A program made the translations under genes and the position numbers. This document shows positions 1 to 64,000 of a stretch of 64,000 nt of DNA, piece by piece. Positions within the stretch are counted from its first letter, which is position 1. The number at the start of each line of letters is the position of its first letter. The notes beneath the pieces are model-generated. The model had not been told where the DNA came from. It was given only the letters and a program-made list of their open reading frames with translations, and made no database searches. The stretch covers positions 73,088 through 137,087 of the forward strand of contig CAYZIY010000001.1 of the NCBI GenBank assembly GCA_964478715.1. Reading direction: 5' to 3'. The stretch comes from an uncultured Planctomycetales bacterium. GTDB taxonomy: Bacteria; Omnitrophota; Gorgyraeia; Zapsychrales; JBDRMG01.

Positions 1-1
1 T

Positions 2-928
2 GAACCGATCTGGGTTGAAAAAGACGGTTCGACATTATTGGGTCTGCCTTCGTCCGGTTTAAAGATTTCCTATCTGCTGGATTATTCTCATACAGGTATC
101 CAAGCTCAGTTTATCAATCTTAAAATTTGCGCTGATACATTTGAGAGGGAAGTGGCTCCTTCGCGAACTTTTTGTCTGGAAAATGAAGCGGAATTGTTGA
201 AAAAAAGCGGACTGGGAAAGGGGGCTAATTACGAAAATACCCTCGTCATCAGCGAGAAAGGCGTCAAAAATAATACGGTGCGCTTTGAGAACGAACTGGC
301 CCGACATAAGATTCTGGACTTTGTCGGTGATGTTTATCTTCTGGGTTTACCTATTAAAGCCCAGGTTTTTGCCGTCAAAAGCGGCCATGCTCTGAACCTG
401 GCTTTTTTGAAGAAGGTGGCTGAGCAAATCAGAAAATATCAAGAACAGTCAGTAAAAAATTTTATTTCTTTTGATCAAGAGACAATCTTGGATATCAAGA
501 AAATTATGAGTATTTTGCCGCATCGCTATCCGTTTCTTTTGGTTGACCGTGTGATAGATTTGCAATCCGGGAAAAAGGCCGTCGGTATAAAAAATGTTAC
601 GGTCAATGACCAATTTTTCAACGGACATTTCCCTTCCCGCCCTATTATGCCGGGTGTTTTGATGGTCGAGGCAATGGCTCAAGTAGCGGGCATCGCCCTT
701 TTAACCGATCCCCAGCATTCATCGCAGTGGGCCCTTTTTATGGCGGCCAATAATGTGAAATTCCGAAAGATGGTTGTTCCCGGTGATCAGTTAATCATGG
801 AAGCCGAAATCATGCGGATGCGATCCAAAATAGCTCAGGCTCACGGAACGGTCCGAGTTAACGGGGAAGTGGTGGCGGAAACGGACTTAGTGTTTTCTTT
901 TATGGAAGAGGATTTTCTTAGAACATGA
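2..928 (+). CDS. lpxC-fabZ: Bifunctional UDP-3-O-acyl-GlcNAc deacetylase / 3-hydroxyacyl-ACP dehydratase (LpxC-FabZ fusion); 5' partial, the frame is open to window position 2
   Basis: The N-terminal part matches the LpxC C-terminal region (HKILDFVGD, KSGHALN). The C-terminal part has the FabZ hot-dog signature (LPHRYPFLLVDRV ... GHFP.RPIMPGVLMVEAMAQ). The frame has no stop upstream to the window edge, and the 3' end overlaps the lpxA start as ATGA. Confidence 0.8.
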   Translation, partial: EPIWVEKDGSTLLGLPSSGLKISYLLDYSHTGIQAQFINLKICADTFEREVAPSRTFCLENEAELLKKSGLGKGANYENTLVISEKGVKNNTVRFENELARHKILDFVGDVYLLGLPIKAQVFAVKSGHALNLAFLKKVAEQIRKYQEQSVKNFISFDQETILDIKKIMSILPHRYPFLLVDRVIDLQSGKKAVGIKNVTVNDQFFNGHFPSRPIMPGVLMVEAMAQVAGIALLTDPQHSSQWALFMAANNVKFRKMVVPGDQLIMEAEIMRMRSKIAQAHGTVRVNGEVVAETDLVFSFMEEDFLRT

Positions 929-1713
929 TGGATACGGAAACGCAAATACATCCAACGGCTATTATTTATCCCGGAGCTAAATTGGCTGCTGGTGTCAGCG
1001 TAGGCCCTCATAGCGTCATCGGAAGCGATGTGCATATCAAAGAAAATACGAAAATAGGATGTTTCTGTCTAATTGAAGGTCGTGCGATCATTGGTCGCGA
1101 CTGTCATGTTTTTTCCGGGGCTGTCGTTGGCAGTATTCCGCAGGATAAAAAGTTTAAAACAGAAGAAGAAACATATTTGGAAATTGGAGACCGCAATATT
1201 ATTCGGGAATATGTTACGATCAATCCCGGTACCGGCGAAGGCGGGAAAACGATTATCGGTCACGACAATCTCTTTATGGCCTACTCCCATATTGCCCATG
1301 ACTGCCTGATTGGCAATCACTGTGTAGTGGCCAATAGCGGAACTTTAGCCGGTCATGTCACTTTAGAAGACAGGGCGGTTGTCGGCGGATTAACCGCTAT
1401 ACATCAGTTTGTTCGCTTGGGGAAAATGTGCATTGTCGGAGGTTGTTCCAAGGTTGTGCAGGATACCCCTCCATTTTCTCTCTGCGACGGTCATCCGGTT
1501 AAAGTTTACAGCTTGAATCTGGTTGGTCTGAAAAGAGCCAAAATGTCTCCGGAGACAATCAAGATATTGCGCAAGGCTTTCAAAATCTTGTTTTTTTCCG
1601 GTTTGACGAAGAAAACGGCGGTTGTCAAAATCCAAAACGAATTATCTGTCACTCCTGAGATCGAACACCTGATCACCTTTATTAATACCTCCAGACGAGG
1701 CCTGTGCCGTTGA
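925..1713 (+). CDS. lpxA: Acyl-ACP--UDP-N-acetylglucosamine O-acyltransferase LpxA
   Basis: 262 aa with left-handed beta-helix hexapeptide repeats and LpxA-length C-terminal helical domain; immediately downstream of lpxC-fabZ, the canonical position. Confidence 0.85.
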   Translation: MMDTETQIHPTAIIYPGAKLAAGVSVGPHSVIGSDVHIKENTKIGCFCLIEGRAIIGRDCHVFSGAVVGSIPQDKKFKTEEETYLEIGDRNIIREYVTINPGTGEGGKTIIGHDNLFMAYSHIAHDCLIGNHCVVANSGTLAGHVTLEDRAVVGGLTAIHQFVRLGKMCIVGGCSKVVQDTPPFSLCDGHPVKVYSLNLVGLKRAKMSPETIKILRKAFKILFFSGLTKKTAVVKIQNELSVTPEIEHLITFINTSRRGLCR

Positions 1714-2537
1714 ATTCCTTCATGAAAGATCTTCCCGGAAAAGTCGGTCTGATTGCCGGAAACGGAAAATTTCCTCTGCTTTTTGCGAGGGAAGCCAAAC
1801 AGAGAGGAAAAAAAGTAATCGCTGTGGGGATCAAGGGTGATACTCCGTTTTTACTGAAATTTCTAGTCGATCAAATGGTGTGGGTTGGACCCGGTGAATT
1901 AACAAAACTGTTCTCCTTTTTTAAAGACGCCTGTGTTTCTCACGTGATTATGGCCGGACAAGTTAATCCGGCTAATTTATTTGATAGCCATATTGCGCCT
2001 GACAGCGAATTCAAGAAGTTATTTGACGCTATGCATGATCGCAAGGCGGATACAATCTTTTCGGCCGTGGCGGACCGCCTTAAAGAAGAAGGATTGCAGC
2101 TTCTGGATTCCACGCTGCTCGTAGAAGACTATCTGGCGCCAAAAGGAACTCTGACCCGCAGAGCTCCGACGATCAGTGAGCTTAAAGATATTGCTTTTGG
2201 ACAAGAGATTGCCCGGGCTATGGGATCACTGGATGTCGGTCAGACGGTTGTGGTCAAGGAAAAAGCGATCGTAGCCATTGAAGCCATGGAGGGGACCGAT
2301 AGAACAATTTTAAGAGGAGGATGCTTCGTCCGACGGGGAGCGGTGGTCGTGAAAATGAGTAAGCCGGGTCAGGATTTACGTTTTGATATTCCTGTCATCG
2401 GACCCCGGACTATTAAGAATATGATCAGGGCCAAGGCGGCATGCTTAGCCATCGAATCGGGTAAAACGCTGATTATTGATTTTGAAAAATGCGTGAAGAT
2501 GTGTAATAAAGCGAGAATAAGCCTGGTTGCCGCGTAA
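1704..2537 (+). CDS. lpxI: LpxI-like UDP-2,3-diacylglucosamine hydrolase (DUF1009 family)
   Basis: 277 aa with the N-terminal GLIAGNGKFPLL motif typical of LpxI. It follows lpxA, as in Caulobacter and Aquifex. Confidence 0.55.
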   Translation: MPLNSFMKDLPGKVGLIAGNGKFPLLFAREAKQRGKKVIAVGIKGDTPFLLKFLVDQMVWVGPGELTKLFSFFKDACVSHVIMAGQVNPANLFDSHIAPDSEFKKLFDAMHDRKADTIFSAVADRLKEEGLQLLDSTLLVEDYLAPKGTLTRRAPTISELKDIAFGQEIARAMGSLDVGQTVVVKEKAIVAIEAMEGTDRTILRGGCFVRRGAVVVKMSKPGQDLRFDIPVIGPRTIKNMIRAKAACLAIESGKTLIIDFEKCVKMCNKARISLVAA

Positions 2538-2552
2538 AAAAAAGGAGAGAAT

Positions 2553-2888
2553 ATGACGTATTTAGAATTGCTTAATAATATTAAAGAAATTTCTTATGCG
2601 GAAATTCGTGAAGATAGTGAGAATTATCTGGAAGCCGTTTTTACAAATGACAAAGAAAAACAGATTAGCGATACACTCTCCTCTTTTTTTCAAACTCCCT
2701 ATAAACCGGCAGGCCAGGATCCCTCAAAAGAAGCCCTTGAACAGACCACGGAGTGGGGCGGAATACGAAAAGATCAGACGCTTTATTTGCGTGAACAAGA
2801 AGGACTCCTTTATTGTGCCATGCTATGGCCCTGGTCTGACCAAGAGCATACGACTCTTAAAATTGCCCAGTTCCAGCAAAAGAAGTAG
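2553..2888 (+). CDS. Hypothetical protein (111 aa)
   Basis: ORF with a strong RBS (AAGGAGAG 6 nt upstream of ATG); no recognisable domain. Confidence 0.3.
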   Translation: MTYLELLNNIKEISYAEIREDSENYLEAVFTNDKEKQISDTLSSFFQTPYKPAGQDPSKEALEQTTEWGGIRKDQTLYLREQEGLLYCAMLWPWSDQEHTTLKIAQFQQKK

Positions 2889-2980
2889 CTATCCCTATCG
2901 TCTGAAAGAATTTTCTATGAAATAATTGTAACTTTATTTGTTTCATAATGTTGCGATTATTTTCATTCGCAGTCTTTTGA

Positions 2981-3009
2981 TTGACACCCATTTTTGTTTT
3001 CTATATAAT
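2981..3009 (+). promoter_or_regulatory. Consensus sigma70 promoter for lysS
   Basis: TTGACA (2981-2986), an exact 17-nt spacer, TATAAT (3004-3009). The lysS ATG at 3047 is preceded by AAGGATGG. Confidence 0.6.
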
Positions 3010-3046
3010 AAAATACTTAATATTACTATAAATTAAGGATGGTCAA

Positions 3047-4492
3047 ATGGATGCCCAAGAAATCAAAATGATTAGAATAAAAAAGCTCGAAGATCTTTAT
3101 CAAAAAGGAATTTACCCTTATGGTGGAAAATTCTTGCGCAGCAATTCTATCGCTCAAATTCTTGAGGATTTTCAAGAAAATAATAAAGTTGTCATAGCCG
3201 GACGCGTTATGGCCAATCGTAAGCACGGCAAAGTACTGTTTGTTGACCTGCAAGATCAAAGCGGAAAAATTCAGCTTTATATTAAAGCCGATCATGTGGG
3301 CGAAGATCAATTTCAACTTGTTGCTGATTTAGATATCGGTGATATTATTGGAGTCGAGGGAGAGCTGTTTAAAACCCGTACCGGACAGGAGAGTGTGCGC
3401 GCTACTCGGATGACCGTTTTGAGCAAATCCCTGATGACGCTGCCCGAAAAGTGGCATGGATTGAAGGATGTTGAAGTACGCTATCGTCAGCGCTACATTG
3501 ATCTGATTGTTAATCAAGATGTTCGGGAAGTTTTTCGCAAAAGAAGTTCGATCATCAGTTTTATCCGCAGGTTTTTAGATCAGCGCGGTTTTTTGGAGGT
3601 GGAAACTCCTATGTTGCAGCCGATGGCCGGAGGGGCTCGCGGCCGACCGTTTGAAAGTAAGCACAATGCCTATGATATGGATGTTTATTTGCGTATCGCT
3701 CCCGAACTTTATTTAAAGAGATTACTCGTTGGTGGACTTGAAAAGGTTTATGAGATAAACAGGAATTTCAGAAACGAAGGGGTCTCAACTCGCCACAATC
3801 CGGAATTCACTATGCTCGAAGTCTATGAAGCATACGCGGATTTCAGCGATATGATGAGGCTGACCGAAGAGATGATCAGTAGTTTGGTCAAGGATCTTTA
3901 CGGTTCTTATGCAATCAGATATCAGGATCAGAAAATCGATTTCTCCCCTCCGTGGCAGCGTCGTTCGTTTGCCGAGATGGTGAAAGAAAAATTCGATATC
4001 AATCCCGAAGATGACGCGAAAACAATGTTTGAGAAAGTCAGAGAAAAACGGAAAGTCAAGGGTGTGGATAAGCTGACGCGTTCGGCGGTGATGAAGATTG
4101 TAGAGGATTTACTCGAAGAGGAGGCAACGATCCAGCCGGTTTTCTTTACCGATTATTTTTCATTTCTCTGTCCGTTAGCTAAAACGCATCCAAATAATCC
4201 ATTGGTTTCTCAGCGTTTTGAACTTTTTATTTGCGGGTTAGAAGTAGGCAATGCTTACTCCGAGCTGAATGATCCCCAAGAGCAACGTAAGCGCTTGCTG
4301 GACGATCTTAAGGATGATACAGAAACGGGCTTACGTTCTATTGATGAAGATTTTGTCCATGCCTTAGAATATGGGATGCCTCCGGCGGGAGGATTAGGGA
4401 TAGGTGTAGATCGACTGGCGATGATTTTAACAAATGCGCCCTCCATTCGGGACGTGATCTTGTTTCCTTTGATGAAGCCGCAACAGACATGA
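3047..4492 (+). CDS. lysS: Lysine--tRNA ligase (class II)
   Basis: 481 aa with an N-terminal OB anticodon-binding domain and class II motifs (RNEGVSTRHNPEFTMLE, GGLGIGVDRL). Confidence 0.9.
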   Translation: MDAQEIKMIRIKKLEDLYQKGIYPYGGKFLRSNSIAQILEDFQENNKVVIAGRVMANRKHGKVLFVDLQDQSGKIQLYIKADHVGEDQFQLVADLDIGDIIGVEGELFKTRTGQESVRATRMTVLSKSLMTLPEKWHGLKDVEVRYRQRYIDLIVNQDVREVFRKRSSIISFIRRFLDQRGFLEVETPMLQPMAGGARGRPFESKHNAYDMDVYLRIAPELYLKRLLVGGLEKVYEINRNFRNEGVSTRHNPEFTMLEVYEAYADFSDMMRLTEEMISSLVKDLYGSYAIRYQDQKIDFSPPWQRRSFAEMVKEKFDINPEDDAKTMFEKVREKRKVKGVDKLTRSAVMKIVEDLLEEEATIQPVFFTDYFSFLCPLAKTHPNNPLVSQRFELFICGLEVGNAYSELNDPQEQRKRLLDDLKDDTETGLRSIDEDFVHALEYGMPPAGGLGIGVDRLAMILTNAPSIRDVILFPLMKPQQT

Positions 4493-5688
4493 ATATTGAA
4501 GGTCTTATTAGTTATCGTTATTTGACAATTAAAAAAGAACGGTTTTTGTCTGTTATCAATTTTGTCGCGGTGACTGGTGTAGCCATTGGGGTTGCTGCGT
4601 TGATTGTTGTAATTGGGGTGATGACCGGCTTTGATCAGGAATTGAGAGACAAAATCATCGGAACAAATTCTCATATTGTTATTGAGAAAGAAGTCGGCAT
4701 TCGCGATTATCAGAAAGTTCGCTCGGCTATTGCAGGTATTGAGGGAATCGAAGCGACTACTCCTTATATTCAGGGGCATGTCTTTATCGAAGTCGAAAAT
4801 CAGGTTGTTCCTGTGAGCTTAAGAGGTGTTGAGCCGAAAAGCGGAATACACGTGACGGATTTTGAACAGTATCTCAAAGAAGGGAACCTGCAGGGGTTAA
4901 GCGGTGATCAAGTTTTCATCGGTAGTGAATTTTCCCGGTATTTCGGTTATCAATTGGGTGATGAAATCATGGTGATTTCGCCTAAATCGGGGTTAAGTGG
5001 AGAGGGCTGGCGTTATCAGTTGACAGTTGCCGGGATTTTTTCATCGGGGAAATATGATTATGATATGAATCTCGCTCTGGTTTCGATTCCAATGGCCCAG
5101 CAGATTTTTCATTTTCCCGATGATTTAGCGACAGGGATTGCTGTGAAGCTCAAAGATATTTATCAGGCCAAGGAGATCAAGCAGGAAGTTCTCGAGCGAT
5201 TGGGTTTTGCTTTCTTGGTGAGAACCTGGATAGAGTCTAATCAGAATTTCTTTTCGGCTTTGGCTTTAGAGAAATTCGCTATGTTTGTCATTCTGGCTTT
5301 GATTATTCTGGTCGCGTCTTTTAATATCGTTAGTACACTGATTGTGACTGTTTCCAGCAAAACCAAGGACATCGGGATCTTAAAATCCATCGGGGTTTCC
5401 AAAAGTTCTATTATACGGATTTTCACCATCCAGGGAATCATGATCGGGCTATCCGGAATTTTTTGGGGATTATGCGGGGGTCTCGGTTTAAGCTATTTGT
5501 TAAAGAGATATCAATTTATACAGATCCCCCAGGATATTTATTATTTTGACAAACTGCCGGTTGTTTTAGAGCTTGGGGATTTATTGGCTATCGTCAGCTG
5601 TGCCCTTATTATCAGTTATTTGGCAACGATTTATCCGGCTTGGAAAGCGGCTAATCTTCAGCCGGTCCATGCGTTGAGGTACGAATAG
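4489..5688 (+). CDS. lolE: Lipoprotein-releasing system permease LolC/LolE (FtsX-like)
   Basis: 399 aa with an N-terminal TM, a large periplasmic MacB-like domain and a C-terminal FtsX 3-TM bundle; it is followed by an ATPase. Confidence 0.7.
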   Translation: MNIEGLISYRYLTIKKERFLSVINFVAVTGVAIGVAALIVVIGVMTGFDQELRDKIIGTNSHIVIEKEVGIRDYQKVRSAIAGIEGIEATTPYIQGHVFIEVENQVVPVSLRGVEPKSGIHVTDFEQYLKEGNLQGLSGDQVFIGSEFSRYFGYQLGDEIMVISPKSGLSGEGWRYQLTVAGIFSSGKYDYDMNLALVSIPMAQQIFHFPDDLATGIAVKLKDIYQAKEIKQEVLERLGFAFLVRTWIESNQNFFSALALEKFAMFVILALIILVASFNIVSTLIVTVSSKTKDIGILKSIGVSKSSIIRIFTIQGIMIGLSGIFWGLCGGLGLSYLLKRYQFIQIPQDIYYFDKLPVVLELGDLLAIVSCALIISYLATIYPAWKAANLQPVHALRYE

Positions 5689-5689
5689 C

Positions 5690-6358
5690 ATGATAAAAGC
5701 CAGCAATGTTCACAAGACCTTTGAGCAGCTTGCCCAGCCATTGCATGTGTTAAAAGGGATCAACTTGGAGCTATCGGCAGGCGATTTTATTTCCATCTCA
5801 GGCCCTTCCGGGGCTGGAAAATCGACGCTGTTGCATATTTTAGGAGGATTGGATCAACCGACGCAAGGACAGGTGATGCTGGAAGGGGAAAACATCCATA
5901 AGCTGAGTGATCGCCGACTTTCGGATATACGAAACAAAAAATTCGGATTTGTTTTTCAGTTTTATCATCTTCTTCCGGAATTCAGCGCAATGGAAAATAT
6001 TTTTCTTCCCGGATTAGTTGCCAAGAATACCGGATTAAAGAGATTGAAAGAAAGAGCTCTTTTTCTTTTAGACCGGGTGGGATTGAAGCAGAGGGCTGAT
6101 CACAGGCCCTATCAGCTCTCGGGAGGCGAGCAGCAACGCGTGGCCATCGCGCGGGCCTTGATGAATGAGCCGGAGCTGATTTTATGCGATGAACCTACTG
6201 GGAATTTGGATTCCCAGTCTGGTCAGGACGTGTTGGCCTTATTGACCCGACTGAATCAAGAAAGTGGCCAGGCCTTGATTATTGTGACGCACGATGAGAA
6301 TCTCGCCGAGAAAGCTCGTAGACGTTTGCGGATTAAAGATGGAGTGATCATTTCATAA
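5690..6358 (+). CDS. lolD: Lipoprotein-releasing system ATP-binding protein LolD
   Basis: 222-aa ABC ATPase with Walker [10 protein letters not shown], signature LSGGEQQR and Walker B ILCDEPT; it pairs with the upstream permease. Confidence 0.75.
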
Positions 6359-6374
6359 ACAAGCGAGGAGGCCT

Positions 6375-7238
6375 ATGAAAGTTTATTTAAACGGAAAACT
6401 CGTGGATAGAAAAGAGGCAAAGATTTCTGTGTTTGATCACGGACTCCTTTACGGAGACGGGGTCTTTGAAGGAATCCGATCCTACAATGGCTTGATTCTT
6501 ATGTGCCAGGAGCACATCGAAAGGCTTTATGAGTCAGCCCATACTCTGATGATTAGCATACCCTTGACCAAAAGTCAGATGATTAAGGCTATCATTCAAA
6601 CGCTTAAAGATAATAAGCTCAAAGATGCCTACATTCGCGTGGTGGTCACCCGCGGCGAGGGTGACCTCGGGCTTGATCCGAAGAAATGCAAAGGACAGGG
6701 TAGTGTGATCATCATTACTGATAAAATTGTTCTTTATCCTCCGGCTTTATATCAAAAAGGTTTGGAAATCATTACGGTACCTACTGTGCGCAATCTGCCG
6801 GAGGCTTTGAATCCGCGTTTGAAATCACTCAATTATCTTAATAATATCCTCGCAAAGATTGAGGCGGGAAACAGCGGATTTGATGAAGCGATTATGCTTG
6901 ATCCCCATGGCTTTGTGGCCGAGTGCACCGGGGACAACATTCTCATTGTTAAAAACAATGTGATTAAAACGCCTAGTCAGGGACGCTTAACCGGGATTAC
7001 GAGGGACTGCGTGCTTGATTTGGCAAAGAAAAGCAGGATCAAAACCGAAGAAACGCTCATTACTCGTCATGAAATATATGTGGCTGATGAATGTTTTTTA
7101 ACCGGAACCGCTGCGGAGCTGATTCCTGTTGTCAAAGTGGACGGTCGGGTGATTGGAGGCGGAAAACCCGGGAAAATGACCCTTAAGCTTATGCGTCAAT
7201 TTCGTCAATTGACAAAATCAAAAGGTGTTCGGTATTAA
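6375..7238 (+). CDS. ilvE: Class IV (branched-chain / D-amino-acid) aminotransferase
   Basis: 287 aa; FDHGLLYGDGVFEGIRSY and the fold-type IV PLP layout. Confidence 0.6.
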   Translation: MKVYLNGKLVDRKEAKISVFDHGLLYGDGVFEGIRSYNGLILMCQEHIERLYESAHTLMISIPLTKSQMIKAIIQTLKDNKLKDAYIRVVVTRGEGDLGLDPKKCKGQGSVIIITDKIVLYPPALYQKGLEIITVPTVRNLPEALNPRLKSLNYLNNILAKIEAGNSGFDEAIMLDPHGFVAECTGDNILIVKNNVIKTPSQGRLTGITRDCVLDLAKKSRIKTEETLITRHEIYVADECFLTGTAAELIPVVKVDGRVIGGGKPGKMTLKLMRQFRQLTKSKGVRY

Positions 7239-7261
7239 TTTGTTAGCATTCTATTGAGGAA

Positions 7262-7777
7262 GTGTTTATGCAATGTGATATTTGCCACAAAAAGAAAGCG
7301 ACGGTGCATTTAACGGAAATCGTCGATGAACAGATGACCGAATTGCATCTCTGCGAAGAATGCGCGAGGGAGAAAAGTGTTCAGATGGAACAGCAATTCG
7401 GATTGGCCGACCTTTTGGCCGGCCTTACAGATTTCAGCAAACAAAATAAAAGTGTTGAGAAGGTGAAACTCGTCTGCTCCAAATGCGGCCTCAGCTACGA
7501 AGACTTTCGCAAATTCGGACGTTTAGGATGTAGTGGATGTTATCCGTCTTTTCGCGATCATCTGGGCGTATTGCTTAAACGTATTCACGGATCTAATCGT
7601 CATTTGGGCAAGGCCCCTGTCAAGATGTCCAAGGCTACTCAAAAAGCCGTGTATAGCGCCAAGGACCTCAAGGAGCAGCTTAAAAAGGCGATAGATATGG
7701 AGCAATTCGAAGAGGCGGCAAAAATCAGAGATAAGATCAGGGAACTGGAGCAGAAGAAAAACAAAAAGAAGGAATAA
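7262..7777 (+). CDS. mcsA: McsA-like protein (Zn-finger plus UVR domain, activator of McsB)
   Basis: Two CxxC pairs at the N-terminus (CDICHKK..CEEC; CSKCG..CSGC). The C-terminal UVR motif (EQFEEAAKIRDKIRELE) sits directly upstream of mcsB. Confidence 0.7.
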   Translation: MFMQCDICHKKKATVHLTEIVDEQMTELHLCEECAREKSVQMEQQFGLADLLAGLTDFSKQNKSVEKVKLVCSKCGLSYEDFRKFGRLGCSGCYPSFRDHLGVLLKRIHGSNRHLGKAPVKMSKATQKAVYSAKDLKEQLKKAIDMEQFEEAAKIRDKIRELEQKKNKKKE

Positions 7778-7778
7778 T

Positions 7779-8831
7779 GTGAAACTCGAGCATTTGATTC
7801 ATAATACAGGGGAATGGCTCAAAGGGACGGGTCATAAAGCCAATATTGTTATGTCTTCTCGTATTCGCCTGGCCCGCAATTTGGATAAATACCCATTTCC
7901 CAACAGGGCCAATAAGAAGGCCATGGATGAAGTAATCCAGGTGATCGAGGAAACCATCAAAAAAATTCCGATTTTTAAGGATTCCACTCTCTTTAAAATG
8001 AGTGAGCTAGATAATATCGATAAACAGTTTTTGGTGGAAAGACATTTGATGAGCCATGACCATGCCGGGCAGGGTTATGGACGGGGACTGGTTGTATCTA
8101 AAGAAGAAGTTCTTTCCATGATGATTAACGAAGAAGATCATTTGAGGATTCAGGTTATGCAGTCGGGTTTCAATTTGTTTGAAACTTGGGAGATTATCGA
8201 TGCCATCGATAATTCGCTTTCTAAAGAACTTCAGTTTGCTTTTCTTTCCGACTGGGGTTATTGCACGGCCTGTCCGACCAATACGGGAACAGGAATGCGT
8301 GGTTCGGTGATGTTGCATTTGCCCGCTTTGGTGATGACAAAGCAGATCAATAAAGTTCTCTCGGCAATTTCCAAACTCAGTTTCGCCTCCCGTGGATTTT
8401 ACGGAGAGGGAACGCATTCACACGGTAATTTCTTCCAGATTTCAAATCAGATATCGCTAGGACATAGTGAAACCGAAATCATACAAAATATCAACGGCTT
8501 GATCCGACAAGTGATTGAGCAGGAAGAACAGGCCCGACAGGCCTTGTTGCTGCAGAACCGCTCCATGATGGAAGACAAAATATTTCGTTCATTGGGTGTT
8601 TTAAAAAGTGCTCATATTATTTCGAGCCAGGAAACGGCTGAATTATTATCTATGGTCCGCTTGGGGATCGATATGGGTTTGATTCAAGACGTTAAAAAGA
8701 CGGCTATCAATGAATTGTTTATTATGATTCAACCGGCTCATTTACAAAAAATCGAAGGAAAAAAATTAAGCGCGCCCGAGAGAGATGCCAAGCGCGCTGA
8801 CTTGATCCGTACAAAATTAGGAGGGAAATAA
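7779..8831 (+). CDS. mcsB: Protein arginine kinase McsB (ATP:guanido phosphotransferase)
   Basis: 350 aa with a phosphagen-kinase catalytic domain (CPTNTGTGMR, EEDHLRIQ); GTG start 2 nt after the mcsA stop. Confidence 0.85.
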   Translation: MKLEHLIHNTGEWLKGTGHKANIVMSSRIRLARNLDKYPFPNRANKKAMDEVIQVIEETIKKIPIFKDSTLFKMSELDNIDKQFLVERHLMSHDHAGQGYGRGLVVSKEEVLSMMINEEDHLRIQVMQSGFNLFETWEIIDAIDNSLSKELQFAFLSDWGYCTACPTNTGTGMRGSVMLHLPALVMTKQINKVLSAISKLSFASRGFYGEGTHSHGNFFQISNQISLGHSETEIIQNINGLIRQVIEQEEQARQALLLQNRSMMEDKIFRSLGVLKSAHIISSQETAELLSMVRLGIDMGLIQDVKKTAINELFIMIQPAHLQKIEGKKLSAPERDAKRADLIRTKLGGK

Positions 8832-11249
8832 ATGTTTAATCGATTTACAGAACGGGCACGAAAAGTGATTGTGCTGGCCAAAGAGGAGGCCAGGCGTCTT
8901 AATCATGATTATATTGGAACGGAACATCTTTTACTGGGTCTGATTCGCGAAGGAGAGGGAGTCGCGGCAGCCGTTTTGCAAAAATTGGGTCTTGATCTTG
9001 AGACTATCCGCATCGAAGTAGAGAAGCTGGTTCAACCGGGACCACAAACGCAGGTTCTAGGCGACATCCCTTTTACGCCTCGCAGTAAAAAATCCTTAGA
9101 ACTTTCCGCCGAAGAGGCGCGTTCTTTGGGGCATAATTATATTGGCACGGAGCATTTGCTTTTAGGTCTAGTTAAGGAAGGCGAGGGGATGGCCTATCGC
9201 GTACTTCTCAATCTAGGATTAGATCTCGATAAGGTTCGCAATGAAGTCCTGACGCTTTTAGGATCAGGGATTCCGGGCTTCGGGAGCCAGGAAACCACCA
9301 AATCCGGCAAGACACCGGCTATCGATGCTTATGGACGAAATTTGAACAAATTGGCCAAAGAAGGCAAGCTGGATCCGGTGATCGGGCGTCAAAATGAGAT
9401 TGAGAGAATTGTCCAGATCCTCAGCCGGCGGACAAAAAATAATCCTGTTCTTTTGGGAGAAGCGGGTGTCGGGAAAACCGCGATTGTCGAAGGGTTAGCT
9501 CAGCTGATTGTCGCCGGAGATGTTCCCGAAATTCTGCGCGGAAAAAGTATTATTGTCTTAGATTTGGCTCTGATGATCGCCGGAACCAAATACCGCGGAC
9601 AATTCGAAGAGCGGATCAAAGCCATCATGGATGAAATCAAGCATTCGGGAAAAATTATCCTGTTTGTCGATGAGCTTCACACGCTCGTTGGGGCCGGAGC
9701 AGCCGAAGGCGCCATTGATGCCGCCAATATCCTGAAACCCGCTTTGGCCCGGGGAGAAATCCAGTGTATCGGTGCTACAACGCTGGATGAATATCGTAAA
9801 CACATTGAGAAAGATGCTGCTTTAGAGCGCCGATTTCAGACGATTATGGTTGAACCTCCGACCGTCGAAGAGGCATTTTTGATCCTCAAAGGACTGCGAG
9901 ATAAATACGAAGCGCATCACAGAGTTAAATTTTCCGATTCGGCGCTGCAAGCAGCGGTGAAATTATCGGATCGCTATATTTCCGGTCGATTTTTGCCGGA
10001 CAAAGCGGTCGATATTTTGGATGAAGCCGGATCGCGAGCCCGTTTAAAAACGATGGTGGTTCCGGCAGAGATTAAGGAAATCGAAGAAGAGATTCAGCAG
10101 CTCAAAAAAGAAAAAGAAGCTTTTATCAAAAGTCAGGATTTTGAAAAGGCGGCGAAAATGCGCGATCAAGAACGGGCTGCCAGAGAGAAGTTGGAACAGA
10201 TGCGATCCGACTGGTCGCAAAAAAGAGATCATGTGACTCCTACGATTGAAGAAGAAGATATAGCGCGCGTGATTTCTCAGTGGACCAAAATTCCGCTGAT
10301 TCGTCTCGAACAGAAAGAAAGTGAAAAGCTTTTAAAAATGGAGGATCATCTGGCTGAATCCGTTATTGGGCAAAGAGAAGCGATCGAAGTGATTGCCCGG
10401 GCTGTGAGGCGATCGCGCGCCAGACTAAAGAATCCAAGGCGACCCAGCGGATCGTTCATCTTTCTGGGTCCGACTGGCGTGGGGAAAACTCTCTTGGCCA
10501 GAGTTTTGGCTGAGTTTATGTTCGGAGACGAAGAAGCGTTGATTCAGATTGATATGTCTGAATATATGGATAAATTCAATGTGTCGCGATTAATCGGAGC
10601 TCCTCCGGGTTATGTCGGCTACGATGAAGGCGGACAGCTTACCGAGAAAGTCCGACGGAGACCGTACAGTGTTATTCTATTGGATGAAATCGAAAAGGCG
10701 CATCCGGATGTTTTTAATATTTTGCTTCAGGTTTTTGAAGACGGACGCCTGACCGATAGCTTTGGCCGAAAAATTGATTTTCGCAATACCATCATTATTA
10801 TGACCTCTAATGTCGGCGCCGATTTGATTCGCAGGAAAGGCGCTTTGGGATTTGCGGCTCACAAGGAAGATGTCGGCTACGAAGACATGAAAGATAAATT
10901 AATGGAAGAAGTCAAGAAAACTTTCAAGCCCGAATTTCTCAATCGCATAGACGATATTATTGTTTTCCGTTCTTTGACGAAAGAGAATCTATATCAGATT
11001 GTGGAACTCGAAATTGAAGAAGTGGCCGAAAGGCTCAAAGAACAGGATATCGAGATCGAGCTCGCTAAGGAAGCGGCCGATTTGCTGGTGGATAAAGGTT
11101 TTGATCCTATTTTTGGCGCGCGTCCCTTAAAGAGGACCATTCAACGCTATATTGAAGATCCTTTGAGCGAAGAGGTCATTTCGGGGAAATTCAAAGAAGG
11201 CAGTAAAGTTAAAATTAAAAGAAAAAAAGACAGTCTTACTTTTGAATAA
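8832..11249 (+). CDS. clpC: ATP-dependent Clp protease ATP-binding subunit ClpC
   Basis: 805 aa with two Clp_N repeats, two AAA+ modules (GEAGVGKT; GPTGVGKT) and a UVR linker between them. Confidence 0.9.
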
Positions 11250-12232
11250 TGACCGTTCGCTGGACAGCATGGCTTGTTGTCTTTATCTTGGTTTTTCCTT
11301 CGTCGGTTATGGCCGAAAAGATTGCCGGATTTAAAGGCAAGATAGATTTTGAGAAAAAACAGTTTGATCTGCGTCTTGATTTATCTGAAAGAAGTTCTCT
11401 GGCCCTAGAAGGTGGGTTCAATGAGAATGACAGTTACGCACTTAATCTTAAATTGAATCACATCCAGACCAGGAATTTTGATATTTCTACCAATATTCAG
11501 GTCCTGGTGGATTTCTTAATCGATCAACAGACCAATAGCAGAAATCTCCGAGCCCAGATAAGCAGTCAGCATTCTTTGATTAATTACAAGCCGGTGCATG
11601 AGATGAAGGGCTTCGTGGAGTATAAGAGCGGGAGCGTGATGATCCGGAATTTCACCTGGGATCAGATCAAATGTTCAGGATGGATTGAGCTGAAGTCCCC
11701 TTTCTCATTTGATCTTGTTTTTCAGTCGCCGGAAATCGATATTCGTGATCTCGGTTTGATGTTGGGTTGCTCGGGTGATAATCTGAAGCTGGAAGGTCTG
11801 GCAAGCGGAAAAGTTCAACTGGCCGGTTTGCTTAAAGACAAAATTCAGATTACCGGTCGATTGGTTTCGCGCAGTGAAGGTTTTATTGATGAATTGCAGT
11901 ATGATAATTTTTTCATTCAGTTTCAAGGAGATTATCCCAAGCTAAAGATCGTTGATTCAAGAGTAGCCCAGATCGACGGATTAAGTTTTCAGCTCAGCGG
12001 AGAATTTGACCTGCGTGAAGGTTGTGAAATAACTAAAGGACTGACTCATCTGCGCACATCTCCCTTAATCGATCAGGATGATCTTGAGCAGGCCTGGACG
12101 ATTAAGCAGAATCAGGCTGACGGCCGTTCACGGAAAACAGAATTCAAACACCGCTTGAGGCTGCCCGCGCAAGATGACGTATTAGGTGAAAGAGAAGGTA
12201 TTCTCGGAGTTGAGCATAAAATTGAATTTTAA
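11249..12232 (+). CDS. Secreted hypothetical protein (327 aa)
   Basis: Signal peptide (VVFILVFPSSVMA); no recognisable domain. It sits between clpC and radA. Confidence 0.45.
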   Translation: MTVRWTAWLVVFILVFPSSVMAEKIAGFKGKIDFEKKQFDLRLDLSERSSLALEGGFNENDSYALNLKLNHIQTRNFDISTNIQVLVDFLIDQQTNSRNLRAQISSQHSLINYKPVHEMKGFVEYKSGSVMIRNFTWDQIKCSGWIELKSPFSFDLVFQSPEIDIRDLGLMLGCSGDNLKLEGLASGKVQLAGLLKDKIQITGRLVSRSEGFIDELQYDNFFIQFQGDYPKLKIVDSRVAQIDGLSFQLSGEFDLREGCEITKGLTHLRTSPLIDQDDLEQAWTIKQNQADGRSRKTEFKHRLRLPAQDDVLGEREGILGVEHKIEF

Positions 12233-12247
12233 AATCCTGAAACGTTC

Positions 12248-13615
12248 ATGGTAAAGACAAAAACCTTTTATATCTGTCAGAGTTGCGGGGTCCAAACACC
12301 GGCATGGTACGGACGCTGTCCTAGTTGTGAAAATTGGAATACGCTTGTTGAGGAAGTGCCGGTGGATTCCTCTTTGAGCAAAAGAAGTGATTTCGGCTCG
12401 CGGGGAAAACCCGTTTTGCTTCAAGACGTGTCTCTTGACAGCCAGATTCGTTTTCAGACAACCTTAAAGGAACTCGATCGAGTCTATGGAGGCGGCATTG
12501 TGCCCGGTTCGGTAACTTTAATCGGAGGGGATCCGGGAATCGGAAAATCAACCCTGTCTTTACAAATGGCTTCGCTTTTAAGTGCGCAGGAAATGAAGAT
12601 TCTATATGTCAGCGCTGAAGAGTCTGTTGAGCAGACAAAAATGCGCGCTGATCGTCTTTGCGCGGGAAACAACAAGAGTCTTTATCTAGTTAGTCAGATT
12701 AACTTGGAAACAATTTTGAATCATATCAAGCAGATTAAGCCTAGCGTTGTCATTGTTGATTCGATTCAGGTGATATATCATCCGGATGTAGGATCTAGTT
12801 CGGGCAGCGTGAGCCAAGTCAGGGAATGCGCCAGCATCCTCACCCAGTTTGCCAAAAGCCATCAAGTTGCCGTTTTGATCATCGGTCACGTCACCAAGGA
12901 AGGCGCTATTGCCGGTCCGAGAATTTTGGAGCATGTTGTTGATACGGTCTTGTATTTTGAGGGAGAGCGTTATTCTACCTACCGGATTCTAAGGGCCATT
13001 AAAAATCGTTTTGGGTCTACTAATGAGATCGGGGTTTTTGAGATGACGGCCGAAGGATTAAAAGAAGTGCATAATCCCTCACAGATGTTTTTATCCGAGC
13101 GGTCCCAGGAAACATCGGGTTCTGTTGTTGTCCCTATCATTGAAGGGACACGACCTTTTCTTGTTGAAATCCAGGGTTTGGTGGCGCGGGCCAGTTTTGG
13201 TGTTGTGCGTCAAAAAGCCCAGGGCTTTGAGGCTAATCGCCTGGCTTTGCTAGCAGCAGTTTTGGAAAAGAAAGTGGGATTGAATTTGCGGGATAAGGAT
13301 ATTTTTCTGAATGTAGCCGGCGGCGTTAGGGTTATTGATCCGGCGGCTGATTTAGGTGTTATTGTGGCTGTAGCTTCGGCGCTTTTAGATAAACCTGTTG
13401 ACAGTCAAACCGTTTTTCTTGGGGAAGTGGGCCTTTCCTCGGAAGTGAGAAGCGTTAGTCAAATTGAGACTCGTCTTAATGAAGCCGACAAGCTCGGATT
13501 CCATCGGTGCGTGATTCCAAGAAACAATTGTAAAAATAAGAATATTAAGAAGAGCAAGATTTCTCTTATTCCAGTCGAGACGGTCAAACAGGCTCTGGAT
13601 TGTTTGGCACCATAA
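12248..13615 (+). CDS. radA: DNA repair protein RadA/Sms
   Basis: N-terminal C4 zinc ribbon (CQSCG..CPSC), RecA-like ATPase (GGDPGIGKST) and a C-terminal Lon-like domain. Confidence 0.9.
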   Translation: MVKTKTFYICQSCGVQTPAWYGRCPSCENWNTLVEEVPVDSSLSKRSDFGSRGKPVLLQDVSLDSQIRFQTTLKELDRVYGGGIVPGSVTLIGGDPGIGKSTLSLQMASLLSAQEMKILYVSAEESVEQTKMRADRLCAGNNKSLYLVSQINLETILNHIKQIKPSVVIVDSIQVIYHPDVGSSSGSVSQVRECASILTQFAKSHQVAVLIIGHVTKEGAIAGPRILEHVVDTVLYFEGERYSTYRILRAIKNRFGSTNEIGVFEMTAEGLKEVHNPSQMFLSERSQETSGSVVVPIIEGTRPFLVEIQGLVARASFGVVRQKAQGFEANRLALLAAVLEKKVGLNLRDKDIFLNVAGGVRVIDPAADLGVIVAVASALLDKPVDSQTVFLGEVGLSSEVRSVSQIETRLNEADKLGFHRCVIPRNNCKNKNIKKSKISLIPVETVKQALDCLAP

Positions 13616-13634
13616 TTTTTTAAGGAGGTTTGTC

Positions 13635-14621
13635 ATGACCATTATTTTTGTCCGCGTTTTTTTTCTTATTATCAGCGGTGTAGTCGGCTATCAAATCGGA
13701 CTAATCCAGCAGGCTCCCGTGATGGGCGCTGCCTTGGGATGCGTAGCCGGTATGATGTTGATTATTCTTGAGGCGACCATGCGCCGAGTTTCCGTTCGAG
13801 GGTTATCCAGTATGGTTTTTGGTTTGATCCTCGGTATGATTATGGCCAAGTTGATTACTGATATCCTGTCTCTTTTGCCTCTGGGAGATGTGATTCACTC
13901 TATCTTAAAAGTTGTCTTGACTTTGATTTTTTCTTATTTGGGGGCGATTATGGCCATGAGGGGAAAGGATGAGTTCAGTATCATCATTCCCTATGTCCGG
14001 TTTCGCAGACAGGATGCCCAGCAAAATGTGGTTTTACTTGATACAAGCGCTATCATTGACGGACGTGTGGCAGATGTTTATAAAACAAAATTTCTTGAAG
14101 CCCGTATTGTTGTTCCGCGTTTTGTTTTGCAGGAGCTCCAGCATATTGCCGATAGCGAAGATTCCTTAAAACGTCAGAGGGGACGACGTGGAATGGAAAT
14201 ATTGCGTTCGATGCAGAAAGATCCTGCGATAGATATTCGCATTCATGAAGATGAACTTCCTGGGCGAGAAGAAGTGGACACCAAATTGATACGGCTGGCC
14301 AAAATGCTTGACGCCAAGATATGCACAACGGACTTTAACTTGAATCGAGTGGCTTCTATTCAGGGTATCCAGGTTCTTAATGTCAATGAGTTGGCCAATG
14401 CGGTTAAATCTATTGTCTTTCCGGGAGAAACGTTTGATATCAAGATGATCAAGGAGGGTCGGGAGCAAAATCAGGCTGTCGGTTATCTGGATGACGGGAC
14501 TATGGTTGTGGTGGGAGAAGCCCGGTATAAGATCGGCCAGAAAATAAAAGTGGAAGTCACCTCTGTATTGCAAACTCAGGCAGGGAAAATGATTTTTGCC
14601 AAAATCAACGGCAAACGATGA
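13635..14621 (+). CDS. yacL: Membrane-anchored PIN plus TRAM domain protein (YacL-like)
   Basis: N-terminal TM helices, a central PIN domain (VVLLDTSAIIDGR) and a C-terminal TRAM-like beta barrel; same position as Bacillus yacL. Confidence 0.7.
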   Translation: MTIIFVRVFFLIISGVVGYQIGLIQQAPVMGAALGCVAGMMLIILEATMRRVSVRGLSSMVFGLILGMIMAKLITDILSLLPLGDVIHSILKVVLTLIFSYLGAIMAMRGKDEFSIIIPYVRFRRQDAQQNVVLLDTSAIIDGRVADVYKTKFLEARIVVPRFVLQELQHIADSEDSLKRQRGRRGMEILRSMQKDPAIDIRIHEDELPGREEVDTKLIRLAKMLDAKICTTDFNLNRVASIQGIQVLNVNELANAVKSIVFPGETFDIKMIKEGREQNQAVGYLDDGTMVVVGEARYKIGQKIKVEVTSVLQTQAGKMIFAKINGKR

Positions 14622-15310
14622 AGATTCAGGCTATTATTGCGGCGGCGGGAAACGGAGAACGTTTAGGGCAGAATATTCCCAAGGCTCTGGTTAGGCTCAA
14701 CGGCAAAGCCCTTCTGATTTATTCTTTGAAGATATTTGTGTCTCATCAGCGTATCAGTAGTGTGATTGTCGCTGCGCACTCTGATTATCTTAAAGCATTC
14801 GAGACGCTCATAAAATGCGAAGATCATCAAAGGGATATACGCCTGATCTCAGGCGGAGCAACACGCCAGGAGTCCGTCTCTCGGGGATTGGGTCATGTCG
14901 ATTCGGATGCAGAGCTTGTTCTTGTTCATGATGCCGCCAGACCATTAATTAGTGCCGTTTTAGTTGATCGGGTGATTGAAGCTAGTATCAGTCATCGGGC
15001 GGCTGTTGCTGCTGTGCCTCTTACCTCGACTGTCAAGCAGGGTGATTTTAGCGGAAACTGGGTCAAACAGACACATGACCGTAGTCGATTATGGTCAGCT
15101 CAGACGCCGCAGGGTTTCACTCAGGAAATAATTAAAAAGGCGCATCAGCAGGCCAGGGGACAGGATGCCAGTGATGATGCCTACTTGGTTGAGCAGATGT
15201 CTGCGCCAGTGAGAATTGTCTACGGAGAAGAAACCAATATTAAGATCACTACGAAATGGGATCTTTTTGTCGCTGAACAGATACTAAACAGGATGATCTA
15301 TGATCAATAA
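14618..15310 (+). CDS. ispD: 2-C-methyl-D-erythritol 4-phosphate cytidylyltransferase
   Basis: 230 aa; AIIAAAGNGERLG nucleotide-binding motif. Confidence 0.85.
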   Translation: MKIQAIIAAAGNGERLGQNIPKALVRLNGKALLIYSLKIFVSHQRISSVIVAAHSDYLKAFETLIKCEDHQRDIRLISGGATRQESVSRGLGHVDSDAELVLVHDAARPLISAVLVDRVIEASISHRAAVAAVPLTSTVKQGDFSGNWVKQTHDRSRLWSAQTPQGFTQEIIKKAHQQARGQDASDDAYLVEQMSAPVRIVYGEETNIKITTKWDLFVAEQILNRMIYDQ

Positions 15311-15791
15311 AGTGGGGATGGGCTATGATATTCACTGTCTCAAGGAGTGTCGCCGGCTGGTTTTGGGCGGTGTGCCGATTCCCTTTGATAAAGGTCTGGA
15401 AGGGCACAGCGATGCAGACGTTTTGATTCATGCTTTGTGTGATGCACTTCTGGGGGCTTTAGGTCAGGGAGATATTGGAGAGCATTTTCCTGATCATGAT
15501 GAAACCTATCGGGATATTAGCAGTTTGAAATTACTTGAGAAAGTCAGGATACTTCTTGATAAACAAGGGTATCGAATTGGTAATATTGACACCATGATTC
15601 TGGCCGAGAAACCAAAATTACAGCCTTATAAAAATCAAATGAAGGCCAATATTGCAAAAACTCTGAACATCGCAGAGCGTTGGATTAATATTAAAGCGAC
15701 AACCCAAGAGGGTGTTGGGTTTGCTTTAAACGGGAAAGAAGCTATTTGTGCCTATGCTATTGTTTCTATGCAAAAAGGGGAGAGGGAATGA
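15300..15791 (+). CDS. ispF: 2-C-methyl-D-erythritol 2,4-cyclodiphosphate synthase
   Basis: 163 aa; IGMGYDIH ... HSDADVLIHA metal-binding signature. Confidence 0.9.
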   Translation: MINKVGMGYDIHCLKECRRLVLGGVPIPFDKGLEGHSDADVLIHALCDALLGALGQGDIGEHFPDHDETYRDISSLKLLEKVRILLDKQGYRIGNIDTMILAEKPKLQPYKNQMKANIAKTLNIAERWINIKATTQEGVGFALNGKEAICAYAIVSMQKGERE

Positions 15792-16483
15792 TTATTTGTG
15801 AATTTCTGTTATTTATTCTAGGGATCATTTTGATCACCGTTTTTCTTGTTGCGATCATATTTCGCAAGGAAGTGAAAGCGGCTCAAGAGAGGGATCCGGC
15901 CGCTACGAGTTTTCTTCAGATCGTTTTGCTTTATAGCGGATTTCACACTTTGGTTGCTCATCGAATCGCCCATCGATTATGGACGTGGAACTGTCCTTTT
16001 TTTGCCCGTCTTGTTAGCCAGATTTCTCGTTTTTGCACAGGAATCGAGATCCATCCTGGGGCGCAAATTGGGGATGGGTTTTTCATCGATCATGGGATGG
16101 GGGTTGTCATTGGAGAAACGACGATTATCGGTGATAATGTGACCTTATTTCAAGGGGTGACTTTGGGGGGAACCGGAAAAGAGACTGGAAAAAGGCATCC
16201 GACGCTGGGTAATAATATCGTTGTCGGTGCCGGCGCCAAGGTCCTTGGGAATATTAAAATAGACGATAATTCATATATCGGGGCTAATGCAGTTGTTGTC
16301 AAAGATGTACCGCCCAATTCGACTGTCGTAGGTGTTCCCGGTCGCATTACCCGACAAGACGGAAAAAAGATTGATTCGACCATGGATCACGTTCGTATTC
16401 TGGATCCTCTTAACCAACGCCTGGATGAATTAGAGATAAGAATTGAAGAGCTTGAGAAAAAGAAACCCAGGAAGATAATATAA
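15788..16483 (+). CDS. cysE: Serine O-acetyltransferase
   Basis: Hexapeptide-repeat acyltransferase (GIEIHPGAQIGDGFFIDHGMGVVIGE). The ATG at 15788 overlaps the ispF stop as ATGA; the ORF track uses an earlier in-frame start at 15746. Confidence 0.75.
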   Translation: MIICEFLLFILGIILITVFLVAIIFRKEVKAAQERDPAATSFLQIVLLYSGFHTLVAHRIAHRLWTWNCPFFARLVSQISRFCTGIEIHPGAQIGDGFFIDHGMGVVIGETTIIGDNVTLFQGVTLGGTGKETGKRHPTLGNNIVVGAGAKVLGNIKIDDNSYIGANAVVVKDVPPNSTVVGVPGRITRQDGKKIDSTMDHVRILDPLNQRLDELEIRIEELEKKKPRKII

Positions 16484-17883
16484 TGACGCTTTTTATCAAC
16501 AACTCCTTGACAAAAAAGAAAGAGGAATTTATTCCCCGCCAGGATAAGGTTGTCAAAATGTATACATGCGGGGTGACGGTTTACGACCGCTGTCATATCG
16601 GTCACGCCCGCAGTTTGTATATCTTCTCAGTCATCCGCAGATATTTGGAGAAAAAAGGCTATGCGGTTAATTTTGTGCGCAACATAACGGATATTGACGA
16701 TAAGATCATTAACCGGGCTCAGGAACTGAAGAAAGACTGGAAAGATATTGTCAGCGAAAACATTAGATTTTATCGGGAAGATTTTCAGAAATTCGGCTTG
16801 CCGTTTGACGAAGAGGAACCCAGGGCAACGGAAAACATCGACGAGATGATCGCTCATATCCAGGGATTGATTCAGAAAGGATATGCGTATGAATCGAAGG
16901 GAGATGTTTATTTCCGCGTTCGCAATTTTAAGGACTATGGAAAGCTGTCGGGGCAGAGCATTGAGCAGATGCGGGAAGCGGTCCGTATTGAAAAAGACAG
17001 TAAAAAAGAGGATTCCCTGGATTTCGCTCTGTGGAAAAAATCCAGAGAAGGAGAGCCTTACTGGGAGAGCCCTTGGGGTCCTGGACGTCCCGGATGGCAT
17101 ATTGAATGCTCGGTGATGAGTTTGAAATATCTTAATTGTGAAACCCTCGATATTCACGCCGGAGGACGAGATCTGATCTTTCCGCATCATGAAAACGAGA
17201 TTGCGCAGGCCGAGGCCTTAACCGGTAATCCCTTCGCCTGTTTCTGGATCCATCACGGTCTTTTAACGATCAACGGTCAAAAGATGGCTAAATCTTTGGG
17301 AAATTTTATAACGATTCGGCAAGCACTTGAAACCTATCGGGTGGATGATCTCAAGCTCTTTTTCCTGATGAGTCATTATGCAAGTCCTGTTGATTTTTCC
17401 AAAGAAAAAATATATGAAATACACAAGGCTTGGGAGAAATTTCAGATGTTCTTTCATGAAGCCCGTCGGATCAACCAGCCTTTTACGGAATTGAGGGAAT
17501 CTCTAAAGGATTTGATCAAAGTTCAGCAGGAGAAATTCAACCAGGCTATGGATGATGATTTCAATACGCCTCGGGCTTTAGGCTCTCTTTTTGAGTGGAT
17601 GAATGAGGTTCATAAAAGGAAAACCGAAGAAGGGGGAGAGGGATTATTGATTGAGAGCTCTGCCCTCATTGAAAATATCTTAAAGGATCTTTTTTATTTG
17701 TCCCTTAAAGATGATGAATTGGATGAAAAGAAAAAACAAAAAATCGAGAATCTGATGCATATTAGAAAACAAGCTCGCCAGAGGAAAGACTATCAGGAAG
17801 CAGACCGGATCCGCGATCAACTCAGCGAAATGGGTATTGTCGTTGAAGACACCAAAGACGGGCAAATCTGGAGAGTTACATGA
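16483..17883 (+). CDS. cysS: Cysteine--tRNA ligase
   Basis: Class I HIGH (CHIGHARS) and KMSKS (KMAKSLGN) motifs; 466 aa. Confidence 0.9.
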   Translation: MTLFINNSLTKKKEEFIPRQDKVVKMYTCGVTVYDRCHIGHARSLYIFSVIRRYLEKKGYAVNFVRNITDIDDKIINRAQELKKDWKDIVSENIRFYREDFQKFGLPFDEEEPRATENIDEMIAHIQGLIQKGYAYESKGDVYFRVRNFKDYGKLSGQSIEQMREAVRIEKDSKKEDSLDFALWKKSREGEPYWESPWGPGRPGWHIECSVMSLKYLNCETLDIHAGGRDLIFPHHENEIAQAEALTGNPFACFWIHHGLLTINGQKMAKSLGNFITIRQALETYRVDDLKLFFLMSHYASPVDFSKEKIYEIHKAWEKFQMFFHEARRINQPFTELRESLKDLIKVQQEKFNQAMDDDFNTPRALGSLFEWMNEVHKRKTEEGGEGLLIESSALIENILKDLFYLSLKDDELDEKKKQKIENLMHIRKQARQRKDYQEADRIRDQLSEMGIVVEDTKDGQIWRVT

Positions 17884-18494
17884 GAGGATATTTCATTACT
17901 TTTGAAGGAGCCGAGGGGTCCGGAAAAAGCACGCAGGCGAAAATGCTCTATCAACATTTGTCTAAGAGAAAGAGGATGGTTTGTCTTTTGCGGGAACCGG
18001 GTGGTGTTGCCGTTAGCGAGAAAATTAGAAAAATTTTACTAGATGTTAAAAACAAAGAGATGAGCGCTATCTGCGAGATGCTTCTTTATATGGCATCGCG
18101 CGCCCAGTTGGTGGAAGAAAAGATTATTCCCGCATTGAAAAAGGGACATATTGTTATCAGCGATCGGTTTTTGGATTCGACATTGGCCTATCAAGGCTAT
18201 GGGTTCGGGATAGATCTCAAAATGATCCGCAAGATCGGTTGGTTCGCTACCCAGAAAATTCAACCTGATTTGACACTAGTTTTTGATTTATCGGTTGAGC
18301 GGGGCTTGTCCCGGATCAAAAAGACAAAAGACCGGATCGAAAAAAGACCTCTCTCCTATCATCAGCGGGTTCATGGGGGTTATTTAACAATAGCGCGCAG
18401 AGAGCCCAAAAGAGTAAAGATCATAAGGGCCAATCAGGGCAAAGAGAAAATTCAGAAAATTGTCAGGAATTATGTGGAGAAAATGATCCAATGA
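17880..18494 (+). CDS. tmk: Thymidylate kinase
   Basis: 204 aa; P-loop FEGAEGSGKST, DRF motif. Confidence 0.85.
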   Translation: MRGYFITFEGAEGSGKSTQAKMLYQHLSKRKRMVCLLREPGGVAVSEKIRKILLDVKNKEMSAICEMLLYMASRAQLVEEKIIPALKKGHIVISDRFLDSTLAYQGYGFGIDLKMIRKIGWFATQKIQPDLTLVFDLSVERGLSRIKKTKDRIEKRPLSYHQRVHGGYLTIARREPKRVKIIRANQGKEKIQKIVRNYVEKMIQ

Positions 18495-19459
18495 CAAGTG
18501 AGCCGGCTGCTTTCTTTCACTCCGATATCTTGAAGCGTTTTACGCAAATGCGCGTGTGTAAAAAAATGGCTCATGCCTATCTTTTTTCCGGTCCTACTGC
18601 AGTCGGGAAATCCGAAACAGGCCTGGCGATTGCCCAGCTGATTCACTGTACTCAGGTCAAGGACGAACAGCCCTGTCAAATTTGTGCAAATTGTCAACGA
18701 ATCCTTAACGACAATCATCCCGATGTTCATGTGTTAAAAAGTCAGCCGGGAGAAAACATCAAAATCGAACAAATCAGAACAATGATCAAGCAAATGCAAA
18801 CATCTGCTTATGAAGCGAATGAGAAATTTTTCTTATTGCAAAATGCTGAGAATTTAACCGAAGAAGCCGCTAATGCCCTTTTGAAGTCACTTGAAGAGCC
18901 GTCGATAGGGTCTTTAATGATTTTGACGACGGCTCATATCGAAATGGTAACCGAGACTATCGTTTCGCGTTGTCATGTCATCAAGTTTGTTCCTTGCGGC
19001 TATAGAGACATGGAGCAATATCTGGTCCATCATGACCGCTTGCCGTCTGATGAGAGTCATTTTCTTACACGATTCGCCGAAGGATGCCTGCGGGAAGCCC
19101 GCCAACATCATCGGGATGGACTTTTTTCAAAGAAAAACCGGATGCTCGATCAGTTTATTTTTGAGTCTTCTTTGGAGAATTTTGAGAAAGAGTGGCTGTC
19201 GAAAAAAGATGACCGCCATATTATTCTTTTACTGACTCTTCTTATCAGTTGGTTTCGTGATCTATTGTTTGTCAAAAATCAGATTCCCTCCGGCGATCTG
19301 ATTCATCAAGACCGGATCAGAGATTTGGAATCGTTGAGTAAGGAATACTCAACGGAAAAGATTAGGGCTGTCATTGATGATATTATAGAGGCTCTCAAGA
19401 TGGCTCGGGATCGTTTTAATATGAAAACAGCCTTAGCGGTGTTGAAGGAGAGATTATGA
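18491..19459 (+). CDS. holB: DNA polymerase III delta-prime subunit
   Basis: 322 aa; AAA+ clamp-loader fold with a P-loop (GPTAVGKSE) and a Zn module (CQICANCQ). Confidence 0.75.
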   Translation: MTSEPAAFFHSDILKRFTQMRVCKKMAHAYLFSGPTAVGKSETGLAIAQLIHCTQVKDEQPCQICANCQRILNDNHPDVHVLKSQPGENIKIEQIRTMIKQMQTSAYEANEKFFLLQNAENLTEEAANALLKSLEEPSIGSLMILTTAHIEMVTETIVSRCHVIKFVPCGYRDMEQYLVHHDRLPSDESHFLTRFAEGCLREARQHHRDGLFSKKNRMLDQFIFESSLENFEKEWLSKKDDRHIILLLTLLISWFRDLLFVKNQIPSGDLIHQDRIRDLESLSKEYSTEKIRAVIDDIIEALKMARDRFNMKTALAVLKERL

Positions 19460-20235
19460 AGCAGTGTGTTCAGGTAAAAATAGGCGAATTCGGAGGTGTG
19501 GGATATTTTGAAGTGGATCAGTTTCCCTGCAAGCGCGATGATTGGGTGATTCTCCAGGCGGATAGAAATAAAGAATACGGATGGGTTATTTCCGATCATG
19601 CCAAAGAAGTGCCGGATGATGAACAATTTCAAGGGAAGGTTTTGCGGGTGGCTCACGAAGGAGACCTCAAACAGATCGCCCAGAATCAGATCAAGGCCAA
19701 AGAGGCCGTTAAGACTTGTCTGCAGCGGATAAAAGAAAGAAAACTCGAAATGAACATTATCAAATCCGAATACACGTTTGATGTGTCTAAAATCATCTTT
19801 CTTTTTTCAGCCGAAGGGCGCGTTGATTTCCGGGCTCTGGTGAAAGATCTGGCCAAAATTTACAAAGTGAGAATTGAATTGCGCCAGATCGGTGTTCGCG
19901 ATAAAGCCAAGATCGTCGGCGGTTATGGAATTTGCGGTCGCGAACAGTGTTGCGCATCCTACATGAAGGGATTTCACGCTCTCTCGATCAAAATGGCCAA
20001 GGAGCAGAATTTACCTCTTAATCCGTCTAAAATCGGAGGGATTTGCGGGCGCATCAAATGTTGCATGGCCTATGAATTTGCGGTTTACAAAGAATGTTCC
20101 CGTAATCTTCCTCGAATCGGAGAAAAGATTACTACACCCGATGGGAGGGGGCGTGTGATTGATGTGGATGTCCTTAAAAAGAAAGTGTCTGTCGATTTGG
20201 GAGAAGGAAAATCGACCAAGGTAATTTATAATTAA
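19456..20235 (+). CDS. yaaT: PSP1 C-terminal domain protein (YaaT/RicT-like)
   Basis: 259 aa PSP1 domain; it follows holB, as in Bacillus. Confidence 0.65.
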   Translation: MKQCVQVKIGEFGGVGYFEVDQFPCKRDDWVILQADRNKEYGWVISDHAKEVPDDEQFQGKVLRVAHEGDLKQIAQNQIKAKEAVKTCLQRIKERKLEMNIIKSEYTFDVSKIIFLFSAEGRVDFRALVKDLAKIYKVRIELRQIGVRDKAKIVGGYGICGREQCCASYMKGFHALSIKMAKEQNLPLNPSKIGGICGRIKCCMAYEFAVYKECSRNLPRIGEKITTPDGRGRVIDVDVLKKKVSVDLGEGKSTKVIYN

Positions 20236-20239
20236 AGTC

Positions 20240-21760
20240 ATGAGCCAGAAATTTTATGTCACAACCCCCATTTATTATGTGAACGACAAGCCCCATATCG
20301 GGCATGCCTACACGACGATTTTAGCGGATGTTTTGGCCCGCTATCACCGGGTTCGGGGCGATAAGGTTTTTTTCTTGACGGGACTGGATGAGCACGGCCA
20401 GAAAGTTCAGCAGGCAGCTTCTAAACGAGGCATGCTTCCTCAAGATCACTGCGATGATCTCGCTCCGCGTTTTCTCAATCTTTGGGAAAAACTCGAAGTA
20501 GACTATGATGATTTTATCCGCACCACGCAAGATAGACATATCAAAACTGTCCAGGATGTGCTTCAAAAAGTTTATCAGGCCGGTGATATTTATCAATCCG
20601 AATACGAGGGATGGTATTCTGTTTCCGAAGAGCGTTTTGTCACCGAGACGGAAAAAGACAGCGGTGAATTTCGCGATATCACGCATCTCAAAGAAAAGAA
20701 TTATTTCTTCAAAATGAGCCGGTATCAAGAGAAACTGATGCGTTATATCGAGACCCATCCGGATTTTATTCGGCCCGAGCACAGGCGTAATGAAATACTC
20801 GGTTTCTTAAAGAAACCCCTGGGGGATTTGTGTATTTCCCGGCCCAAAGTACGGATGAGCTGGGGGATTGAGCTTCCTTTTGATGAGGATTACGTGACAT
20901 ACGTATGGTTTGATGCTTTAATCAATTATATCACGGCCTGCGGATATGCTTCTAAGGATGAGAAATTTCAACAGCTTTGGCCGGCGAATATTCATTTGAT
21001 TGGAAAGGATATCTTGACTACGCATAGCGTTTACTGGTCGACCATGCTGTTTTCGTTGAATCTTCCTCTTCCCCAAGCTATATTTGCCCATGGTTGGTGG
21101 ATGACCGGAAAGACAAAGATGAGTAAATCTTTAGGTAATATCGTTGATCCGCTTGATTTAATCGACCGTTATGGCGTGGATCCGGTCCGTTATTATTTAA
21201 TGCGCGAGATGGTTTTGGGGCAAGATGCTAATTTTACGGTTGAATCTTTTGTCAAACGCTACAACAGTGATTTGGCCAATGATTATGGGAACCTGTTAAA
21301 CCGTGTTAGCGGTCTTTTGGGGAAATATTTTGATCAGTGCATCCCTGAGCAAGGTGATCTTATAGATGAAGACCGTGCTATTGTCAGTGCAGCGGAATCA
21401 TTGTCTCAAAAGGTTCAGCAACTGATTGAAGATATGAAAATTCATGAGGCTTTAAGAGAAACGATGGATGTGGTCCGTTTAGTCAATAAATATCTCGAAG
21501 CGCAAGCGCCCTGGAGAGTGGTCAAAAGCGATTCTAATCGATGCGGAACCATTCTTTATGTGGCCGCCGAGACCTTGCGGATAGCGACTTTGATGCTTTC
21601 AGCGGTCATGCCGCTTAAGACACAGGAAATCTTATCTATTCTTAAGTGCCAAGACTGTTCTTCCCAATGGGGAGGGCTCCAGTCGGGAGAAGAAATCGAA
21701 CGCCATGACGCTCTTTTTCCCCGCATCGAAATTGAGAAAAATTCAACAGGTACTGCATGA
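20240..21760 (+). CDS. metG: Methionine--tRNA ligase (short form)
   Basis: HIGH (PHIGHAYT), KMSKS (KMSKSLGN) and a Zn knuckle absent or short; 506 aa. Confidence 0.9.
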   Translation: MSQKFYVTTPIYYVNDKPHIGHAYTTILADVLARYHRVRGDKVFFLTGLDEHGQKVQQAASKRGMLPQDHCDDLAPRFLNLWEKLEVDYDDFIRTTQDRHIKTVQDVLQKVYQAGDIYQSEYEGWYSVSEERFVTETEKDSGEFRDITHLKEKNYFFKMSRYQEKLMRYIETHPDFIRPEHRRNEILGFLKKPLGDLCISRPKVRMSWGIELPFDEDYVTYVWFDALINYITACGYASKDEKFQQLWPANIHLIGKDILTTHSVYWSTMLFSLNLPLPQAIFAHGWWMTGKTKMSKSLGNIVDPLDLIDRYGVDPVRYYLMREMVLGQDANFTVESFVKRYNSDLANDYGNLLNRVSGLLGKYFDQCIPEQGDLIDEDRAIVSAAESLSQKVQQLIEDMKIHEALRETMDVVRLVNKYLEAQAPWRVVKSDSNRCGTILYVAAETLRIATLMLSAVMPLKTQEILSILKCQDCSSQWGGLQSGEEIERHDALFPRIEIEKNSTGTA

Positions 21761-22815
21761 CGATTAAAACGGTTACCTACGCAAAGAATCGAATCCGGCT
21801 TATTGATCAACGTCTGCTGCCGCAAAAATTGAAGTATCTTTATTGCCGGAATCTACCTTCGGTCTGGAAAGCGATCCGGGCTATGGCGGTTCGCGGGGCT
21901 CCGGCTATTGGAGTGACCGCAGCTTACGGCGTTGTTTTAGGAATGAAAAGTTATCGCGGTAAAACCAAGGCCTCTTTCTCAAGACAATTAGACCGTGTTT
22001 GCGATTACTTGGCTTCTTCTCGGCCGACAGCCGTTAATCTTTTTAACGCCCTTGATCGAATGCAAAATGCTGTTAAAGAAAAGAAAGATATCTCAGTTTC
22101 TCAATGTCAAATGTTGTTAAAAAAGGAAGCAGACGCAATTTTGAGAGAAGATTGCGCTATGAATCGGCGTATGGGCGACCATGGAGCGCGCTTGATTAAA
22201 AATAATATGCGGGCATTAACAATTTGCAATGCCGGAGCTCTTGCTACCGTCGATTACGGAACAGCGCTTGGCGTTTTTTACAGCGCCAAAAGCAACAAAA
22301 AGAAATTCAAAGTTTACTCTTGTGAAACACGGCCCAGACTTCAGGGAGCCAGGCTGACGGCTTGGGAACTCCTTAAGTCTAAGATTGATGTAACTCTTAT
22401 ATGCGACAGTATGGCTGCGACACTTATGAAGCAAGGCTTGATTGATATTATTTTCACCGGGGCCGATCGCGTTGCTCTTAACGGCGATGCGGCAAACAAA
22501 ATAGGAACCTATAGCCTTGCCGTTGCTGCCCGTTACCATAAGATTCCTTTCTACGTTGTGACTCCTTTATCTACATTTGATCAAAAGCTAAAAACCGGAA
22601 AACAGATTCCGATCGAACAAAGAGACGAGAGGGAAGTTACGACAGTTCTGGGGCAAAGAATTGCGCCCCAAGGCATTAAAGTAACAAATCCGGCTTTTGA
22701 TGTCACGGATTATAAACTGATTACCGCTCTTGTCACAGAATATGGCCTGATCAAGCCCCCTTACAAAAGGAATATAGAAAATGCCATTAACCGTTACAGG
22801 AAAGAGCGACGTTAA
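21757..22815 (+). CDS. mtnA: S-methyl-5-thioribose-1-phosphate isomerase (eIF-2B alpha/beta/delta family)
   Basis: 352 aa; MAVRGAPAIGVTAAYG signature. Confidence 0.7.
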   Translation: MTIKTVTYAKNRIRLIDQRLLPQKLKYLYCRNLPSVWKAIRAMAVRGAPAIGVTAAYGVVLGMKSYRGKTKASFSRQLDRVCDYLASSRPTAVNLFNALDRMQNAVKEKKDISVSQCQMLLKKEADAILREDCAMNRRMGDHGARLIKNNMRALTICNAGALATVDYGTALGVFYSAKSNKKKFKVYSCETRPRLQGARLTAWELLKSKIDVTLICDSMAATLMKQGLIDIIFTGADRVALNGDAANKIGTYSLAVAARYHKIPFYVVTPLSTFDQKLKTGKQIPIEQRDEREVTTVLGQRIAPQGIKVTNPAFDVTDYKLITALVTEYGLIKPPYKRNIENAINRYRKERR

Positions 22816-23710
22816 GCTTTCGGATCTTGGCGAGCAGGGCCTTATTCAATCCCTCTCGAAGATGATTCCTTGCTCAAAAAATATTCCTTTGGGGATTGGT
22901 GATGATACGGCTGTTTTGCCGTTTTTCAAAGATCGCTATCTTCTTGTGACAACAGACATGCTTCTTGAAGACGAGCATTTTAGAGAAAATGACGATCCTA
23001 AACTCATTGGCCATAAAGCCTTGGCGTGTAATTTAAGCGATATTGCCGCGATGGGCGGAGAACCCAAATGGGCGGTCGTTTCCATCGGTGTTGATTGCAT
23101 ATGGCAGACGAAGAAAATTCATGATGTTTATCGAGGCATGAAGACTTTGGCCCGGAAATTTTGCATTGACTTTGTTGGTGGCGATACTATTCGAAGCGAA
23201 CGGTTAATTATTAATGTCGCTGTGATGGGAACTGTCAAGAAAAACCAATGTGTATTAAGGTCCACAGCCAAGCATGCCGACCATCTTTTTGTGACGGGTC
23301 CTTTGGGCGGAGCCATTCGTTCGGGAAAACATCTAAATTTTACGCCTCGCCTCAAGGAAGCAAAGTATTTGGTGGAGCATTTTCGACCAAGTGCGATGAT
23401 TGATATTTCCGACGGACTTCTAACAGATTGTGGTCATATGGCCACACAATCAAAATTGGGCGCTATTATTTTTGAAGATTTCATTCCCCTCAATCGAAAC
23501 AGCACCATGACTCAAGCCTTGCGGGAGGGCGAAGACTACGAGCTTCTCTTTGCAATGAATCCGCAACGGGCTCTATTATTGCAGCGTGCCAAAAAACCTT
23601 TTCGATTCTATCCTATTGGCGTGATGACCAAGTATTTAAAAGGGATCAATTTTTATCAAAGAGACGGCTGTCTTCATCGCATTAAAGACAAAGCCTTTTC
23701 CCACTTTTAA
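22781..23710 (+). CDS. thiL: Thiamine-monophosphate kinase (AIR-synthase-related)
   Basis: 309 aa with a PurM-like fold and the IGDDTAVL motif; thiL-tsaE adjacency is common. Confidence 0.6.
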   Translation: MPLTVTGKSDVKLSDLGEQGLIQSLSKMIPCSKNIPLGIGDDTAVLPFFKDRYLLVTTDMLLEDEHFRENDDPKLIGHKALACNLSDIAAMGGEPKWAVVSIGVDCIWQTKKIHDVYRGMKTLARKFCIDFVGGDTIRSERLIINVAVMGTVKKNQCVLRSTAKHADHLFVTGPLGGAIRSGKHLNFTPRLKEAKYLVEHFRPSAMIDISDGLLTDCGHMATQSKLGAIIFEDFIPLNRNSTMTQALREGEDYELLFAMNPQRALLLQRAKKPFRFYPIGVMTKYLKGINFYQRDGCLHRIKDKAFSHF

Positions 23711-24174
23711 TGAAGACCACTGCCTATTCTCTTAATCAGGAAAAAGATACCATTCACTTAGGCAAAAAGCTGGCTCGATGTTTGTCGCCCGGCGATATTA
23801 TTTGTCTGTTTGGAGACCTGGGCAGCGGCAAGACAACATTCACAAAAGGGATTGCGTGCGGTCTGAAAATAAAAAATGAAGAAATCCACAGTCCCACGTT
23901 TATTCTCTTGAGGATTCACAAAGGAGCCAAGCCGCTTTATCACTTCGATTTATATCGGATGGAGAAGCGAGAAGAACTTCTGCAGATCGGGTATGAGGAA
24001 TTTCTTTTTGCTGATGGTATTTCGGTGATTGAATGGGCCGACAAGATGGGTTCTTGGCTTCCGGAAGAATATCTTGGAGTTTACCTTTCGTTTACGAAAG
24101 ATCGGAAGAGGTGGTTAAGATTTAAGCCGCAAGGTGGGCGTGCCAAAAGAATCATGGAGAAAATGAAAGCATGA
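23710..24174 (+). CDS. tsaE: tRNA threonylcarbamoyladenosine biosynthesis protein TsaE
   Basis: 154 aa; P-loop GDLGSGKTTF. Confidence 0.8.
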   Translation: MKTTAYSLNQEKDTIHLGKKLARCLSPGDIICLFGDLGSGKTTFTKGIACGLKIKNEEIHSPTFILLRIHKGAKPLYHFDLYRMEKREELLQIGYEEFLFADGISVIEWADKMGSWLPEEYLGVYLSFTKDRKRWLRFKPQGGRAKRIMEKMKA

Positions 24175-24860
24175 ATCTTCTGGCCATCGAAACCTCAACC
24201 AGAAACTATTCAATTGCTGTTTCAGCAGAAAACCGCCTGGTTGCATCGACCGTTATTCATTCGGCTCAAGTATTATCGGATACGATCATCGAATCGATTG
24301 ATCAAACTCTAAAAAAAGCAAGAGTACCTTTAAAAAATATCAACGGATTTATTGTCGGCCTTGGACCCGGTTCGTTCACGAGTCTGCGGGTTGGTTTATC
24401 GACAATTAAGGGTTTTGCCTATGCAACAAAAAATCCGGTTGTTGGAATCGGTAGCCTGGATCTTCTGTCCAAGCAGGTGCAAAAATCACAAGCGACCTCT
24501 ATTTGCGCTTTAATGGATGCCAAAAGAAAACTTTTTTACAGTTGCTTTTATGATACAAAAAGCGGACAATTAAAAAAAAGAGCGTCATATGCGCTGCTTA
24601 AAAGCGAGGATGTTCTTGCGCATGTAAAAGATGATACCGTATTTATTGGCGACGGCATTAATCTTATCGAAACGCAAATTAAGGAATGGGGGCGCAAGAA
24701 ACGGTTAAAAATATCATTTGCGCCTAAGAAAAAATGGACTCCCCATGCGGAAACGAGTCTTTTAATGGCCTTGGAATATTTTCAAAAGAAGAAGTTTTTA
24801 CCCCTCAACAAGTTGAATCCGATTTATCTATATCCGGATGACTGTCAAATAAGCAAATAG
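24171..24860 (+). CDS. tsaB: tRNA threonylcarbamoyladenosine biosynthesis protein TsaB
   Basis: 229 aa; inactive Kae1/YeaZ-like ASKHA fold (LAIETST). Confidence 0.75.
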   Translation: MNLLAIETSTRNYSIAVSAENRLVASTVIHSAQVLSDTIIESIDQTLKKARVPLKNINGFIVGLGPGSFTSLRVGLSTIKGFAYATKNPVVGIGSLDLLSKQVQKSQATSICALMDAKRKLFYSCFYDTKSGQLKKRASYALLKSEDVLAHVKDDTVFIGDGINLIETQIKEWGRKKRLKISFAPKKKWTPHAETSLLMALEYFQKKKFLPLNKLNPIYLYPDDCQISK

Positions 24861-24861
24861 A

Positions 24862-25995
24862 ATGCGAAAATCATTCAAAAAAAAGATTTACCGTCCCACT
24901 TGGGTTGAGATTGACCTAAAAGCGATCGCTTATAATTTCAAAAGTCTCAAAGAAAAAGGTGCTCCCCGAACAGAAATCCTTGCCGTTGTCAAAGACAATG
25001 CCTATGGTCACGGCATGGTTGAGGTGGCTAAGACCGTTGTATTCCGGGGCGCGGAGATGCTCGGTGTTTCCAGCTTAGAAGAAGGCATTCTTCTTCGTCA
25101 GAATAAAATCAGGATTCCTATTCTTGTTTTTGGAAATGTTTTAGATCAAGATGCCAAGGTTTTTCTTGATTATCGCTTAACACCAACGGTTTATACGCAT
25201 CATTTTGCCCAAGCATTAGATCAGGCAGCCTGTTGCAGAAAACAAAAACTTCCTGTTCATGTTCTCATAGATACCGGCATGGGGCGTTTGGGCGTGTGGC
25301 ATAAAGAGGCTCCCTTATTTATCTGTGCGGTCAGCGGAATGAAGAGTTTGCGCTTGCAGGGTCTTTTCACGCATTTCCCTTGCGCGGATACCAATAGGCG
25401 ATTTACGGAAAATCAAGTTCAGTTATTTGAAAATCTCATCCAAGAAATGCAAAGCCAGGGGATTAAATTTCAGTATGTTCATGCCGATAACAGTATGGGC
25501 TTAGCTTGTTATCCGCGCATTTTCAATCTGGCCCGTCCGGGGTTAATGCTCTATGGTTTATATCCTGATTTAAAGAATCGCTCAAAAATAAAGCTCCGGC
25601 CTGCCATGAGCGTTAAATCAAAGATCACTTTTCTTAAGACAGTTGAAAAGGGCAGAGGATTATCTTATGGACATACCTTTTACGCCAAGAGAAAAACGAA
25701 AGTCGCTACCATTCCGATTGGTTACAGCGATGGGTACTTAAGAGTTTTCTCCAACAATGCCGATGTTTTGGTAGGCGGGAAGCGATGTCCTTTGGTGGGC
25801 CGGGTAACCATGGATCAGATTCTCTGCGATGTTTCCCGAGTTCCCTCTGTTCGCGAAGGCGATGAAGCTGTTTTTTGTGGACGTCAAAAAAAACAACAAA
25901 TCAGCGCTGACGATTTGGCAAAGAGAGCGAAAACCATCCATTACGAAATCGTCTGCCTCTTGGGCAGTCGCCTCCCTCATTTCTTCAGAAAATAA
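24862..25995 (+). CDS. alr: Alanine racemase
   Basis: 377 aa; PLP-lysine motif VVKDNAYGHG, a TIM barrel plus a C-terminal beta domain. Confidence 0.85.
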   Translation: MRKSFKKKIYRPTWVEIDLKAIAYNFKSLKEKGAPRTEILAVVKDNAYGHGMVEVAKTVVFRGAEMLGVSSLEEGILLRQNKIRIPILVFGNVLDQDAKVFLDYRLTPTVYTHHFAQALDQAACCRKQKLPVHVLIDTGMGRLGVWHKEAPLFICAVSGMKSLRLQGLFTHFPCADTNRRFTENQVQLFENLIQEMQSQGIKFQYVHADNSMGLACYPRIFNLARPGLMLYGLYPDLKNRSKIKLRPAMSVKSKITFLKTVEKGRGLSYGHTFYAKRKTKVATIPIGYSDGYLRVFSNNADVLVGGKRCPLVGRVTMDQILCDVSRVPSVREGDEAVFCGRQKKQQISADDLAKRAKTIHYEIVCLLGSRLPHFFRK

Positions 25996-26009
25996 TCAGT
26001 CGGGTGAAG

Positions 26010-27119
26010 TTAGAAATATCGTTTTTGGATTAGGTAGATAGAGGCTGATAGAAAGATGGCGGGAGCCAGCCATGCGGAGACAAACGGATCAATGGCGCCG
26101 CCTTTGCCCAAAGCCAGGGAGACGGCTTCCAGGACATAATACGAGAAACCGATCAAAATAGCGATTCCAATCGATGTAAAGGTTGCGGCATGCCTGCGAT
26201 CGGTCATCAAGACAAGCGGCAGGCCAAGCAGGATGATGATGATATTGCGAAACGGGAAAGCCATTTTCTGATAGAGATCCACCTTGAGATTGCTCAAGGC
26301 CTTAAAAGCCCCGCTTTCTGAGAACCGATCAATATAGTCGGATAGTTCCGCGATATTCATCGATGTGACATTTAGCCTTTGTTTGAGGAAATCTTTCGGT
26401 GTTTCCTGAATCTCCATGATTTTTTCTTCATGGTATTGCGCCTCTTCTGTTAAAATTCCATCGACGATATGAAAACGTGTAGTATAGACCTGGAAAAACT
26501 TCCAGGCCGATCCGGTCCATTCTCCTCGCAGAGCGATGATTTTTTCACGTACGCGCTGCAAATCATCCTGTCCGGTGATATTAATCCCCTTTAGTTCATA
26601 GGTATCAGGATCAAATGAATCGATGAAAAAAAGCCGATTATTGAGTCCGTAGAATGTCAGGTTGCGGATTTTGGCGTGTTTCTTTCGTTCGCTGTCGACT
26701 TCAAGGATAATATTTTCATTGCGGATATTCTCGGAATTCACCGTGGCCTGAGGGACGAATTTCTCATTCACCAAAAATGCCAGGATGGAAACGATGATCC
26801 CCAAAAAAAGAGCCGGTTTAGTCATTTTCCAGAAATTCAGCCCGCTGGAACGAAGCGCGACAATTTCATTATTGCTGTTGAGTTTGCTGTAGGTGAGCAA
26901 GACCGCCAGAAGACAGGCGATCGGAGAGGTGTGGATAAAAATAATCGGAAAGAAGCTGGAGTAATAAGAAGCCAAGACGGGACCAGGGACCTGGCGGTTG
27001 ATAATTTCATTTAAATTGCTGGCCAGATCGATCAGGATATACAAAAAACAAAATACCAAAATGGTGACAACAAAAATGGTGATAATGGAAGAAGAAATAT
27101 ATTTGTCTAAGATGCGCAT
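26010..27119 (-). CDS. lptG: LPS export permease LptG (YjgP/YjgQ family)
   Basis: 369 aa with 6 TM helices and a periplasmic beta-jellyroll loop; paired with the adjacent paralog. Confidence 0.7.
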   Translation of the reverse strand: MRILDKYISSSIITIFVVTILVFCFLYILIDLASNLNEIINRQVPGPVLASYYSSFFPIIFIHTSPIACLLAVLLTYSKLNSNNEIVALRSSGLNFWKMTKPALFLGIIVSILAFLVNEKFVPQATVNSENIRNENIILEVDSERKKHAKIRNLTFYGLNNRLFFIDSFDPDTYELKGINITGQDDLQRVREKIIALRGEWTGSAWKFFQVYTTRFHIVDGILTEEAQYHEEKIMEIQETPKDFLKQRLNVTSMNIAELSDYIDRFSESGAFKALSNLKVDLYQKMAFPFRNIIIILLGLPLVLMTDRRHAATFTSIGIAILIGFSYYVLEAVSLALGKGGAIDPFVSAWLAPAIFLSASIYLIQKRYF

Positions 27120-28201
27120 AAGCGAATATTAAGAATGGTGGCAATGATAAGCCCCAGAATATTAGGAAACCACATGGTGATACCAGCAGGAGTGAGCCCC
27201 TGGACACTTAAGGCCTCGGCGCCCAAAGACATCAGATAATAAATAGCCGCACAAAGAATCGCTAAAATAACATTAGCCGATTTCTCTCTGCGGTGGGTGA
27301 TCACGGCGATCGGAAAACCCAGCAAAATAAAAATCAGTACCGAGAAAGACCAGGAGACTTTTCGGTGGTATTCCGTAATCAGAGGAGCGGCATCCACACC
27401 CATTTTCTCCAGTTTCTTTATCTTTTCTTCCAGCTCACTCAAAGACATTCCTTTAGGTTTTTTGTCGACTTTACTGTCTGGGTCTTGGGAGAGATCCAGA
27501 GTCATAAACATCGTGTTGAAATGCAGTTTATAAAAACTGTCCGGATCGTCGAAATTAGGCTCATCTGAAGTGCCGTTGATTAATTTCAACTTGATTTTAT
27601 TTTCACCGGGCACCGGCGAAAATTCTCCTTCATTGGCGATGATCGTTCGTGTCGGCTTGTCGTCAGGCTGGGGCTGGTAAATTCGGATATTGTACATGCG
27701 CCTGTTTTCAATACGGTAAATAAAGATAATTTGTCCTTTAAAGGCATTGATGAAACTCCCGGCTTCCAGGACGGCCACCGGATTTTTGGCGCCCAGTGTC
27801 TTGAGAATCTTTCTCTGCTGATGATGCGAGTAGGGAATGATGCGCTCATTAAGGACTACGCAAAAGAGGCTGAGAGTCAGGCCGGCCACAAAAAGAGGAA
27901 AAAGAATACGGCGCAGATGAATGCCGCTAGCGCGCATCGCCAGGATTTCATTATCATTAGAGAGACGCGAAAAAGCCAGGATGACGGTAGTGATGCAGGC
28001 GATCGGAAGCGTGTATCCCAACAAAAGAGGGATATAAAAGAGAAAGACCTGGCCTACCGTCAAAAGAGCCACGCCTTTATTGATCACCATATTAGCTAAG
28101 CGGATCAAGTTGCCCAGAAGAAAAACGCAGGTCAGAATACCCAAGGAAAGGAAAAAGGGCAGGACGCATTCATTAAGGACATAAGATCTTAATATTCTCA
28201 T
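27107..28201 (-). CDS. lptF: LPS export permease LptF (YjgP/YjgQ family)
   Basis: 364 aa paralog immediately upstream (minus strand) of lptG. Confidence 0.7.
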   Translation of the reverse strand: MRILRSYVLNECVLPFFLSLGILTCVFLLGNLIRLANMVINKGVALLTVGQVFLFYIPLLLGYTLPIACITTVILAFSRLSNDNEILAMRASGIHLRRILFPLFVAGLTLSLFCVVLNERIIPYSHHQQRKILKTLGAKNPVAVLEAGSFINAFKGQIIFIYRIENRRMYNIRIYQPQPDDKPTRTIIANEGEFSPVPGENKIKLKLINGTSDEPNFDDPDSFYKLHFNTMFMTLDLSQDPDSKVDKKPKGMSLSELEEKIKKLEKMGVDAAPLITEYHRKVSWSFSVLIFILLGFPIAVITHRREKSANVILAILCAAIYYLMSLGAEALSVQGLTPAGITMWFPNILGLIIATILNIRLCAS

Positions 28202-28207
28202 GGAAGT

Positions 28208-28972
28208 TTATTGAGTGATGGATAAAGCCAAAACCTCAACATTTCTGGCGCCGCTTTCTTTCAAGATTCTGGCGATTTCAGATGTTGTTGCTCCTGTTGT
28301 GAATAGATCATCGCAGATAAGGATGTTTTTGTTTTCGAATTCTTGAGGATATTTTATTGTAAAGGCTCCGGAAATGTTTGTCCAGCGCTGCTTTTGGTTT
28401 AAAAGCGCCTGGCTTGGGGTATGCCGGTTTCGCAGCAAATTCTTCAAAGAAACATTTTTATTCAGTTGGGCTGCCAATCTTTCTGCGATAAGCTGAGTCT
28501 GATTGTAACCCCGTTCTCTTTGGCGGGTCGGATGGAGGGGAACAGGAACAAGGAGATCAAACCGTTTAAAATCAATCTGGTTCTTAGAGGAGAAGCGCAT
28601 AATCCAGTCTGCGAAGGTGAGTCTCAGGGAAGTTTTATTATGGTACTTAAACAAATGAATCAGGCGTTTCGTTAGGCCATTATAAAGCGTAGCGGCCCAA
28701 ACCTGATCGAACCAATAGGATGACTGGCGGCAAGTCGGGCAAATCTTACCCGAATGATTTTGATTAAAAGGCCGGGAGCAAAGCGTGCAAAAAGGAGGCT
28801 TGTTCCATTCAATGGCCTGTTGACACAAAGAGCATAAGAATTGATTCCGATCCTGACCCCAGAGGGGAGCTTTGCAGGCAATACAATGCCGTGGATAAAT
28901 CAGATCGCAGAGACCCTGAAAAAAATGACGCCACATAGGCGCTAGTTTAACATCATCAAGATAGGGTGTCAA
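28208..28972 (-). CDS. comF: ComF-family protein (double zinc ribbon plus phosphoribosyltransferase)
   Basis: N-terminal CxxC pairs and a C-terminal PRTase motif (ILICDDLFTTGAT). Confidence 0.7.
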   Translation of the reverse strand: MTPYLDDVKLAPMWRHFFQGLCDLIYPRHCIACKAPLWGQDRNQFLCSLCQQAIEWNKPPFCTLCSRPFNQNHSGKICPTCRQSSYWFDQVWAATLYNGLTKRLIHLFKYHNKTSLRLTFADWIMRFSSKNQIDFKRFDLLVPVPLHPTRQRERGYNQTQLIAERLAAQLNKNVSLKNLLRNRHTPSQALLNQKQRWTNISGAFTIKYPQEFENKNILICDDLFTTGATTSEIARILKESGARNVEVLALSITQ

Positions 28973-29047
28973 TTTTCTTCTTTTTGCGCAGGATTCTCTG
29001 CGGATAATATAGAGCTGATTTCCTTTAAAGAACTCCTGTAAATCAAC

Positions 29048-29076
29048 TTGCGGCTTTGATCAATCCAGCGTATAAT
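29048..29076 (+). promoter_or_regulatory. Putative sigma70 promoter for olsB
   Basis: TTGCGG - 17 nt - TATAAT, about 48 nt upstream of the ATG at 29124. Confidence 0.3.
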
Positions 29077-29123
29077 ATTTTTCAAATCAAGGCAGAATTA
29101 TTGAATATGAATAAAATACTCGT

Positions 29124-29900
29124 ATGAATAAATTTTCCCTTAAGCTGACCAAAGATCCGCAGGAAATTCGTCAAGCCCAGAAATTGCGATATGAAGTTTT
29201 TAATCGGGAAATGCGGGCTGGTTTTAACTCGAGTCATATTAACGAAATCGATGTTGATGAATTTGACAACGTTTGCGACCATGTGATTATCATCGACAAT
29301 CAGACAAAGCAAATCATCGGAACCTATCGTCTTTTACTCGATGACGTAGCCAATCAGAATCAGGGATTCTATTCTCAAAAGCATTTTGATCTTTCACAGG
29401 TGAAAACTTTAAAGGGGGGGCAGTTGCTGGAGGTTGGGCGATCCTGCATTCACCAGAATTATCGCAAGAGATCGGTTTTAACCAAGCTCTGGCAGGGTAT
29501 CGCGCAGTATGCGAATCAGCATCAGGTGCGATATATTTTTGGTTGCATATCCGTTTTTGAAGAGGATCTTGAGGCCATCAGTCAATTTTATGGCGCTCTT
29601 AAAGCTTTGGGGCACCTTGGATCGCTTGACGTATCCTCGATCGATCCGCTGCGCTCTGTGAATATTATCCCCGGTGTCGAAATTACTGATCCTAAGGCCA
29701 TCATCGAACAGTTACCGGTTTTATTCAAAGGGTATTTGAGTATCGGAATTAAAGTTTGCGGAATGCCGGTTGCAAATCCTCTTTTTCGGTCGATAGTTTT
29801 CTTTGTCCTGTTAGATATAGAAGATATGAATTTCTGGTTCAGAGAGCGTTTTTTTAAACGGACAAATAGACAGTCCGGTGAGCAAAATGCGTGTAATTAA
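29124..29900 (+). CDS. olsB: GNAT-fold N-acyltransferase, OlsB-like (lyso-ornithine lipid synthesis)
   Basis: 258 aa; OlsB/hemolysin-like GNAT family (RYEVFNREM...). Immediately followed by a PlsC-type acyltransferase, the canonical olsBA pair. Confidence 0.55.
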   Translation: MNKFSLKLTKDPQEIRQAQKLRYEVFNREMRAGFNSSHINEIDVDEFDNVCDHVIIIDNQTKQIIGTYRLLLDDVANQNQGFYSQKHFDLSQVKTLKGGQLLEVGRSCIHQNYRKRSVLTKLWQGIAQYANQHQVRYIFGCISVFEEDLEAISQFYGALKALGHLGSLDVSSIDPLRSVNIIPGVEITDPKAIIEQLPVLFKGYLSIGIKVCGMPVANPLFRSIVFFVLLDIEDMNFWFRERFFKRTNRQSGEQNACN

Positions 29901-30720
29901 ATTTTTTCTTATCGGCCTGATTTTTTTAGTTTTTATTTGTTGGGCGGCAACCATTCAATTTCTGTGCCTGCTTACCGGCAAGGCATCTCGCATGAAAGCG
30001 GCGGCCTGGAACACGCATTGGTTGATCAACGTGCTTTGCCAAATCGTGGGCTTAAAAATTTCCATCGAAGGTGAAAAACAGTTTTTTGCACAGAGAGGTT
30101 TTTTTATTATCTGCCCGCATGTCAGCTATCTGGACGGATTGATTCTTGGCAGTTGTTTTCCCGGGATTTTTGTTTCCAAAAAGGAAGTGCAGGACTGGCC
30201 GGTGATCGGTCTGGTTGTGGCACTTTCCCAGACCGTATTCATCAATCGACAGAGAAGAAATCAGACGCCGGAATCACTTAAGAAAATCATCCAGGCACTT
30301 AAAAATAGGATCAATATTTTCAGTTTTCCGGAAGGAACTTCCACTAATGGAGAACAATTGCGTACTTTTCAAAGCGTATTTTTTCAGGCTCCCCTAGAGA
30401 GTGGATCGCCGATTCTTCCGGTGAATATTCATTATGAATCCGTTGATTCGGTATCTTTAAAACAATTCAGCCGGGATGAAATTTACTGGTACGGCGATAT
30501 GCCGTTTTTTTCTCATCTGTGGAATATTTTGAAGTTTGGTGAAATAAAGGCACGTGTAAAAATTCATCCTCCTATTTTTCCGGAAATATACCGGTCTACA
30601 GCCGGTCGCAAAGAACTGGCAAAAATCTGCCGGGATTTATTGATAGAGGATACGGATCACTTAAAGACACAAGTGGATCAAGAAATCAACGCTCAGCTGG
30701 AATCCCGCAACCGTGTATGA
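29878..30720 (+). CDS. olsA: Lysophospholipid acyltransferase (PlsC family), OlsA-like
   Basis: N-terminal TM helix, HX4D motif (HVSYLD) and FPEGTST motif. Confidence 0.6.
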   Translation: MSKMRVIKFFLIGLIFLVFICWAATIQFLCLLTGKASRMKAAAWNTHWLINVLCQIVGLKISIEGEKQFFAQRGFFIICPHVSYLDGLILGSCFPGIFVSKKEVQDWPVIGLVVALSQTVFINRQRRNQTPESLKKIIQALKNRINIFSFPEGTSTNGEQLRTFQSVFFQAPLESGSPILPVNIHYESVDSVSLKQFSRDEIYWYGDMPFFSHLWNILKFGEIKARVKIHPPIFPEIYRSTAGRKELAKICRDLLIEDTDHLKTQVDQEINAQLESRNRV

Positions 30721-32467
30721 CAAAATGAAAAGGATGATCGATTCAGTAGTCAACAATCGCAAAGCGATTGAGGTAGTCATTCTTGTCTTTGGACTGCTGT
30801 TTTTTTCCCAAAGCCTTTCAGTCCACGGTATTGAATACAGAGATGATGAAATATTCTATTTCAATGCCACCAAAGAAATGAGACAAAACCACGAGTACTT
30901 TTCTCCGACTTATTTTGGGAAAGACCGTTTCGCCAAACCGATTCTCTACTACTGGTTTATTCTCTGGTCATATTCTTTGCTGGGAGTTAGCTGGACGGCC
31001 GCCAGAATCACCTCCGTCATAGCGGCCGCTCTCATTCTGGTTTTGACCTGGCTTATAGCTAGAGATCATTTCGGGAAAAGAGTGGCTTTTACCAGTGTTG
31101 TGATTCTTGCGACCTGTCCCATGTTTTTCCGCCATGCCAAGAATGCCGTTCCCGACATGTCCCTCAATCTTTTTGTTGTGCTGGCCGTTTATGCGGTGAT
31201 CCGGTTTTTAAGAAATCCCAATGAAAAGCAATGGCGCTACGTTTTTTTTGTCTCTTGTGCATTGGGATTTATGATCAAGGGTTTTGCCGCCATCATTATT
31301 CCGTTTCTTGTTTCTATTCTTCTGGGTTTTTTGATGCGCAAAAAGTACTGTCTTAAACAGATGAATTTTCCTCTGGGAATAGCTATTTGCCTGATTATCA
31401 TTCTGCCCTGGTTTCTTTATATGGCTCATCGTCACGGCCAGGAATATTTAACCTATATGATTCAGACCGAAACCCTTGAGCGGACCGTCTCTCAAAGTAC
31501 CCAAAATTCCTTAATCACTTTTGGAAAAACCATAATTCGAAATTTTCTTTTTTATTTTCAATCGCTTATGAGTTATTTTGCTCCGTGGTCAATTTTTATT
31601 TTCGGGGCCGTGATTGTCGCTGTTCGGGATCGGGACCGGGATGAGCGTCATCACAGCGGTTTTCTGATCATGCTTGTCTGGTTTTTCTCGGTGTTGGGAT
31701 TTTTTGCTCTCATTTCTCATCGGATCAATCATTTGATCTTGATTTTGACAACACCTTTTGCTATTCTTATTTCTTATTTTCTGTTTAGAAATTTTGACGG
31801 GATAAGCCCCAAAGAGAAGGCTCTTTCCGTTTATCGTACGGGATTCAGCGTTTTTGTTTTACTTGCCGGGATTATAGGGCTCTTATTCGCAAAACTATTT
31901 TTGCTTGAGGCCCATAAAATATGGCTGGTTATTTTCTTAAGTATTATTGTTTTGTTTGTTGTGGCTTTATTCCGGTTTAAAAGAATATCGGTGCTTCCTT
32001 TATCGCTTGGCGCGATGATGATTTTTTCTTTTAGCCAGACGACGCTTCTCTCTGAGGCCGGATTAACATCTCATTCGGTTTTGCAAAAATTTGCCCGTAG
32101 CATCAAAAACCAAAAAGAGGAATCCTGTCGGATTGCCGTTTTGAGTCATCAGATTCACGAAAAAGAGCTTCAGGCCTATTTTGAGACGCCGGTTGAGAAA
32201 ATAGCTGTTACCGATAATGAACTATCACATCAAAAAATATCCGGCTGGATGAAAACGCCTCAGATTAAGTATCTTGTTATCACCCGGGATGATTGGCAGA
32301 AACTGGATCAAGAGAATTTAACGGATGTTCGGGTCATCAAAAGGGACAAAATTGTCCGCCGACATGTCCGCATCGACCAAGAATTTTTTAAAAATTTACT
32401 ATCCTTGAATCAGGAGGCGATCAAGGATTATTTCTTTGAGTCAATTTTGCTGATCAAAAAGGAGTGA
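30713..32467 (+). CDS. GT-C fold glycosyltransferase, ArnT/PMT-like (GT39/GT83)
   Basis: 584 aa, polytopic, with the acidic DDE motif in the first periplasmic loop (YRDDEIFYF) and a C-terminal soluble domain. Confidence 0.6.
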   Translation: MYDKMKRMIDSVVNNRKAIEVVILVFGLLFFSQSLSVHGIEYRDDEIFYFNATKEMRQNHEYFSPTYFGKDRFAKPILYYWFILWSYSLLGVSWTAARITSVIAAALILVLTWLIARDHFGKRVAFTSVVILATCPMFFRHAKNAVPDMSLNLFVVLAVYAVIRFLRNPNEKQWRYVFFVSCALGFMIKGFAAIIIPFLVSILLGFLMRKKYCLKQMNFPLGIAICLIIILPWFLYMAHRHGQEYLTYMIQTETLERTVSQSTQNSLITFGKTIIRNFLFYFQSLMSYFAPWSIFIFGAVIVAVRDRDRDERHHSGFLIMLVWFFSVLGFFALISHRINHLILILTTPFAILISYFLFRNFDGISPKEKALSVYRTGFSVFVLLAGIIGLLFAKLFLLEAHKIWLVIFLSIIVLFVVALFRFKRISVLPLSLGAMMIFSFSQTTLLSEAGLTSHSVLQKFARSIKNQKEESCRIAVLSHQIHEKELQAYFETPVEKIAVTDNELSHQKISGWMKTPQIKYLVITRDDWQKLDQENLTDVRVIKRDKIVRRHVRIDQEFFKNLLSLNQEAIKDYFFESILLIKKE

Positions 32468-32468
32468 G

Positions 32469-33155
32469 ATGCCGATATATTCTATTGTTATTCCAATTTA
32501 CAATGAAGAAGATTCGATTGATCCGCTTGTCGGGGAGATGACCGGAGTCATGAACACCATGGGAGATTCCTATGAGATAATTTTTGTGAATGATGGGTCG
32601 GATGATCGCTCTTTGGCTCTCATGGAACATTATCAGAAAAAAGACAATCAGATCTTTCATCTTATTGATGGAAAGAAAAGAAAAGGCCAGACACTGGCTC
32701 TGCGAGACGGACTTTTCGCCGCCAGAGGTGATTTGATTATTACTATGGACGCGGATCTTCAGAATGATCCGAAAGATATTCCGGCCATGGTGGACAAGCT
32801 TAAAGAGGGATACGATGTGGTCTGTGGCTGGCGCAAAGGACGGCAGGATAAACCGCTTAAGAGGTTTCTGTCAAAATTTGGCAATTATCTGCAGCGTATT
32901 ATTTCGGGGATGCGTATTCACGATGTTTCCTGCACATTACGATTATACCGCAGGGAGTGTATTGATAAATTAAACTTGGGCTGGGAGGGTCAGCATCGGT
33001 TTATCCCTTTAATCCTTAAGAAAAAAGGGTTTAAGATCGGAGAAATTGTCAGCCACCATCGGAATCGGCAGTTTGGCCGTTCGAAATACAATCATAAACG
33101 AATTTTTAAAGTGATGGCCGATTTTTTCCGTATTCTCTGGGGGAGAAAAGCATGA
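32469..33155 (+). CDS. GT2 polyprenyl-phosphate glycosyltransferase (ArnC/DPM1-like)
   Basis: 228 aa; SIVIPIYNEEDSI and DAD motifs; sits between the GT-C enzyme and the LAB_N protein. Confidence 0.75.
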   Translation: MPIYSIVIPIYNEEDSIDPLVGEMTGVMNTMGDSYEIIFVNDGSDDRSLALMEHYQKKDNQIFHLIDGKKRKGQTLALRDGLFAARGDLIITMDADLQNDPKDIPAMVDKLKEGYDVVCGWRKGRQDKPLKRFLSKFGNYLQRIISGMRIHDVSCTLRLYRRECIDKLNLGWEGQHRFIPLILKKKGFKIGEIVSHHRNRQFGRSKYNHKRIFKVMADFFRILWGRKA

Positions 33156-33430
33156 TCAACGGATGGATAATTTTTGGATTTTTCGGACAACTGCTTTTTG
33201 GGATGCGTTTTATCATTCAATGGATTTGTTCCGAAAAAAGAAAACGCAGCTATATCCCGCTGGTTTTTTGGTATTTAAGTATTAGCGGGGGGGTCATCTT
33301 ATTTATTTATGCAATCCACCGGCAAGATCCGGTTTTTATTGTCGGACAGGGGATGGGGCTTTTCATTTATGTCCGCAATTTGTTCTTAATTGCACAGCAC
33401 AAGAAAAATAATCCTAAATCGGAAATCTAA
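33152..33430 (+). CDS. Lipid-A-disaccharide synthase N-terminal-like domain protein (LAB_N, small membrane protein)
   Basis: 92 aa; FGQLLFGMRFIIQWICSEKRKRSYIPLVFWYLSI...FIVGQGMGLFIYVRNL matches the LAB_N pattern. Confidence 0.5.
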   Translation: MINGWIIFGFFGQLLFGMRFIIQWICSEKRKRSYIPLVFWYLSISGGVILFIYAIHRQDPVFIVGQGMGLFIYVRNLFLIAQHKKNNPKSEI

Positions 33431-33447
33431 CATTCCTGGAGGTTGTC

Positions 33448-33741
33448 ATGAAAAAAATAATTCTTTCTCTGATTATGGTTATTCTTATCAGCTCTGCATG
33501 TTTTGCATTTAAGCCCGCAATAAATGTTTTGTCAAAAGCCGAAATAGGAAAGTTGAGCGATCAGGCACTCAATGAGGCCTATATTGACGTGGAAGTGGAG
33601 ATAGATGCATTAAAAACATTTCATACTACCAGCGGTTTTATGCCGAAAGATTATGAAAAGTTTAAAGAAATATTGCGGTACCGGATATTTTTAATTCAAG
33701 AAATGGATAAAAGGAACATTGATGTTCCGCGGGTCCGATAG
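33448..33741 (+). CDS. Small secreted hypothetical protein (97 aa)
   Basis: Signal peptide; no recognisable domain. Confidence 0.35.
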   Translation: MKKIILSLIMVILISSACFAFKPAINVLSKAEIGKLSDQALNEAYIDVEVEIDALKTFHTTSGFMPKDYEKFKEILRYRIFLIQEMDKRNIDVPRVR

Positions 33742-33791
33742 ACGCGTTTTTACTGAACCCCTAAGATTTTTAAAGAAGGGAATGATCAGCA

Positions 33792-34355
33792 ATGAATGAA
33801 CCTAAGACCGATCAAGCGAGAGAGGATCTACTCAATATTCTAAGAAGGGATGCGTATTTTCAGGAAAAAATCATTTTGTCATCCGGAAAAGAAAGTAATT
33901 ATTATATCGACGCCAGACGTGTGACTTTATCGGCCCGGGGCGCTTATTTATGCGCGCAGGTGATCTTGAGCATGATTCGCAGCGATCATCCCGATGCTCT
34001 CGGTGGGCCAACGATGGGCGCAGATCCCTTGGTCGGCGCTATTGCCGCGGTCAGCTTTGCTCAAGGATGCCCGGTTGATGTTTTTATTATTCGCAAGAAA
34101 CCAAAAGCTTATGGCAAACAACAGCAGATTGAGGGTCCGCTGTTCAAAGAGAACTCGCGGGTGATTTTGATCGATGATGTGGCCACAACCGGAAAGTCCC
34201 TTGTGGAATCGATTGATGTTTTAGAAAAAATGAGTATCAGGGTTTCTAAAGCCCTTTGTCTTGTCGATCGCGGTGAGGGGGCTCGTGAAGTGCTCTCCGG
34301 CAAAGGATGCGAGCTTTGCTCGGTCTTTACTTTATCTGATTTTCGCAACAGTTAA
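33792..34355 (+). CDS. pyrE: Orotate phosphoribosyltransferase
   Basis: 187 aa type I PRTase with a PRPP motif (VILIDDVATTGKS). Confidence 0.7.
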   Translation: MNEPKTDQAREDLLNILRRDAYFQEKIILSSGKESNYYIDARRVTLSARGAYLCAQVILSMIRSDHPDALGGPTMGADPLVGAIAAVSFAQGCPVDVFIIRKKPKAYGKQQQIEGPLFKENSRVILIDDVATTGKSLVESIDVLEKMSIRVSKALCLVDRGEGAREVLSGKGCELCSVFTLSDFRNS

Positions 34356-34370
34356 TCTTGTAATCCCATC

Positions 34371-35702
34371 ATGCCTAAGAAGTCAAAAATTATTTTGGCG
34401 TCGACTTCCAGACAGCGGCTGAAGCTCATGCGGCAGGCGGGTTTCTCTTTTACTGTCCAAAGAAGTTCGGTTGAAGAAAGAAGAGATAAGAAAGGCGGTT
34501 GCGCTGAGCTGGTCAAGCACAATGCTTTATTGAAAGCGAAAGATGTCGCGCAGAATCAGAAAAACGCGATAGTGATCGGCGCCGATACTCTGGCCTATGC
34601 TGGAGATGGCCGGATTATTGGCAAGCCCCGCGATATTAAAGAGGCTAAAAAGGTTCTCCGGATTCTCTGCAGCCGACCGCAATGGATTTATACCGGTGTC
34701 GCCCTTATCAATACCCGCACCAATAAAGTGCTGACGGATTATGAAAAGACAAAAGTTTTTATGCGCAAGCTTGGCAACCGGGAGATCGATCGCTATTATC
34801 AGATGATTTCTCCTTTCGATAAAGCCGGTGGTTTTGATATTGAAGGAAAGGGGAGTCTTTTTATCGAGCGTATTGAAGGTTGTTTTTCCAATGTGGTTGG
34901 TTTGCCGATTGCCAAACTGTGCAAAATGCTCCAAGAAATAGGAGTTCGTATCCTTTCATTAATACTGATCTGCCTGTGCTTTGGCTGCGCGACAGAATAT
35001 AATTTGGCGACACAGAAGCAGGAGACGTATCTTTATTCAACAGAAAAAGAAGCGGCAATGGGAGCAAATATGGCCATGGGGCTGGAGAAAGAATACAAGA
35101 TCAGCGACAACACCTTGATCCATCAGAGACTTCAGGAAATCGGAGACCGCCTGGTTGCGGTTTGCGATCGCAAAGATCTTGTCTTCACATTTAAAGTGAT
35201 CGACGACAAAGAGATTGTCAATGCCCTGGCTTTACCGGGAGGTTTTATCTATATCTTTCAGGGATTGATTAAAGAGACAGCCAGTGATGATGAACTGGCT
35301 TCCGTTTTAGCCCATGAAATCGGCCATGTGGCGGCCCGGCATAATATCAAGAAGATCCAGACTCTTTATGGCTATACTTTTCTGAAACTACTGGCTATGC
35401 AAACCAATGATCCGGATGCCGTTAAAGGTGTTGATGCCGCTTTTCTGACCGCCTTTACCGCTTATTCGCAGAACGATGAGCTCGAAGCGGACCGTTTGAG
35501 CGTTAAATATTTGAAACGAGCAGGCTATGATCCCATGGCGACAGTGAGTATGCTGAAAACTCTTAAGCGATTACAGGAGAAAGAACCAACTCGTAAGCAC
35601 AGCTATTGGCGGACTCACCCTTATCTCTCCAAACGTATTGCGGCCGCGCGTCAGGCGGTTTCCGGGAAAATGGAATTCAGGGATTATATCAATATCCGAT
35701 GA
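34371..35702 (+). CDS. maf: Apparent fusion of Maf nucleoside-triphosphate pyrophosphatase (aa 1-190) with an M48 Zn-metalloprotease (aa 186-443); an internal signal-peptide-like segment suggests an alternative start at 34926
   Basis: A Maf fold with a conserved N-terminus is followed in the same frame, with no stop, by MLQEIGVRILSLILICLCFGCAT (signal-peptide or lipobox-like). Then comes an M48 domain with HEIGH (about 35311-35325). Confidence 0.6.
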   Translation: MPKKSKIILASTSRQRLKLMRQAGFSFTVQRSSVEERRDKKGGCAELVKHNALLKAKDVAQNQKNAIVIGADTLAYAGDGRIIGKPRDIKEAKKVLRILCSRPQWIYTGVALINTRTNKVLTDYEKTKVFMRKLGNREIDRYYQMISPFDKAGGFDIEGKGSLFIERIEGCFSNVVGLPIAKLCKMLQEIGVRILSLILICLCFGCATEYNLATQKQETYLYSTEKEAAMGANMAMGLEKEYKISDNTLIHQRLQEIGDRLVAVCDRKDLVFTFKVIDDKEIVNALALPGGFIYIFQGLIKETASDDELASVLAHEIGHVAARHNIKKIQTLYGYTFLKLLAMQTNDPDAVKGVDAAFLTAFTAYSQNDELEADRLSVKYLKRAGYDPMATVSMLKTLKRLQEKEPTRKHSYWRTHPYLSKRIAAARQAVSGKMEFRDYINIR

Positions 35703-36166
35703 AAACAAGACTCGTTATCTTGTGGTTGATTCTGGCTGTTGTAGTGATTTATTTCACTCTACTTTCTGGTTGTCAGAAATCGAAAAACATGCAAATACCT
35801 TTTGTTTGTTTTGAGCAGGCATGCATTAATGTTGAGCTGGCGATTGATCAGCCGATGCGAACAAAGGGTCTGATGGGCCGATCCGATCTCGCTGAGAATC
35901 GGGGCATGCTTTTTGTCTTTGATTCTTTGGGGAGACATTCTTTCTGGATGAAAAATACCTTGATTAATCTGGATATGATTTGGATGGATGCCCGCAGAAA
36001 AGTTATTCATATCGAGGAAGACGTTCCTCCCTGCAGGCAACGTAACTGCCCGGTCTACATCCCTGAAGAGGAAGCCCTTTATGTTTTGGAGGTCAATGCC
36101 GGATGGAGTGACAAGCATGATCTTAAGAAAGGGCAGTTCGCGCAGTTTTATATCAACAATCCATAG
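35699..36166 (+). CDS. DUF192 domain protein, membrane-anchored
   Basis: DUF192 signature (GLMGRSDLAENRGMLFVFDS...FWMKNTLINLDMIWMD); ATGA overlap with the previous gene. Confidence 0.55.
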   Translation: MKTRLVILWLILAVVVIYFTLLSGCQKSKNMQIPFVCFEQACINVELAIDQPMRTKGLMGRSDLAENRGMLFVFDSLGRHSFWMKNTLINLDMIWMDARRKVIHIEEDVPPCRQRNCPVYIPEEEALYVLEVNAGWSDKHDLKKGQFAQFYINNP

Positions 36167-36198
36167 AAAAGAACAGGGTCTTTTGATAAAATATACGC

Positions 36199-37692
36199 AT
36201 GATCATTGAACTCAATATTTTTGACCCCATCCAGTATGAACTGAATCCTTTCTTTATTCCGCCGTTTCTTATCGCTTGTTTAGTTTTATTTTTTGGTTTT
36301 TTTGTGTTGAGCTTGGAACGCCGCTCTCCTTTTAACAGATCCTTTCTTTATCTTTGTATCAGCACAAGCGTTTGGCTGGGTGGACAGAGTCTGATTTTAA
36401 GCGGAAAATACCAAAATATTATATTTTTCTGGTCGAGGATTATGTATGTCGGTCTCATTTTTATTGCCGCGACTCTTTTGCATCTTTCTGTCGCTTACAC
36501 AGACAGATTACAGAAAGAAAAACAGACGATAGCTTTGAATTATGTTTTTGCCTGCGGGCTTTCTTTGATTCTCTGGAAACCCGGAATTTTTACAGGCTTA
36601 AGGCATTACCAGTGGGGCGCTTATCCGGATGCCGGTGGACCAGCGCCTTATTTTTTAATTTTTCTATTATTTTGTCCGATTTTAGGATTAGCGAATTTGA
36701 TCAGCTATTACCGCAAAGCATCAACGATTCTGGTCAGAAAACGCACGAAACATCTGATGATCGGATTTATTTTTGTTTCTCTAAGCAATGTCGATATTGT
36801 CCCTAGCTATGGGTTGGCGATTTATCCTTTTGGCTATATTGCCGTATTGTGTTTTATTCTCAGCATTATTTACTCTATCATCAAGTACCACAACTTGATG
36901 GTTCAGAGTTATTCCCTGGAATTGAGAGAAGAAGTGGATAAAAAAACCCGGCAACTTTCCGGAGCTGTTGAACAGCTTAAGGCGACACAGGTCAAGCTTT
37001 TTGAGACTGGGAAGATTTCGGCTATGGCTTCTTTGAGCGCGGGCATTCTCCACCAAATTAGCCAGCCGATCACCGCGATTCACGGATTTGTAAAATTTAT
37101 GCGCAAGGAAATGAAAGAAAACGATCCTTTTTTTAAACCCGTCATCTTAATGGATGAGCAGAGCCAGTATTTAAAGAGCATGCTCGAAGATTTAATGGAA
37201 TTAATCCGTCATAGAAAGATCAAGAAGGATTACGTCAATGTGAATCAATCGCTTAAAAAAGCGGTTGACTTGCTGACTGATGAGATCAGGATCCGTCGCG
37301 TTGAACTGCAGGTGAATATGGCTGAGTCCCTGCCGACGGTTTATGCCGATGCGATTCATCTGCAGCAGATCTTCATGAATATTATGGTCAATGCCATTCA
37401 GGCGCTCAGCAATCTGGAAAAAGGCGCTCTAAGACGTCTTTTAGTTGTGACTCGCTACGAAGAGACTGCTCAAGAGGTTGTGATCGCCTTTCGTGATTCG
37501 GGACCGGGTCTCAGTCAAGATGACAAAAATAATGTCTTTGAACCCTTCTTTTCTACAAAAACAAAAGGATCGGGTATCGGCTTGGCCTTATGTAAAGATC
37601 TGATTGCAGAGCATGGCGGAACTATTGATGTGGTTAGCGACGGTTGGCAGGGAGCGACGTTTGTGATCAAGATTCCCAAGGCGACGCCTTAA
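36199..37692 (+). CDS. Sensor histidine kinase with N-terminal polytopic (about 7-TM) membrane sensor domain
   Basis: About 220 aa of TM helices, then HisKA (ILHQISQPITAIHGF) and HATPase_c (N, G1 DSGPG, G2 GSGIGL boxes). Confidence 0.8.
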   Translation: MIIELNIFDPIQYELNPFFIPPFLIACLVLFFGFFVLSLERRSPFNRSFLYLCISTSVWLGGQSLILSGKYQNIIFFWSRIMYVGLIFIAATLLHLSVAYTDRLQKEKQTIALNYVFACGLSLILWKPGIFTGLRHYQWGAYPDAGGPAPYFLIFLLFCPILGLANLISYYRKASTILVRKRTKHLMIGFIFVSLSNVDIVPSYGLAIYPFGYIAVLCFILSIIYSIIKYHNLMVQSYSLELREEVDKKTRQLSGAVEQLKATQVKLFETGKISAMASLSAGILHQISQPITAIHGFVKFMRKEMKENDPFFKPVILMDEQSQYLKSMLEDLMELIRHRKIKKDYVNVNQSLKKAVDLLTDEIRIRRVELQVNMAESLPTVYADAIHLQQIFMNIMVNAIQALSNLEKGALRRLLVVTRYEETAQEVVIAFRDSGPGLSQDDKNNVFEPFFSTKTKGSGIGLALCKDLIAEHGGTIDVVSDGWQGATFVIKIPKATP

Positions 37693-37748
37693 AGAATGAT
37701 GATAAAATAGCTTTTCCTGGGTCGAAATTCATCTTATAATAGGGACCA

Positions 37749-38123
37749 ATGGCAGAAAAATTGAATATTTTGGTTGTTGACGATAAACGTGTGATCGGAG
37801 ATCTATTCGAGTTTACACTCGGACATCGCGGACATCGGGTTGTTTACTGTGATCAGGCCCGCTTAGCCTGCGAAGCCGTCAAAAGAGAAGATTTTGATAT
37901 TGCCTTCATTGATGTGGTCATGCCGGGAATCGAAGGTGAAGACGTTTATAAAACCATCAATAAGATAGCCCCCAATCTTCCGATTGTGATAATGAGCGGA
38001 TATTCGGTAGACGACAAAAGAAAAGAAGCGATCGAAATGGGGGCTGTTGCCTGCCTGAAAAAGCCTTTCGAAATGGATGAAGCCATCAAGATCATTAAAG
38101 GAATATTCGGAAAAGAGATTTAA
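37749..38123 (+). CDS. Single-domain response regulator (CheY-like receiver)
   Basis: 124 aa REC only; DD pair, phospho-acceptor Asp in FIDVVMP, conserved Lys near the C-terminus. Confidence 0.8.
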   Translation: MAEKLNILVVDDKRVIGDLFEFTLGHRGHRVVYCDQARLACEAVKREDFDIAFIDVVMPGIEGEDVYKTINKIAPNLPIVIMSGYSVDDKRKEAIEMGAVACLKKPFEMDEAIKIIKGIFGKEI

Positions 38124-38204
38124 AGTACCGGAAGTCTCATTTTATTTTACTCTACCCAGGATTAACAATAACGACTTACCGTTTTAATCGCTCGGAGATG
38201 GTTA

Positions 38205-38579
38205 GTGTATAAAAAATTAAATATTCTTGTTATCGATGATGTTAAGATCATTGCTGATTTCTTTGAGTATACTCTCGGGCTGCATGGGCATAGGATCACG
38301 TTTGCTGAGAGTGCTTTGCGGGCTTTTGAAGCCGTACGCCACAATTCGTTCGACATTGTTTTTCTGGATATTGTCATGCCGCACATAGACGGGGTCCAAA
38401 CTTTCAAAACCATTTGTTCTCTGAAGCCGGATCTGCCCATTGTTGTGATCAGCGGATATTCAACGGAGGCCAAAAGAAAAGAAATCATCGAACTTGGTGC
38501 GGTTGCTTGTCTGGTCAAGCCCTTCTACATGGATGATATCAAGCAAATTATTCACGGAGTTTTAGGAGTCGAAGCATAG
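38205..38579 (+). CDS. Single-domain response regulator (tandem paralog)
   Basis: 124 aa, similar to the previous REC over its whole length. Confidence 0.8.
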   Translation: MYKKLNILVIDDVKIIADFFEYTLGLHGHRITFAESALRAFEAVRHNSFDIVFLDIVMPHIDGVQTFKTICSLKPDLPIVVISGYSTEAKRKEIIELGAVACLVKPFYMDDIKQIIHGVLGVEA

Positions 38580-38585
38580 GATTTT

Positions 38586-39998
38586 CTAGATTTTCGGCCG
38601 GTAAATTGAAAGACTGCTTCCCAAAATCATTTCAGAGCATTCGCTCAAAGTTTCCGAAAGCGTAGGATGGGGATGGATGACAGTGGTTAAATCGTGTGCC
38701 GTTAGGCCCTGTTCAATGGCGCAGACGGCTTCACCGATCAGCTCTCCGGCGTTTACCCCCACGATGCATGCTCCGAGAATCTTTTTTGATGTACGGTCAC
38801 AGATGATTTTTGTAAAACCTTCACAGCGATTGAGGGTAACCGCACGTCCGCAAGCCATCCAAGGATAACGGCCCACATCTACAGTGAACCCTTTTAAGTC
38901 GGCTTCTTTTTCTGTTAATCCGCACCAGGCTACCTCGGGATCAGTGAAAATAACGTTGGGGATAGTTTTTCCCGAAGGATCAAAACGGCGGCCGGCAATC
39001 GATTCGGCCACAGCCTTTCCTTCGAAAGAAGCTTTGTGGGCAAGCATCGGTCCTTTTACCACATCGCCCAGAGCATAAATTTCGCAGGCAGAGGTTTGAT
39101 AAGAGGAATCGATCTGAATTTTTCCTTTTTCATCGCAAGCGATCGAGGCATGGGCAAGTCCTAAGGTTTCCGTGCGGACTTCGCGGCCAGTAGCTACGAT
39201 GACGCGGTCAAAAAGTTGTTCGCGAATGTCCAGCCCTTGAAAACGGACAATCAGTCCTTTGTCTGTTTCTTTGAAATCAACAACCTTTGTACGAAGAAAA
39301 ATATTTTCAAAAATTTCTCTTAATTTTTTATTGAGGACCTGCAAGACGTCCTGATCACTGCCGGGAAGAAGAGACTCGGTCATCTCGACGATGGTGACCT
39401 TTGAACCCAGAGCGCTGTAGATCGTGCCCATCTCAAGCCCGATATAACCTCCGCCGATAACCAGGAGTCTTTCTGGAATATCTCTGATATTCAGGGCCGA
39501 AGTAGAATTCATCAGACGGTCGGAAGAAAGAGGAGTCTGAAGATTGCGCGGGCTGGATCCTGTAGCAATAACGGCTTTTTCAAAAGAAAGTTGTTTCTTT
39601 GAACCGTCAATTTTTTCTATGATGATTTGACGTGGTCCCGTGAAAGAGGCCTGTCCCTGAATCAGATCGATATTACGCCGGTGAGCCAGTTGTTTGAGTC
39701 CGGTTTCCAGTCTGGCGATTACGCTGTCTTTACGTGTTCGCAGGCGCGAGAGATCAATTTTGGGATCAGAAAAAGTGACTCCATAGTCTTGAGCCTCTTT
39801 GGATTCCCGGATGATTCTTGCGGCATGAAGAAGGGTTTTTGACGGAATACATCCTTCACGCAAGCAAATACCGCCCAGTCTCGGACTTTGATCAATGAGA
39901 GTGACCTTAAGGCCCAAATCGGCAGCCCGGAAAGCTGCGGCCGATCCGCCAGGACCAGCGCCGATTACAAGAAGTTGGGAATGATTATGGTTTTCCAT
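38586..39998 (-). CDS. lpd: Dihydrolipoyl dehydrogenase-like FAD/NAD(P) disulfide oxidoreductase
   Basis: 470 aa; FAD GxGxxG at the N-terminus, redox-active CLREGCIPSK, a second NAD Rossmann fold and a C-terminal dimerisation domain. No E1/E2 neighbours, so the physiological partner is uncertain. Confidence 0.65.
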   Translation of the reverse strand: MENHNHSQLLVIGAGPGGSAAAFRAADLGLKVTLIDQSPRLGGICLREGCIPSKTLLHAARIIRESKEAQDYGVTFSDPKIDLSRLRTRKDSVIARLETGLKQLAHRRNIDLIQGQASFTGPRQIIIEKIDGSKKQLSFEKAVIATGSSPRNLQTPLSSDRLMNSTSALNIRDIPERLLVIGGGYIGLEMGTIYSALGSKVTIVEMTESLLPGSDQDVLQVLNKKLREIFENIFLRTKVVDFKETDKGLIVRFQGLDIREQLFDRVIVATGREVRTETLGLAHASIACDEKGKIQIDSSYQTSACEIYALGDVVKGPMLAHKASFEGKAVAESIAGRRFDPSGKTIPNVIFTDPEVAWCGLTEKEADLKGFTVDVGRYPWMACGRAVTLNRCEGFTKIICDRTSKKILGACIVGVNAGELIGEAVCAIEQGLTAHDLTTVIHPHPTLSETLSECSEMILGSSLSIYRPKI

Positions 39999-40025
39999 TT
40001 ATTAGAAAAGAGGTATCAGTAAATA

Positions 40026-40109
40026 TGCTGGAGGAGAGACTCGAACTCTCACGGGATCACTCCCACACGCCCCTGAAACGTGCGTGTCTACCAATTTCAC
40101 CACTCCAGC
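40026..40109 (-). tRNA. tRNA-Leu (anticodon CAG), type II with long variable arm; CCA not encoded
   Basis: The reverse complement reads GCTGGAG-TG-GTGAAATTGGTAGACAC-G-CACGT-TTCAGGG-GCGTG-(17-nt variable arm)-GAGAG-TTCGAGT-CTCTC-CTCCAGC-A, a cloverleaf with a 7-bp acceptor stem and a T-loop TTCGAGT. Confidence 0.8.
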
Positions 40110-40348
40110 TCTACTTCGATAAATTGCTTTCGCGTTTAGCTTCGTAGAGCTTTTACGCTCCATGAAATAACAACGCAAATATTTCTAGTTTTTTGAAGAT
40201 TCCAAACAAAAATTTTGCTTCACACTGAGTGTTTTTCTTCATCAGTGCTCGGCACGAGGTGGAGCGTAGAAGAATCAATTTCATCACTCCATCTTTCTTT
40301 CGATCAAATATGCCTCAGTATACTTAAGAATTTGATAGCTGTCAATGA

Positions 40349-41362
40349 ATGGGATACGGAATCACATTGCCCTTTAAACCCATACTTGTTATAATACCGG
40401 CCATAATGATTGATATATCCTTTCAAGCTGCCGCTCAAGCGACAATCCAAATTTTCTTGATGGGCCTGGTCGGCTATGTGATGATAAAAAAGAAACTGAC
40501 TGGCAAAGAGGGTTTACGGCTTTTAACCCGGCTTTTGATTACCTGGCTTTTGCCTTGTCTGATATTCACACAGATGAGCCGTCATTTCAATTTTGATCAA
40601 TATCCGTATTGGTGGATTTTTCCCTTGCTTTGCTTTGCGCTTATGATCTGCGGGCTTATTTTAAGCCGTTTGATGCTTTTTCTGGCGCCGTCAAGCGATA
40701 TAAAACGCGAATTTACTGCTTTAATGATTTTCCAAAACTGTGGATATATTCCGCTTCTCATGGCGGCGGCAATTTTTCCTGGAGAAATTGCTTCGCGATT
40801 ATTCGTTTATATCTTTTTATTTATTATTGGTTTTGATTTGCTCTTGTGGTCTTTCGGTGTTTATCTGATCGGCGGGCATGCAACACAACGCCTCCCGATA
40901 AAAAAGATGATCAGCCCGCCTTTAAGGACACTTATCATTTCCATGATCATTGTTCTATTCGGTTTCAATAAATTGATTCCGTCGGTAATGATGAAACCGG
41001 TTGATCTATTCGGTCAATGTGCTTTGCCTTTGGCCATGATCGTTGTCGGCGGGAATCTGGCCTGCATTAAAGTGACTGAAGTCAAAGTCAAAGAGATGGT
41101 GCTGCTTCTTGCGGGTAAATTGTTCCTCTTGCCGATTCTGGCCTTGATAGTTGTTTCTTGGTTAAAGCCGGATATTTTGATCGGATTTCTCATCGTGATC
41201 GAAGCCTGCGTACCCAGCGCCTTGAATCTTTCCGTCATCGCCCGTCAGTATGAAGGAGAGCAGTCTTTTGTCAATCAGGCTATTTTCTACGGACATCTCA
41301 TTGGAATAGGGACGATTCCTTTGTTTCTTGTTTTGTATTCCCATATCGCGAAAGGCTTTTAA
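40349..41362 (+). CDS. AEC-family (auxin efflux carrier / Mem_trans) transporter
   Basis: 337 aa, about 10 TM helices in two 5-TM repeats with a central hydrophilic loop. Confidence 0.5.
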   Translation: MGYGITLPFKPILVIIPAIMIDISFQAAAQATIQIFLMGLVGYVMIKKKLTGKEGLRLLTRLLITWLLPCLIFTQMSRHFNFDQYPYWWIFPLLCFALMICGLILSRLMLFLAPSSDIKREFTALMIFQNCGYIPLLMAAAIFPGEIASRLFVYIFLFIIGFDLLLWSFGVYLIGGHATQRLPIKKMISPPLRTLIISMIIVLFGFNKLIPSVMMKPVDLFGQCALPLAMIVVGGNLACIKVTEVKVKEMVLLLAGKLFLLPILALIVVSWLKPDILIGFLIVIEACVPSALNLSVIARQYEGEQSFVNQAIFYGHLIGIGTIPLFLVLYSHIAKGF

Positions 41363-41829
41363 TGAAGGGTAAAACGGTTGTCACCAATAAAAAAGCATTC
41401 CGGGACTATTTTTTTTCCGACAAATGGGAAGCGGGCATTGAGCTCAAAGGAGCGGAAGTGAAATCTCTACGTGCCGGCGAAGTTAATTTCAAAGACAGTT
41501 TTGTGCGGATAGAAAAAGGAGAGGCCTATGTGTATAATTTGCATATTCATCCTTATGCGCAAGCGAGTTATCTGAATCTGGAGCCTGACCGGCGGCGCAA
41601 GCTTCTGCTTCATCACAAGGAGATTGCCAAGATTGCTGATTTGATTGCGATCAAACGCCTGGCCCTGATTCCCACGAAGATTTATTTTAATCAACGGGGA
41701 TTGGCTAAGATCGAGCTAGCCTTAGGCCGCGGCAAGAAGCAATATGACAAGAGAGAGGATATGAAAAAGAGAGATTTCGATCGCGAAGTCCACCGGGCGA
41801 CAAAATTGAATGGGAAAAGAAAAGGATAA
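41362..41829 (+). CDS. smpB: SsrA-binding protein
   Basis: 155 aa; canonical SmpB N-terminus (NKKAFRDYF...GIELKGAEVKSLR) and a basic C-terminal tail. Confidence 0.9.
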   Translation: MKGKTVVTNKKAFRDYFFSDKWEAGIELKGAEVKSLRAGEVNFKDSFVRIEKGEAYVYNLHIHPYAQASYLNLEPDRRRKLLLHHKEIAKIADLIAIKRLALIPTKIYFNQRGLAKIELALGRGKKQYDKREDMKKRDFDREVHRATKLNGKRKG

Positions 41830-41921
41830 GATTAAACCTTTTGCCGTGAAGATAGAGATAGGTTATAGCCTTTTCATATCATTAGATCAAAAATTCCCAG
41901 CGAGGGAGGTATCCGTATTAT

Positions 41922-41950
41922 TTGATAATCAGGAGATGTTCTTCTATAAT
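41922..41950 (+). promoter_or_regulatory. Consensus sigma70 promoter for ssrA
   Basis: TTGATA (41922-41927), a 17-nt spacer, TATAAT (41945-41950). The predicted TSS coincides with the tmRNA 5' end at 41958. Confidence 0.6.
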
Positions 41951-41957
41951 ATCAATA

Positions 41958-42343
41958 GGGGGTGAAACGGTTTCGACTTGAATTTGACAATACCTGGATG
42001 GCATGCCGGGGATGCTTGGTTGGCCCCGTTAACAATCCAAGCACAAAACAAATGCTGACTACAATCCAGTAGCAGAAGCCGAGGCTATTTTAGCCGAGGC
42101 GCCAGTCCTCGCTTAATCAAGTGAGGCCCTCTTGTTAATCTTGCCTGCGGGTTAATCAGGAGGTCGCAAGCAGGCTGGCTTTGATTCTTGCTTTCGGAAT
42201 CAAAGTGAGATTTGAGAAAGCTGGCCTTTATCCTATCCTGTCTATCGGAGAGGGTAAGGCGAGAATTAATAGATAGGCTAAGCATGTAGAGGTCCTGGCG
42301 TTGAGATTTAAGGACCGGGGTTCGACTCCCCGCACCTCCACCA
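41958..42343 (+). ncRNA. ssrA: tmRNA (ssrA), about 386 nt
   Basis: 5' GGGGGTGAAACGGTTTCGAC and 3' GGTTCGACTCCCCGCACCTCCACCA. The tRNA-Ala-like acceptor stem has the G3:U70 pair and encoded CCA. The internal tag frame (GCT GAC TAC AAT ... GTC CTC GCT TAA, about 42054-42116) encodes an Ala/Glu-rich tag ending in LA. Confidence 0.85.
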
Positions 42344-42358
42344 GACTCCGCTTAAATG

Positions 42359-42377
42359 TTTCGGCCCGAAATTTGTT
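42359..42377 (+). terminator. Possible weak intrinsic terminator downstream of ssrA
   Basis: 5-bp stem TTTCG/CGAAA with a GCC loop, followed by TTTGTT. Confidence 0.25.
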
Positions 42378-42494
42378 CGGGGTTTCATGTCAAACTTCGT
42401 TTGGTGGAATCCTACGAAGTCAAACACGAAGCCCTGAATGAATATTCAGGGCGAAGTATTTGGCGAAGCAGGATCCACGAGGAATCATTTAAAT

Positions 42495-42722
42495 ATGTTT
42501 TATGTTTACATACTCAGAAGCACGAACACATCAAATAAATATTATGCTGGTTATACCAATAATATAAAAAGAAGAATCAACCAACATAACGACTCACCAA
42601 TATCTTAACCTACTTGCGAATACGGACCTTGGGAATTAATAAGGTATGTAGCTTTTATGGAAAGTGTGGCAGTTACAAGATTTGAGAAATATCTTAAAAC
42701 TCCATCGGGGGAAAGCTTTTGA
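42495..42722 (+). pseudogene. GIY-YIG family nuclease pseudogene (in-frame TAA at 42606-42608)
   Basis: It translates to MFYVYILRSTNTSNKYYAGYTNNIKRRINQHN..., the classic GIY-YIG N-terminus. It is interrupted by TAA, and the same frame continues with PWELIRYVAF...TRFEKYLK, matching the GIY-YIG C-terminal half, up to TGA at 42720. Confidence 0.6.
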
Positions 42723-42839
42723 TAAAAAACATCTCATTTAATTGTAAGTTTTGTTTGGCGGTTTTTTGTTAAAGTGATATAAACAAAGAATGGAAAATGG
42801 AATACTTTTGCACTTCTAACAATTTTCAGGAGAGATAAG

Positions 42840-43022
42840 ATGAGAAAAACTTACCTTATTTTCGCAATATTGTCTTCAGGCCTCTGCCTTTTTTCCGGAC
42901 TTTGGATTTTGACCCAGTCCAACTGGTCGGATAATGATGTTCTCTCGATAGGTATTGGATTTTATTTTGTCGGCAAGGCGTTTTTTGTCGGTCCGATGTT
43001 GATTCTCACAGCGCTAAAATAG
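42840..43022 (+). CDS. Small two-TM membrane protein (60 aa)
   Basis: RBS GGAGAG upstream and two hydrophobic helices; 12 nt upstream of the marC-like gene. Confidence 0.3.
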   Translation: MRKTYLIFAILSSGLCLFSGLWILTQSNWSDNDVLSIGIGFYFVGKAFFVGPMLILTALK

Positions 43023-43034
43023 AGAAGACCTTCA

Positions 43035-43631
43035 ATGAATAATTATCTCAATGGCATTCTGGCGATACTGGCTCTAATCAATCCGTTAAGTAAACTCTTT
43101 GTTGTGCATACGATGAGTCAGTCTGTTGAACGGAGCGCGCTTCGTCATATAGTTATCAAGGCATCTTTAATCGCCGGCAGCATCCTGATTATTTTTACAG
43201 TGACCGGAAATTTTCTTCTGAAGTATTTGTTTCGGGTTGATATCTATTCCTTCCAGATCATCGGGGGGATTGTCTTGGCATTTCGAGGCCTTCAAGCCTT
43301 AAACCGGGGGCTTTTCTTTGAAGTGGAAACGAATCAGAAGCTGGAAGATGTCTCGATTGTTCCTTTAGCCTCTCCCATGATCGCGGGTCCAGCCACAATT
43401 ACGGCCGCTATTTCTTTTCCCGACCACTATGGTATGATTCCTACTCTTTTGGCTATCATTTGTGCTGTGTCTCTCAATCTTTTTTTCATGCTTCATACTT
43501 ATACGGTGAGTCATCTTATGACCCGATTTAATTTGATGGGAGCTCTCATCCGTATCACCGGTTTAGTGGTGGCCACTATCGGAGTCCAGATGATGCTTAA
43601 TGGAATTGCCGCCTATATTGCCACTCTTTAA
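43035..43631 (+). CDS. MarC-family (UPF0056) integral membrane protein
   Basis: 198 aa, 6 TM helices, N-terminal INPL motif. Confidence 0.6.
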   Translation: MNNYLNGILAILALINPLSKLFVVHTMSQSVERSALRHIVIKASLIAGSILIIFTVTGNFLLKYLFRVDIYSFQIIGGIVLAFRGLQALNRGLFFEVETNQKLEDVSIVPLASPMIAGPATITAAISFPDHYGMIPTLLAIICAVSLNLFFMLHTYTVSHLMTRFNLMGALIRITGLVVATIGVQMMLNGIAAYIATL

Positions 43632-43768
43632 GGAGTTTTTTAAAGGGCCCAAAAACTTTGTTTTTGGGCCCGCCTGCCAGAAACATCATCTTTTTCTTTC
43701 GGTGCTATGACGGTGGTCATAAAATAATAGTAGACGATTATTTAATCCCGCGGCCGAAAGGAGAGGCT

Positions 43769-44200
43769 ATGATCAATGCGAAAAACAAAAAGAGAGCTAC
43801 CGCAGCTGTGATCTGGCACGAAGGCAAAATCCTGATCGCCAAACGAAAAAAAGATTTTTTTTGGGAATTTCCGGGTGGAAAAATTGATTTCGGGGAAACA
43901 CCCGAAGCGTGTTTGTTGCGCGAAATCAGCGAAGAGCTTGATATCGATATTCAAATCGAATCGCTGTTTTCTAAAATTGACGGATTTTTCCGCCAGAAAT
44001 ATATCGAATTATATGCCTACAAGGCTTTTTGGGTGTGCGGTCATATCAAATTGAAAGTTCATACCGAAATCCGCTGGGTTTACCCGGAAGAATTGAATAT
44101 CGCCTGTTTTATCCGCGAAGATCAGGAAGTAGCAAAAATCCTCAAACGGCAGCCTCAGGGAGCCAGTCGAATTTCCGAACTGTTTTTGATCCATTCCTAA
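43769..44200 (+). CDS. NUDIX hydrolase (MutT-like)
   Basis: Nudix box GGKIDFGETPEACLLREISEELDI. The start at ATG 43769 has an AAAGGAGAG RBS; the ORF track uses an earlier in-frame start at 43658. Confidence 0.75.
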   Translation: MINAKNKKRATAAVIWHEGKILIAKRKKDFFWEFPGGKIDFGETPEACLLREISEELDIDIQIESLFSKIDGFFRQKYIELYAYKAFWVCGHIKLKVHTEIRWVYPEELNIACFIREDQEVAKILKRQPQGASRISELFLIHS

Positions 44201-44260
44201 GCGATCCTTTGCGGTTTTGGTACTCCAAAATCTTACTCCAAAATCAGACGTAACTTTCCA

Positions 44261-44288
44261 TTTACTAATATTAATACTATGTTATAAT
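44261..44288 (+). promoter_or_regulatory. Putative promoter with extended -10 (TGtTATAAT) upstream of the 624-aa gene
   Basis: TTTACT - 16 nt - TGTTATAAT (44280-44288); preceded by a tandem 12-bp direct repeat. Confidence 0.35.
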
Positions 44289-44348
44289 CGCTATATCTCA
44301 TAAATAGGAAGAGCAAAATTTTAACCTTTTTGAAAAACAGAGTTTATT

Positions 44349-46223
44349 ATGCAAAAAAGAGATCCAAGACACACGTTTTTTATCCCCGTTATGGGCACAG
44401 GCTATACCATGGACTCTCCCTTAAGGGTGGCTCCCTTTGGAATTTCTTCAGTGATTTCTCTGGTCGATGATGTGCTGATGGAGAAAATCCGGGAATACTA
44501 TTGCAAGCTTTTTAAGGAAAAATACGTTCCGATTCCTTCCAGCGAAGAGGATTGCCGTGCCAAACGCATCACGGCCTATTTGAATTTTATTCATAAACAC
44601 GCCTTGAAACGTTTCGAACAAATTCGCTGCGCCGATTTTAACCATAATATGGATATCAATAAATATTTCGAGATGCTTCCCAGCACCTGCCGCATTAGGA
44701 ATATTTATCTGCAGATGAAGAAGCTTGGCGATTCTACCGAAAAAAAGAGACTTCAAGAGCAATTGAGAGAGGTCATGCGTATCGGGAGCATCAATGTCAA
44801 TATCATGACCAAGCTGGATACCATGGCCCGGACTCCTGAGGGAACATTTGTCGCCAATGAATTCTCTAGCGCTCTGGCCGCCCTAAGAGGGTTTGCCCAT
44901 AGCACGCTCGATTCGGCGGTTGATTCGGCGGTTGTTTTTTCTGCCGGCATCAATCAGCGGCTTTACAGTTATGTTGCGGAGTTTAAAGACTTTTATGCCG
45001 ATTCCATGGGGCATGTCAAAAAGAAGGTGATTCTCAAAGTTAATGATTTCCGCTCAGCCTTGACGCAGGGAAAGATCTTTGCCAAAAAAGGTATTTGGGT
45101 TTCCGAATATCGTATTGAGTCAGGTTTAAATTGCGGCGGACACGCTTTTGGGGGTCAATGCAAGTTGTTGGGACCGGTTTTAGAGGAATTTCGCCAGAGG
45201 CGCGATACTTTGATCCAGAACCTCAGAGATATTTACCGCAAGACCTGCCAGAGTAAACAGTTGCCTCTGCTGGATCAGGAGCCTGATGCCCTCATTCAGG
45301 TTCAGGGAGGAATTGGGACAAATGGAGAGGATCGGTTTTTAAAAGAACATTACGGCGTGGATGAAACCGGGTGGGCTTCGCCTTTTCTTCTTTGCCCCGA
45401 GGTTTCCTCTGTCGATGATCAAACGCTTCAAGATTTATCGACCGCGCAAGAAGAAGATGTCGTTTTAAGCGAAACCTCGCCGATGGGAGTGCCTTTTTAT
45501 ACTCTTCAGAGTAGCTCGGCGGAAAAAGCCAAGCGCCGGCGACAACAAGAGGGTAATCAGGGTTTAACGTGCAGCAAGGGTTATCTCCGGCTGAATCAGG
45601 AATTTGAGAAGGCTCTTTGTCCGGCATCCAAATCTTACCAGAAATTAAAAATCGAATCGATGAAAAAACAGGGTGTTTCCGAAGAGGAATTCCGCAAGGT
45701 TCTCTGCAATCTGGGCGAGAAAGACTGTATTTGCCATCAGTTGGGCAACAGCATGATGAAAAAATACGGCCTTTCCATCAAAGGTCCCGGCGAGGTTGTG
45801 GTTTGTCCCGGGCCCAATTTGGTCTATTTTTCCCAAATTGTTTCTTTGAAAGAGATGATCGATCACATTTACGGCAAAGCCGATTTACTCAAAGGCGTTG
45901 AGCGGCCGCACATGTTTTTGAAAGAATTACAAATCAATATTCTGTATTTAAAAGATTTGCTGATTAAGGCTCAGGCGGATGAGCTTTCATCGCGAGACCA
46001 GCAAAATCTTTTAGCCTGTTTCCAAAATATTGAAGAGGGGATTGATTATTATTTGAATTTATTCAAAGAAGACCCGATCCGGTCTTTTCATGATGAAAAA
46101 TATCTTGAAAAACAATGGGAGCAATTTCAACAAATCAAGAGCCGGCTGGATCAGCTCAAGTCGGTCCGCTTGAGCTGTCAGAAGTCTCGGGAGTCCGAAG
46201 AGAAATTTGTCAGCCCAACTTAA
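44349..46223 (+). CDS. Uncharacterised 624-aa protein; possible divergent FMN-dependent NMO/FabK-like TIM-barrel motifs
   Basis: PVMGTGYTMDSPLRVAPFGISSV (compare NMO PIIQGGM...AAVS), ESGLNCGGHAFGG (compare EAGGH) and IQVQGGIGT (compare AAGGI). The rest, including the Cys-containing C-terminal half, is unrecognised. Confidence 0.45.
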   Translation: MQKRDPRHTFFIPVMGTGYTMDSPLRVAPFGISSVISLVDDVLMEKIREYYCKLFKEKYVPIPSSEEDCRAKRITAYLNFIHKHALKRFEQIRCADFNHNMDINKYFEMLPSTCRIRNIYLQMKKLGDSTEKKRLQEQLREVMRIGSINVNIMTKLDTMARTPEGTFVANEFSSALAALRGFAHSTLDSAVDSAVVFSAGINQRLYSYVAEFKDFYADSMGHVKKKVILKVNDFRSALTQGKIFAKKGIWVSEYRIESGLNCGGHAFGGQCKLLGPVLEEFRQRRDTLIQNLRDIYRKTCQSKQLPLLDQEPDALIQVQGGIGTNGEDRFLKEHYGVDETGWASPFLLCPEVSSVDDQTLQDLSTAQEEDVVLSETSPMGVPFYTLQSSSAEKAKRRRQQEGNQGLTCSKGYLRLNQEFEKALCPASKSYQKLKIESMKKQGVSEEEFRKVLCNLGEKDCICHQLGNSMMKKYGLSIKGPGEVVVCPGPNLVYFSQIVSLKEMIDHIYGKADLLKGVERPHMFLKELQINILYLKDLLIKAQADELSSRDQQNLLACFQNIEEGIDYYLNLFKEDPIRSFHDEKYLEKQWEQFQQIKSRLDQLKSVRLSCQKSRESEEKFVSPT

Positions 46224-46590
46224 AAATCCACGGATTATTTTTTTTGCCCTTCTTTTACTTTGCATTCTTGCTTTTCCCATTCTCCTTTTTAGAAGCTCAT
46301 CGATCCATTCTGAGCCCGCTGATGAGAATCAAATCTGCGGTATAGAGTCATGTCATGGGCTTGATATTTCTTGCGGAGAGAATGTTCCCGAGGCTTGCAC
46401 CAGGCTCTATAGGATAGGTGATTTTTGCAGACAATATGCCCGTTGTGAAATAATCAACGGTCAATGCCAGCTGATAAAAGACTCTCAATTTGAAGATTGC
46501 AAATCGTCTGTGGAGCGATGTCTTCAGATTAAAGATCATGGCGAACAACTTGACTGCGAAGCCCGATGTCGTCAGCAAATAAATCCATGA
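46207..46590 (+). CDS. Small secreted cysteine-rich protein (127 aa, 12 Cys); TTG start overlapping the upstream stop
   Basis: Signal peptide RIIFFALLLLCILAFPILLF. The mature part has 12 Cys in about 95 aa. There is no internal Met, so a non-ATG start is required. Confidence 0.45.
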   Translation: MSAQLKNPRIIFFALLLLCILAFPILLFRSSSIHSEPADENQICGIESCHGLDISCGENVPEACTRLYRIGDFCRQYARCEIINGQCQLIKDSQFEDCKSSVERCLQIKDHGEQLDCEARCRQQINP

Positions 46591-46621
46591 TAAAACGCAC
46601 CGTTATCAAGAGAGGTTCTTT

Positions 46622-46996
46622 ATGCCTAAGAAAATCCTGATTATTGAAGACGACAAAGACGTTTCCAGCCTGTTGGAGTCGCGCCTGAAGACCGAAGGGT
46701 ACGATATCATCAAGGCCGACAATGGGATCGATGGTTATGAAACGGCCAAATCCCAAAAACCCGATTTAATTATTACCGATGTTATGCTTCCCAAAACAGA
46801 CGGTTATCATCTCTGCCGTATGTTGAAATACGATGATAAATATAAATCCATTCCCGTTATGATGTTGACTGCCAAAGGAGAAGATGAGGATGAGGTCATC
46901 GGTAAGGGGGTGGGCGCGGATTGCTATATGACGAAACCTTTTGATGGCAGAATTCTTATTGAAAAAGTGCAGAGACTTTTAGATTCATCCTCTTAG
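46622..46996 (+). CDS. Single-domain response regulator (receiver only)
   Basis: 124 aa REC with an acidic pocket (EDD), Asp in IITDVMLP and Lys in YMTKP. Confidence 0.8.
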   Translation: MPKKILIIEDDKDVSSLLESRLKTEGYDIIKADNGIDGYETAKSQKPDLIITDVMLPKTDGYHLCRMLKYDDKYKSIPVMMLTAKGEDEDEVIGKGVGADCYMTKPFDGRILIEKVQRLLDSSS

Positions 46997-47011
46997 CCGC
47001 AGAGTCGTTTT

Positions 47012-48463
47012 ATGAAGGCGCAAACCAATCTGAAGCAAAAATTCGTTCTGGTTTTCTCAAGTTTTGTTTTTCTTCTCTTTACGCTTAAAATTATTTTCCG
47101 CTTAGGCGGATTCGTTCTTCTTTCTAAGCGTGATCATCACTTCCGGCAGAGTCTAAGCCAACAAGGGGTCATCAGAATTCTGTGCCTGGGAGAATCCACC
47201 ACGTATATGGGTGAACAAAACGCCTTTCCTCGTCAGCTGGAAGCCCTTCTGAATCAAAAAAGCAGAAAAACATTTTTCGTCATCAACGGCGGTGTGGCTT
47301 CTATTACCTCCGAGGGCATAGTTGCGGACTTAAAGTCCAATATTCTGCGGTATCGGCCTGATATCGTTATTGTTATGATGGGGATTAACGACGATGAGAA
47401 GACCAAGCCGTTTCGGGATTCTTTCCAAACATACGCGGGGCTTTTTATAAAAAATATTCGCGTGGTGAAGTTTGCTGAGTTGATATGGAAGCATCTTCGT
47501 TATAAATTGATGGAAATAAGAGCGTCTGCTCAATCGGGACAGGAATTATTAAAAAGGACAAAAGGCAATGAATATGAAAACTATTTAAGGATGAAGATTG
47601 TAGACCGCCCCCGGGAATCCTGGGGATACCGTGAGCTTAGAGTTTATTATGAGAAACGGGGACAGCTGCTTCAGGCCGAGAAAATTTACTTTCAGGCCAT
47701 GCTCTCCAATCCTAAAAAAGAATTCGGTTATGATATCTTGCGTCAATTTTTATTGCGTCAAAAACGAGCGACAGAAGCAGAATCTTATTTGAATAAGGCG
47801 ATGCGGCGTAATCCTACGAAATACTGGCCGCATCGCCTTTGGGGACATTACTATACCTCAATCGCCGATTATGAGAAAGCGCAGGAATCTTATCAAAAAG
47901 CCATCGAAATGAGTTTTGACAGATCAACATCTGAGGCCGCTCCTCTCTACAGAGACCTTGCCCTGATGCTTGAGAAAAGAGGCCACTGCAAACAGGCCGG
48001 TGAGATTCTAAAAAAAGCCTGCTCAATTCAGGCTGATATTTTCAGCCAAGATATTTTGAAGCAGTGCTATCCAAATCAGAGTTTATCTGTCAGGCGAAAA
48101 GATTTTAGACAAGATACTTTGGAGTTTCCCGTTAGGAAAATTGAATACAAGCAGGCAACCGTAGATAATTATCGTCTTCTAGCTGAAATTCTTAATGATC
48201 ATTATATTCAACTCATTGCTATGCAGTATCCGATGGTAGAATTGCATGGTTTGAGGGAGGCGCTTAAGGATGTTCCTGTTTTCGCTTTTGCCGGTAATAT
48301 TGATCGTTTTCAGAGATTTTTAAATAAAGATGGGTTTGACGAATATTTCACGGATCGTTTTGGTGGAACATTCGGCCACTGCAGTACTCAGGGAAACAGA
48401 CTTATCGCCGAGAATCTTGTGGAAATAATTTTAGATAGACTCTCACAACAAGGTAACCCATAG
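47012..48463 (+). CDS. SGNH/GDSL-like hydrolase domain plus TPR repeat protein
   Basis: N-terminal TM helix; block I ILCLGESTT (Ser nucleophile) and VVMMGINDDE; C-terminal half with TPR-like helices. Confidence 0.5.
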   Translation: MKAQTNLKQKFVLVFSSFVFLLFTLKIIFRLGGFVLLSKRDHHFRQSLSQQGVIRILCLGESTTYMGEQNAFPRQLEALLNQKSRKTFFVINGGVASITSEGIVADLKSNILRYRPDIVIVMMGINDDEKTKPFRDSFQTYAGLFIKNIRVVKFAELIWKHLRYKLMEIRASAQSGQELLKRTKGNEYENYLRMKIVDRPRESWGYRELRVYYEKRGQLLQAEKIYFQAMLSNPKKEFGYDILRQFLLRQKRATEAESYLNKAMRRNPTKYWPHRLWGHYYTSIADYEKAQESYQKAIEMSFDRSTSEAAPLYRDLALMLEKRGHCKQAGEILKKACSIQADIFSQDILKQCYPNQSLSVRRKDFRQDTLEFPVRKIEYKQATVDNYRLLAEILNDHYIQLIAMQYPMVELHGLREALKDVPVFAFAGNIDRFQRFLNKDGFDEYFTDRFGGTFGHCSTQGNRLIAENLVEIILDRLSQQGNP

Positions 48464-48542
48464 AGTTTTCAATTGTATTGTCCTCTGATTTATATTAAAC
48501 TGAAGATGAAATCGATGACAAATAAGCTCATTTTTATTTCTT

Positions 48543-49034
48543 ATGTCGACGAATAAGCCACAATATAATTTTTTATTAGTTATTCTATCTGTCGTTTTGT
48601 TTTATATGACTTGGTCTCCCCTTTTCGCTTTTAGTGACAACGATGATCATGAGGATCCTTTGATAATCCGTCTGAAGAAAAAATCCAAATACAAAGATCA
48701 CCGATGGCACCGAAATAGCATGTTTGAAGACTGGAAAAAAGACCGTAAGGGCCAAGACGAATGGAACCGGATTCGCGGCGATAAAAACGATTCCTATGAA
48801 CAAGAACGCGCTAAGCGTCAGGCTCATTGGCGGGACAAAAAGAAGAAATCCGAAAAGCAGGGGAAAGAAGATAAGAGAAAGGGACGCCTGGACTGGCGAG
48901 ACACCAAGGTTCGCAGCAAAGATGAATGGTTATTTAAGCGCAAGATTACCAAAGAAGATTGGAAGAAAAAGAAACATAATAAAAAATACGAAAAGGAAGA
49001 TCGTCATTGGGAATATCGCGATCCCAGCGACTGA
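48543..49034 (+). CDS. Secreted, highly charged low-complexity protein with periodic Trp (163 aa)
   Basis: A signal peptide, then a K/R/D/E-rich sequence with (D/E/H)W spaced about every 10-14 residues. Confidence 0.45.
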   Translation: MSTNKPQYNFLLVILSVVLFYMTWSPLFAFSDNDDHEDPLIIRLKKKSKYKDHRWHRNSMFEDWKKDRKGQDEWNRIRGDKNDSYEQERAKRQAHWRDKKKKSEKQGKEDKRKGRLDWRDTKVRSKDEWLFKRKITKEDWKKKKHNKKYEKEDRHWEYRDPSD

Positions 49035-49046
49035 GGTGATGATTCG

Positions 49047-49658
49047 ATGCAGGAATTGATGAATTCAATCGGTGTTCTTATGGGAGGATCGTGGGCAGCA
49101 GGTGTCAATCTGTATTTAACCACGGCTGGATTGGGATTTGCCCATCGAATGGGCTGGGTCCAGCTTCCCGGTAACTTGGAATACCTTCAGCATCCGCTGG
49201 TCATTGGAACCGCGGTTTTACTTTACGGGGTCGAATTTTTCGCCGATAAGATTCCCTGGGTGGACACGACATGGGATAGTATCCATACTTTTATCCGGCC
49301 CGCAGGCGGAGCGGCTTTAGGATATATGGCCATGGCAGATGTTGGTTCAGCTGTTCAGGTTCCCGTGGCTTTGTTGACCGGTTCGATTGCGCTCGATTCT
49401 CATCTAACCAAGGCTACAACCCGGGCGGCGATCAATACCTCCCCCGAGCCGGTTACCAATTCCGTGGCTTCCGTCACTGAGGATATTTCAGTTGCTGGCA
49501 TCATTTATCTGATTATCCAGCATCCAATAATCGCGGCCATTTGCGTGATTGCTTTCATTCTTTTTTCTGTTTGGTTTTTAAAGAAAATGTGGAGATTTCT
49601 TAAAAAAATTTTCTCAGGAAAAAATGCGCAAGAGAATCCCAAAACGCAGGCTGTTTAA
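49047..49658 (+). CDS. DUF4126-family membrane protein
   Basis: 203 aa with 4-5 TM helices and a G-rich N-terminal helix (GGSWAAGVNLYLTTAGLG). Confidence 0.45.
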   Translation: MQELMNSIGVLMGGSWAAGVNLYLTTAGLGFAHRMGWVQLPGNLEYLQHPLVIGTAVLLYGVEFFADKIPWVDTTWDSIHTFIRPAGGAALGYMAMADVGSAVQVPVALLTGSIALDSHLTKATTRAAINTSPEPVTNSVASVTEDISVAGIIYLIIQHPIIAAICVIAFILFSVWFLKKMWRFLKKIFSGKNAQENPKTQAV

Positions 49659-49687
49659 ATTTTCATCATTTAATCAAGGAATGAAAA

Positions 49688-50059
49688 ATGCACAAAATTC
49701 TCATTATTGAAGATAATATGGAAGTGGCCAAATTGCTGAACGACCGCTTTATCGCTGAGGGTTTTGAAACAGCCGTTTGCTATGATGCCTATCAGGGGGT
49801 CGAATTTTCTCATAAAACAAAGCCTGACGTGATTCTTCTGGATTTAATGATTCCCGCCGGCGGGGGATTAAATGTGTTAAGGAATTTACGAATGTCGGGA
49901 TTCACGAAGTTTACGCCGATTGTTGTCTTGACCGGTTCGCGCAATCCGCAGGATCAGGAAAAAGCCAAAGAACTGGGAGCTAATGCGTATCTGGGAAAAC
50001 CTTTTGATTCCGGTGAATTGGTCGGGATCGTTCGCAGTTTTCTAAAGGGAGAGGCGTGA
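49688..50059 (+). CDS. Single-domain response regulator
   Basis: 123 aa REC (IIEDN..., LLDLMIP, GKP). Confidence 0.8.
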   Translation: MHKILIIEDNMEVAKLLNDRFIAEGFETAVCYDAYQGVEFSHKTKPDVILLDLMIPAGGGLNVLRNLRMSGFTKFTPIVVLTGSRNPQDQEKAKELGANAYLGKPFDSGELVGIVRSFLKGEA

Positions 50060-50433
50060 ATCTTTTCATTCTCATTGTCGATGACGAACCGCAGGATGCC
50101 TGGGCCATCACCCGGACTCTGCAAAAAGCGGGATACGAGCAGATTGCATGCGTGGATAGCCCTCGAGAGACCTTGGAAATTCTTAAAGATAAGCATCCCG
50201 ATCTGATCCTGATTGATGTGGTTCTCAAAGGAGATGATGGTTTTGATCTATGCAAAGAGCTCCGGGAAAAGAACCATTATCAGGGTCTGATTATTATGAT
50301 CACAGGACATCTTGACGCCATCATTGCTGACAAAGCCCGCCTATCCGGTGCCGATGAAATCATTGAAAAAATTCCGGAATTTACCAATATCCAACCCGCC
50401 ATTACCCGCCTTTTAAGCCAAAAGGAAAACTAA
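50056..50433 (+). CDS. Single-domain response regulator (GTG start)
   Basis: 125 aa REC (IVDDEP, LILIDVVL). Confidence 0.7.
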   Translation: MNLFILIVDDEPQDAWAITRTLQKAGYEQIACVDSPRETLEILKDKHPDLILIDVVLKGDDGFDLCKELREKNHYQGLIIMITGHLDAIIADKARLSGADEIIEKIPEFTNIQPAITRLLSQKEN

Positions 50434-50491
50434 GTTCTTTTTTAATTCCCGGATATCTCTTTGTATTCGCATTTCAGGCTTGATATAATAT

Positions 50492-52453
50492 TTGCACGTA
50501 AATCCTTTTGAAATAAACGCCATGTTTGAAGAACTGAAACTAAAAAATCTGCGCTTAAGAGTCAAGCTGGTCTTGCTTCTTTTATTGATTTCCGTCATTC
50601 CTCTTTTAGCTATCAGCATATCCAATTATTTTTATGCTAAATCGGAATTGGAGAAAACCACGATTGAAAATCTCCGCGCGGTTAACAATTCCCGAGCGGC
50701 TTATATCAATCATTCCATCCAGCTGCGGCAGGAGCAGGCTAAGGCTTTTGCCGGTGCCTATCTTCCCCGCCAGCTGAGTGAATCCGGCTATAATGATCCG
50801 GCTTTGATCAAAGGCATCCAGGAAGACATTGAATCAACGTTTCGCGATTTGAATCAAGAGCCTACCAGTCCTTATCAGGACATCGACAAAAAGACGGATA
50901 TTGCTATCATCAGCATTTGGGATGTCCTGGGGAATATCGTCGCTTCGACCAATAAAGAATTGATCAACAGAAAAATGCCTATCGATTTTCTTCAAAAGGT
51001 TTTTGATCGCAAGGGAACCTACTTTGCTGGATTTCAGAAGGATCCGCTCACCGGTAAGAATTTGCTGATTATTTTGGAAGAGATCAGAAACTGGAAAACA
51101 AACCGCCTGGTGGGTGTCGTGTCTCTTAAGGTCAGTACCAAAACGCTTAATGAAATCACGACCGAAAGGGAGGGTTTAGGTTACAGCGGAGAGACTTACC
51201 TCGTTGATAGAAATTATTTGATGATCACGCCTTCGCGTTTTGTCGACGATTCCATCCTCAATAGGCGCGTGATTACACTCGGAACGCAGGCTTGCCTTAA
51301 AAGCAATAGCTATGCGGGTATTTATAAAAATTATCTCAATAAGGATGTTCTGGGTGTTCAGAAATATCTGCCTGATCAAAAATGGTGCCTTATTTCCGAG
51401 GTTGATGCCGGGGAAGCCTTAAGGCCTGTCCAGGAATTGCGCACACGCACGCTTGTCCTTGGCGGTTTGCTGATTTTTGTTATTTTAATCTTTGCTTATC
51501 TGGCCAGTCATACTTTAATCAAACCGATTCTGAAACTGCACGAGGCTTCTCAGAAAATCAAGAGGGGGCAGTTTGATATTACCGTTCAAGCTGAGGGTCG
51601 CGATGAAATTGCCGACTTATCGCGGGCTTTCAACGAAATGGCCAAGAGTCTTAAATTAGCCAATCAAGAACTCGAAGAAAAATCAAAGATCCTGTTCCAG
51701 AATCTGGCGGTTTCAACCAGCCAGAAAAAGGAATTAAAGAAAGTCAATCAGGAGTTGGATAGTTTTGTCTATACGGCGAGTCATGATTTGCGCGCACCCT
51801 TGCGGGCCATTGCCTCTTTTGCCACATTTTTGGAGGAGGATTATAAAGGCAAGCTGGGCACCGAGGGTCAGGAATATATCGATGAGATCCGAAAGGGCGC
51901 TACAAAGATGAATGCTTTTATCGAGGATCTTTTGACGCTTTCAAGAATCAGTCGGATTAAAAATCCTTATGAAGATGTCGATATCCGCATGGTTTTGGAA
52001 ACAGCGATTGAGCGGTTAAAGTTTGAGATAAAAGAAAAACAGGTCAATCTTGTTGCGGTCCAGCATTTGCCGGTCATGCATTGCGATCGCATCAAAATAA
52101 CCGAAGTCTTTTATAATCTGATCAACAATGCGATCAAATTTTCTTCTAAAAATAATAAAGAGAATCCCCGTGTGAAAATCGGATATGCTAAAATCGGAGA
52201 CTTGCATCAATTTTTTGTCAAAGATAACGGAATCGGTATCGACCCAAAATACCATGAGCAGATTTTCGGGATTTTTAAACGTCTGCATTCGGATAAAGAA
52301 TATGAAGGAACCGGTGCCGGTTTAAGCATTATCAAGAAAGTTATCGATGATCATCAGGGGAAAATCTGGGTCGAATCAGAGCTTGGAAAGGGAGCTGCGT
52401 TTTACTTTACGATTCCAGACAATCTCAGAGAAGATATAAGAAAACAGGAATAA
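50492..52453 (+). CDS. Sensor histidine kinase with periplasmic Cache-like sensor, HAMP, HisKA and HATPase_c
   Basis: TM1, about 270 aa periplasmic domain, TM2, HAMP (DEIADLSRAFNEMAKSL), H-box FVYTASHDLRAPL, and N/G1/G2 boxes (DNGIGI, GTGAGLSI). Confidence 0.8.
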   Translation: MHVNPFEINAMFEELKLKNLRLRVKLVLLLLLISVIPLLAISISNYFYAKSELEKTTIENLRAVNNSRAAYINHSIQLRQEQAKAFAGAYLPRQLSESGYNDPALIKGIQEDIESTFRDLNQEPTSPYQDIDKKTDIAIISIWDVLGNIVASTNKELINRKMPIDFLQKVFDRKGTYFAGFQKDPLTGKNLLIILEEIRNWKTNRLVGVVSLKVSTKTLNEITTEREGLGYSGETYLVDRNYLMITPSRFVDDSILNRRVITLGTQACLKSNSYAGIYKNYLNKDVLGVQKYLPDQKWCLISEVDAGEALRPVQELRTRTLVLGGLLIFVILIFAYLASHTLIKPILKLHEASQKIKRGQFDITVQAEGRDEIADLSRAFNEMAKSLKLANQELEEKSKILFQNLAVSTSQKKELKKVNQELDSFVYTASHDLRAPLRAIASFATFLEEDYKGKLGTEGQEYIDEIRKGATKMNAFIEDLLTLSRISRIKNPYEDVDIRMVLETAIERLKFEIKEKQVNLVAVQHLPVMHCDRIKITEVFYNLINNAIKFSSKNNKENPRVKIGYAKIGDLHQFFVKDNGIGIDPKYHEQIFGIFKRLHSDKEYEGTGAGLSIIKKVIDDHQGKIWVESELGKGAAFYFTIPDNLREDIRKQE

Positions 52454-52468
52454 AGGCGGATATAAATT

Positions 52469-52942
52469 ATGGAACAAAAAGAGAATCAACAACGCAAGAC
52501 GCGGGAGCTGAATATTTTACTGGTTGATGACAGCGAAGCCGACATCAAAATTGCTCAGCGGGCATTTGGTCAGGCCAAAATCAAAAACCGACTCTTCGTT
52601 GTCCAAAGCGCCCAGGAATGTTTCGATTTCATCTTTCATGACGGCTCCTATCGGGATTGCGGAAAGTATCTGTCTCCGGATTTAATCCTTCTGGATATCA
52701 GCATGCCTCAAATCGACGGGTTTGCTGTCTTAAAAAATCTCAAGCAAGAGGACGCGACAAAAGATATTCCCGTTATTATATTGACTGGGTCTAAAAACCA
52801 GGAAGATATTGGTAAAAGTTATCATATGCAGGCGGCTTCTTTCATTCAAAAACCGGTCACTTATGAACGATTTGTTGAGTTTATCGATGTGTTTAATGTT
52901 TACTGGAATATTGTTTGCAAATTGCCGCAAGCCAGCAAGTAG
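52469..52942 (+). CDS. Single-domain response regulator (Rcp1-like)
   Basis: 157 aa REC (ILLVDDSEAD, LILLDISMP, IQKP). Confidence 0.75.
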   Translation: MEQKENQQRKTRELNILLVDDSEADIKIAQRAFGQAKIKNRLFVVQSAQECFDFIFHDGSYRDCGKYLSPDLILLDISMPQIDGFAVLKNLKQEDATKDIPVIILTGSKNQEDIGKSYHMQAASFIQKPVTYERFVEFIDVFNVYWNIVCKLPQASK

Positions 52943-52955
52943 GAGGTTTTAAGGC

Positions 52956-54110
52956 GTGTCACAGAAGATATTGATCATCGAAGACAATGAACAAGATCAG
53001 AAAATCATCAGCCGGTTTCTTAAGAAATCCGATTATGAGGTCTGCGCTGTGGTTGACAGCGGTGAAAAAGGAATCGCAAGCGCCAAAGAATGCGCGCCTG
53101 ATATCATCATCCTGGATACCGTGTTGCCGGGAATGAACGGGTTCGAGACCTGCCGGATGCTCAAAACCACCGAGAAGGTGAAGACCAAAATTATTATCGC
53201 CACCGGCCGGCTGGATGCCGTCGATGCTCAGAAAGCCAAACAGGCCGGTGCCGATGATTATTGCGTGAAGACATCTGACTGCGCCTTGATTCTGGAAGCG
53301 ATCAGGAAGGTGTCCAGAGATCAAAAGGAAGATACCTGGGGTCTTCAAAAGAGCATGGAATGCGTCAAAATACTTTACCAGGAACTTGAGAAAAAGAATG
53401 CGGAACTGAAAAAGCTCAACACCTTACAGGCCGAATTTGTTTCTACGGCTTCTCACGAATTGCGCACGCCGTTAACGATCATTAAGGAAGCAATCAGCCA
53501 GGTCAACGAAGGACTCTTCGGCGAGGTCAATATCCAGCAAGCAGAGAAATTAGTCATGGCCATTGAGGGCGTTGATCGTCTCCGGCGCATGATTGACGAC
53601 CTCCTTGAGACCGCAAAATTGGAAGCCAAGAAAATCATACTCCATAAGAAAAAAATTGATCTGATCGAATTAGCTAGAGAAACCCAAACGCTTTTCTATC
53701 TGATGGCTCAGGAAAAAGAATTGAGCATTGATTGCCATCTGGCCTGCGATCAGCTGATCGTCGAAGCTGATCGGGACAGGATTCTTCAGGTCCTCATCAA
53801 TCTCGTCGGCAATGCGCTGAAATTTACCGAACAAGGACGGATCCTGATCACAGTCAAAGACTGTGATCCAAAGGCGGAATTCAGCGTTACCGATACGGGT
53901 TGCGGTATCGGCCGTGCTGATTTGGATAAAGTATTTTCCAAATTTGAGCAGTTTGGAAAATCCAACCTGACCCAGAAGGGAACCGGTTTGGGTCTGGCTA
54001 TCTCGAAAGATATTGTGGAATTGCACGGAGGTGCCATTTCTGTCGAAAGCGTTCCGGGCAAAGGTTCAACTTTTACCGTATGTCTTCCTAAAAAAGACGC
54101 AGGTCAATGA
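52956..54110 (+). CDS. Hybrid receiver-histidine kinase (REC plus HisKA plus HATPase_c, cytoplasmic)
   Basis: N-terminal REC (IIEDNEQD, IIILDTVLPG), H-box FVSTASHELRTPL, and ATPase N/G boxes (DTGCGIG, GTGLGLAI). No TM segments. Confidence 0.8.
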   Translation: MSQKILIIEDNEQDQKIISRFLKKSDYEVCAVVDSGEKGIASAKECAPDIIILDTVLPGMNGFETCRMLKTTEKVKTKIIIATGRLDAVDAQKAKQAGADDYCVKTSDCALILEAIRKVSRDQKEDTWGLQKSMECVKILYQELEKKNAELKKLNTLQAEFVSTASHELRTPLTIIKEAISQVNEGLFGEVNIQQAEKLVMAIEGVDRLRRMIDDLLETAKLEAKKIILHKKKIDLIELARETQTLFYLMAQEKELSIDCHLACDQLIVEADRDRILQVLINLVGNALKFTEQGRILITVKDCDPKAEFSVTDTGCGIGRADLDKVFSKFEQFGKSNLTQKGTGLGLAISKDIVELHGGAISVESVPGKGSTFTVCLPKKDAGQ

Positions 54111-54123
54111 GAGCAATACTATT

Positions 54124-54516
54124 ATGACTAAGAAAATCCTGATTGTCGATGATGAAAAAGATATCGCTCAGTTGATTGCCTTTCGATTGCAGGCTCATCG
54201 ATATAAAACCATTCTGGCTCATGACGGTGTCGATGGTCTGGCCAAAGCGAAAGAAGAAAATCCCGATCTTGTCATTCTGGATGTGATGATGCCCCGGCTC
54301 AATGGTTTTGAAGTCTGCCGCCTTCTCAAATTCGATGCGAAATATAAGAATATCCCTGTCATCTTTTTAACCAGCAAGAAAGAAGATGTGGATAAGGCGA
54401 TCAGCCAGGAGGTGGGCGCTGATGCCTATGTGACCAAACCTTTTGAGTCTAATGAGCTGATTGAGACTATTGGGAAAATCCTTCAATCCAAAGACACCTC
54501 TATTCCCGACGCATGA
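54124..54516 (+). CDS. Single-domain response regulator
   Basis: 130 aa REC starting at MTKKILIVDDEKD. The ORF track start at 54013 is an upstream in-frame extension without an RBS. Confidence 0.75.
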   Translation: MTKKILIVDDEKDIAQLIAFRLQAHRYKTILAHDGVDGLAKAKEENPDLVILDVMMPRLNGFEVCRLLKFDAKYKNIPVIFLTSKKEDVDKAISQEVGADAYVTKPFESNELIETIGKILQSKDTSIPDA

Positions 54517-55988
54517 TACAGGCCGGTAAAAAACTTTTCACTCAAGGAAACACGATTCTTTTTTTGATCCTTGCCTGTTCCTTTCTGTTGAACAATTTCA
54601 ATAATAATTTTTCTTTTGGATATCATTTTGATGAACCAAAAAAAATCAAGTTTATTGAACAAAAAGGGCATGATTTTCAGCATCCCTTGTTAATGACCAA
54701 GACCGTGGAGTGGGCCAACAGGGTTTTTGGTTTTGACACCAAGCAAGAAATTGTGCGATTAGGGCGGTTTTTTTCCGCCTTCTGGTTGACATTGATGATC
54801 TTGTTTCTTTATTATCTTCTGCGGTGTTTCCTCGGACAGTTTGAAACCCTGACTGTTTGTGCGCTTACGGCCGTCTCGCCGATCATTGTGGTGCATGCCC
54901 ATTATTTTAAGGAAGATGCGGCTCTGGTTTGTTTTTTGATGGCCGGTCTTTTGGGCCTGTTTCACTACAGCGAAAAAGCGACATCAAAGACGGCGCTATT
55001 GCTCGGTTTGGCCACCGGCTGCGCCGTTTCGTCCAAATATATCGGATTTCTCATTATTCCCCTTTATTTACTGACGCCTATGATCGCTCCGGTCCAAGAC
55101 CGGGCAAGATATTACCGGTTTCTTGCGCTTTCACTCGGTGTTGCCGGTTGTGTTTTCGCGGCCCTTAACTATTCCATGATCTGCAATTCAGAGATGGTCA
55201 AAGGTGCTGCCGGCTATACAGTTCGTCAGATCATAGAAGGTAATGCAGTAAGAATTTATCCCTGGCATTTCTTTTTGACTTTTCATCTGCGTTACAGTCT
55301 TTGGCCGGGATTAACCGGCTTGGTGTGCACCTTGTTTCTTATTGGATTTTTGCAGAGCATCTCTCAGTGGAAGAAAATCTGCTGGCAGGAAAGGATCTTG
55401 CTAAGTTACATCATTATCTTTTATCTGATTCCTGAGAATGCTCCGCTTAAAGCTTTTCCCGATTTTATGCGTTATATGTTACCCATTGTTCCGCTCTGTA
55501 TTTATTTTGCTTTTAAGGGAGCTCAAGAAATCAGCGGGATATTCAAACCCAAGAGCCGGAAAATAATTCACAAGGTCCTTATCGGTTTGATGATTTTGAT
55601 TTCACTGACCCACACAGTTTTGCTTGTTTATCATCTGGATCAAGACACACGCGAAAAAGCTAAGGCATGGTTGATGCAAGCACCGGAAAAATCGATGTGC
55701 GAACGTTATGTTTTTACCTATGATCTGATTAAATCATTAGCCCAATACGATGTTTCCCAGTGGCAACAAATGGGATTTCGCTATCTGGTGGCCAGCTCTT
55801 TTCAGTATGAACGTTACCTGTTGGCCGGACAGCTTTCAGGCCAGGAGGAAGAAGTTTATCGGTATGAAAAAAGATATCGCGAATTATTTTCCTATCCTTA
55901 TGAAGAAATCAAGCCGGCCTTCAAAAGTTTTGCCTTTAGCAATCCCGCTATTCGGATCATTGATCTAAAAGGAGAGAGCGCTCCGTGA
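54513..55988 (+). CDS. GT-C fold glycosyltransferase (PMT_2/ArnT-like), second copy in window
   Basis: 491 aa, polytopic, with an HFDEPK acidic motif in loop 1 and a C-terminal soluble domain. Confidence 0.45.
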   Translation: MIQAGKKLFTQGNTILFLILACSFLLNNFNNNFSFGYHFDEPKKIKFIEQKGHDFQHPLLMTKTVEWANRVFGFDTKQEIVRLGRFFSAFWLTLMILFLYYLLRCFLGQFETLTVCALTAVSPIIVVHAHYFKEDAALVCFLMAGLLGLFHYSEKATSKTALLLGLATGCAVSSKYIGFLIIPLYLLTPMIAPVQDRARYYRFLALSLGVAGCVFAALNYSMICNSEMVKGAAGYTVRQIIEGNAVRIYPWHFFLTFHLRYSLWPGLTGLVCTLFLIGFLQSISQWKKICWQERILLSYIIIFYLIPENAPLKAFPDFMRYMLPIVPLCIYFAFKGAQEISGIFKPKSRKIIHKVLIGLMILISLTHTVLLVYHLDQDTREKAKAWLMQAPEKSMCERYVFTYDLIKSLAQYDVSQWQQMGFRYLVASSFQYERYLLAGQLSGQEEEVYRYEKRYRELFSYPYEEIKPAFKSFAFSNPAIRIIDLKGESAP

Positions 55989-57040
55989 GACCCCCCGTGC
56001 GTTATGAGAGCCTTGATTTTCTTAAAGCCCTGGGAATTATTTATTTGATTGTTTTGCATCATCTGATTTGGGTGCTTCTTCTGGGCGATTACGGAACATT
56101 GAGATACGAGCAAGGCCGATCTTTGGGGATGGCTTTTGGGGTGCATAGCGGTCTGCACGTATTGGGCTTTCAGCTTCCTCTTTTGGCCGGGATGACATTC
56201 TTTATGATGCTTAAAACAAAAGACCTTGGATTTAAGGAGATAGCCTTAAGAGCGCTGATATTGTGTTTATTGGGTTTTATGATGAATTTATTTACCTGGG
56301 GTCCGCGGCATGCCTTTGATTGGGATGTTCTTCCCTTTATCGCTCTGTCTATGCTCATCGCTTATCCATTTTTGAGATTTTTCCCCACCGGCCTGGCTAC
56401 GTCGATTTTGATTCTGATTGGCATGATCGCTCTTCGATTTTCTTCTGCCTTTCCTTTTGGATTTCAGGACTATTATCTATATTATGTGATATTCGGAGAT
56501 CCTGCCGGCGGGCATTTCTGGCCATTGTGCCCGTGGTTTATCCTCTTTGCTTTAGGAATTTTCACGGGCGATGTCTTCTGCTCTCAATCGAGGAAGATGA
56601 TGATTTTTTTGATTATTATTGGGGCGGTTTTATTGATCACTTCGATGACAAAAGGTGATTTCTTTCCGGCCAGTCGGGAAAATCAGGTTTGGGGGCCGGC
56701 CTTGTTTAAGCCTTCGCCGTATTTTGTCTTAGGGATTATGGGATTTAGCTTATCGGTTTTACCTTTAACTCATCTGATATTTGAGAAATGGAAAAGCGCG
56801 AGAGATTTCTTGAAACGCTCGGGTTTTCTGTATTTCAGTTATGGGATTTTATGGATCTATTTGATCTCAACCGTTGTGGGCTATCACCTGACCGTGCTAG
56901 TTTTAAATAGATTAAGTCTTGATTATGCCGGAGCCCTTGTGGCCTTGACAATGTTGATTCTGTTTCAGTTGGTTGTGGCATTTTTCATCGGCAAGACTAT
57001 TTTTGAAATAAAGAAAAACAATAAGGAGAGACTGTCTTGA
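55985..57040 (+). CDS. Acyltransferase family 3-like integral membrane protein
   Basis: 351 aa, about 10 TM helices, with an N-terminal RYESLDFLKALGIIYLIVLHH motif typical of the acyltransferase_3 family. Confidence 0.4.
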   Translation: MRPPVRYESLDFLKALGIIYLIVLHHLIWVLLLGDYGTLRYEQGRSLGMAFGVHSGLHVLGFQLPLLAGMTFFMMLKTKDLGFKEIALRALILCLLGFMMNLFTWGPRHAFDWDVLPFIALSMLIAYPFLRFFPTGLATSILILIGMIALRFSSAFPFGFQDYYLYYVIFGDPAGGHFWPLCPWFILFALGIFTGDVFCSQSRKMMIFLIIIGAVLLITSMTKGDFFPASRENQVWGPALFKPSPYFVLGIMGFSLSVLPLTHLIFEKWKSARDFLKRSGFLYFSYGILWIYLISTVVGYHLTVLVLNRLSLDYAGALVALTMLILFQLVVAFFIGKTIFEIKKNNKERLS

Positions 57041-57711
57041 TTTTTGGTATCAAGTTTCTCTTGGCTTTTTGTAGCATCACTTATGAGCTGATTCTCGCGC
57101 AGTGTCTGGCCGCGTTTTTGGAGAATACCGTCTTACGCTATAGCGTGACCGTTGGTCTATACTTGTTTTCGATGGGCGTGGGCAGTTTTCTAGCGGAAAA
57201 AAAGACCAAGCATGCAGCCAAGACACTTCTGCGCGCGGAAGCTCTTCTGGTTCTTTGCGGGGGGTTAAGCGTTGTCTTTCTTTTTGCCGTAGATTATCTA
57301 AGCGGATCCCGTATAGTTTTTTCGGCGATAGCCCACGGGCTCATAGTGTTGATTGGTATATTAACCGGTTTGGAGCTGCCTTTGTTGATTCACCTGCAGG
57401 AAAAAAGAAGCCAGGACTTAGAGCATCAGATGATCGGATTTGATTATGCCGGTGCCTTTGCCGGGACTTTGTTTTTTGTCTTTGTGATCTTTCCCCGCTT
57501 TGGGCTTGTGGCCGGCAGTTTCTTTGTCGGGCTGATCAATGCTCTGACGGCTGCAACTCTTTTTTGGGCCTTGTTACCGCAAAAGGGCAGGGATCGGCCA
57601 ATGGCATTAAGGGTTATTGTGTTATACCTCATAATCTCTGTCGCATTTTGTGTTTTTTTATGGAACAGCGGTCAAATATCCCGGATTTTGATTGAGGGCT
57701 ATCTTCACTAA
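57037..57711 (+). CDS. Membrane protein homologous to the N-terminal TM domain of membrane-fused spermidine synthase (no catalytic domain); TTG start
   Basis: 224 aa. Its N-terminus (FCSITYELILAQCLAAFLENTVLRYSVTVGLYLFSMGVGSF) parallels the SpeE TM domain at 58154 (CSMIYELLLAQAIVERAGNTVVWYSLTIGLYLAAMGLGAF). Confidence 0.5.
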   Translation: MIFGIKFLLAFCSITYELILAQCLAAFLENTVLRYSVTVGLYLFSMGVGSFLAEKKTKHAAKTLLRAEALLVLCGGLSVVFLFAVDYLSGSRIVFSAIAHGLIVLIGILTGLELPLLIHLQEKRSQDLEHQMIGFDYAGAFAGTLFFVFVIFPRFGLVAGSFFVGLINALTAATLFWALLPQKGRDRPMALRVIVLYLIISVAFCVFLWNSGQISRILIEGYLH

Positions 57712-57720
57712 GGGGGCCAT

Positions 57721-58077
57721 ATGCATAAGAAATTAACCAAGGAATTCGGCAAACATTATCTGGTGGAATTCATTAAATGCAACAGCGATAAACTGAAATA
57801 TGTCAAAGACGTACAGGAACCTTTATCGGAGGCTGCGCGTCTGAGTGAGGCTCATATTTTCAGCCATCATTTTCATCAATTTGAGCCGGTGGGGGTCACG
57901 GGTATTATCTTGATCGGATGGTCCCATTTTTCTGTGCATACCTGGCCGGAAGATCAATATGTGACTTTCGATATTCTTACCTGCGGCAAGATGTCACCCG
58001 ATAAAGCCATCGATTATCTTCAAGATTATTTTGAGGCCAAGCAGATTGAATTAAAAGTTATTCCAAGGGGATTTTAG
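57721..58077 (+). CDS. speH: S-adenosylmethionine decarboxylase proenzyme (small bacterial class)
   Basis: 118 aa with the HYLVEF...C and SHFSVHTWPE (Ser-pyruvoyl site) signatures. Confidence 0.7.
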   Translation: MHKKLTKEFGKHYLVEFIKCNSDKLKYVKDVQEPLSEAARLSEAHIFSHHFHQFEPVGVTGIILIGWSHFSVHTWPEDQYVTFDILTCGKMSPDKAIDYLQDYFEAKQIELKVIPRGF

Positions 58078-58153
58078 CCGAAAATATGCAAAAGAAGCAA
58101 TTTGTTTCTTTTAGATCGAAAGCAGTGTCTTATAAACCATCAACCGAAGTGAA

Positions 58154-60013
58154 ATGATTTATCTCATAACTTTTCTTTGTGCGGCCTGCAGTATGATTTA
58201 CGAGCTTCTCTTGGCTCAGGCCATCGTTGAGCGGGCCGGTAATACCGTGGTCTGGTATTCGTTAACGATTGGTTTGTATTTAGCGGCTATGGGCCTCGGT
58301 GCTTTTGCTTCTCGGCGTATTTCCAAAGATCGGCTTTGGCCGGGATTGTTCAAAGTCGAAATGATTTTAAGTCTGACTGGAGCTCTGTCGGTGATCTGGG
58401 CTTTTTCTTCCTATATTCTTTTCGTTGTTTTATGGGCCGGTTATGTTTGGCAGTTGAGTCATGTCTTATTTTTTCTGCTGTCTTTCGCGATGATCCTGAC
58501 TATAGGATTTTTCACAGGATGTGAATTGCCTCTTTTGATCCGCATTGAAAAAAGATCCGCCACCGGTCAAAATTTAACCGCACGCGTTTTAAGCATTGAT
58601 TATCTGGGTTCTCTAGCCGGCGCCTTGTGCTTCTCGCTTTTCTTGCTCCCGCGGTTTTCGTTGATTGTAATCAGTTTGATGACAGCCCTGGTGAATTTGA
58701 TTTTAGCCTTTTTTATTGCCTTGCGCTTTATTTCTCAAAAGAGAGAGAAGAAGATTGTTCTTTGCGCAATGTTTTTTGTGATATTGATCGCTGTGTGTCT
58801 GCGCCTTGAGAGCATCGAGCAGTATTTCCTGAAAAGATATTATTATTACGATATCCAAAGCGAAAATCCCTGGAAATTGTTTTGGCTTGGAAATGACCAT
58901 TCGCCGGTTAAGCGCATCCGCTCCGCCTACCAGACTATTGATCTGGTTCAGACTCAAGGGTATGCGATGCCTTTTTCATTGATTAAAGATTTTTATAGCC
59001 AGAAGGCCTTGCTGGAAAAAGATTATCCGCGAAATACAGCTCTTTATCTGGATGGTCAGCTTCAGTTTTTATCGGATTCGGAAGAGATTTATCATGAGTA
59101 TTTCGCTCATGTGCCCGTGATTCTCAAAAGACGAGTGCCTAAAGATGTTTTGGTTTTAGGCGCCGGGGACGGCCTTTTGGTTCGCGAGTTGGCCAAATAT
59201 ACCGATATCAAGAGCATCACTGTTGTTGAAATTGATCCCCGGATGATCGAACTGGCCAAAGGACATCCTGTTTTTCTGGATCTCAATAAAGGGGTTTTTT
59301 TTGATCTGCGGGTTAAAATTATCGTGGAAGACGCCTATCATTATGTAAAGAACACCGAAGATAAATTCGATGCCATTTATATGGATTTTCCTCACCCAAA
59401 GGATTATAAGCTGAGCAAGCTTTATAGCCGCGAGTTTTATTATTTTGTGCGCCGAGCTCTAAAGGCAGATGGTTTTGCCGTGATGGATGCACCTTCGATC
59501 AATCTTTTCAAGACAAATGTTCCAGGAGGTATTTCTCTAAGCCCGTTGAACATGTGGCCGGTTTATGTGAATACCTTAAAAAGCGCCGGATTTAAAGGGA
59601 TTATTCCTTTTTCGTCTTTGATGGAGCCAGATAATCCAAAGGCGGTTACAGCGATCAAAAAGCAGATTGGACAAGCCGAGGCGATTATTGTTGAGGAATT
59701 CGACTTACGTGGTTATTCCCAAAAGGTGATTGAAGGACAAAATAATATTGTTTCCCAAATATTAAAAGATTTTATTGCTGATCATGCACAAGGGTTTATC
59801 TTTCTGCAAAATAAGCCATTATCGGCTGTCTTCAATTACAAGGATCCGGGTATTCCCCTGTATGTTCTTAATAAAGAAAGATTTGACGCGGCGTTTTCTT
59901 ATCCTCTATCATCCGGCAAGCAGGATGATGTTTTCTTCCCTCTGGTCAACACAATCCTCTGCCCGAGTCTCCCAAATTCTCATTATTGGCTTCGCCTTAA
60001 ACTTCCAAATTAA
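58154..60013 (+). CDS. speE: Membrane-fused spermidine/polyamine aminopropyltransferase
   Basis: About 220 aa polytopic N-terminal domain, then a class I MTase/spermidine synthase core (VLVLGAGDGLLVRE..., VVEIDPRMIELAK, EDAYHYV). Confidence 0.7.
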   Translation: MIYLITFLCAACSMIYELLLAQAIVERAGNTVVWYSLTIGLYLAAMGLGAFASRRISKDRLWPGLFKVEMILSLTGALSVIWAFSSYILFVVLWAGYVWQLSHVLFFLLSFAMILTIGFFTGCELPLLIRIEKRSATGQNLTARVLSIDYLGSLAGALCFSLFLLPRFSLIVISLMTALVNLILAFFIALRFISQKREKKIVLCAMFFVILIAVCLRLESIEQYFLKRYYYYDIQSENPWKLFWLGNDHSPVKRIRSAYQTIDLVQTQGYAMPFSLIKDFYSQKALLEKDYPRNTALYLDGQLQFLSDSEEIYHEYFAHVPVILKRRVPKDVLVLGAGDGLLVRELAKYTDIKSITVVEIDPRMIELAKGHPVFLDLNKGVFFDLRVKIIVEDAYHYVKNTEDKFDAIYMDFPHPKDYKLSKLYSREFYYFVRRALKADGFAVMDAPSINLFKTNVPGGISLSPLNMWPVYVNTLKSAGFKGIIPFSSLMEPDNPKAVTAIKKQIGQAEAIIVEEFDLRGYSQKVIEGQNNIVSQILKDFIADHAQGFIFLQNKPLSAVFNYKDPGIPLYVLNKERFDAAFSYPLSSGKQDDVFFPLVNTILCPSLPNSHYWLRLKLPN

Positions 60014-60310
60014 ATTGAAAATAATGTCCAATCTTGTACTATGGACAATTATTATATATTAAAATGTCCATTCTGAGTGAATACAGAGGAGATAAAGGCA
60101 GAAGGTTTCATGATTCTTGCGGGTGGAAAAGAATTTTATCTTGCCTTCTTGCGAATTTTTTATAAATAATATATACTCTCGTCGACAAAACAACATTTCT
60201 TGTTTTTTAAAGAAACCGTTTCCCCGAAACTCTCCCAACCCCCTTTCTTTTCCTTCCTGATCAGCTATACTTATAAAAATATCTCTATAAGCAATAAGAA
60301 TATTAAGAAT

Positions 60311-63300
60311 ATGACCCTTAAAACTCGGCATTCCAATCTGTTTAAGTCTATAGCATTCAGTATTATCATTCCTTTTTGTCTGTCTTTATTTACTCCCCCG
60401 CCGGCTCAAGCCCAGAGTTATCCATTGATTTTTGGCGGTATGCCCGTTTTACCTCCGCCGGGGGAGATGGTTCAGTCCACCCAATCTTATCAGCCAGCCC
60501 TGGTTAAGGGCATTGAGATCTTTCCGGATAATCCTTTTCACTTGAATTTCATCATCGATAGCTGCGACAGCTCTAAAAAAGACCAAGCCAGGATTAAAGA
60601 AACACGCAAGCTAATTAATTACTTTCTGGCCGCCTTAACCGTTCCTGAAGATGATATCTGGGTGAATTTATCACCTTATGAGCGTGACCGGATGATTACA
60701 GATGCTTTTGGAGAAACTGAAATGGGCCGGGATCTATTGGCCCAGGATTATCTCCTTAAGCAGCTTTCAGCCAGTTTGCTTTATCCCGAAAAAGATATGG
60801 GGAGAAAGTTCTGGGAGAGAGTTTATCAAAAAGCCCAGGATCTCTATGGGACAACTAACATTCCGATTAATACGTTTAATAAAGTCTGGATTGTACCGCA
60901 GGAGGCGGTGGTTTATACCAAGGATAATATCGCCTACATAACCGACAGCCGCTTAAAGGTTCTCCTTGAGGAGGATTATGTGGCTTTGTCGAAAAATATT
61001 GACAATGACTTAATCGGGACCGACCGGATGACCAATGAGGATGTGGAACAATTAAGCTCCACTTCAGCTTCTGTGGTCAGAGAGCTCATTATCCCAGAGA
61101 TTGAAAGAGAAGTCAACGAAGGCAGGAATTTTGCCCCGCTAAGACAAATTTATCATTCGCTGATTCTGGCCACCTGGTACAAAAAGGCATTGAGAAACAG
61201 TTTTCTTCGAAGGATTTATGCCGATCAAAATAAAATCGGGGGTATCAATCTCAATGATCCAGAAATCAAAGAGCGCATTTTTGAGCAATATCTTCAGGCT
61301 TTTCAACAAGGCGTTTATGATTATATTAAAAAGGATTTCGATTCTCATTCAAAATCTGTCATTCAAAGGCGGTATTTTTCCGGCGGTTTTAGCGCCAAAG
61401 AGCTGACCGATCTAATCATTGAAAAAAATCAATTGGCCCTGGGTGAGGCGGTGCCTCAAGGCGAAGTGAGCAATCATACGATCCGCCTGATTCCCCATTC
61501 GACGGTGAATTCTTATATCAGAAAGAACCTGCCGCTGGATTTATTGGAAAATATCGATCATATTCAAAATTACAAAATGATCCGGGCACAAGGCGCGCAG
61601 GCGCGCCTTGTGCCCATCAAAGACCTCCTCAAAAACACCGGCCAGGCCGCCCATATCGGCCTGGGGCAGATTTACGGTGAGCTGGTGGTTTATATTGATG
61701 CTGACCTAGATCAGGAAGCGGAGATTTACCAGCACGAGCTTTATGAAATCGCCAGATGGGAAGGGAAGCGAAGTGAGCTCGGGCTCAAACCCCATGAAAT
61801 GCGCCAGTGGATTAAAGATAATTATGAACAAGCGCAGACGTTAGCGGATCAGTGGCACGCCCAGGCTCCGTCTATCGATCATATCTATGCTGAGCATACT
61901 CAGCGCTCTGAAGCTTTCTTGCGTAATGCCGCCGAACTTTACGAATGGGCCCATTATGAAGAGGATATCAATCTGGCCGCCGGTGAATCTAAAGAGGATA
62001 CGTCGCTTGAGAAAAAGGGATCAGAGACAGATATTCTGATCAAGCAGGCTGAAATACAAGACAACAAGGGAAGGGTCCATACGCTCGATCTCAAAGCACA
62101 TGAGAATTTAACTCTTGAGGATTTTATTGAGATGGTCCGGATGTCTGGCTATGCGGCCGAAGACTATCGCGAGGTGCTTCATGCGGTTTTAGATCTCTTG
62201 GAGAAATCACCGCCTGAAGATAAACCCAGGCTTGTTGTCTATGATGCTCCGTTTAGCCGAGATTTCACCGGTTTCGCCCAGACTCAAGACATCAATGTTA
62301 TTGCTCTTCATCGAGATCTTTCCACAAATCCCGTTGCTATCATGCGGGAAATTTTTGATTATGTCCTTAAAAAATCTCAAAAAGAAAAGACATTGCAGAT
62401 AGCCTTTCTTCGGTCCCGTAATTTGCAGCAACCGCATCGGATCAGCCTGTTCGTTTTAGAGAAAGAATTCCGTATCGCTTTAAGCGAAGAAGCTTTCTCC
62501 ATCGTCCAAAGGGATCCGCAAAATCCCATGAATCTGATCCGGGCTCTAACCCGTCAGATCTTTTCGCTTCAAGACAGGCGATTAGAGAAAGTCATTGAAC
62601 GTTTGGCAACCGGCAATGAAGCCGATCAAATGATCGCGCAGGCCAAGGCGATGATCGAAGAGGCCTCTGCAGAGGCCGGAAGAGAGGATCTTATTCTTAA
62701 AGCCCAGAAGATCGTTGAAAACGCGATTTTGAAAATCATCGATACCAAGCTGGGGGAGAAAGACGACCTGGGATTTCCCGTAGACAGAGGTTTGGAGAAA
62801 ATTGACCGGGCGATTGAGGTTCTCGGCTATTATCAGGGGATTGGTATCATCACCGATTTGCAAATCGCCGCTTTAGGTCTTCTCGAGGAGCTAAAGAACG
62901 GATATATCAATGTCTATGAATTTAAGAACTGGCTTGCGCAAGAATGGGATGAAAAAAAGACCGATATCATTAATCAAATTCAGTTTTCCACTTCATTAAC
63001 GGAAGAGTTTCGGTCAACGATTGACACGACAGAAGAGGGTATCAGTGATGAACAAGAACAGATCAAGCTCGAAAAGTCAAAAAATCTTCTTCGGCATCTT
63101 CTTTTACACAAACCATCACTATTTTCAAGATTGATGTCTGAAATAGGCCTGGATGATATTCAGGAAGTAAATATCAGCCTGGAGGGATCCGGCCAGTTTA
63201 AGGATGTGTTTCGCGTAGAAGTGGTTGGTGAGTTTACGAAAGAAGTTTTCAAGATCGCCGTAGCTTTGAAAACGGACATTGACCGCGATAAGCCTCTCTA

Positions 63301-64000
63301 TGAAGAAGGAGAGAGAAAAATGCAGATCCTGCTTCAACCCACCGGTCATGTTCCTATGCACGCGGGAGTGGCCTATGTTGAGCTGGATGGAGATCGCTTG
63401 GGAGAGGTCCAGACCCAAAAACCCACTGAAGGGACATACGCGACTGTCGCGATTGATGAATTCATTGAAGGATTCACGGTTTATGATTATAAGCTCTTTC
63501 AATATTTTGAAGAAAAAAGAGATGAACCGCTTCCTTTAAGAATGCGCAAAGATGTGATCGAAACGCTTATCGATTCGCTTCTCTATCTCAATCCAGGCAA
63601 AAAGAAAGACTATCGGGGGTTTTTCGATATTCATATGAACAATCTCATGATTCAGGACGGAACAAAGAAAGTGAAGATTGTTGATTTGGGAAGAGAAGTT
63701 GGTTTCGGGTCGCTTTCTGATTTTCTGACCATTATAGCGATGGTCGGATATATTGAAACCGGGGATGAGCTGAATGTCCTTTATGAAAAATTTCCTCGCG
63801 TGAATTGGAATCAACATTTGAGGGCGGCAAGAAACAAGCTGGCAACGGTTAAAGATCAATATTTTCCTGATCAACAGCTTCGGGAGGGCCAACCAGACAC
63901 AAGAACGGTTGAGATTCAAGGAGTTCAATTTACTGCGCAGAAATTAAACAATGTCATTCGCTTGATTGGAATCGCCATCAATCGACATCTGACCAACGAT
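60311..64000 (+). CDS. Giant secreted protein (more than 1230 aa, 3' partial; the ORF runs off the window) with a C-terminal eukaryotic-like protein kinase domain
   Basis: ATG at 60311 with a signal peptide (SIAFSIIIPFCLSLFTPPPAQA). Manual translation in this frame found no stop codon through position 64000. The C-terminus has a Gly-rich loop LEGSGQFKDVF (about 63179), KIAVALK (63251-63271), FDIHMNNLMI (63623-63652) and VKIVDLG (63671-63691). Confidence 0.6.
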   Translation, partial: MTLKTRHSNLFKSIAFSIIIPFCLSLFTPPPAQAQSYPLIFGGMPVLPPPGEMVQSTQSYQPALVKGIEIFPDNPFHLNFIIDSCDSSKKDQARIKETRKLINYFLAALTVPEDDIWVNLSPYERDRMITDAFGETEMGRDLLAQDYLLKQLSASLLYPEKDMGRKFWERVYQKAQDLYGTTNIPINTFNKVWIVPQEAVVYTKDNIAYITDSRLKVLLEEDYVALSKNIDNDLIGTDRMTNEDVEQLSSTSASVVRELIIPEIEREVNEGRNFAPLRQIYHSLILATWYKKALRNSFLRRIYADQNKIGGINLNDPEIKERIFEQYLQAFQQGVYDYIKKDFDSHSKSVIQRRYFSGGFSAKELTDLIIEKNQLALGEAVPQGEVSNHTIRLIPHSTVNSYIRKNLPLDLLENIDHIQNYKMIRAQGAQARLVPIKDLLKNTGQAAHIGLGQIYGELVVYIDADLDQEAEIYQHELYEIARWEGKRSELGLKPHEMRQWIKDNYEQAQTLADQWHAQAPSIDHIYAEHTQRSEAFLRNAAELYEWAHYEEDINLAAGESKEDTSLEKKGSETDILIKQAEIQDNKGRVHTLDLKAHENLTLEDFIEMVRMSGYAAEDYREVLHAVLDLLEKSPPEDKPRLVVYDAPFSRDFTGFAQTQDINVIALHRDLSTNPVAIMREIFDYVLKKSQKEKTLQIAFLRSRNLQQPHRISLFVLEKEFRIALSEEAFSIVQRDPQNPMNLIRALTRQIFSLQDRRLEKVIERLATGNEADQMIAQAKAMIEEASAEAGREDLILKAQKIVENAILKIIDTKLGEKDDLGFPVDRGLEKIDRAIEVLGYYQGIGIITDLQIAALGLLEELKNGYINVYEFKNWLAQEWDEKKTDIINQIQFSTSLTEEFRSTIDTTEEGISDEQEQIKLEKSKNLLRHLLLHKPSLFSRLMSEIGLDDIQEVNISLEGSGQFKDVFRVEVVGEFTKEVFKIAVALKTDIDRDKPLYEEGERKMQILLQPTGHVPMHAGVAYVELDGDRLGEVQTQKPTEGTYATVAIDEFIEGFTVYDYKLFQYFEEKRDEPLPLRMRKDVIETLIDSLLYLNPGKKKDYRGFFDIHMNNLMIQDGTKKVKIVDLGREVGFGSLSDFLTIIAMVGYIETGDELNVLYEKFPRVNWNQHLRAARNKLATVKDQYFPDQQLREGQPDTRTVEIQGVQFTAQKLNNVIRLIGIAINRHLTND

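Follow-up and report, generated by a model that had tools for sequence, protein, structure and literature searches.

Signalling genes of the window

The window, which is the whole 64-kb stretch of uncultivated Omnitrophota DNA analysed here, contains five stand-alone receiver (REC) proteins, one dCache-HAMP histidine kinase, and one cytoplasmic REC-kinase hybrid between positions 46622 and 54516 (Table 1). This inventory had been proposed for about 8 kb in an earlier sequence-only reading and is borne out by Pfam scans; both kinases match HisKA and HATPase_c in full, and the cluster of two-component signalling genes is genuine. The same reading counted nine receiver domains, but a REC profile HMM built for this study and run over all six frames finds eight. 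The acidic pair, acceptor Asp, Thr/Ser, and Lys are intact in all eight, and, in line with the earlier claim, none is fused to an output domain. In each of the five stand-alone proteins the Response_reg match spans nearly the full chain, leaving no space in which an HTH or another output domain could be hidden. No Hpt family match was found in the approximately 60 ORFs scanned within the window, in agreement with the earlier reading. Since no receiver has an output domain, there is also support for its proposal that signals pass by contacts between proteins or by multi-step phosphotransfer among kinases and single-domain regulators. The density of REC genes (six in 7.9 kb, versus 18 REC ORFs in 610 kb of other Omnitrophota loci) is far above background, with the background being non-independent because every locus was retrieved around the same gene.

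Table 1. Two-component signalling genes and interleaved genes of the window
Feature	Position	Strand	Evidence and notes
Separate two-component set: HisKA_7TM kinase and two receivers	36199-38579	+	Pfam
HisKA_7TM kinase, His285	36199-37692	+	Pfam
Two paralogous NtrC-type single-domain receivers	37749-38123, 38205-38579	+	Pfam; 55% mutual identity
REC-X1, extra single-domain receiver, paralogue of REC-X2	46622-46996	+	124 aa; Pfam 90.9 bits
Three interleaved non-module genes	47012-49658	+	Pfam
SGNH/GDSL hydrolase with TPR	47012-48463	+	Pfam
Charged Trp-rich ORFan, 163 aa	48543-49034	+	Homologue search
DUF4126 membrane protein	49047-49658	+	Pfam
REC-C, single-domain receiver, displaced to just upstream of REC-A	49688-50059	+	123 aa; Pfam 79.7 bits
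REC-A, single-domain receiver, first module gene	50056-50433	+	125 aa; Pfam Response_reg 78.7 bits
HK1, membrane sensor histidine kinase	50492-52453	+	Pfam dCache_1 (below gathering score), HAMP, HisKA, HATPase_c
REC-B, Rcp1/RcpA/RcpB-type single-domain receiver	52469-52942	+	157 aa; best PDB sequence matches
HK2, cytoplasmic REC-HisKA-HATPase_c hybrid	52956-54110	+	Pfam REC 85, HisKA 48, HATPase_c 106 bits
REC-X2, extra single-domain receiver, OmpR/PhoB receiver type, slot after HK2	54124-54516	+	130 aa; Pfam 94 bits

The upstream kinase with two tandem REC paralogs, also recognized in the earlier reading, is an independent system. The top NCBIfam matches of its receivers are the NtrC, ZraR, and AtoC receivers, all far below cut-off, and the 8 kb between this set and the main cluster contain housekeeping genes including a tRNA-Leu gene, SmpB, and tmRNA.

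Gene order in relatives

The core of the cluster is a module of five genes: REC-A, the dCache kinase HK1, the Rcp1-type REC-B, the REC-kinase HK2, and REC-C. The genes have this order in six complete Omnitrophota contigs (L104, L105, L106, L112, L113, and L114), and five partial Omnitrophota contigs (L083-L087) share it; module protein identity across contigs is 41-73%. Clustering in relatives, which the sequence-only reading had proposed to check, is thus seen in eleven other contigs. The flanks vary: one side has RtcB, archease, and a MORN protein, or peptidase S11, or RecJ, and the other side has a flavodiiron protein, glycogen phosphorylase, or flavin reductase. The gaps between module genes in the window are -4 to 58 bases, although such tight spacing is weak as operon evidence where nearly all genes are co-directional with short gaps.

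REC-C has clearly been relocated upstream in this window, where the genome is rearranged, and it overlaps REC-A by 4 bases. The terminal REC of L083, L104-L106, and L112-L114 matches REC-C best (45-55% identity), with the receivers at 54124 and 46622 ranking behind, and by sequence similarity REC-C is identified as the orthologue of the gene 3' of the hybrid kinase in every relative. These two other receivers, X2 (54124) and X1 (46622), are paralogues (50% identity) added to the module in this genome. X2 is not the orthologue of the relatives' terminal REC, for which REC-C is the better match. X2 is 49% identical to the terminal REC of a paralogous module in L108, and its top PDB matches are the VicR, YycF, and PhoP receivers; the ORF list offers a longer version starting with TTG at 54013, while the public gene call is 130 aa. 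X1 is separated from the module by three non-signalling genes, retains E9/D10, D53, T83, and K105, and has no orthologue near the module in the relatives' contigs examined. The locus is therefore not a set of undifferentiated orphan receivers, as first read, but a conserved five-gene module with two lineage-specific extras, plus the separate 7TM-kinase system.

The neighbouring genes had also been taken to suggest an envelope or surface-remodelling module. In such a module the single-domain receivers, X1 and X2 in particular, would exert direct control over the SGNH-TPR hydrolase, the DUF4126 protein, the PMT_2 glycosyltransferase, the acyltransferase, and the polyamine enzymes. The genes between 44349 and 60013 all share one strand and are spaced by -17 to 79 bases, the end of X2 runs 4 bases into the beginning of the PMT_2 gene, and there is a precedent in the single-domain regulator EpsW, which activates the glycosyl-phosphate transferase EpsZ by direct binding (PMC12802240). 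An SGNH-TPR gene lies 2.5 kb downstream of the L113 module, and a membrane spermidine-synthase-like gene is near the L083 module. However, L113 is the only one of the eleven other contigs with a nearby SGNH-TPR gene, and the genes for the DUF4126, Trp-rich, and Cys-rich proteins are beside the module in none of them. The Trp-rich protein has no homologue among 1.84 billion representatives. Both PMT_2 glycosyltransferase relatives examined are in sugar-modification clusters with no REC gene nearby, and adjacency is weak evidence in a window that is almost wholly co-directional, making this reading distinctly unlikely. The giant protein with a kinase domain said to flank the cluster corresponds to a large ORF (60311 onward, at least 1230 aa, extending past the window end) that begins 5.8 kb downstream and is not adjacent; its “kinase domain” has no Pfam, NCBIfam, or PDB sequence match.

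Kinases and receivers of the module

HK1 consists of TM1, a periplasmic dCache domain, TM2, HAMP, HisKA (His431, with the H-box SHDLRAPL), and HATPase_c, and its two hydrophobic segments are at 18-49 and 315-347. The public gene call begins at an ATG at about 50522, giving 643 aa. Its orthologues have 58-73% identity, and the closest solved relatives of its core are the bacteriophytochrome kinases 9ys3 and 8uph, at 143 bits versus 113 bits for HK853, but there is no phytochrome photosensory module here. HK2 has an N-terminal receiver (D54), a long helix with His167 (H-box SHELRTPL), and a complete ATP-binding domain; no hydrophobic segment was found in it. In its AF2 model (pLDDT 88.6), REC (1-120) is followed by a 9-residue linker, a single helix (130-184) spanning His167, and the CA domain. 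The core is closest to HK853 entries among solved structures, and 28 clusters sharing the domain order, at 45-54% identity, are assumed here to be orthologous.

HK2 has no sensor besides its own receiver, so an upstream kinase is needed. This argues against independent two-component pairs that share no pathway and lie side by side by chance or recent insertion, as does the order of the five core genes, kept in eleven other contigs despite differing flanks. In its favour, neither the two extra receivers nor the 7TM-kinase set shows conservation alongside the module, and the REC-C relocation is a clear rearrangement in this genome, but the explanation is quite improbable overall.

REC-A and the HK2 receiver are paralogues with 40% identity. 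REC-A retains D9/D10, D54, T83, and K105, but has Ile in the aromatic switch position and no Pro following the conserved Lys, and both unusual features are kept across its orthologues (41-50% identity), which occupy the same slot in L084, L085, L104-L106, and L112-L114. REC-B retains D20/D21, D76, T106, and K128 and has the internal insertion of the Rcp1 family and a C-terminal aromatic extension (FNVYWNIV). Its top PDB sequence matches are 5te9, RcpB (1k66), 5ic5, 5brj, 6xvu, RcpA (1k68), and Rcp1 (1i3c), and its orthologues, 49-57% identical, are immediately 3' of HK1 in all contigs. REC-C retains E8/D9, D52, T82, and K104.

The alpha1 contact positions divide the receivers into two sequence classes. 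The pattern x-E-x-D-x-K is common to REC-A, REC-B, and the HK2 receiver; its Asp, four residues past the second acidic residue, recurs in each of the five phytochrome-type regulators aligned, while the position is hydrophobic in REC-C, X1, and X2. HK1 and HK2 differ in their DHp helices, each of which is conserved inside its own orthologue group. Partner assignment rests on these classes in about seven orthologue sets, too few for covariation statistics.

Proposed cascade and known systems

The core is most plausibly one Omnitrophota five-protein phosphotransfer module working as a two-kinase cascade and not as a classical relay, with a probability of about 0.55 for this explanation as a whole. 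Gene content, the intact catalytic and acceptor residues, the conserved gene order, and the two sequence classes are observed directly, whereas the phosphotransfer partners, the direction in which D54 acts, and the output are what we infer from sequence. The dCache domain of HK1 would sense a periplasmic small molecule, leading to autophosphorylation on His431, and HK1 would pass phosphate to the three receivers of one class: REC-B, the HK2 receiver (at D54), and REC-A. REC-A most likely competes with the HK2 receiver for phosphate, as a sink or decoy setting threshold and timing. Phosphorylation of D54 would switch the HK2 autokinase through the helix joining the receiver to the His167 helix, and HK2 would phosphorylate the second class, namely REC-C and, in this genome, probably also X1 and X2. 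The output would be post-translational, with phosphorylated single-domain receivers binding their targets. Single-domain regulators with a role as hub, sink, or allosteric effector also include DivK, CpdR, and those of the RedCDEF four-component system of Myxococcus. None of the receivers here passes the NCBIfam cut-off for EpsW, DVU0259/DivK, CpdR, or CheY.

This layout is already known from a Rhizobium light-sensing pathway, so the module is a variant and not a new type of system. Experiments on Rhizobium NT-26 showed that BphP1 has two targets, AgR and the ExsG receiver, that this phosphorylation inhibits the ExsG autokinase, and that ExsG phosphorylates ExsF (PMC3899027). The best reading of the module is a similarly branched cascade with a chemical sensor replacing the light sensor. 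The four roles of this pathway, found also in Agrobacterium, map one to one onto adjacent genes: BphP1 to HK1 (phytochrome-type transmitter), AgR to REC-B (Rcp1-like single-domain regulator), ExsG to HK2 (soluble kinase with N-terminal receiver), and ExsF to REC-C (second single-domain regulator, the known target of the soluble kinase for ExsF and the predicted one for REC-C), and in both systems all components are without output domains. However, the input is a periplasmic dCache-HAMP sensor here but a PAS-GAF-PHY photoreceptor in BphP1, and the module adds REC-A as a fifth conserved component and this genome two extra receivers. HK2 also has a classical HisKA core while ExsG has an HWE core, so the regulatory direction of its receiver may differ from that in ExsG or CheS3. 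In Rhodospirillum centenum, CheA3 phosphorylates the CheS3 receiver and CheS3 then phosphorylates CheY3 (PMC3868531); there too an upstream kinase controls a second kinase through its N-terminal receiver, and the terminal single-domain regulator is phosphorylated by the second kinase only. The upstream kinase is, however, a CheA in a chemosensory cluster with MCP, CheW, CheB, and CheR, and CheS3 combines two receivers with a PAS domain and an HWE core.

A classical His-Asp-His-Asp phosphorelay is unlikely. It would have Spo0F-like shuttle receivers feeding an Hpt or Spo0B-like protein and a terminal regulator elsewhere, or HK2 as a fused shuttle; in the latter version phosphate would pass from the HK2 receiver back to His167 and then to REC-C. 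The many stand-alone receivers with no output domains and the presence of Spo0F among the solved relatives of REC-C (about 61 bits) are consistent with a relay, and the data cover 64 kb of the genome, so that a DNA-binding regulator or Hpt could be encoded elsewhere. However, Hpt is missing both from the family matches of the window and from the annotations covering 7-10 kb around the module in six other genomes. HK1 lacks a C-terminal receiver, and HK2, unlike Spo0B, retains a complete ATP-binding domain (106 bits). In two characterised REC-kinase hybrids the receiver is not phosphorylated by its own kinase domain (PMC3899027, PMC3868531).

A chemotaxis-like or motility switch, with the receivers as CheY or PilG/PilH-like proteins acting on pili or flagella, is very improbable: CheA, CheW, MCP, CheB, and CheR are unmatched in the window and unannotated near the module, and no receiver meets the NCBIfam CheY-family cut-off. 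Stand-alone receivers are nevertheless the usual chemosensory output, the L112 module has two N_methyl (prepilin-type) genes at a distance of 4 kb, and a PilZ gene is 3' of the paralogous module in L108.

Parts of the proposed cascade also resemble smaller systems. REC-B belongs by sequence to the regulator family of the Cph1-Rcp1 and bacteriophytochrome pairs (PDB 1i3c, 1k66, 1k68, 6xvu, and 8avv), sharing the C-terminal aromatic extension and alpha1 Asp with Rcp1-type regulators, although the pair here sits inside a larger two-kinase module. The HK2 catalytic core is closest to HK853 of the Thermotoga maritima HK853-RR468 system (PDB 2c2a and 3dge), and RR468, like X2 a single-domain receiver, is among the solved relatives of X2; HK853, however, is membrane-bound and lacks an N-terminal receiver, and the Thermotoga system comprises two components only. 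Output without a fused effector, by protein-protein contact or phosphate competition as proposed here, is known for MrrA (PMC5964349) and EpsW-EpsZ (PMC12802240).

Composition and conservation of the signalling module

The two-component cluster is a conserved five-gene module accompanied by two lineage-specific receivers and three unrelated interleaved genes (SGNH-TPR, a Trp-rich ORFan and DUF4126). The module consists of three single-domain receivers (REC-A, REC-B and REC-C), a membrane sensor kinase (HK1) and a soluble receiver-kinase hybrid (HK2); the extra receivers are here called REC-X1 and REC-X2. The inventory of the sequence-only reading is largely borne out by Pfam, which recovers all five stand-alone receivers, HAMP/HisKA/HATPase_c with a putative dCache domain in HK1, REC-HisKA-HATPase_c in the cytoplasmic HK2 (which has no hydrophobic segment), and a second set elsewhere in the window with a HisKA_7TM kinase and two tandem receivers. 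Nine receiver domains had been counted; a receiver HMM built from the cluster's own sequences and run over all six frames of the window puts the number of receiver ORFs in the 64 kb at eight.

Several proteins of the window have their nearest relatives in Candidatus Omnitrophota MAGs. Clustering in relatives had been set beforehand as a test, and the same core order is found in eleven other contigs: five metagenome contigs located with HK1 as anchor (L083-L087, sensor kinase 63-73% identical) and six longer contigs located with HK2 (L104-L106 and L112-L114, hybrid kinase 46-50% identical). The order in all eleven, within each contig's reach, is REC-A (120-133 aa in relatives), HAMP sensor kinase, REC-B (144-160 aa), REC-kinase hybrid and REC-C (120-123 aa). 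L104-L106 have NUDIX, RtcB, archease and a secreted MORN-repeat protein upstream and a flavodiiron protein and IlvD downstream, the last two also found downstream in L114. L112 has peptidase S11 upstream and glycogen phosphorylase downstream; in L113 the corresponding neighbours are RecJ and flavin reductase. Because the flanks differ between contigs while the order holds, the five genes travel as a unit. Best reciprocal similarity identifies the window receivers starting at 50056, 52469 and 49688 as REC-A, REC-B and REC-C, respectively. REC-C has moved to a position just upstream of REC-A in the window genome, and the slot after the hybrid kinase is taken by REC-X2, which is 50% identical to its paralogue REC-X1 and 49% identical to a receiver at the end of a paralogous module in L108.

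The upstream gene for a 624-aa protein was also tried as a synteny anchor, and the cluster was present in 0 of 80 fetched loci; the SGNH-TPR gene comes after this gene in L017, L020 and L060. The gene is useless as an anchor because it is too widely conserved and too distant. The MORN-repeat protein (about 390-440 aa) is the immediate upstream neighbour of the module in three genomes, where its N-terminus resembles a signal peptide, and a MORN protein likewise precedes the paralogous module in L108; the window has no counterpart. These proteins may assist the sensor kinases as accessory partners.

Coordinates of features in the window and in contigs of relatives
Feature	Sequence	Coordinates	Strand	Remark
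LpxC-dehydratase fusion	window	38-928	+	window start
First GT39 glycosyltransferase	window	30713-32467	+	PMT_2, ArnT-like
Maf-M48 fusion	window	34371-35702	+	443 aa
Second two-component set	window	36199-38579
tRNA-Leu(CAG)	window	40026-40109	-	near tmRNA
tmRNA	window	41958-42343	+	tag ADYNPVAEAEAILAEAPVLA; directly after smpB
624-aa protein	window	44349-46223	+
127-aa protein	window	46207-46590	+	12 Cys
REC-X1	window	46622-46996	+	extra receiver
SGNH-TPR	window	47012-48463	+	interleaved
Trp-rich ORFan	window	48543-49034	+	interleaved; 163 aa
DUF4126	window	49047-49658	+	interleaved
REC-C	window	49688-50059	+	module
REC-A	window	50056-50433	+	module
HK1	window	50492-52453	+	module
REC-B	window	52469-52942	+	module; 157 aa
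HK2	window	52956-54110	+	module
REC-X2	window	54124-54516	+	extra receiver
Second GT39 glycosyltransferase	window	54513-55988	+	PMT_2, ArnT-like
Polyamine genes	window	57037-60013	+
Long ORF	window	60311-64000	+	runs past window end
MORN-repeat protein	L104	5767-6987
MORN-repeat protein	L105	5819-7000
MORN-repeat protein	L106	5749-6972
MORN-repeat protein	L108	2975-4294
GGDEF-fused HK2 homologue	L109	7001-9004

Every gene from 44349 to 60013 is on the plus strand, and the gaps between neighbours range from -17 to 79 bases; this spacing was discounted as operon evidence because almost the whole window is co-directional. Promoter-like sites exceed their count in shuffles but scatter over both strands, and the sole suggestive pair, a promoter-like site at 44261-44288 with a terminator-like hairpin at 59907-59930, was left out of the evidence. 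Rfam and tRNA scans find no regulatory RNA in the cluster, and the window yields only the tmRNA and one tRNA-Leu. The window is otherwise made up of housekeeping genes: those for lipid A, aminoacyl-tRNA synthetases, ClpC/McsB, LptFG, SmpB and the tmRNA.

Receiver and kinase sequences

As had been proposed, the receivers have no output domain. The REC match covers residues 4-116 in proteins of 123-130 aa with no other significant Pfam match, and the longer REC-B has only an Rcp1-type extension beyond REC; with each small protein filled in this way, no hidden output domain can be present. Alignment with CheY shows that all eight receivers keep the acidic pair, the acceptor Asp, the Thr/Ser and the Lys (CheY 12/13, 57, 87 and 109), and therefore none is a pseudo-receiver. 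Their best NCBIfam scores for the EpsW, DVU0259/DivK, CpdR and CheY families are 58-79 bits, below cut-offs of 160-200. The claimed lack of an Hpt protein also holds, with no Hpt family match in the approximately 60 scanned ORFs of the window and none among the annotations around the module in six genomes. Within this scope, the Hpt or Spo0B/ChpT-like step that a His-Asp-His-Asp phosphorelay calls for is missing. Genes for CheA, CheW and MCPs, the marks of a chemosensory (Che) pathway, are absent from the window and from the module's surroundings.

HK1 has two hydrophobic segments (residues 18-49 and 315-347) around approximately 265 residues; its Pfam match to dCache_1 reaches 32.5 bits where the gathering score is 45, the orthologues in L105 and L114 have unmarked dCache_1 matches, and there is no PAS-GAF-PHY match in Pfam. 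The HK1 transmitter core is closest to the bacteriophytochrome kinases 9ys3 and 8uph (143 bits, versus 113 bits for HK853), while HK853 is the closest solved relative of the HK2 core. HK2 matches HisKA (48 bits) and HATPase_c (106 bits) in Pfam, does not match HWE_HK, and has a receiver as its only sensor content. Its AF2 model (pLDDT 88.6) predicts the receiver, a 9-residue linker, and a single 55-residue helix with His167; the model is a monomer that gives the domain order, with receiver control of the dimeric kinase beyond its reach.

The top PDB matches of REC-B are 5te9, 1k66, 5ic5, 5brj, 6xvu, 1k68 and 1i3c (68-90 bits), and its alignments with RcpA, RcpB and Rcp1 span the C-terminal aromatic extension and the alpha1 Asp. 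By similarity, extension and alpha1 Asp, REC-B belongs with the phytochrome-type regulators of the Rcp1/RcpA/RcpB kind; its neighbour is a putative dCache-HAMP kinase rather than a phytochrome kinase, and the transmitter core alone resembles bacteriophytochromes. Established work on kinase-regulator specificity places the alpha1 helix of a receiver in contact with the kinase, and two classes of this helix are present. REC-A, REC-B and the HK2 receiver have x-E-x-D-x-K in common, with an Asp four residues past the second acidic residue that is present in 5/5 aligned phytochrome-type regulators; REC-C, REC-X1 and REC-X2 have Val or Ile at the same position. Each of the two kinases has a His-bearing helix that hardly varies between orthologues, and the two helices are unlike one another (SHDLRAPLRGIASFATFLEEDY versus SHELRTPLTIIKGAISQV). 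REC-A is 40% identical to the HK2 receiver, and both lack the Pro after the conserved Lys, a feature kept in orthologues; REC-A also lacks the aromatic switch residue in all orthologues.

Proposed wiring and comparison with known pathways

The relatedness of transmitter and regulator, the two alpha1 classes and the distinct His helices, taken with known analogues, point most likely to a branched two-kinase pathway. HK1 would phosphorylate REC-B, the HK2 receiver, and REC-A as the free paralogue of that receiver; phosphorylation of D54 would then set the kinase activity of HK2, which would phosphorylate REC-C and probably also both extra receivers. A role as competitor or sink would suit REC-A better than one as effector, because the aromatic switch residue and the post-Lys Pro are missing in all orthologues. 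Signalling by protein-protein interaction or in multiple steps, as the sequence-only reading held, is supported in that no receiver carries an effector domain.

The closest characterised system is that of Rhizobium NT-26, where the phytochrome kinase BphP1 has two phosphorylation targets, the Rcp-like AgR and the N-terminal ExsG receiver. ExsG autokinase activity is thereby inhibited; ExsF is a substrate of ExsG, whereas AgR and the ExsG receiver are not (PMC3899027). A similar mode of action is known for the CheA3-CheS3-CheY3 cascade of Rhodospirillum centenum (PMC3868531). The window module likewise has an adjacent sensor kinase (HK1), Rcp-type regulator (REC-B), receiver-kinase (HK2) and second regulator (REC-C), and this BphP1-like gene set is conserved in the eleven other contigs. 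However, its input would be dCache-HAMP rather than a photoreceptor, the HK2 core is HisKA whereas that of ExsG is HWE, and there is a fifth conserved component. By analogy, the module may work like the BphP1 and CheA3 pathways, though in the strict sense it does not belong to their family. Stand-alone receivers are widespread: they are approximately 40% of archaeal regulators (PMC5847659), and can serve as a hub, as in MrrA (PMC5964349), or as a direct enzyme activator, as in EpsW-EpsZ (PMC12802240). The pathway type is known, and what is new is an Omnitrophota-conserved variant of the branched two-kinase pathway.

The understanding of two-component signalling is left as before. The module is a compact natural case in which one kinase would signal to another and all outputs are bare receivers. 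It is conserved across an uncultivated phylum known mostly through its genomes, and it indicates that a phytochrome-type transmitter/regulator pair can couple to a chemical rather than a light sensor. Seven small soluble proteins and one sensor make a defined set for phosphotransfer profiling, and REC-A, as a free paralogue of a kinase's own receiver, would allow the decoy or phosphate-sink idea to be tested cleanly.

Hybrid-kinase homologues at about 38% identity are found in modules of like logic with other sensors. L107 has a PAS kinase, REC, REC-kinase and two larger REC proteins (about 260 aa each); L108 has the MORN protein, a Cache/PAS kinase, REC-kinase and two RECs, with a PilZ gene two genes after the last receiver; in L109 a HAMP kinase and a 147-aa REC precede a REC-kinase that is fused to GGDEF and a further REC, and two RECs follow. 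Since distant homologues sit in like modules, the theme of kinase, REC-kinase and bare REC is common in these bacteria. The next-closest HK2 homologues (36-41% identity) are REC-HisKA-HATPase-GGDEF proteins, sometimes with a further REC (the L109 hybrid; P0030-P0069), and occupy the same module type. Some module variants are tied to c-di-GMP, and the GGDEF-fused hybrids and the PilZ gene near the L108 module suggest that sister modules feed c-di-GMP signalling; the window module has no c-di-GMP domain.

Proposed envelope link and neighbouring genes

The cluster had also been read as an envelope or surface-remodelling module; this is not sustained, as the DUF4126, Trp-rich and Cys-rich proteins were seen near no other copy of the module. 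An envelope link confined to REC-X1 and REC-X2 has low probability and is weakly supported at best. REC-X2 overlaps the adjacent PMT_2 gene by 4 bases, L113 has an SGNH-TPR gene at a distance of 2.5 kb from the module, and in L083 the module has a membrane spermidine-synthase-like gene nearby; however, two relatives of the PMT_2 glycosyltransferase are in sugar-modification clusters without receivers, so that a conserved receiver-PMT_2 link was rejected (two relatives examined, a REC neighbour in neither). The Trp-rich protein is itself the sole match among 1.84 billion representative proteins, and with no homologue, relatives tell nothing of its role. A broader idea, drawn from analogy and improbable, is that this Omnitrophota circuit of kinases and bare receivers, never transcription factors, would act on enzymes and machines, with REC-X1 and REC-X2 connecting it, in the manner of EpsW-EpsZ, to the neighbouring genes for a lipid-linked glycosyltransferase, an acyltransferase and polyamines; if true, a host-dependent nanobacterium would use it to switch its cell-surface chemistry post-translationally.

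The Trp-rich protein has an N-terminal hydrophobic segment, 78 charged residues (K, R, D or E) of 163, and nine Trp, several of which recur at intervals of about 11 or 22 residues; the ORF either encodes a secreted protein specific to the strain or is not a true gene. The gene for the 127-aa protein shares 17 bases with the end of the 624-aa gene; the protein has an N-terminal hydrophobic segment and no family match, and its TTG-start sequence is absent from the protein collection. The 624-aa protein has no Pfam, NCBIfam or PDB sequence match and at least 8000 homologues, for which every source-given name is "hypothetical protein"; 80 relatives at 43-51% identity are from Omnitrophota, Bacteroidota and Ignavibacteria. 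Its AF2 model (pLDDT 87.6) matches the Helicobacter dehydrogenase/isomerase FabX in Foldseek (E 4e-9, TM 0.68 on target), followed by FabK and nitronate monooxygenases. The invariant NCGGH motif and six invariant Cys point to a possible FMN barrel that carries an Fe-S cluster, and the homologues are a large uncharacterised FabX-like family.

The long ORF at the window end (at least 1230 aa, with a signal-like N-terminus) has no Pfam, NCBIfam or PDB sequence match, which gives no support to the kinase domain attributed to it. Giant genes are reportedly present in the Omnitrophota phylum, and this ORF may be the start of one. The polyamine genes are unusually arranged: a 224-aa multi-span membrane protein, whose match is limited to the N-terminal part of a polyamine aminopropyltransferase, AdoMet decarboxylase, and a 619-aa membrane protein with a spermidine-synthase domain; the relative in L083 is 777 aa. 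Maf nucleotide pyrophosphatase is fused to an M48 peptidase, and the C-terminal part of LpxC to a FabA/FabZ-like dehydratase. The 64-kb window has two GT39 membrane glycosyltransferases, and the first adjoins a GT2 gene and an acyltransferase gene.

Follow-up and report, generated by a model that had tools for sequence, protein, structure and literature searches.

A predicted Sec-exported protein of Omnitrophota couples a phylum-specific head domain to an atypical protein-kinase-like module

Giant proteins of Omnitrophota contain domains of cytoplasmic type, including HEAT, HATPase_c, methyltransferase, PGM, PPDK, GGDEF and REC modules, that are predicted to lie on the outer side of the membrane, and these proteins have been proposed to act as effectors (10.1101/2023.11.21.568195; 10.64898/2026.06.07.730766). 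Here we describe a protein in which a signal peptide is followed by a head domain, two recurrent modules, a linker and a kinase-like domain. The head domain is absent from Pfam, NCBIfam and both of these studies, neither of which describes the kinase module. Our preferred reading, to which we assign a probability of roughly 0.6, is that of a Sec-exported modular protein in which a common address or docking head carries a kinase cargo whose target may be a host or prey cell.

Translation of positions 60311–64000 (forward strand, frame 2) from the ATG at 60311 gave 1230 codons with zero stops up to the end of the window, that is, the whole stretch of 64,000 nucleotides that was analyzed. With a stop probability of 0.060 per codon, as set by the base composition of the window, the chance of an equally long open frame is ~1e-33; the ORF is native in its own base composition, and the two observations together identify a real, large gene. 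Because the ORF runs off the window end, the protein is at least 1230 aa long and its true C-terminus lies beyond 64000. The choice of ATG 60311 as the start is supported by a family member (P0013) that opens with the same MTLKT. Upstream of the gene is an AT-rich intergenic region of 297 bp (60014–60310, forward strand) with sigma-70-like promoter matches, for example at 60141–60177, which are matches to the consensus only, and the gene probably has a promoter of its own. Beyond this region lie a two-component cluster, a PMT_2 glycosyltransferase, an acyltransferase and a spermidine-synthase-like gene. The initial annotation had placed the ORF directly downstream of a two-component and glycosyltransferase cluster; such genes are indeed found upstream, but the 297-bp gap intervenes and their linkage to the gene is not conserved over 78 loci of the head family. 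No neighbor is kept across these 78 loci, whether transporter, secretin, chaperone or immunity gene. PADLOC gave no match, the DNA downstream of the gene falls outside the window, and no orthologue of identical architecture was found.

Residues 1–34 (60311–60412, forward strand) form a predicted Sec/SPase I signal peptide with n-region MTLKTRHSNLFK, h-region SIAFSIIIPFCLSLF and c-region TPPPAQA, the predicted cleavage falling between AQA and the Gln that follows. This assignment draws on the sequence of the query, which has a positive n-region, a hydrophobic h-region, small residues at −3 and −1 and no lipobox Cys, and on the statistics of 106 aligned family members, in which Ala occupies −1 in 103, Gln occupies +1 in 103 and A, S, V, T or G occupies −3 in 96, while 98% have an n-region of net positive charge. 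Past the signal peptide, the only TM-like segment of the query is a weak one at 1130–1148, within the kinase C-lobe; a crude hydropathy scan shows at least one further such segment in about 40% of family members, and topology may vary. We infer that the protein is Sec-exported by a signal peptide of the cleavable type. The initial annotation had reported both an uninterrupted ORF of at least 1230 codons and a clear Sec signal peptide, and the stop-free frame and the near-invariant Ala-Gln site across the family bear out these two claims.

The cargo modules of the family are nevertheless of cytoplasmic type and require ATP, histidine kinase and response regulator genes lie upstream, and many TM-only giant proteins have been read as facing the cytoplasm (10.64898/2026.06.07.730766). 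[quoted passage not shown] We consider this unlikely. The positive charge of the n-region, a neutral stretch following the h-region and near-invariant small residues at −3 and −1 with Gln at +1 point to an N-in/C-out orientation with SPase I cleavage, and no second TM segment is present to return the body of the protein to the cytoplasm. The 297-bp gap with its promoter-like sites and the count of 0 neighbor genes conserved over 78 loci also argue against it.

The best-conserved part of the protein is a head domain of ~320 aa (residues 36–360; 60416–61390, forward strand), which is Omnitrophota-specific and was recognized by homology to paralogues, thousands of which share it at an identity above 50%. 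In the query it contains the motifs WVNLSPYE, TEMGRDLLAQDY, NTFNKVWIVP, LKVLLEEDY, PEIEREVNEG and RRYFSGG; the domain that defines the family follows the signal peptide directly and is marked by WVNLSPYE, TEMGRDLLAQDY, NTFNKVWIVP and RKYFSGG, all of which the query has. Identity to homologues over residues ~1–360 is 50–57% in 120 of the 120 matches listed, conservation stops abruptly at YFSGG (61373–61387), and the position of the head in paralogues is always N-terminal. More than 3196 protein clusters have only residues ~1–360 in common with the query, and the head is found at no fewer than 580 genomic loci, nearly all in MAGs labelled Omnitrophota. Tandem arrays of head-family genes occur in 13 of the 78 loci, in which family members span 403–2334 aa, and head-only proteins of 403–527 aa are found. 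The head is an undescribed domain around which one of the largest protein families of the phylum is built. Searches of Pfam, NCBIfam and the PDB gave no match to it, and no fold analogue was found for its AF2 model (pLDDT 69). The initial annotation had counted ~950 residues as unrecognized and missed this very large family; the first ~360 do lack a Pfam match, but residues ~1–360 are the most conserved of the protein and not anonymous.

Alignment A2 of the head has a mean column identity of 65% and about 60 invariant columns, many of them Asp, Glu, Asn, Lys, Arg, Tyr or Trp, and its conservation is far above that of any downstream part of the protein. With ~30 invariant polar residues, the head could equally be conceived as an enzyme. 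Together with the existence of head-only proteins, these features give some weight to the doubtful proposition that the head is the main functional unit, be it a novel envelope-acting enzyme, a pore or a translocation domain, and that the kinase and other modules are accessory or regulatory. No fold or motif of catalytic type was recognized in the head, however, alignment A2 contains no invariant Cys or His, and regulation of one activity hardly explains why the appended enzymes are so extremely diverse. A head that is itself the main unit would be compatible with a common address or docking module if its activity were translocation or docking.

Behind the head, members of the family continue into unrelated modules (among them Pkinase, PP2C, Fic, Macro, DnaJ, GGDEF, PPDK, HATPase and HEAT), and a direct scan of paralogues recovered DnaJ with FHA, PP2C, Fic, Macro, a PPDK set, GGDEF, Pkinase and M48 as cargo. 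In the query, recurrent module A (residues ~380–560; 61448–61990, forward strand) is marked by TGQxAHIGLG, EMRQWI and NLAAG; it is common to paralogues P0001-7, P0020, P0046 and P0091 and internal in the 6562-aa P0130, and PDB and Pfam searches gave no relative of it. Recurrent module B (residues ~580–765; 62048–62605, forward strand) matched two copies in P0009 and one in P0036. It is followed by an E/L/I/K-rich, presumably helical linker (residues 766–915; 62606–63055, forward strand), for which the homologue search was negative. The downstream modules are drawn from a phylum-specific pool.

The last region in the window (residues 916–1230; 63056–64000, forward strand) is an atypical protein-kinase-like (PKL) domain by AF2, Foldseek and profile search, and it is essentially complete within the window, covering HMM positions 2–308 of 315. 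The AF2 model (pLDDT 86, pTM 0.85) is bilobal with its elements in the expected order, and its N-lobe follows the topology beta1–beta3, alpha-C, beta4–5. Foldseek against the PDB returned 128 matches at E≤1e-3, and the best 50 of these 128 are all PKL-fold kinases, most with a probability of 1.00; the matches include NahK, APH(3'), APH(4), CurKC, Bud32 and ePKs, with modest TM-scores to known kinases (0.3–0.5). When a 12-homologue profile was compared with the PDB, the top 37 matches were protein kinases, aligned in register at the hinge, the catalytic loop and DFG, and the alignments to DAPK1–3 and S. aureus PknB (4eqm) had E=0.0016–0.04. The module is rare, with 15 homologues (cluster representatives) among 1.84 billion proteins, of which 8 also carry the head domain, mostly without a TM segment in between.

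To read the motifs (all on the forward strand) we used alignment A1, which holds 12 distant homologues of the module at 25–32% identity. The Gly-rich loop GSGQFKDV (residues 959–966; 63185–63208) has G961 and K964 invariant, and the beta-3 strand IAVALK (residues 982–987; 63254–63271) supplies K987, a putative ATP-anchoring Lys that is at least 90% conserved. The alpha-C helix starts with EEGE (63302–63313), which includes the invariant residues G1000 and E1001, the latter predicted to pair with K987, while the hinge DEFIEG (63455–63472) has E1050 and G1054 invariant. The catalytic loop DIHMNN (residues 1106–1111; 63626–63643), which the profile aligns to DLKPEN of DAPK1, contains D1106 as the putative catalytic base, H1108 at ≥90% conservation and invariant N1111. 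Finally, DLG (residues 1125–1127; 63683–63691) is the DFG equivalent, aligned to IDFG of DAPK1, with invariant D1125, a putative metal-binding Asp, and invariant G1127. An APE motif and an evident activation segment are absent, and in the AF2 model a helix begins ~8 residues after DLG. The initial annotation had named four motifs of a kinase fold and called for profile and structure searches; all four motifs lie where it placed them, on invariant or near-invariant columns of A1, and the searches returned kinases only, with the motifs in correct register.

The domain would bind ATP and Mg and transfer phosphate, and it is probably catalytically active because everything that phosphotransfer requires is kept, namely the Gly-rich loop, K987, E1001, D1106, N1111 and D1125. 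Pseudokinases are common among secreted and effector proteins of the kinase fold, which lends some plausibility to a dead domain that serves as a scaffold or binding module, as do the Lys that takes the place of the third Gly of GxGxxG in the query and two homologues that lack the beta-3 Lys (P0130) or the catalytic loop (P0134). Against this, the query and ≥90% of homologues retain K987, E1001, D1106, N1111, D1125 and G1127; at an overall identity of only 25–32%, such retention indicates selection on catalysis, and we consider a pseudokinase improbable.

The initial annotation's label of a eukaryotic-like protein kinase was sound as to the protein-kinase fold but too specific as to the class, and its description of the domain as C-terminal goes further than an ORF that runs on past the window allows. 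The best domain score for Pkinase (PF00069) was 11.1 bits (E=0.25) against a cutoff of 31.7, no match at E≤1 was obtained for the whole protein or its C-terminal 330 aa, and hhalign of the module against a paralogue with a bona fide Pkinase domain (P0116) was not significant. Nor does the domain have the Hanks-type motif set, since GFFDIHMNN stands in place of HRD, with His instead of Lys at +2 and no APE. The sub-threshold Pkinase score, the D-x-H-x-x-N loop and the lack of APE and activation segment therefore place the domain in an atypical PKL family, and the module belongs to no Pfam family. Membership in APH (PF01636) was likewise rejected: the query gave no match, no member reaches the gathering score, and the Brenner motif H-x-D-x-x-x-x-N keeps its D and N and lacks its His (GP-x-D in the family, GFFD in the query). 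Weak Pfam matches were to APH in 1 of the 12 module members (E=0.001), Choline_kinase (0.17), ABC1 and Pkinase. We infer that the domain resembles the APH/ChoK/Bud32-type 'eukaryotic-like kinases' more than the Hanks type.

A small molecule and a protein appear equally likely as its substrate. It is quite possible, and we hold the view tentatively, that the domain works as an APH/ChoK/NahK-type kinase on small molecules, its substrate being an envelope or partner-derived compound such as a sugar, a lipid, an antibiotic or a metabolite. The APH consensus catalytic loop is D-x-H-x-x-N, as found here, the top Foldseek match is N-acetylhexosamine 1-kinase followed by many APH(3') and APH(4) enzymes, and the best of the weak Pfam matches is that to APH. 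The lack of APE and the early helix after DLG point the same way, as does the abundance of sugar-metabolism modules in paralogues and in Omnitrophota giant proteins. However, the profile finds protein kinases (DAPK, PknB) first, CurKC, Bud32 and ePKs rank beside APH in Foldseek, and both the missing Brenner His and the scores below APH gathering tell against it. A small-molecule kinase would depart from the preferred reading in substrate only.

In that preferred reading, of a Sec-exported head with kinase cargo, the signal peptide would take the protein through Sec, and SPase I would cleave between AQA and Q. By analogy of architecture, the head would serve as a common address module that either docks to a machine for export or delivery or anchors the protein to the cell envelope. 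Interchangeable cargo modules would ride behind it, in this case A, B and then the kinase, which would phosphorylate a protein or small molecule. As no TM segment follows the signal peptide and there is no obvious extracytoplasmic ATP supply, the cargo would most plausibly be an effector aimed at a host or prey, at work on or within that other cell, in keeping with proposals that Omnitrophota depend on hosts or live as predators. The protein may be one of many enzymes that the tiny Omnitrophota send outside the cell. A more speculative extension, to which we give low odds, holds that the head is the recognition or translocation module of an unrecognized phylum-wide delivery route that would bring hundreds of cytoplasm-type enzymes onto or into host or prey, its cargo including the new kinase family and Fic, PP2C, Macro, DnaJ, GGDEF and glycolytic modules. 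If so, mid-sized head proteins would be tractable counterparts of the giant 'Archaeovorins'.

The protein adds a new and very rare family to the protein-kinase-like superfamily, with its putative catalytic core intact behind an export signal, an arrangement that is unusual for bacteria and whose activity a 315-aa construct makes directly testable. It also exposes the head and its family, which pose the giant-protein question more cleanly, namely whether cytoplasm-type enzyme modules are really outside the cell, and why. Export, localization and activity are experimentally tractable because the SPase I site of family members is a textbook one, TM helices are usually absent and sizes are 0.4–2.3 kAA.

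Compared with known systems, the kinase-like domain shares with APH/ChoK/NahK enzymes (NahK, 4wh2; APH(3')-Ia, 4gkh) the bilobal PKL fold, Gly-rich loop, beta-3 Lys, alpha-C Glu, D-x-H-x-x-N loop and D-x-G metal motif, as well as the absence of APE and an evident activation segment, and it is these enzymes that give the lowest Foldseek E-values (6e-6) and the strongest of the weak Pfam matches. It differs from them in two extra N-terminal helices, a distinct C-lobe with a beta-hairpin, TM-scores of only 0.3–0.4 and the missing H-x-D His; furthermore, they are soluble single-domain proteins, whereas the query domain sits in a predicted Sec-exported multi-module protein. With Hanks-type kinases (DAPK1, PknB) it has in common the N-lobe topology and the order and register of hinge, D...N loop and DFG-like motif, but it has G-F-F-D for HRD, His for the +2 Lys and no APE. 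The likeness to Fam20C/Fjx, CotH and VLK is one of concept only, a signal peptide and a kinase fold acting outside its own cytoplasm: they show no sequence relation and none is among the best 50 of 128 Foldseek matches, so the Fam20/CotH analogy of the initial annotation holds conceptually and no further.

The head family resembles TPS-domain/CdiA polymorphic toxins and SLH-domain surface enzymes in its layout of signal peptide, conserved N-terminal module and variable C-terminus, and also in how sharply conservation ends (at YFSGG), in the many paralogues that a genome contains and in their tandem arrays. Neither homology nor fold similarity links the head to TPS, SLH or any solved domain, and its cargo consists of signaling and metabolic enzymes rather than the classic nucleases and deaminases of polymorphic toxins. 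Membership among polymorphic toxins or two-partner secretion systems was rejected, as no Pfam trafficking domain (TPS, Rhs, LXG), conserved neighbor or PADLOC match was found. Archaeovorin-type membership (at least 30 kAA, many TM helices, multi-enzyme) was also rejected, the family members in the 78 loci being 403–2334 aa long; the query, at ≥1230 aa and with no TM helices past the signal peptide, contrasts with Archaeovorins of 10–147 kAA. Nevertheless, the Archaeovorins (West-Roberts et al. 2023; 2026 complete-genome preprint) come from the same phylum and draw on the same module menu as the head family, and the head, like the kinase module, is found in proteins as long as 3.2–6.6 kAA (P0128, P0130 and P0133).

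The reading frame that opens at ATG 60311 on the plus strand runs to the window end (60311–64000) through 1230 sense codons without a stop, which bears out the long uninterrupted ORF proposed in the initial annotation. At the window's base composition a random stop is expected every ~17 codons, and an open frame of this length would arise by chance with a probability of ~1e-33. GC content (0.444) and GC3 (0.469) do not stand out from those of the window's other genes, so the gene looks native and its horizontal acquisition is unsupported. The ATG lies behind 297 bp of AT-rich spacer containing promoter-like sequences, and its assignment as the start is backed by homology, since the paralogue P0013 opens with the identical residues MTLKT. 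Searches to extend the ORF found no match to the exact window-end DNA in genome and metagenome contig collections, nor was the product of the upstream neighbour gene present in protein records.

With the whole protein as query, more than 3196 significant homologues were recovered, a lower bound, and all organism-named matches belonged to Candidatus Omnitrophota or a hydrothermal-vent metagenome. Nearly all homologues match only aa ~1–360, at 50–57% identity and always at their own N-terminus, while their C-terminal parts are unrelated. The shared region contains a head domain of ~320 residues (aa 36–360; 60416–61390, plus strand), always immediately behind a signal peptide whose cleavage site, between Ala and Gln, is nearly invariant. 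Its alignment shows 65% mean column identity with ~60 invariant columns, and we found no relatives in Pfam, NCBIfam or PDB and no fold analogue. Conservation breaks off sharply after R-K-Y-F-S-G-G, of which YFSGG (aa 355–359; 61373–61387) is invariant. As pure speculation, the double glycine at this module boundary might mark a junction for processing or recombination; peptidase domains of the C39 double-glycine type have been reported in Omnitrophota giant proteins (West-Roberts et al. 2023, 10.1101/2023.11.21.568195).

A scan of species-representative genomes detected at least 580 head-domain loci. The 78 distinct loci that were kept carry the labels Omnitrophota or Omnitrophica (53), Ca. 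Aceula lacicola (1, assigned to Omnitrophota by NCBI taxonomy), "uncultured Planctomycetales" ENA bins (22) and unclassified (2). Head-domain genes stand in tandem, two or three per locus and within ~13 kb, in 13 of the 78, with three copies each in loci L063, L075 and L078. The family's complete proteins are 403–2334 aa long (median 1451), and head-only proteins of 403–527 aa exist. Behind the head, direct scans of paralogues identified DnaJ+FHA, PP2C, Fic, Macro, a complete PPDK-type set, GGDEF, Pkinase and peptidase M48 domains, and further domains, among them HEAT, HATPase_c, REC, methyltransferases and PGM, come from precomputed annotations. As judged from sequence, the protein belongs to a huge, Omnitrophota-restricted family whose exported modular members share a novel head domain.

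No neighbour gene of the head-domain family is conserved among the 78 loci. The top-scoring neighbour cluster, an antisense ORF of ~130 aa (L050:6325-6738, minus strand, with equivalents in 13 loci), was rejected as an artefact rather than a gene, because it appears conserved only through its overlap with the highly conserved head coding sequence. Upstream of the ORF, 50492–60013 encodes a dCache-HAMP histidine kinase, a response regulator, a hybrid REC-histidine kinase, a PMT_2 glycosyltransferase, an HGSNAT-like acyltransferase, an unassigned 224-aa ORF and a 619-aa spermidine-synthase-like protein. None of these genes shows conserved linkage to the head-domain family in other genomes, and a functional link to this two-component and glycosyltransferase cluster is unsupported. 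A terminator-like hairpin with a T-run (59907–59930) lies within the coding sequence of the upstream gene, ~85 bp short of its stop (gene end 60013), and is probably a chance match. Further upstream are a GDSL-lipase-plus-TPR protein (47012–48463) and a DUF4126 membrane protein (49047–49658), both unrelated to the present finding.

Two recurrent, Omnitrophota-specific modules separate the head from the C-terminal domain. Module A (61448–61990, plus strand; aa ~380–560) carries the motifs TGQxGHIGLG, EMRQWI and NLAAG and also occurs internally in the 6562-aa homologue P0130, while module B (62048–62605, plus strand; aa ~580–765) is present in two copies in the homologue P0009. No match was found for the E/L/I/K-rich linker that follows module B. 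Module A was also considered as a degenerate HExxH peptidase (QHELYE), which was ruled out since neither its His nor its Glu is invariant and since, in paralogues P0005 and P0007, the M48 domain is situated downstream of the region shared with our protein.

The C-terminal domain (aa 916–1230) is rare. Neither the whole protein nor its last 330 aa matched Pfam, NCBIfam or PDB sequences, PADLOC and PHROGs searches with the whole protein gave nothing meaningful, and matches to APS-reductase_C (E=0.094) and phrog_18390 (E=0.064) were dismissed as noise. Word-seeded searches for homologues were empty, both with the last 380 aa alone and with the C-terminal region as a profile, and a protein-based metagenome scan with the kinase region yielded no relatives. 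Exhaustive phmmer comparison with 1.84 billion cluster representatives recovered only 15 relatives (E 3e-29 to 1e-8, ~30–35% identity), most of them embedded in proteins of 1100–6562 aa; in eight of the 15, among them proteins of 3218, 3728 and 6562 aa, the head domain stands at the N-terminus. We regard the domain of aa 916–1230 as a rare cargo module of the head-domain family. The closest homologue, P0121 (MBD3271272.1), is a short stand-alone protein of 408 aa whose MAG carries an Elusimicrobia label; among named members it alone falls outside Omnitrophota, a placement that could reflect mis-binning or lateral transfer.

The initial annotation had recognized a kinase in this region from four motifs, GSGQFKDV (aa 959–966), IAVALK (982–987), DIHMNN (1106–1111) and DLG (1125–1127), and these prove to be exactly the conserved alignment columns of the relatives. 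Conservation covers the Gly-rich loop (S-G-x-x-K-D-V-F, with G961 and K964 invariant), the beta-3 Lys K987 (A-h-K), an E-E-G-E motif (G1000, E1001), the hinge (E-E-F-I-E-G; E1050, G1054), the catalytic loop (D-h-H-x-x-N; D1106, H1108, N1111) and the DFG equivalent (V-D-h-G; D1125, G1127), indicating that the catalytic residues are under selection and that the set is complete. A sister subfamily of the module lies directly behind the head in loci L078 (ORF from 5938, 795 aa) and L055 (ORF from 5881, truncated), with the motifs GEGAFKYVYK, AVK, EEFIEG, KDMHGRNFIV and MVDIGN; these sequences match the module HMM at E=1e-16 and 1e-13 and give sub-threshold Pfam matches to PK_Tyr_Ser-Thr and ABC1 at ~0.007–0.008.

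A profile built from 12 distant homologues retrieved protein kinases as its top 37 PDB-sequence matches (DAPK1-3, S. aureus PknB; E 0.0016–0.04), in a register that places hinge on hinge, D-f-H-s-n-N on DLKPEN and VDlG on IDFG. Module members also gave sub-threshold Pfam matches within the kinase clan, to APH (0.001), ABC1 (0.009), Choline_kinase (0.17) and Pkinase (0.25); an hhalign comparison with the Pkinase-bearing paralogue P0116 was not significant. The AlphaFold2 model computed from the alignment (pLDDT 86, pTM 0.85) has the element order of a kinase: beta1-3, alpha-C, beta4-5, hinge, alpha-D/E, catalytic loop and DFG equivalent. Foldseek comparison of this model with PDB produced 128 matches at E<=1e-3, of which the best 50 are all kinases of the protein-kinase-like (PKL) fold; the matches include N-acetylhexosamine kinase, the CurKC kinase domain, GSK3, IGF1R, APH(3')-Ia, APH(4) and Bud32. 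Together, profile register, model, structural matches and weak kinase-clan Pfam matches make the predicted PKL fold secure.

The kinase fold thus stands, but "eukaryotic-like protein kinase" is too specific a label: the domain reaches no gathering threshold of any curated kinase family, including Pkinase, and possesses neither HRD, APE nor an evident activation segment. In contrast to Hanks-type kinases, HRD is replaced by G-P/F-x-D, while the His at catalytic-loop position +2 is shared with APH-type enzymes; the C-lobe is idiosyncratic. An APH-like small-molecule kinase, suggested by D-x-H-x-x-N, the lack of an activation segment and the structural matches to NahK and APH, is about equally favoured with a protein kinase, to which the DAPK/PknB profile matches point. 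As the domain appears to work like PKL kinases but falls short of the Pkinase and APH family definitions, we describe it as a new family within the PKL superfamily, outside every curated kinase family. Apart from the label, the initial interpretation was essentially right and the finding is real.

Among 106 family members the cleavage site is nearly invariant (Ala at -1 and Gln at +1 in 103 each, a small residue at -3 in 96), and 98% have an n-region of net positive charge. The presequence is accordingly predicted to be of the Sec/SPase I type. No further TM-like segment follows it in our protein, and in most of the eight head-bearing kinase-module homologues the head-to-kinase interval is likewise free of such segments. 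We infer that the protein is exported.

In the function we propose, the head would act as a shared address module that docks to an export or delivery machine or anchors to the envelope, and the kinase domain, given its complete catalytic set, is probably catalytically active. Since nucleotide-dependent modules would be pointless without ATP, the protein probably acts inside or on another cell. This would fit proposals that Omnitrophota depend on hosts or live as predators, as well as the reading of their giant proteins, which draw on the same module menu, as extracellular effectors (10.1101/2023.11.21.568195; 10.64898/2026.06.07.730766).

The family context, an exported modular architecture with a common head, is a more important result than the kinase itself. 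Within the libraries and literature covered by our limited search, which included West-Roberts et al. 2023, the 2026 complete-genome preprint and Seymour 2023, head domain and kinase module are both undescribed. The family has no homology to TPS/CdiA-type polymorphic toxins or SLH-anchored enzymes, and neither a partner gene nor a toxin domain; it resembles these systems in logic only, sharing with them a conserved module at the N-terminus that gives way sharply to a variable C-terminus, together with many paralogues and tandem arrays.
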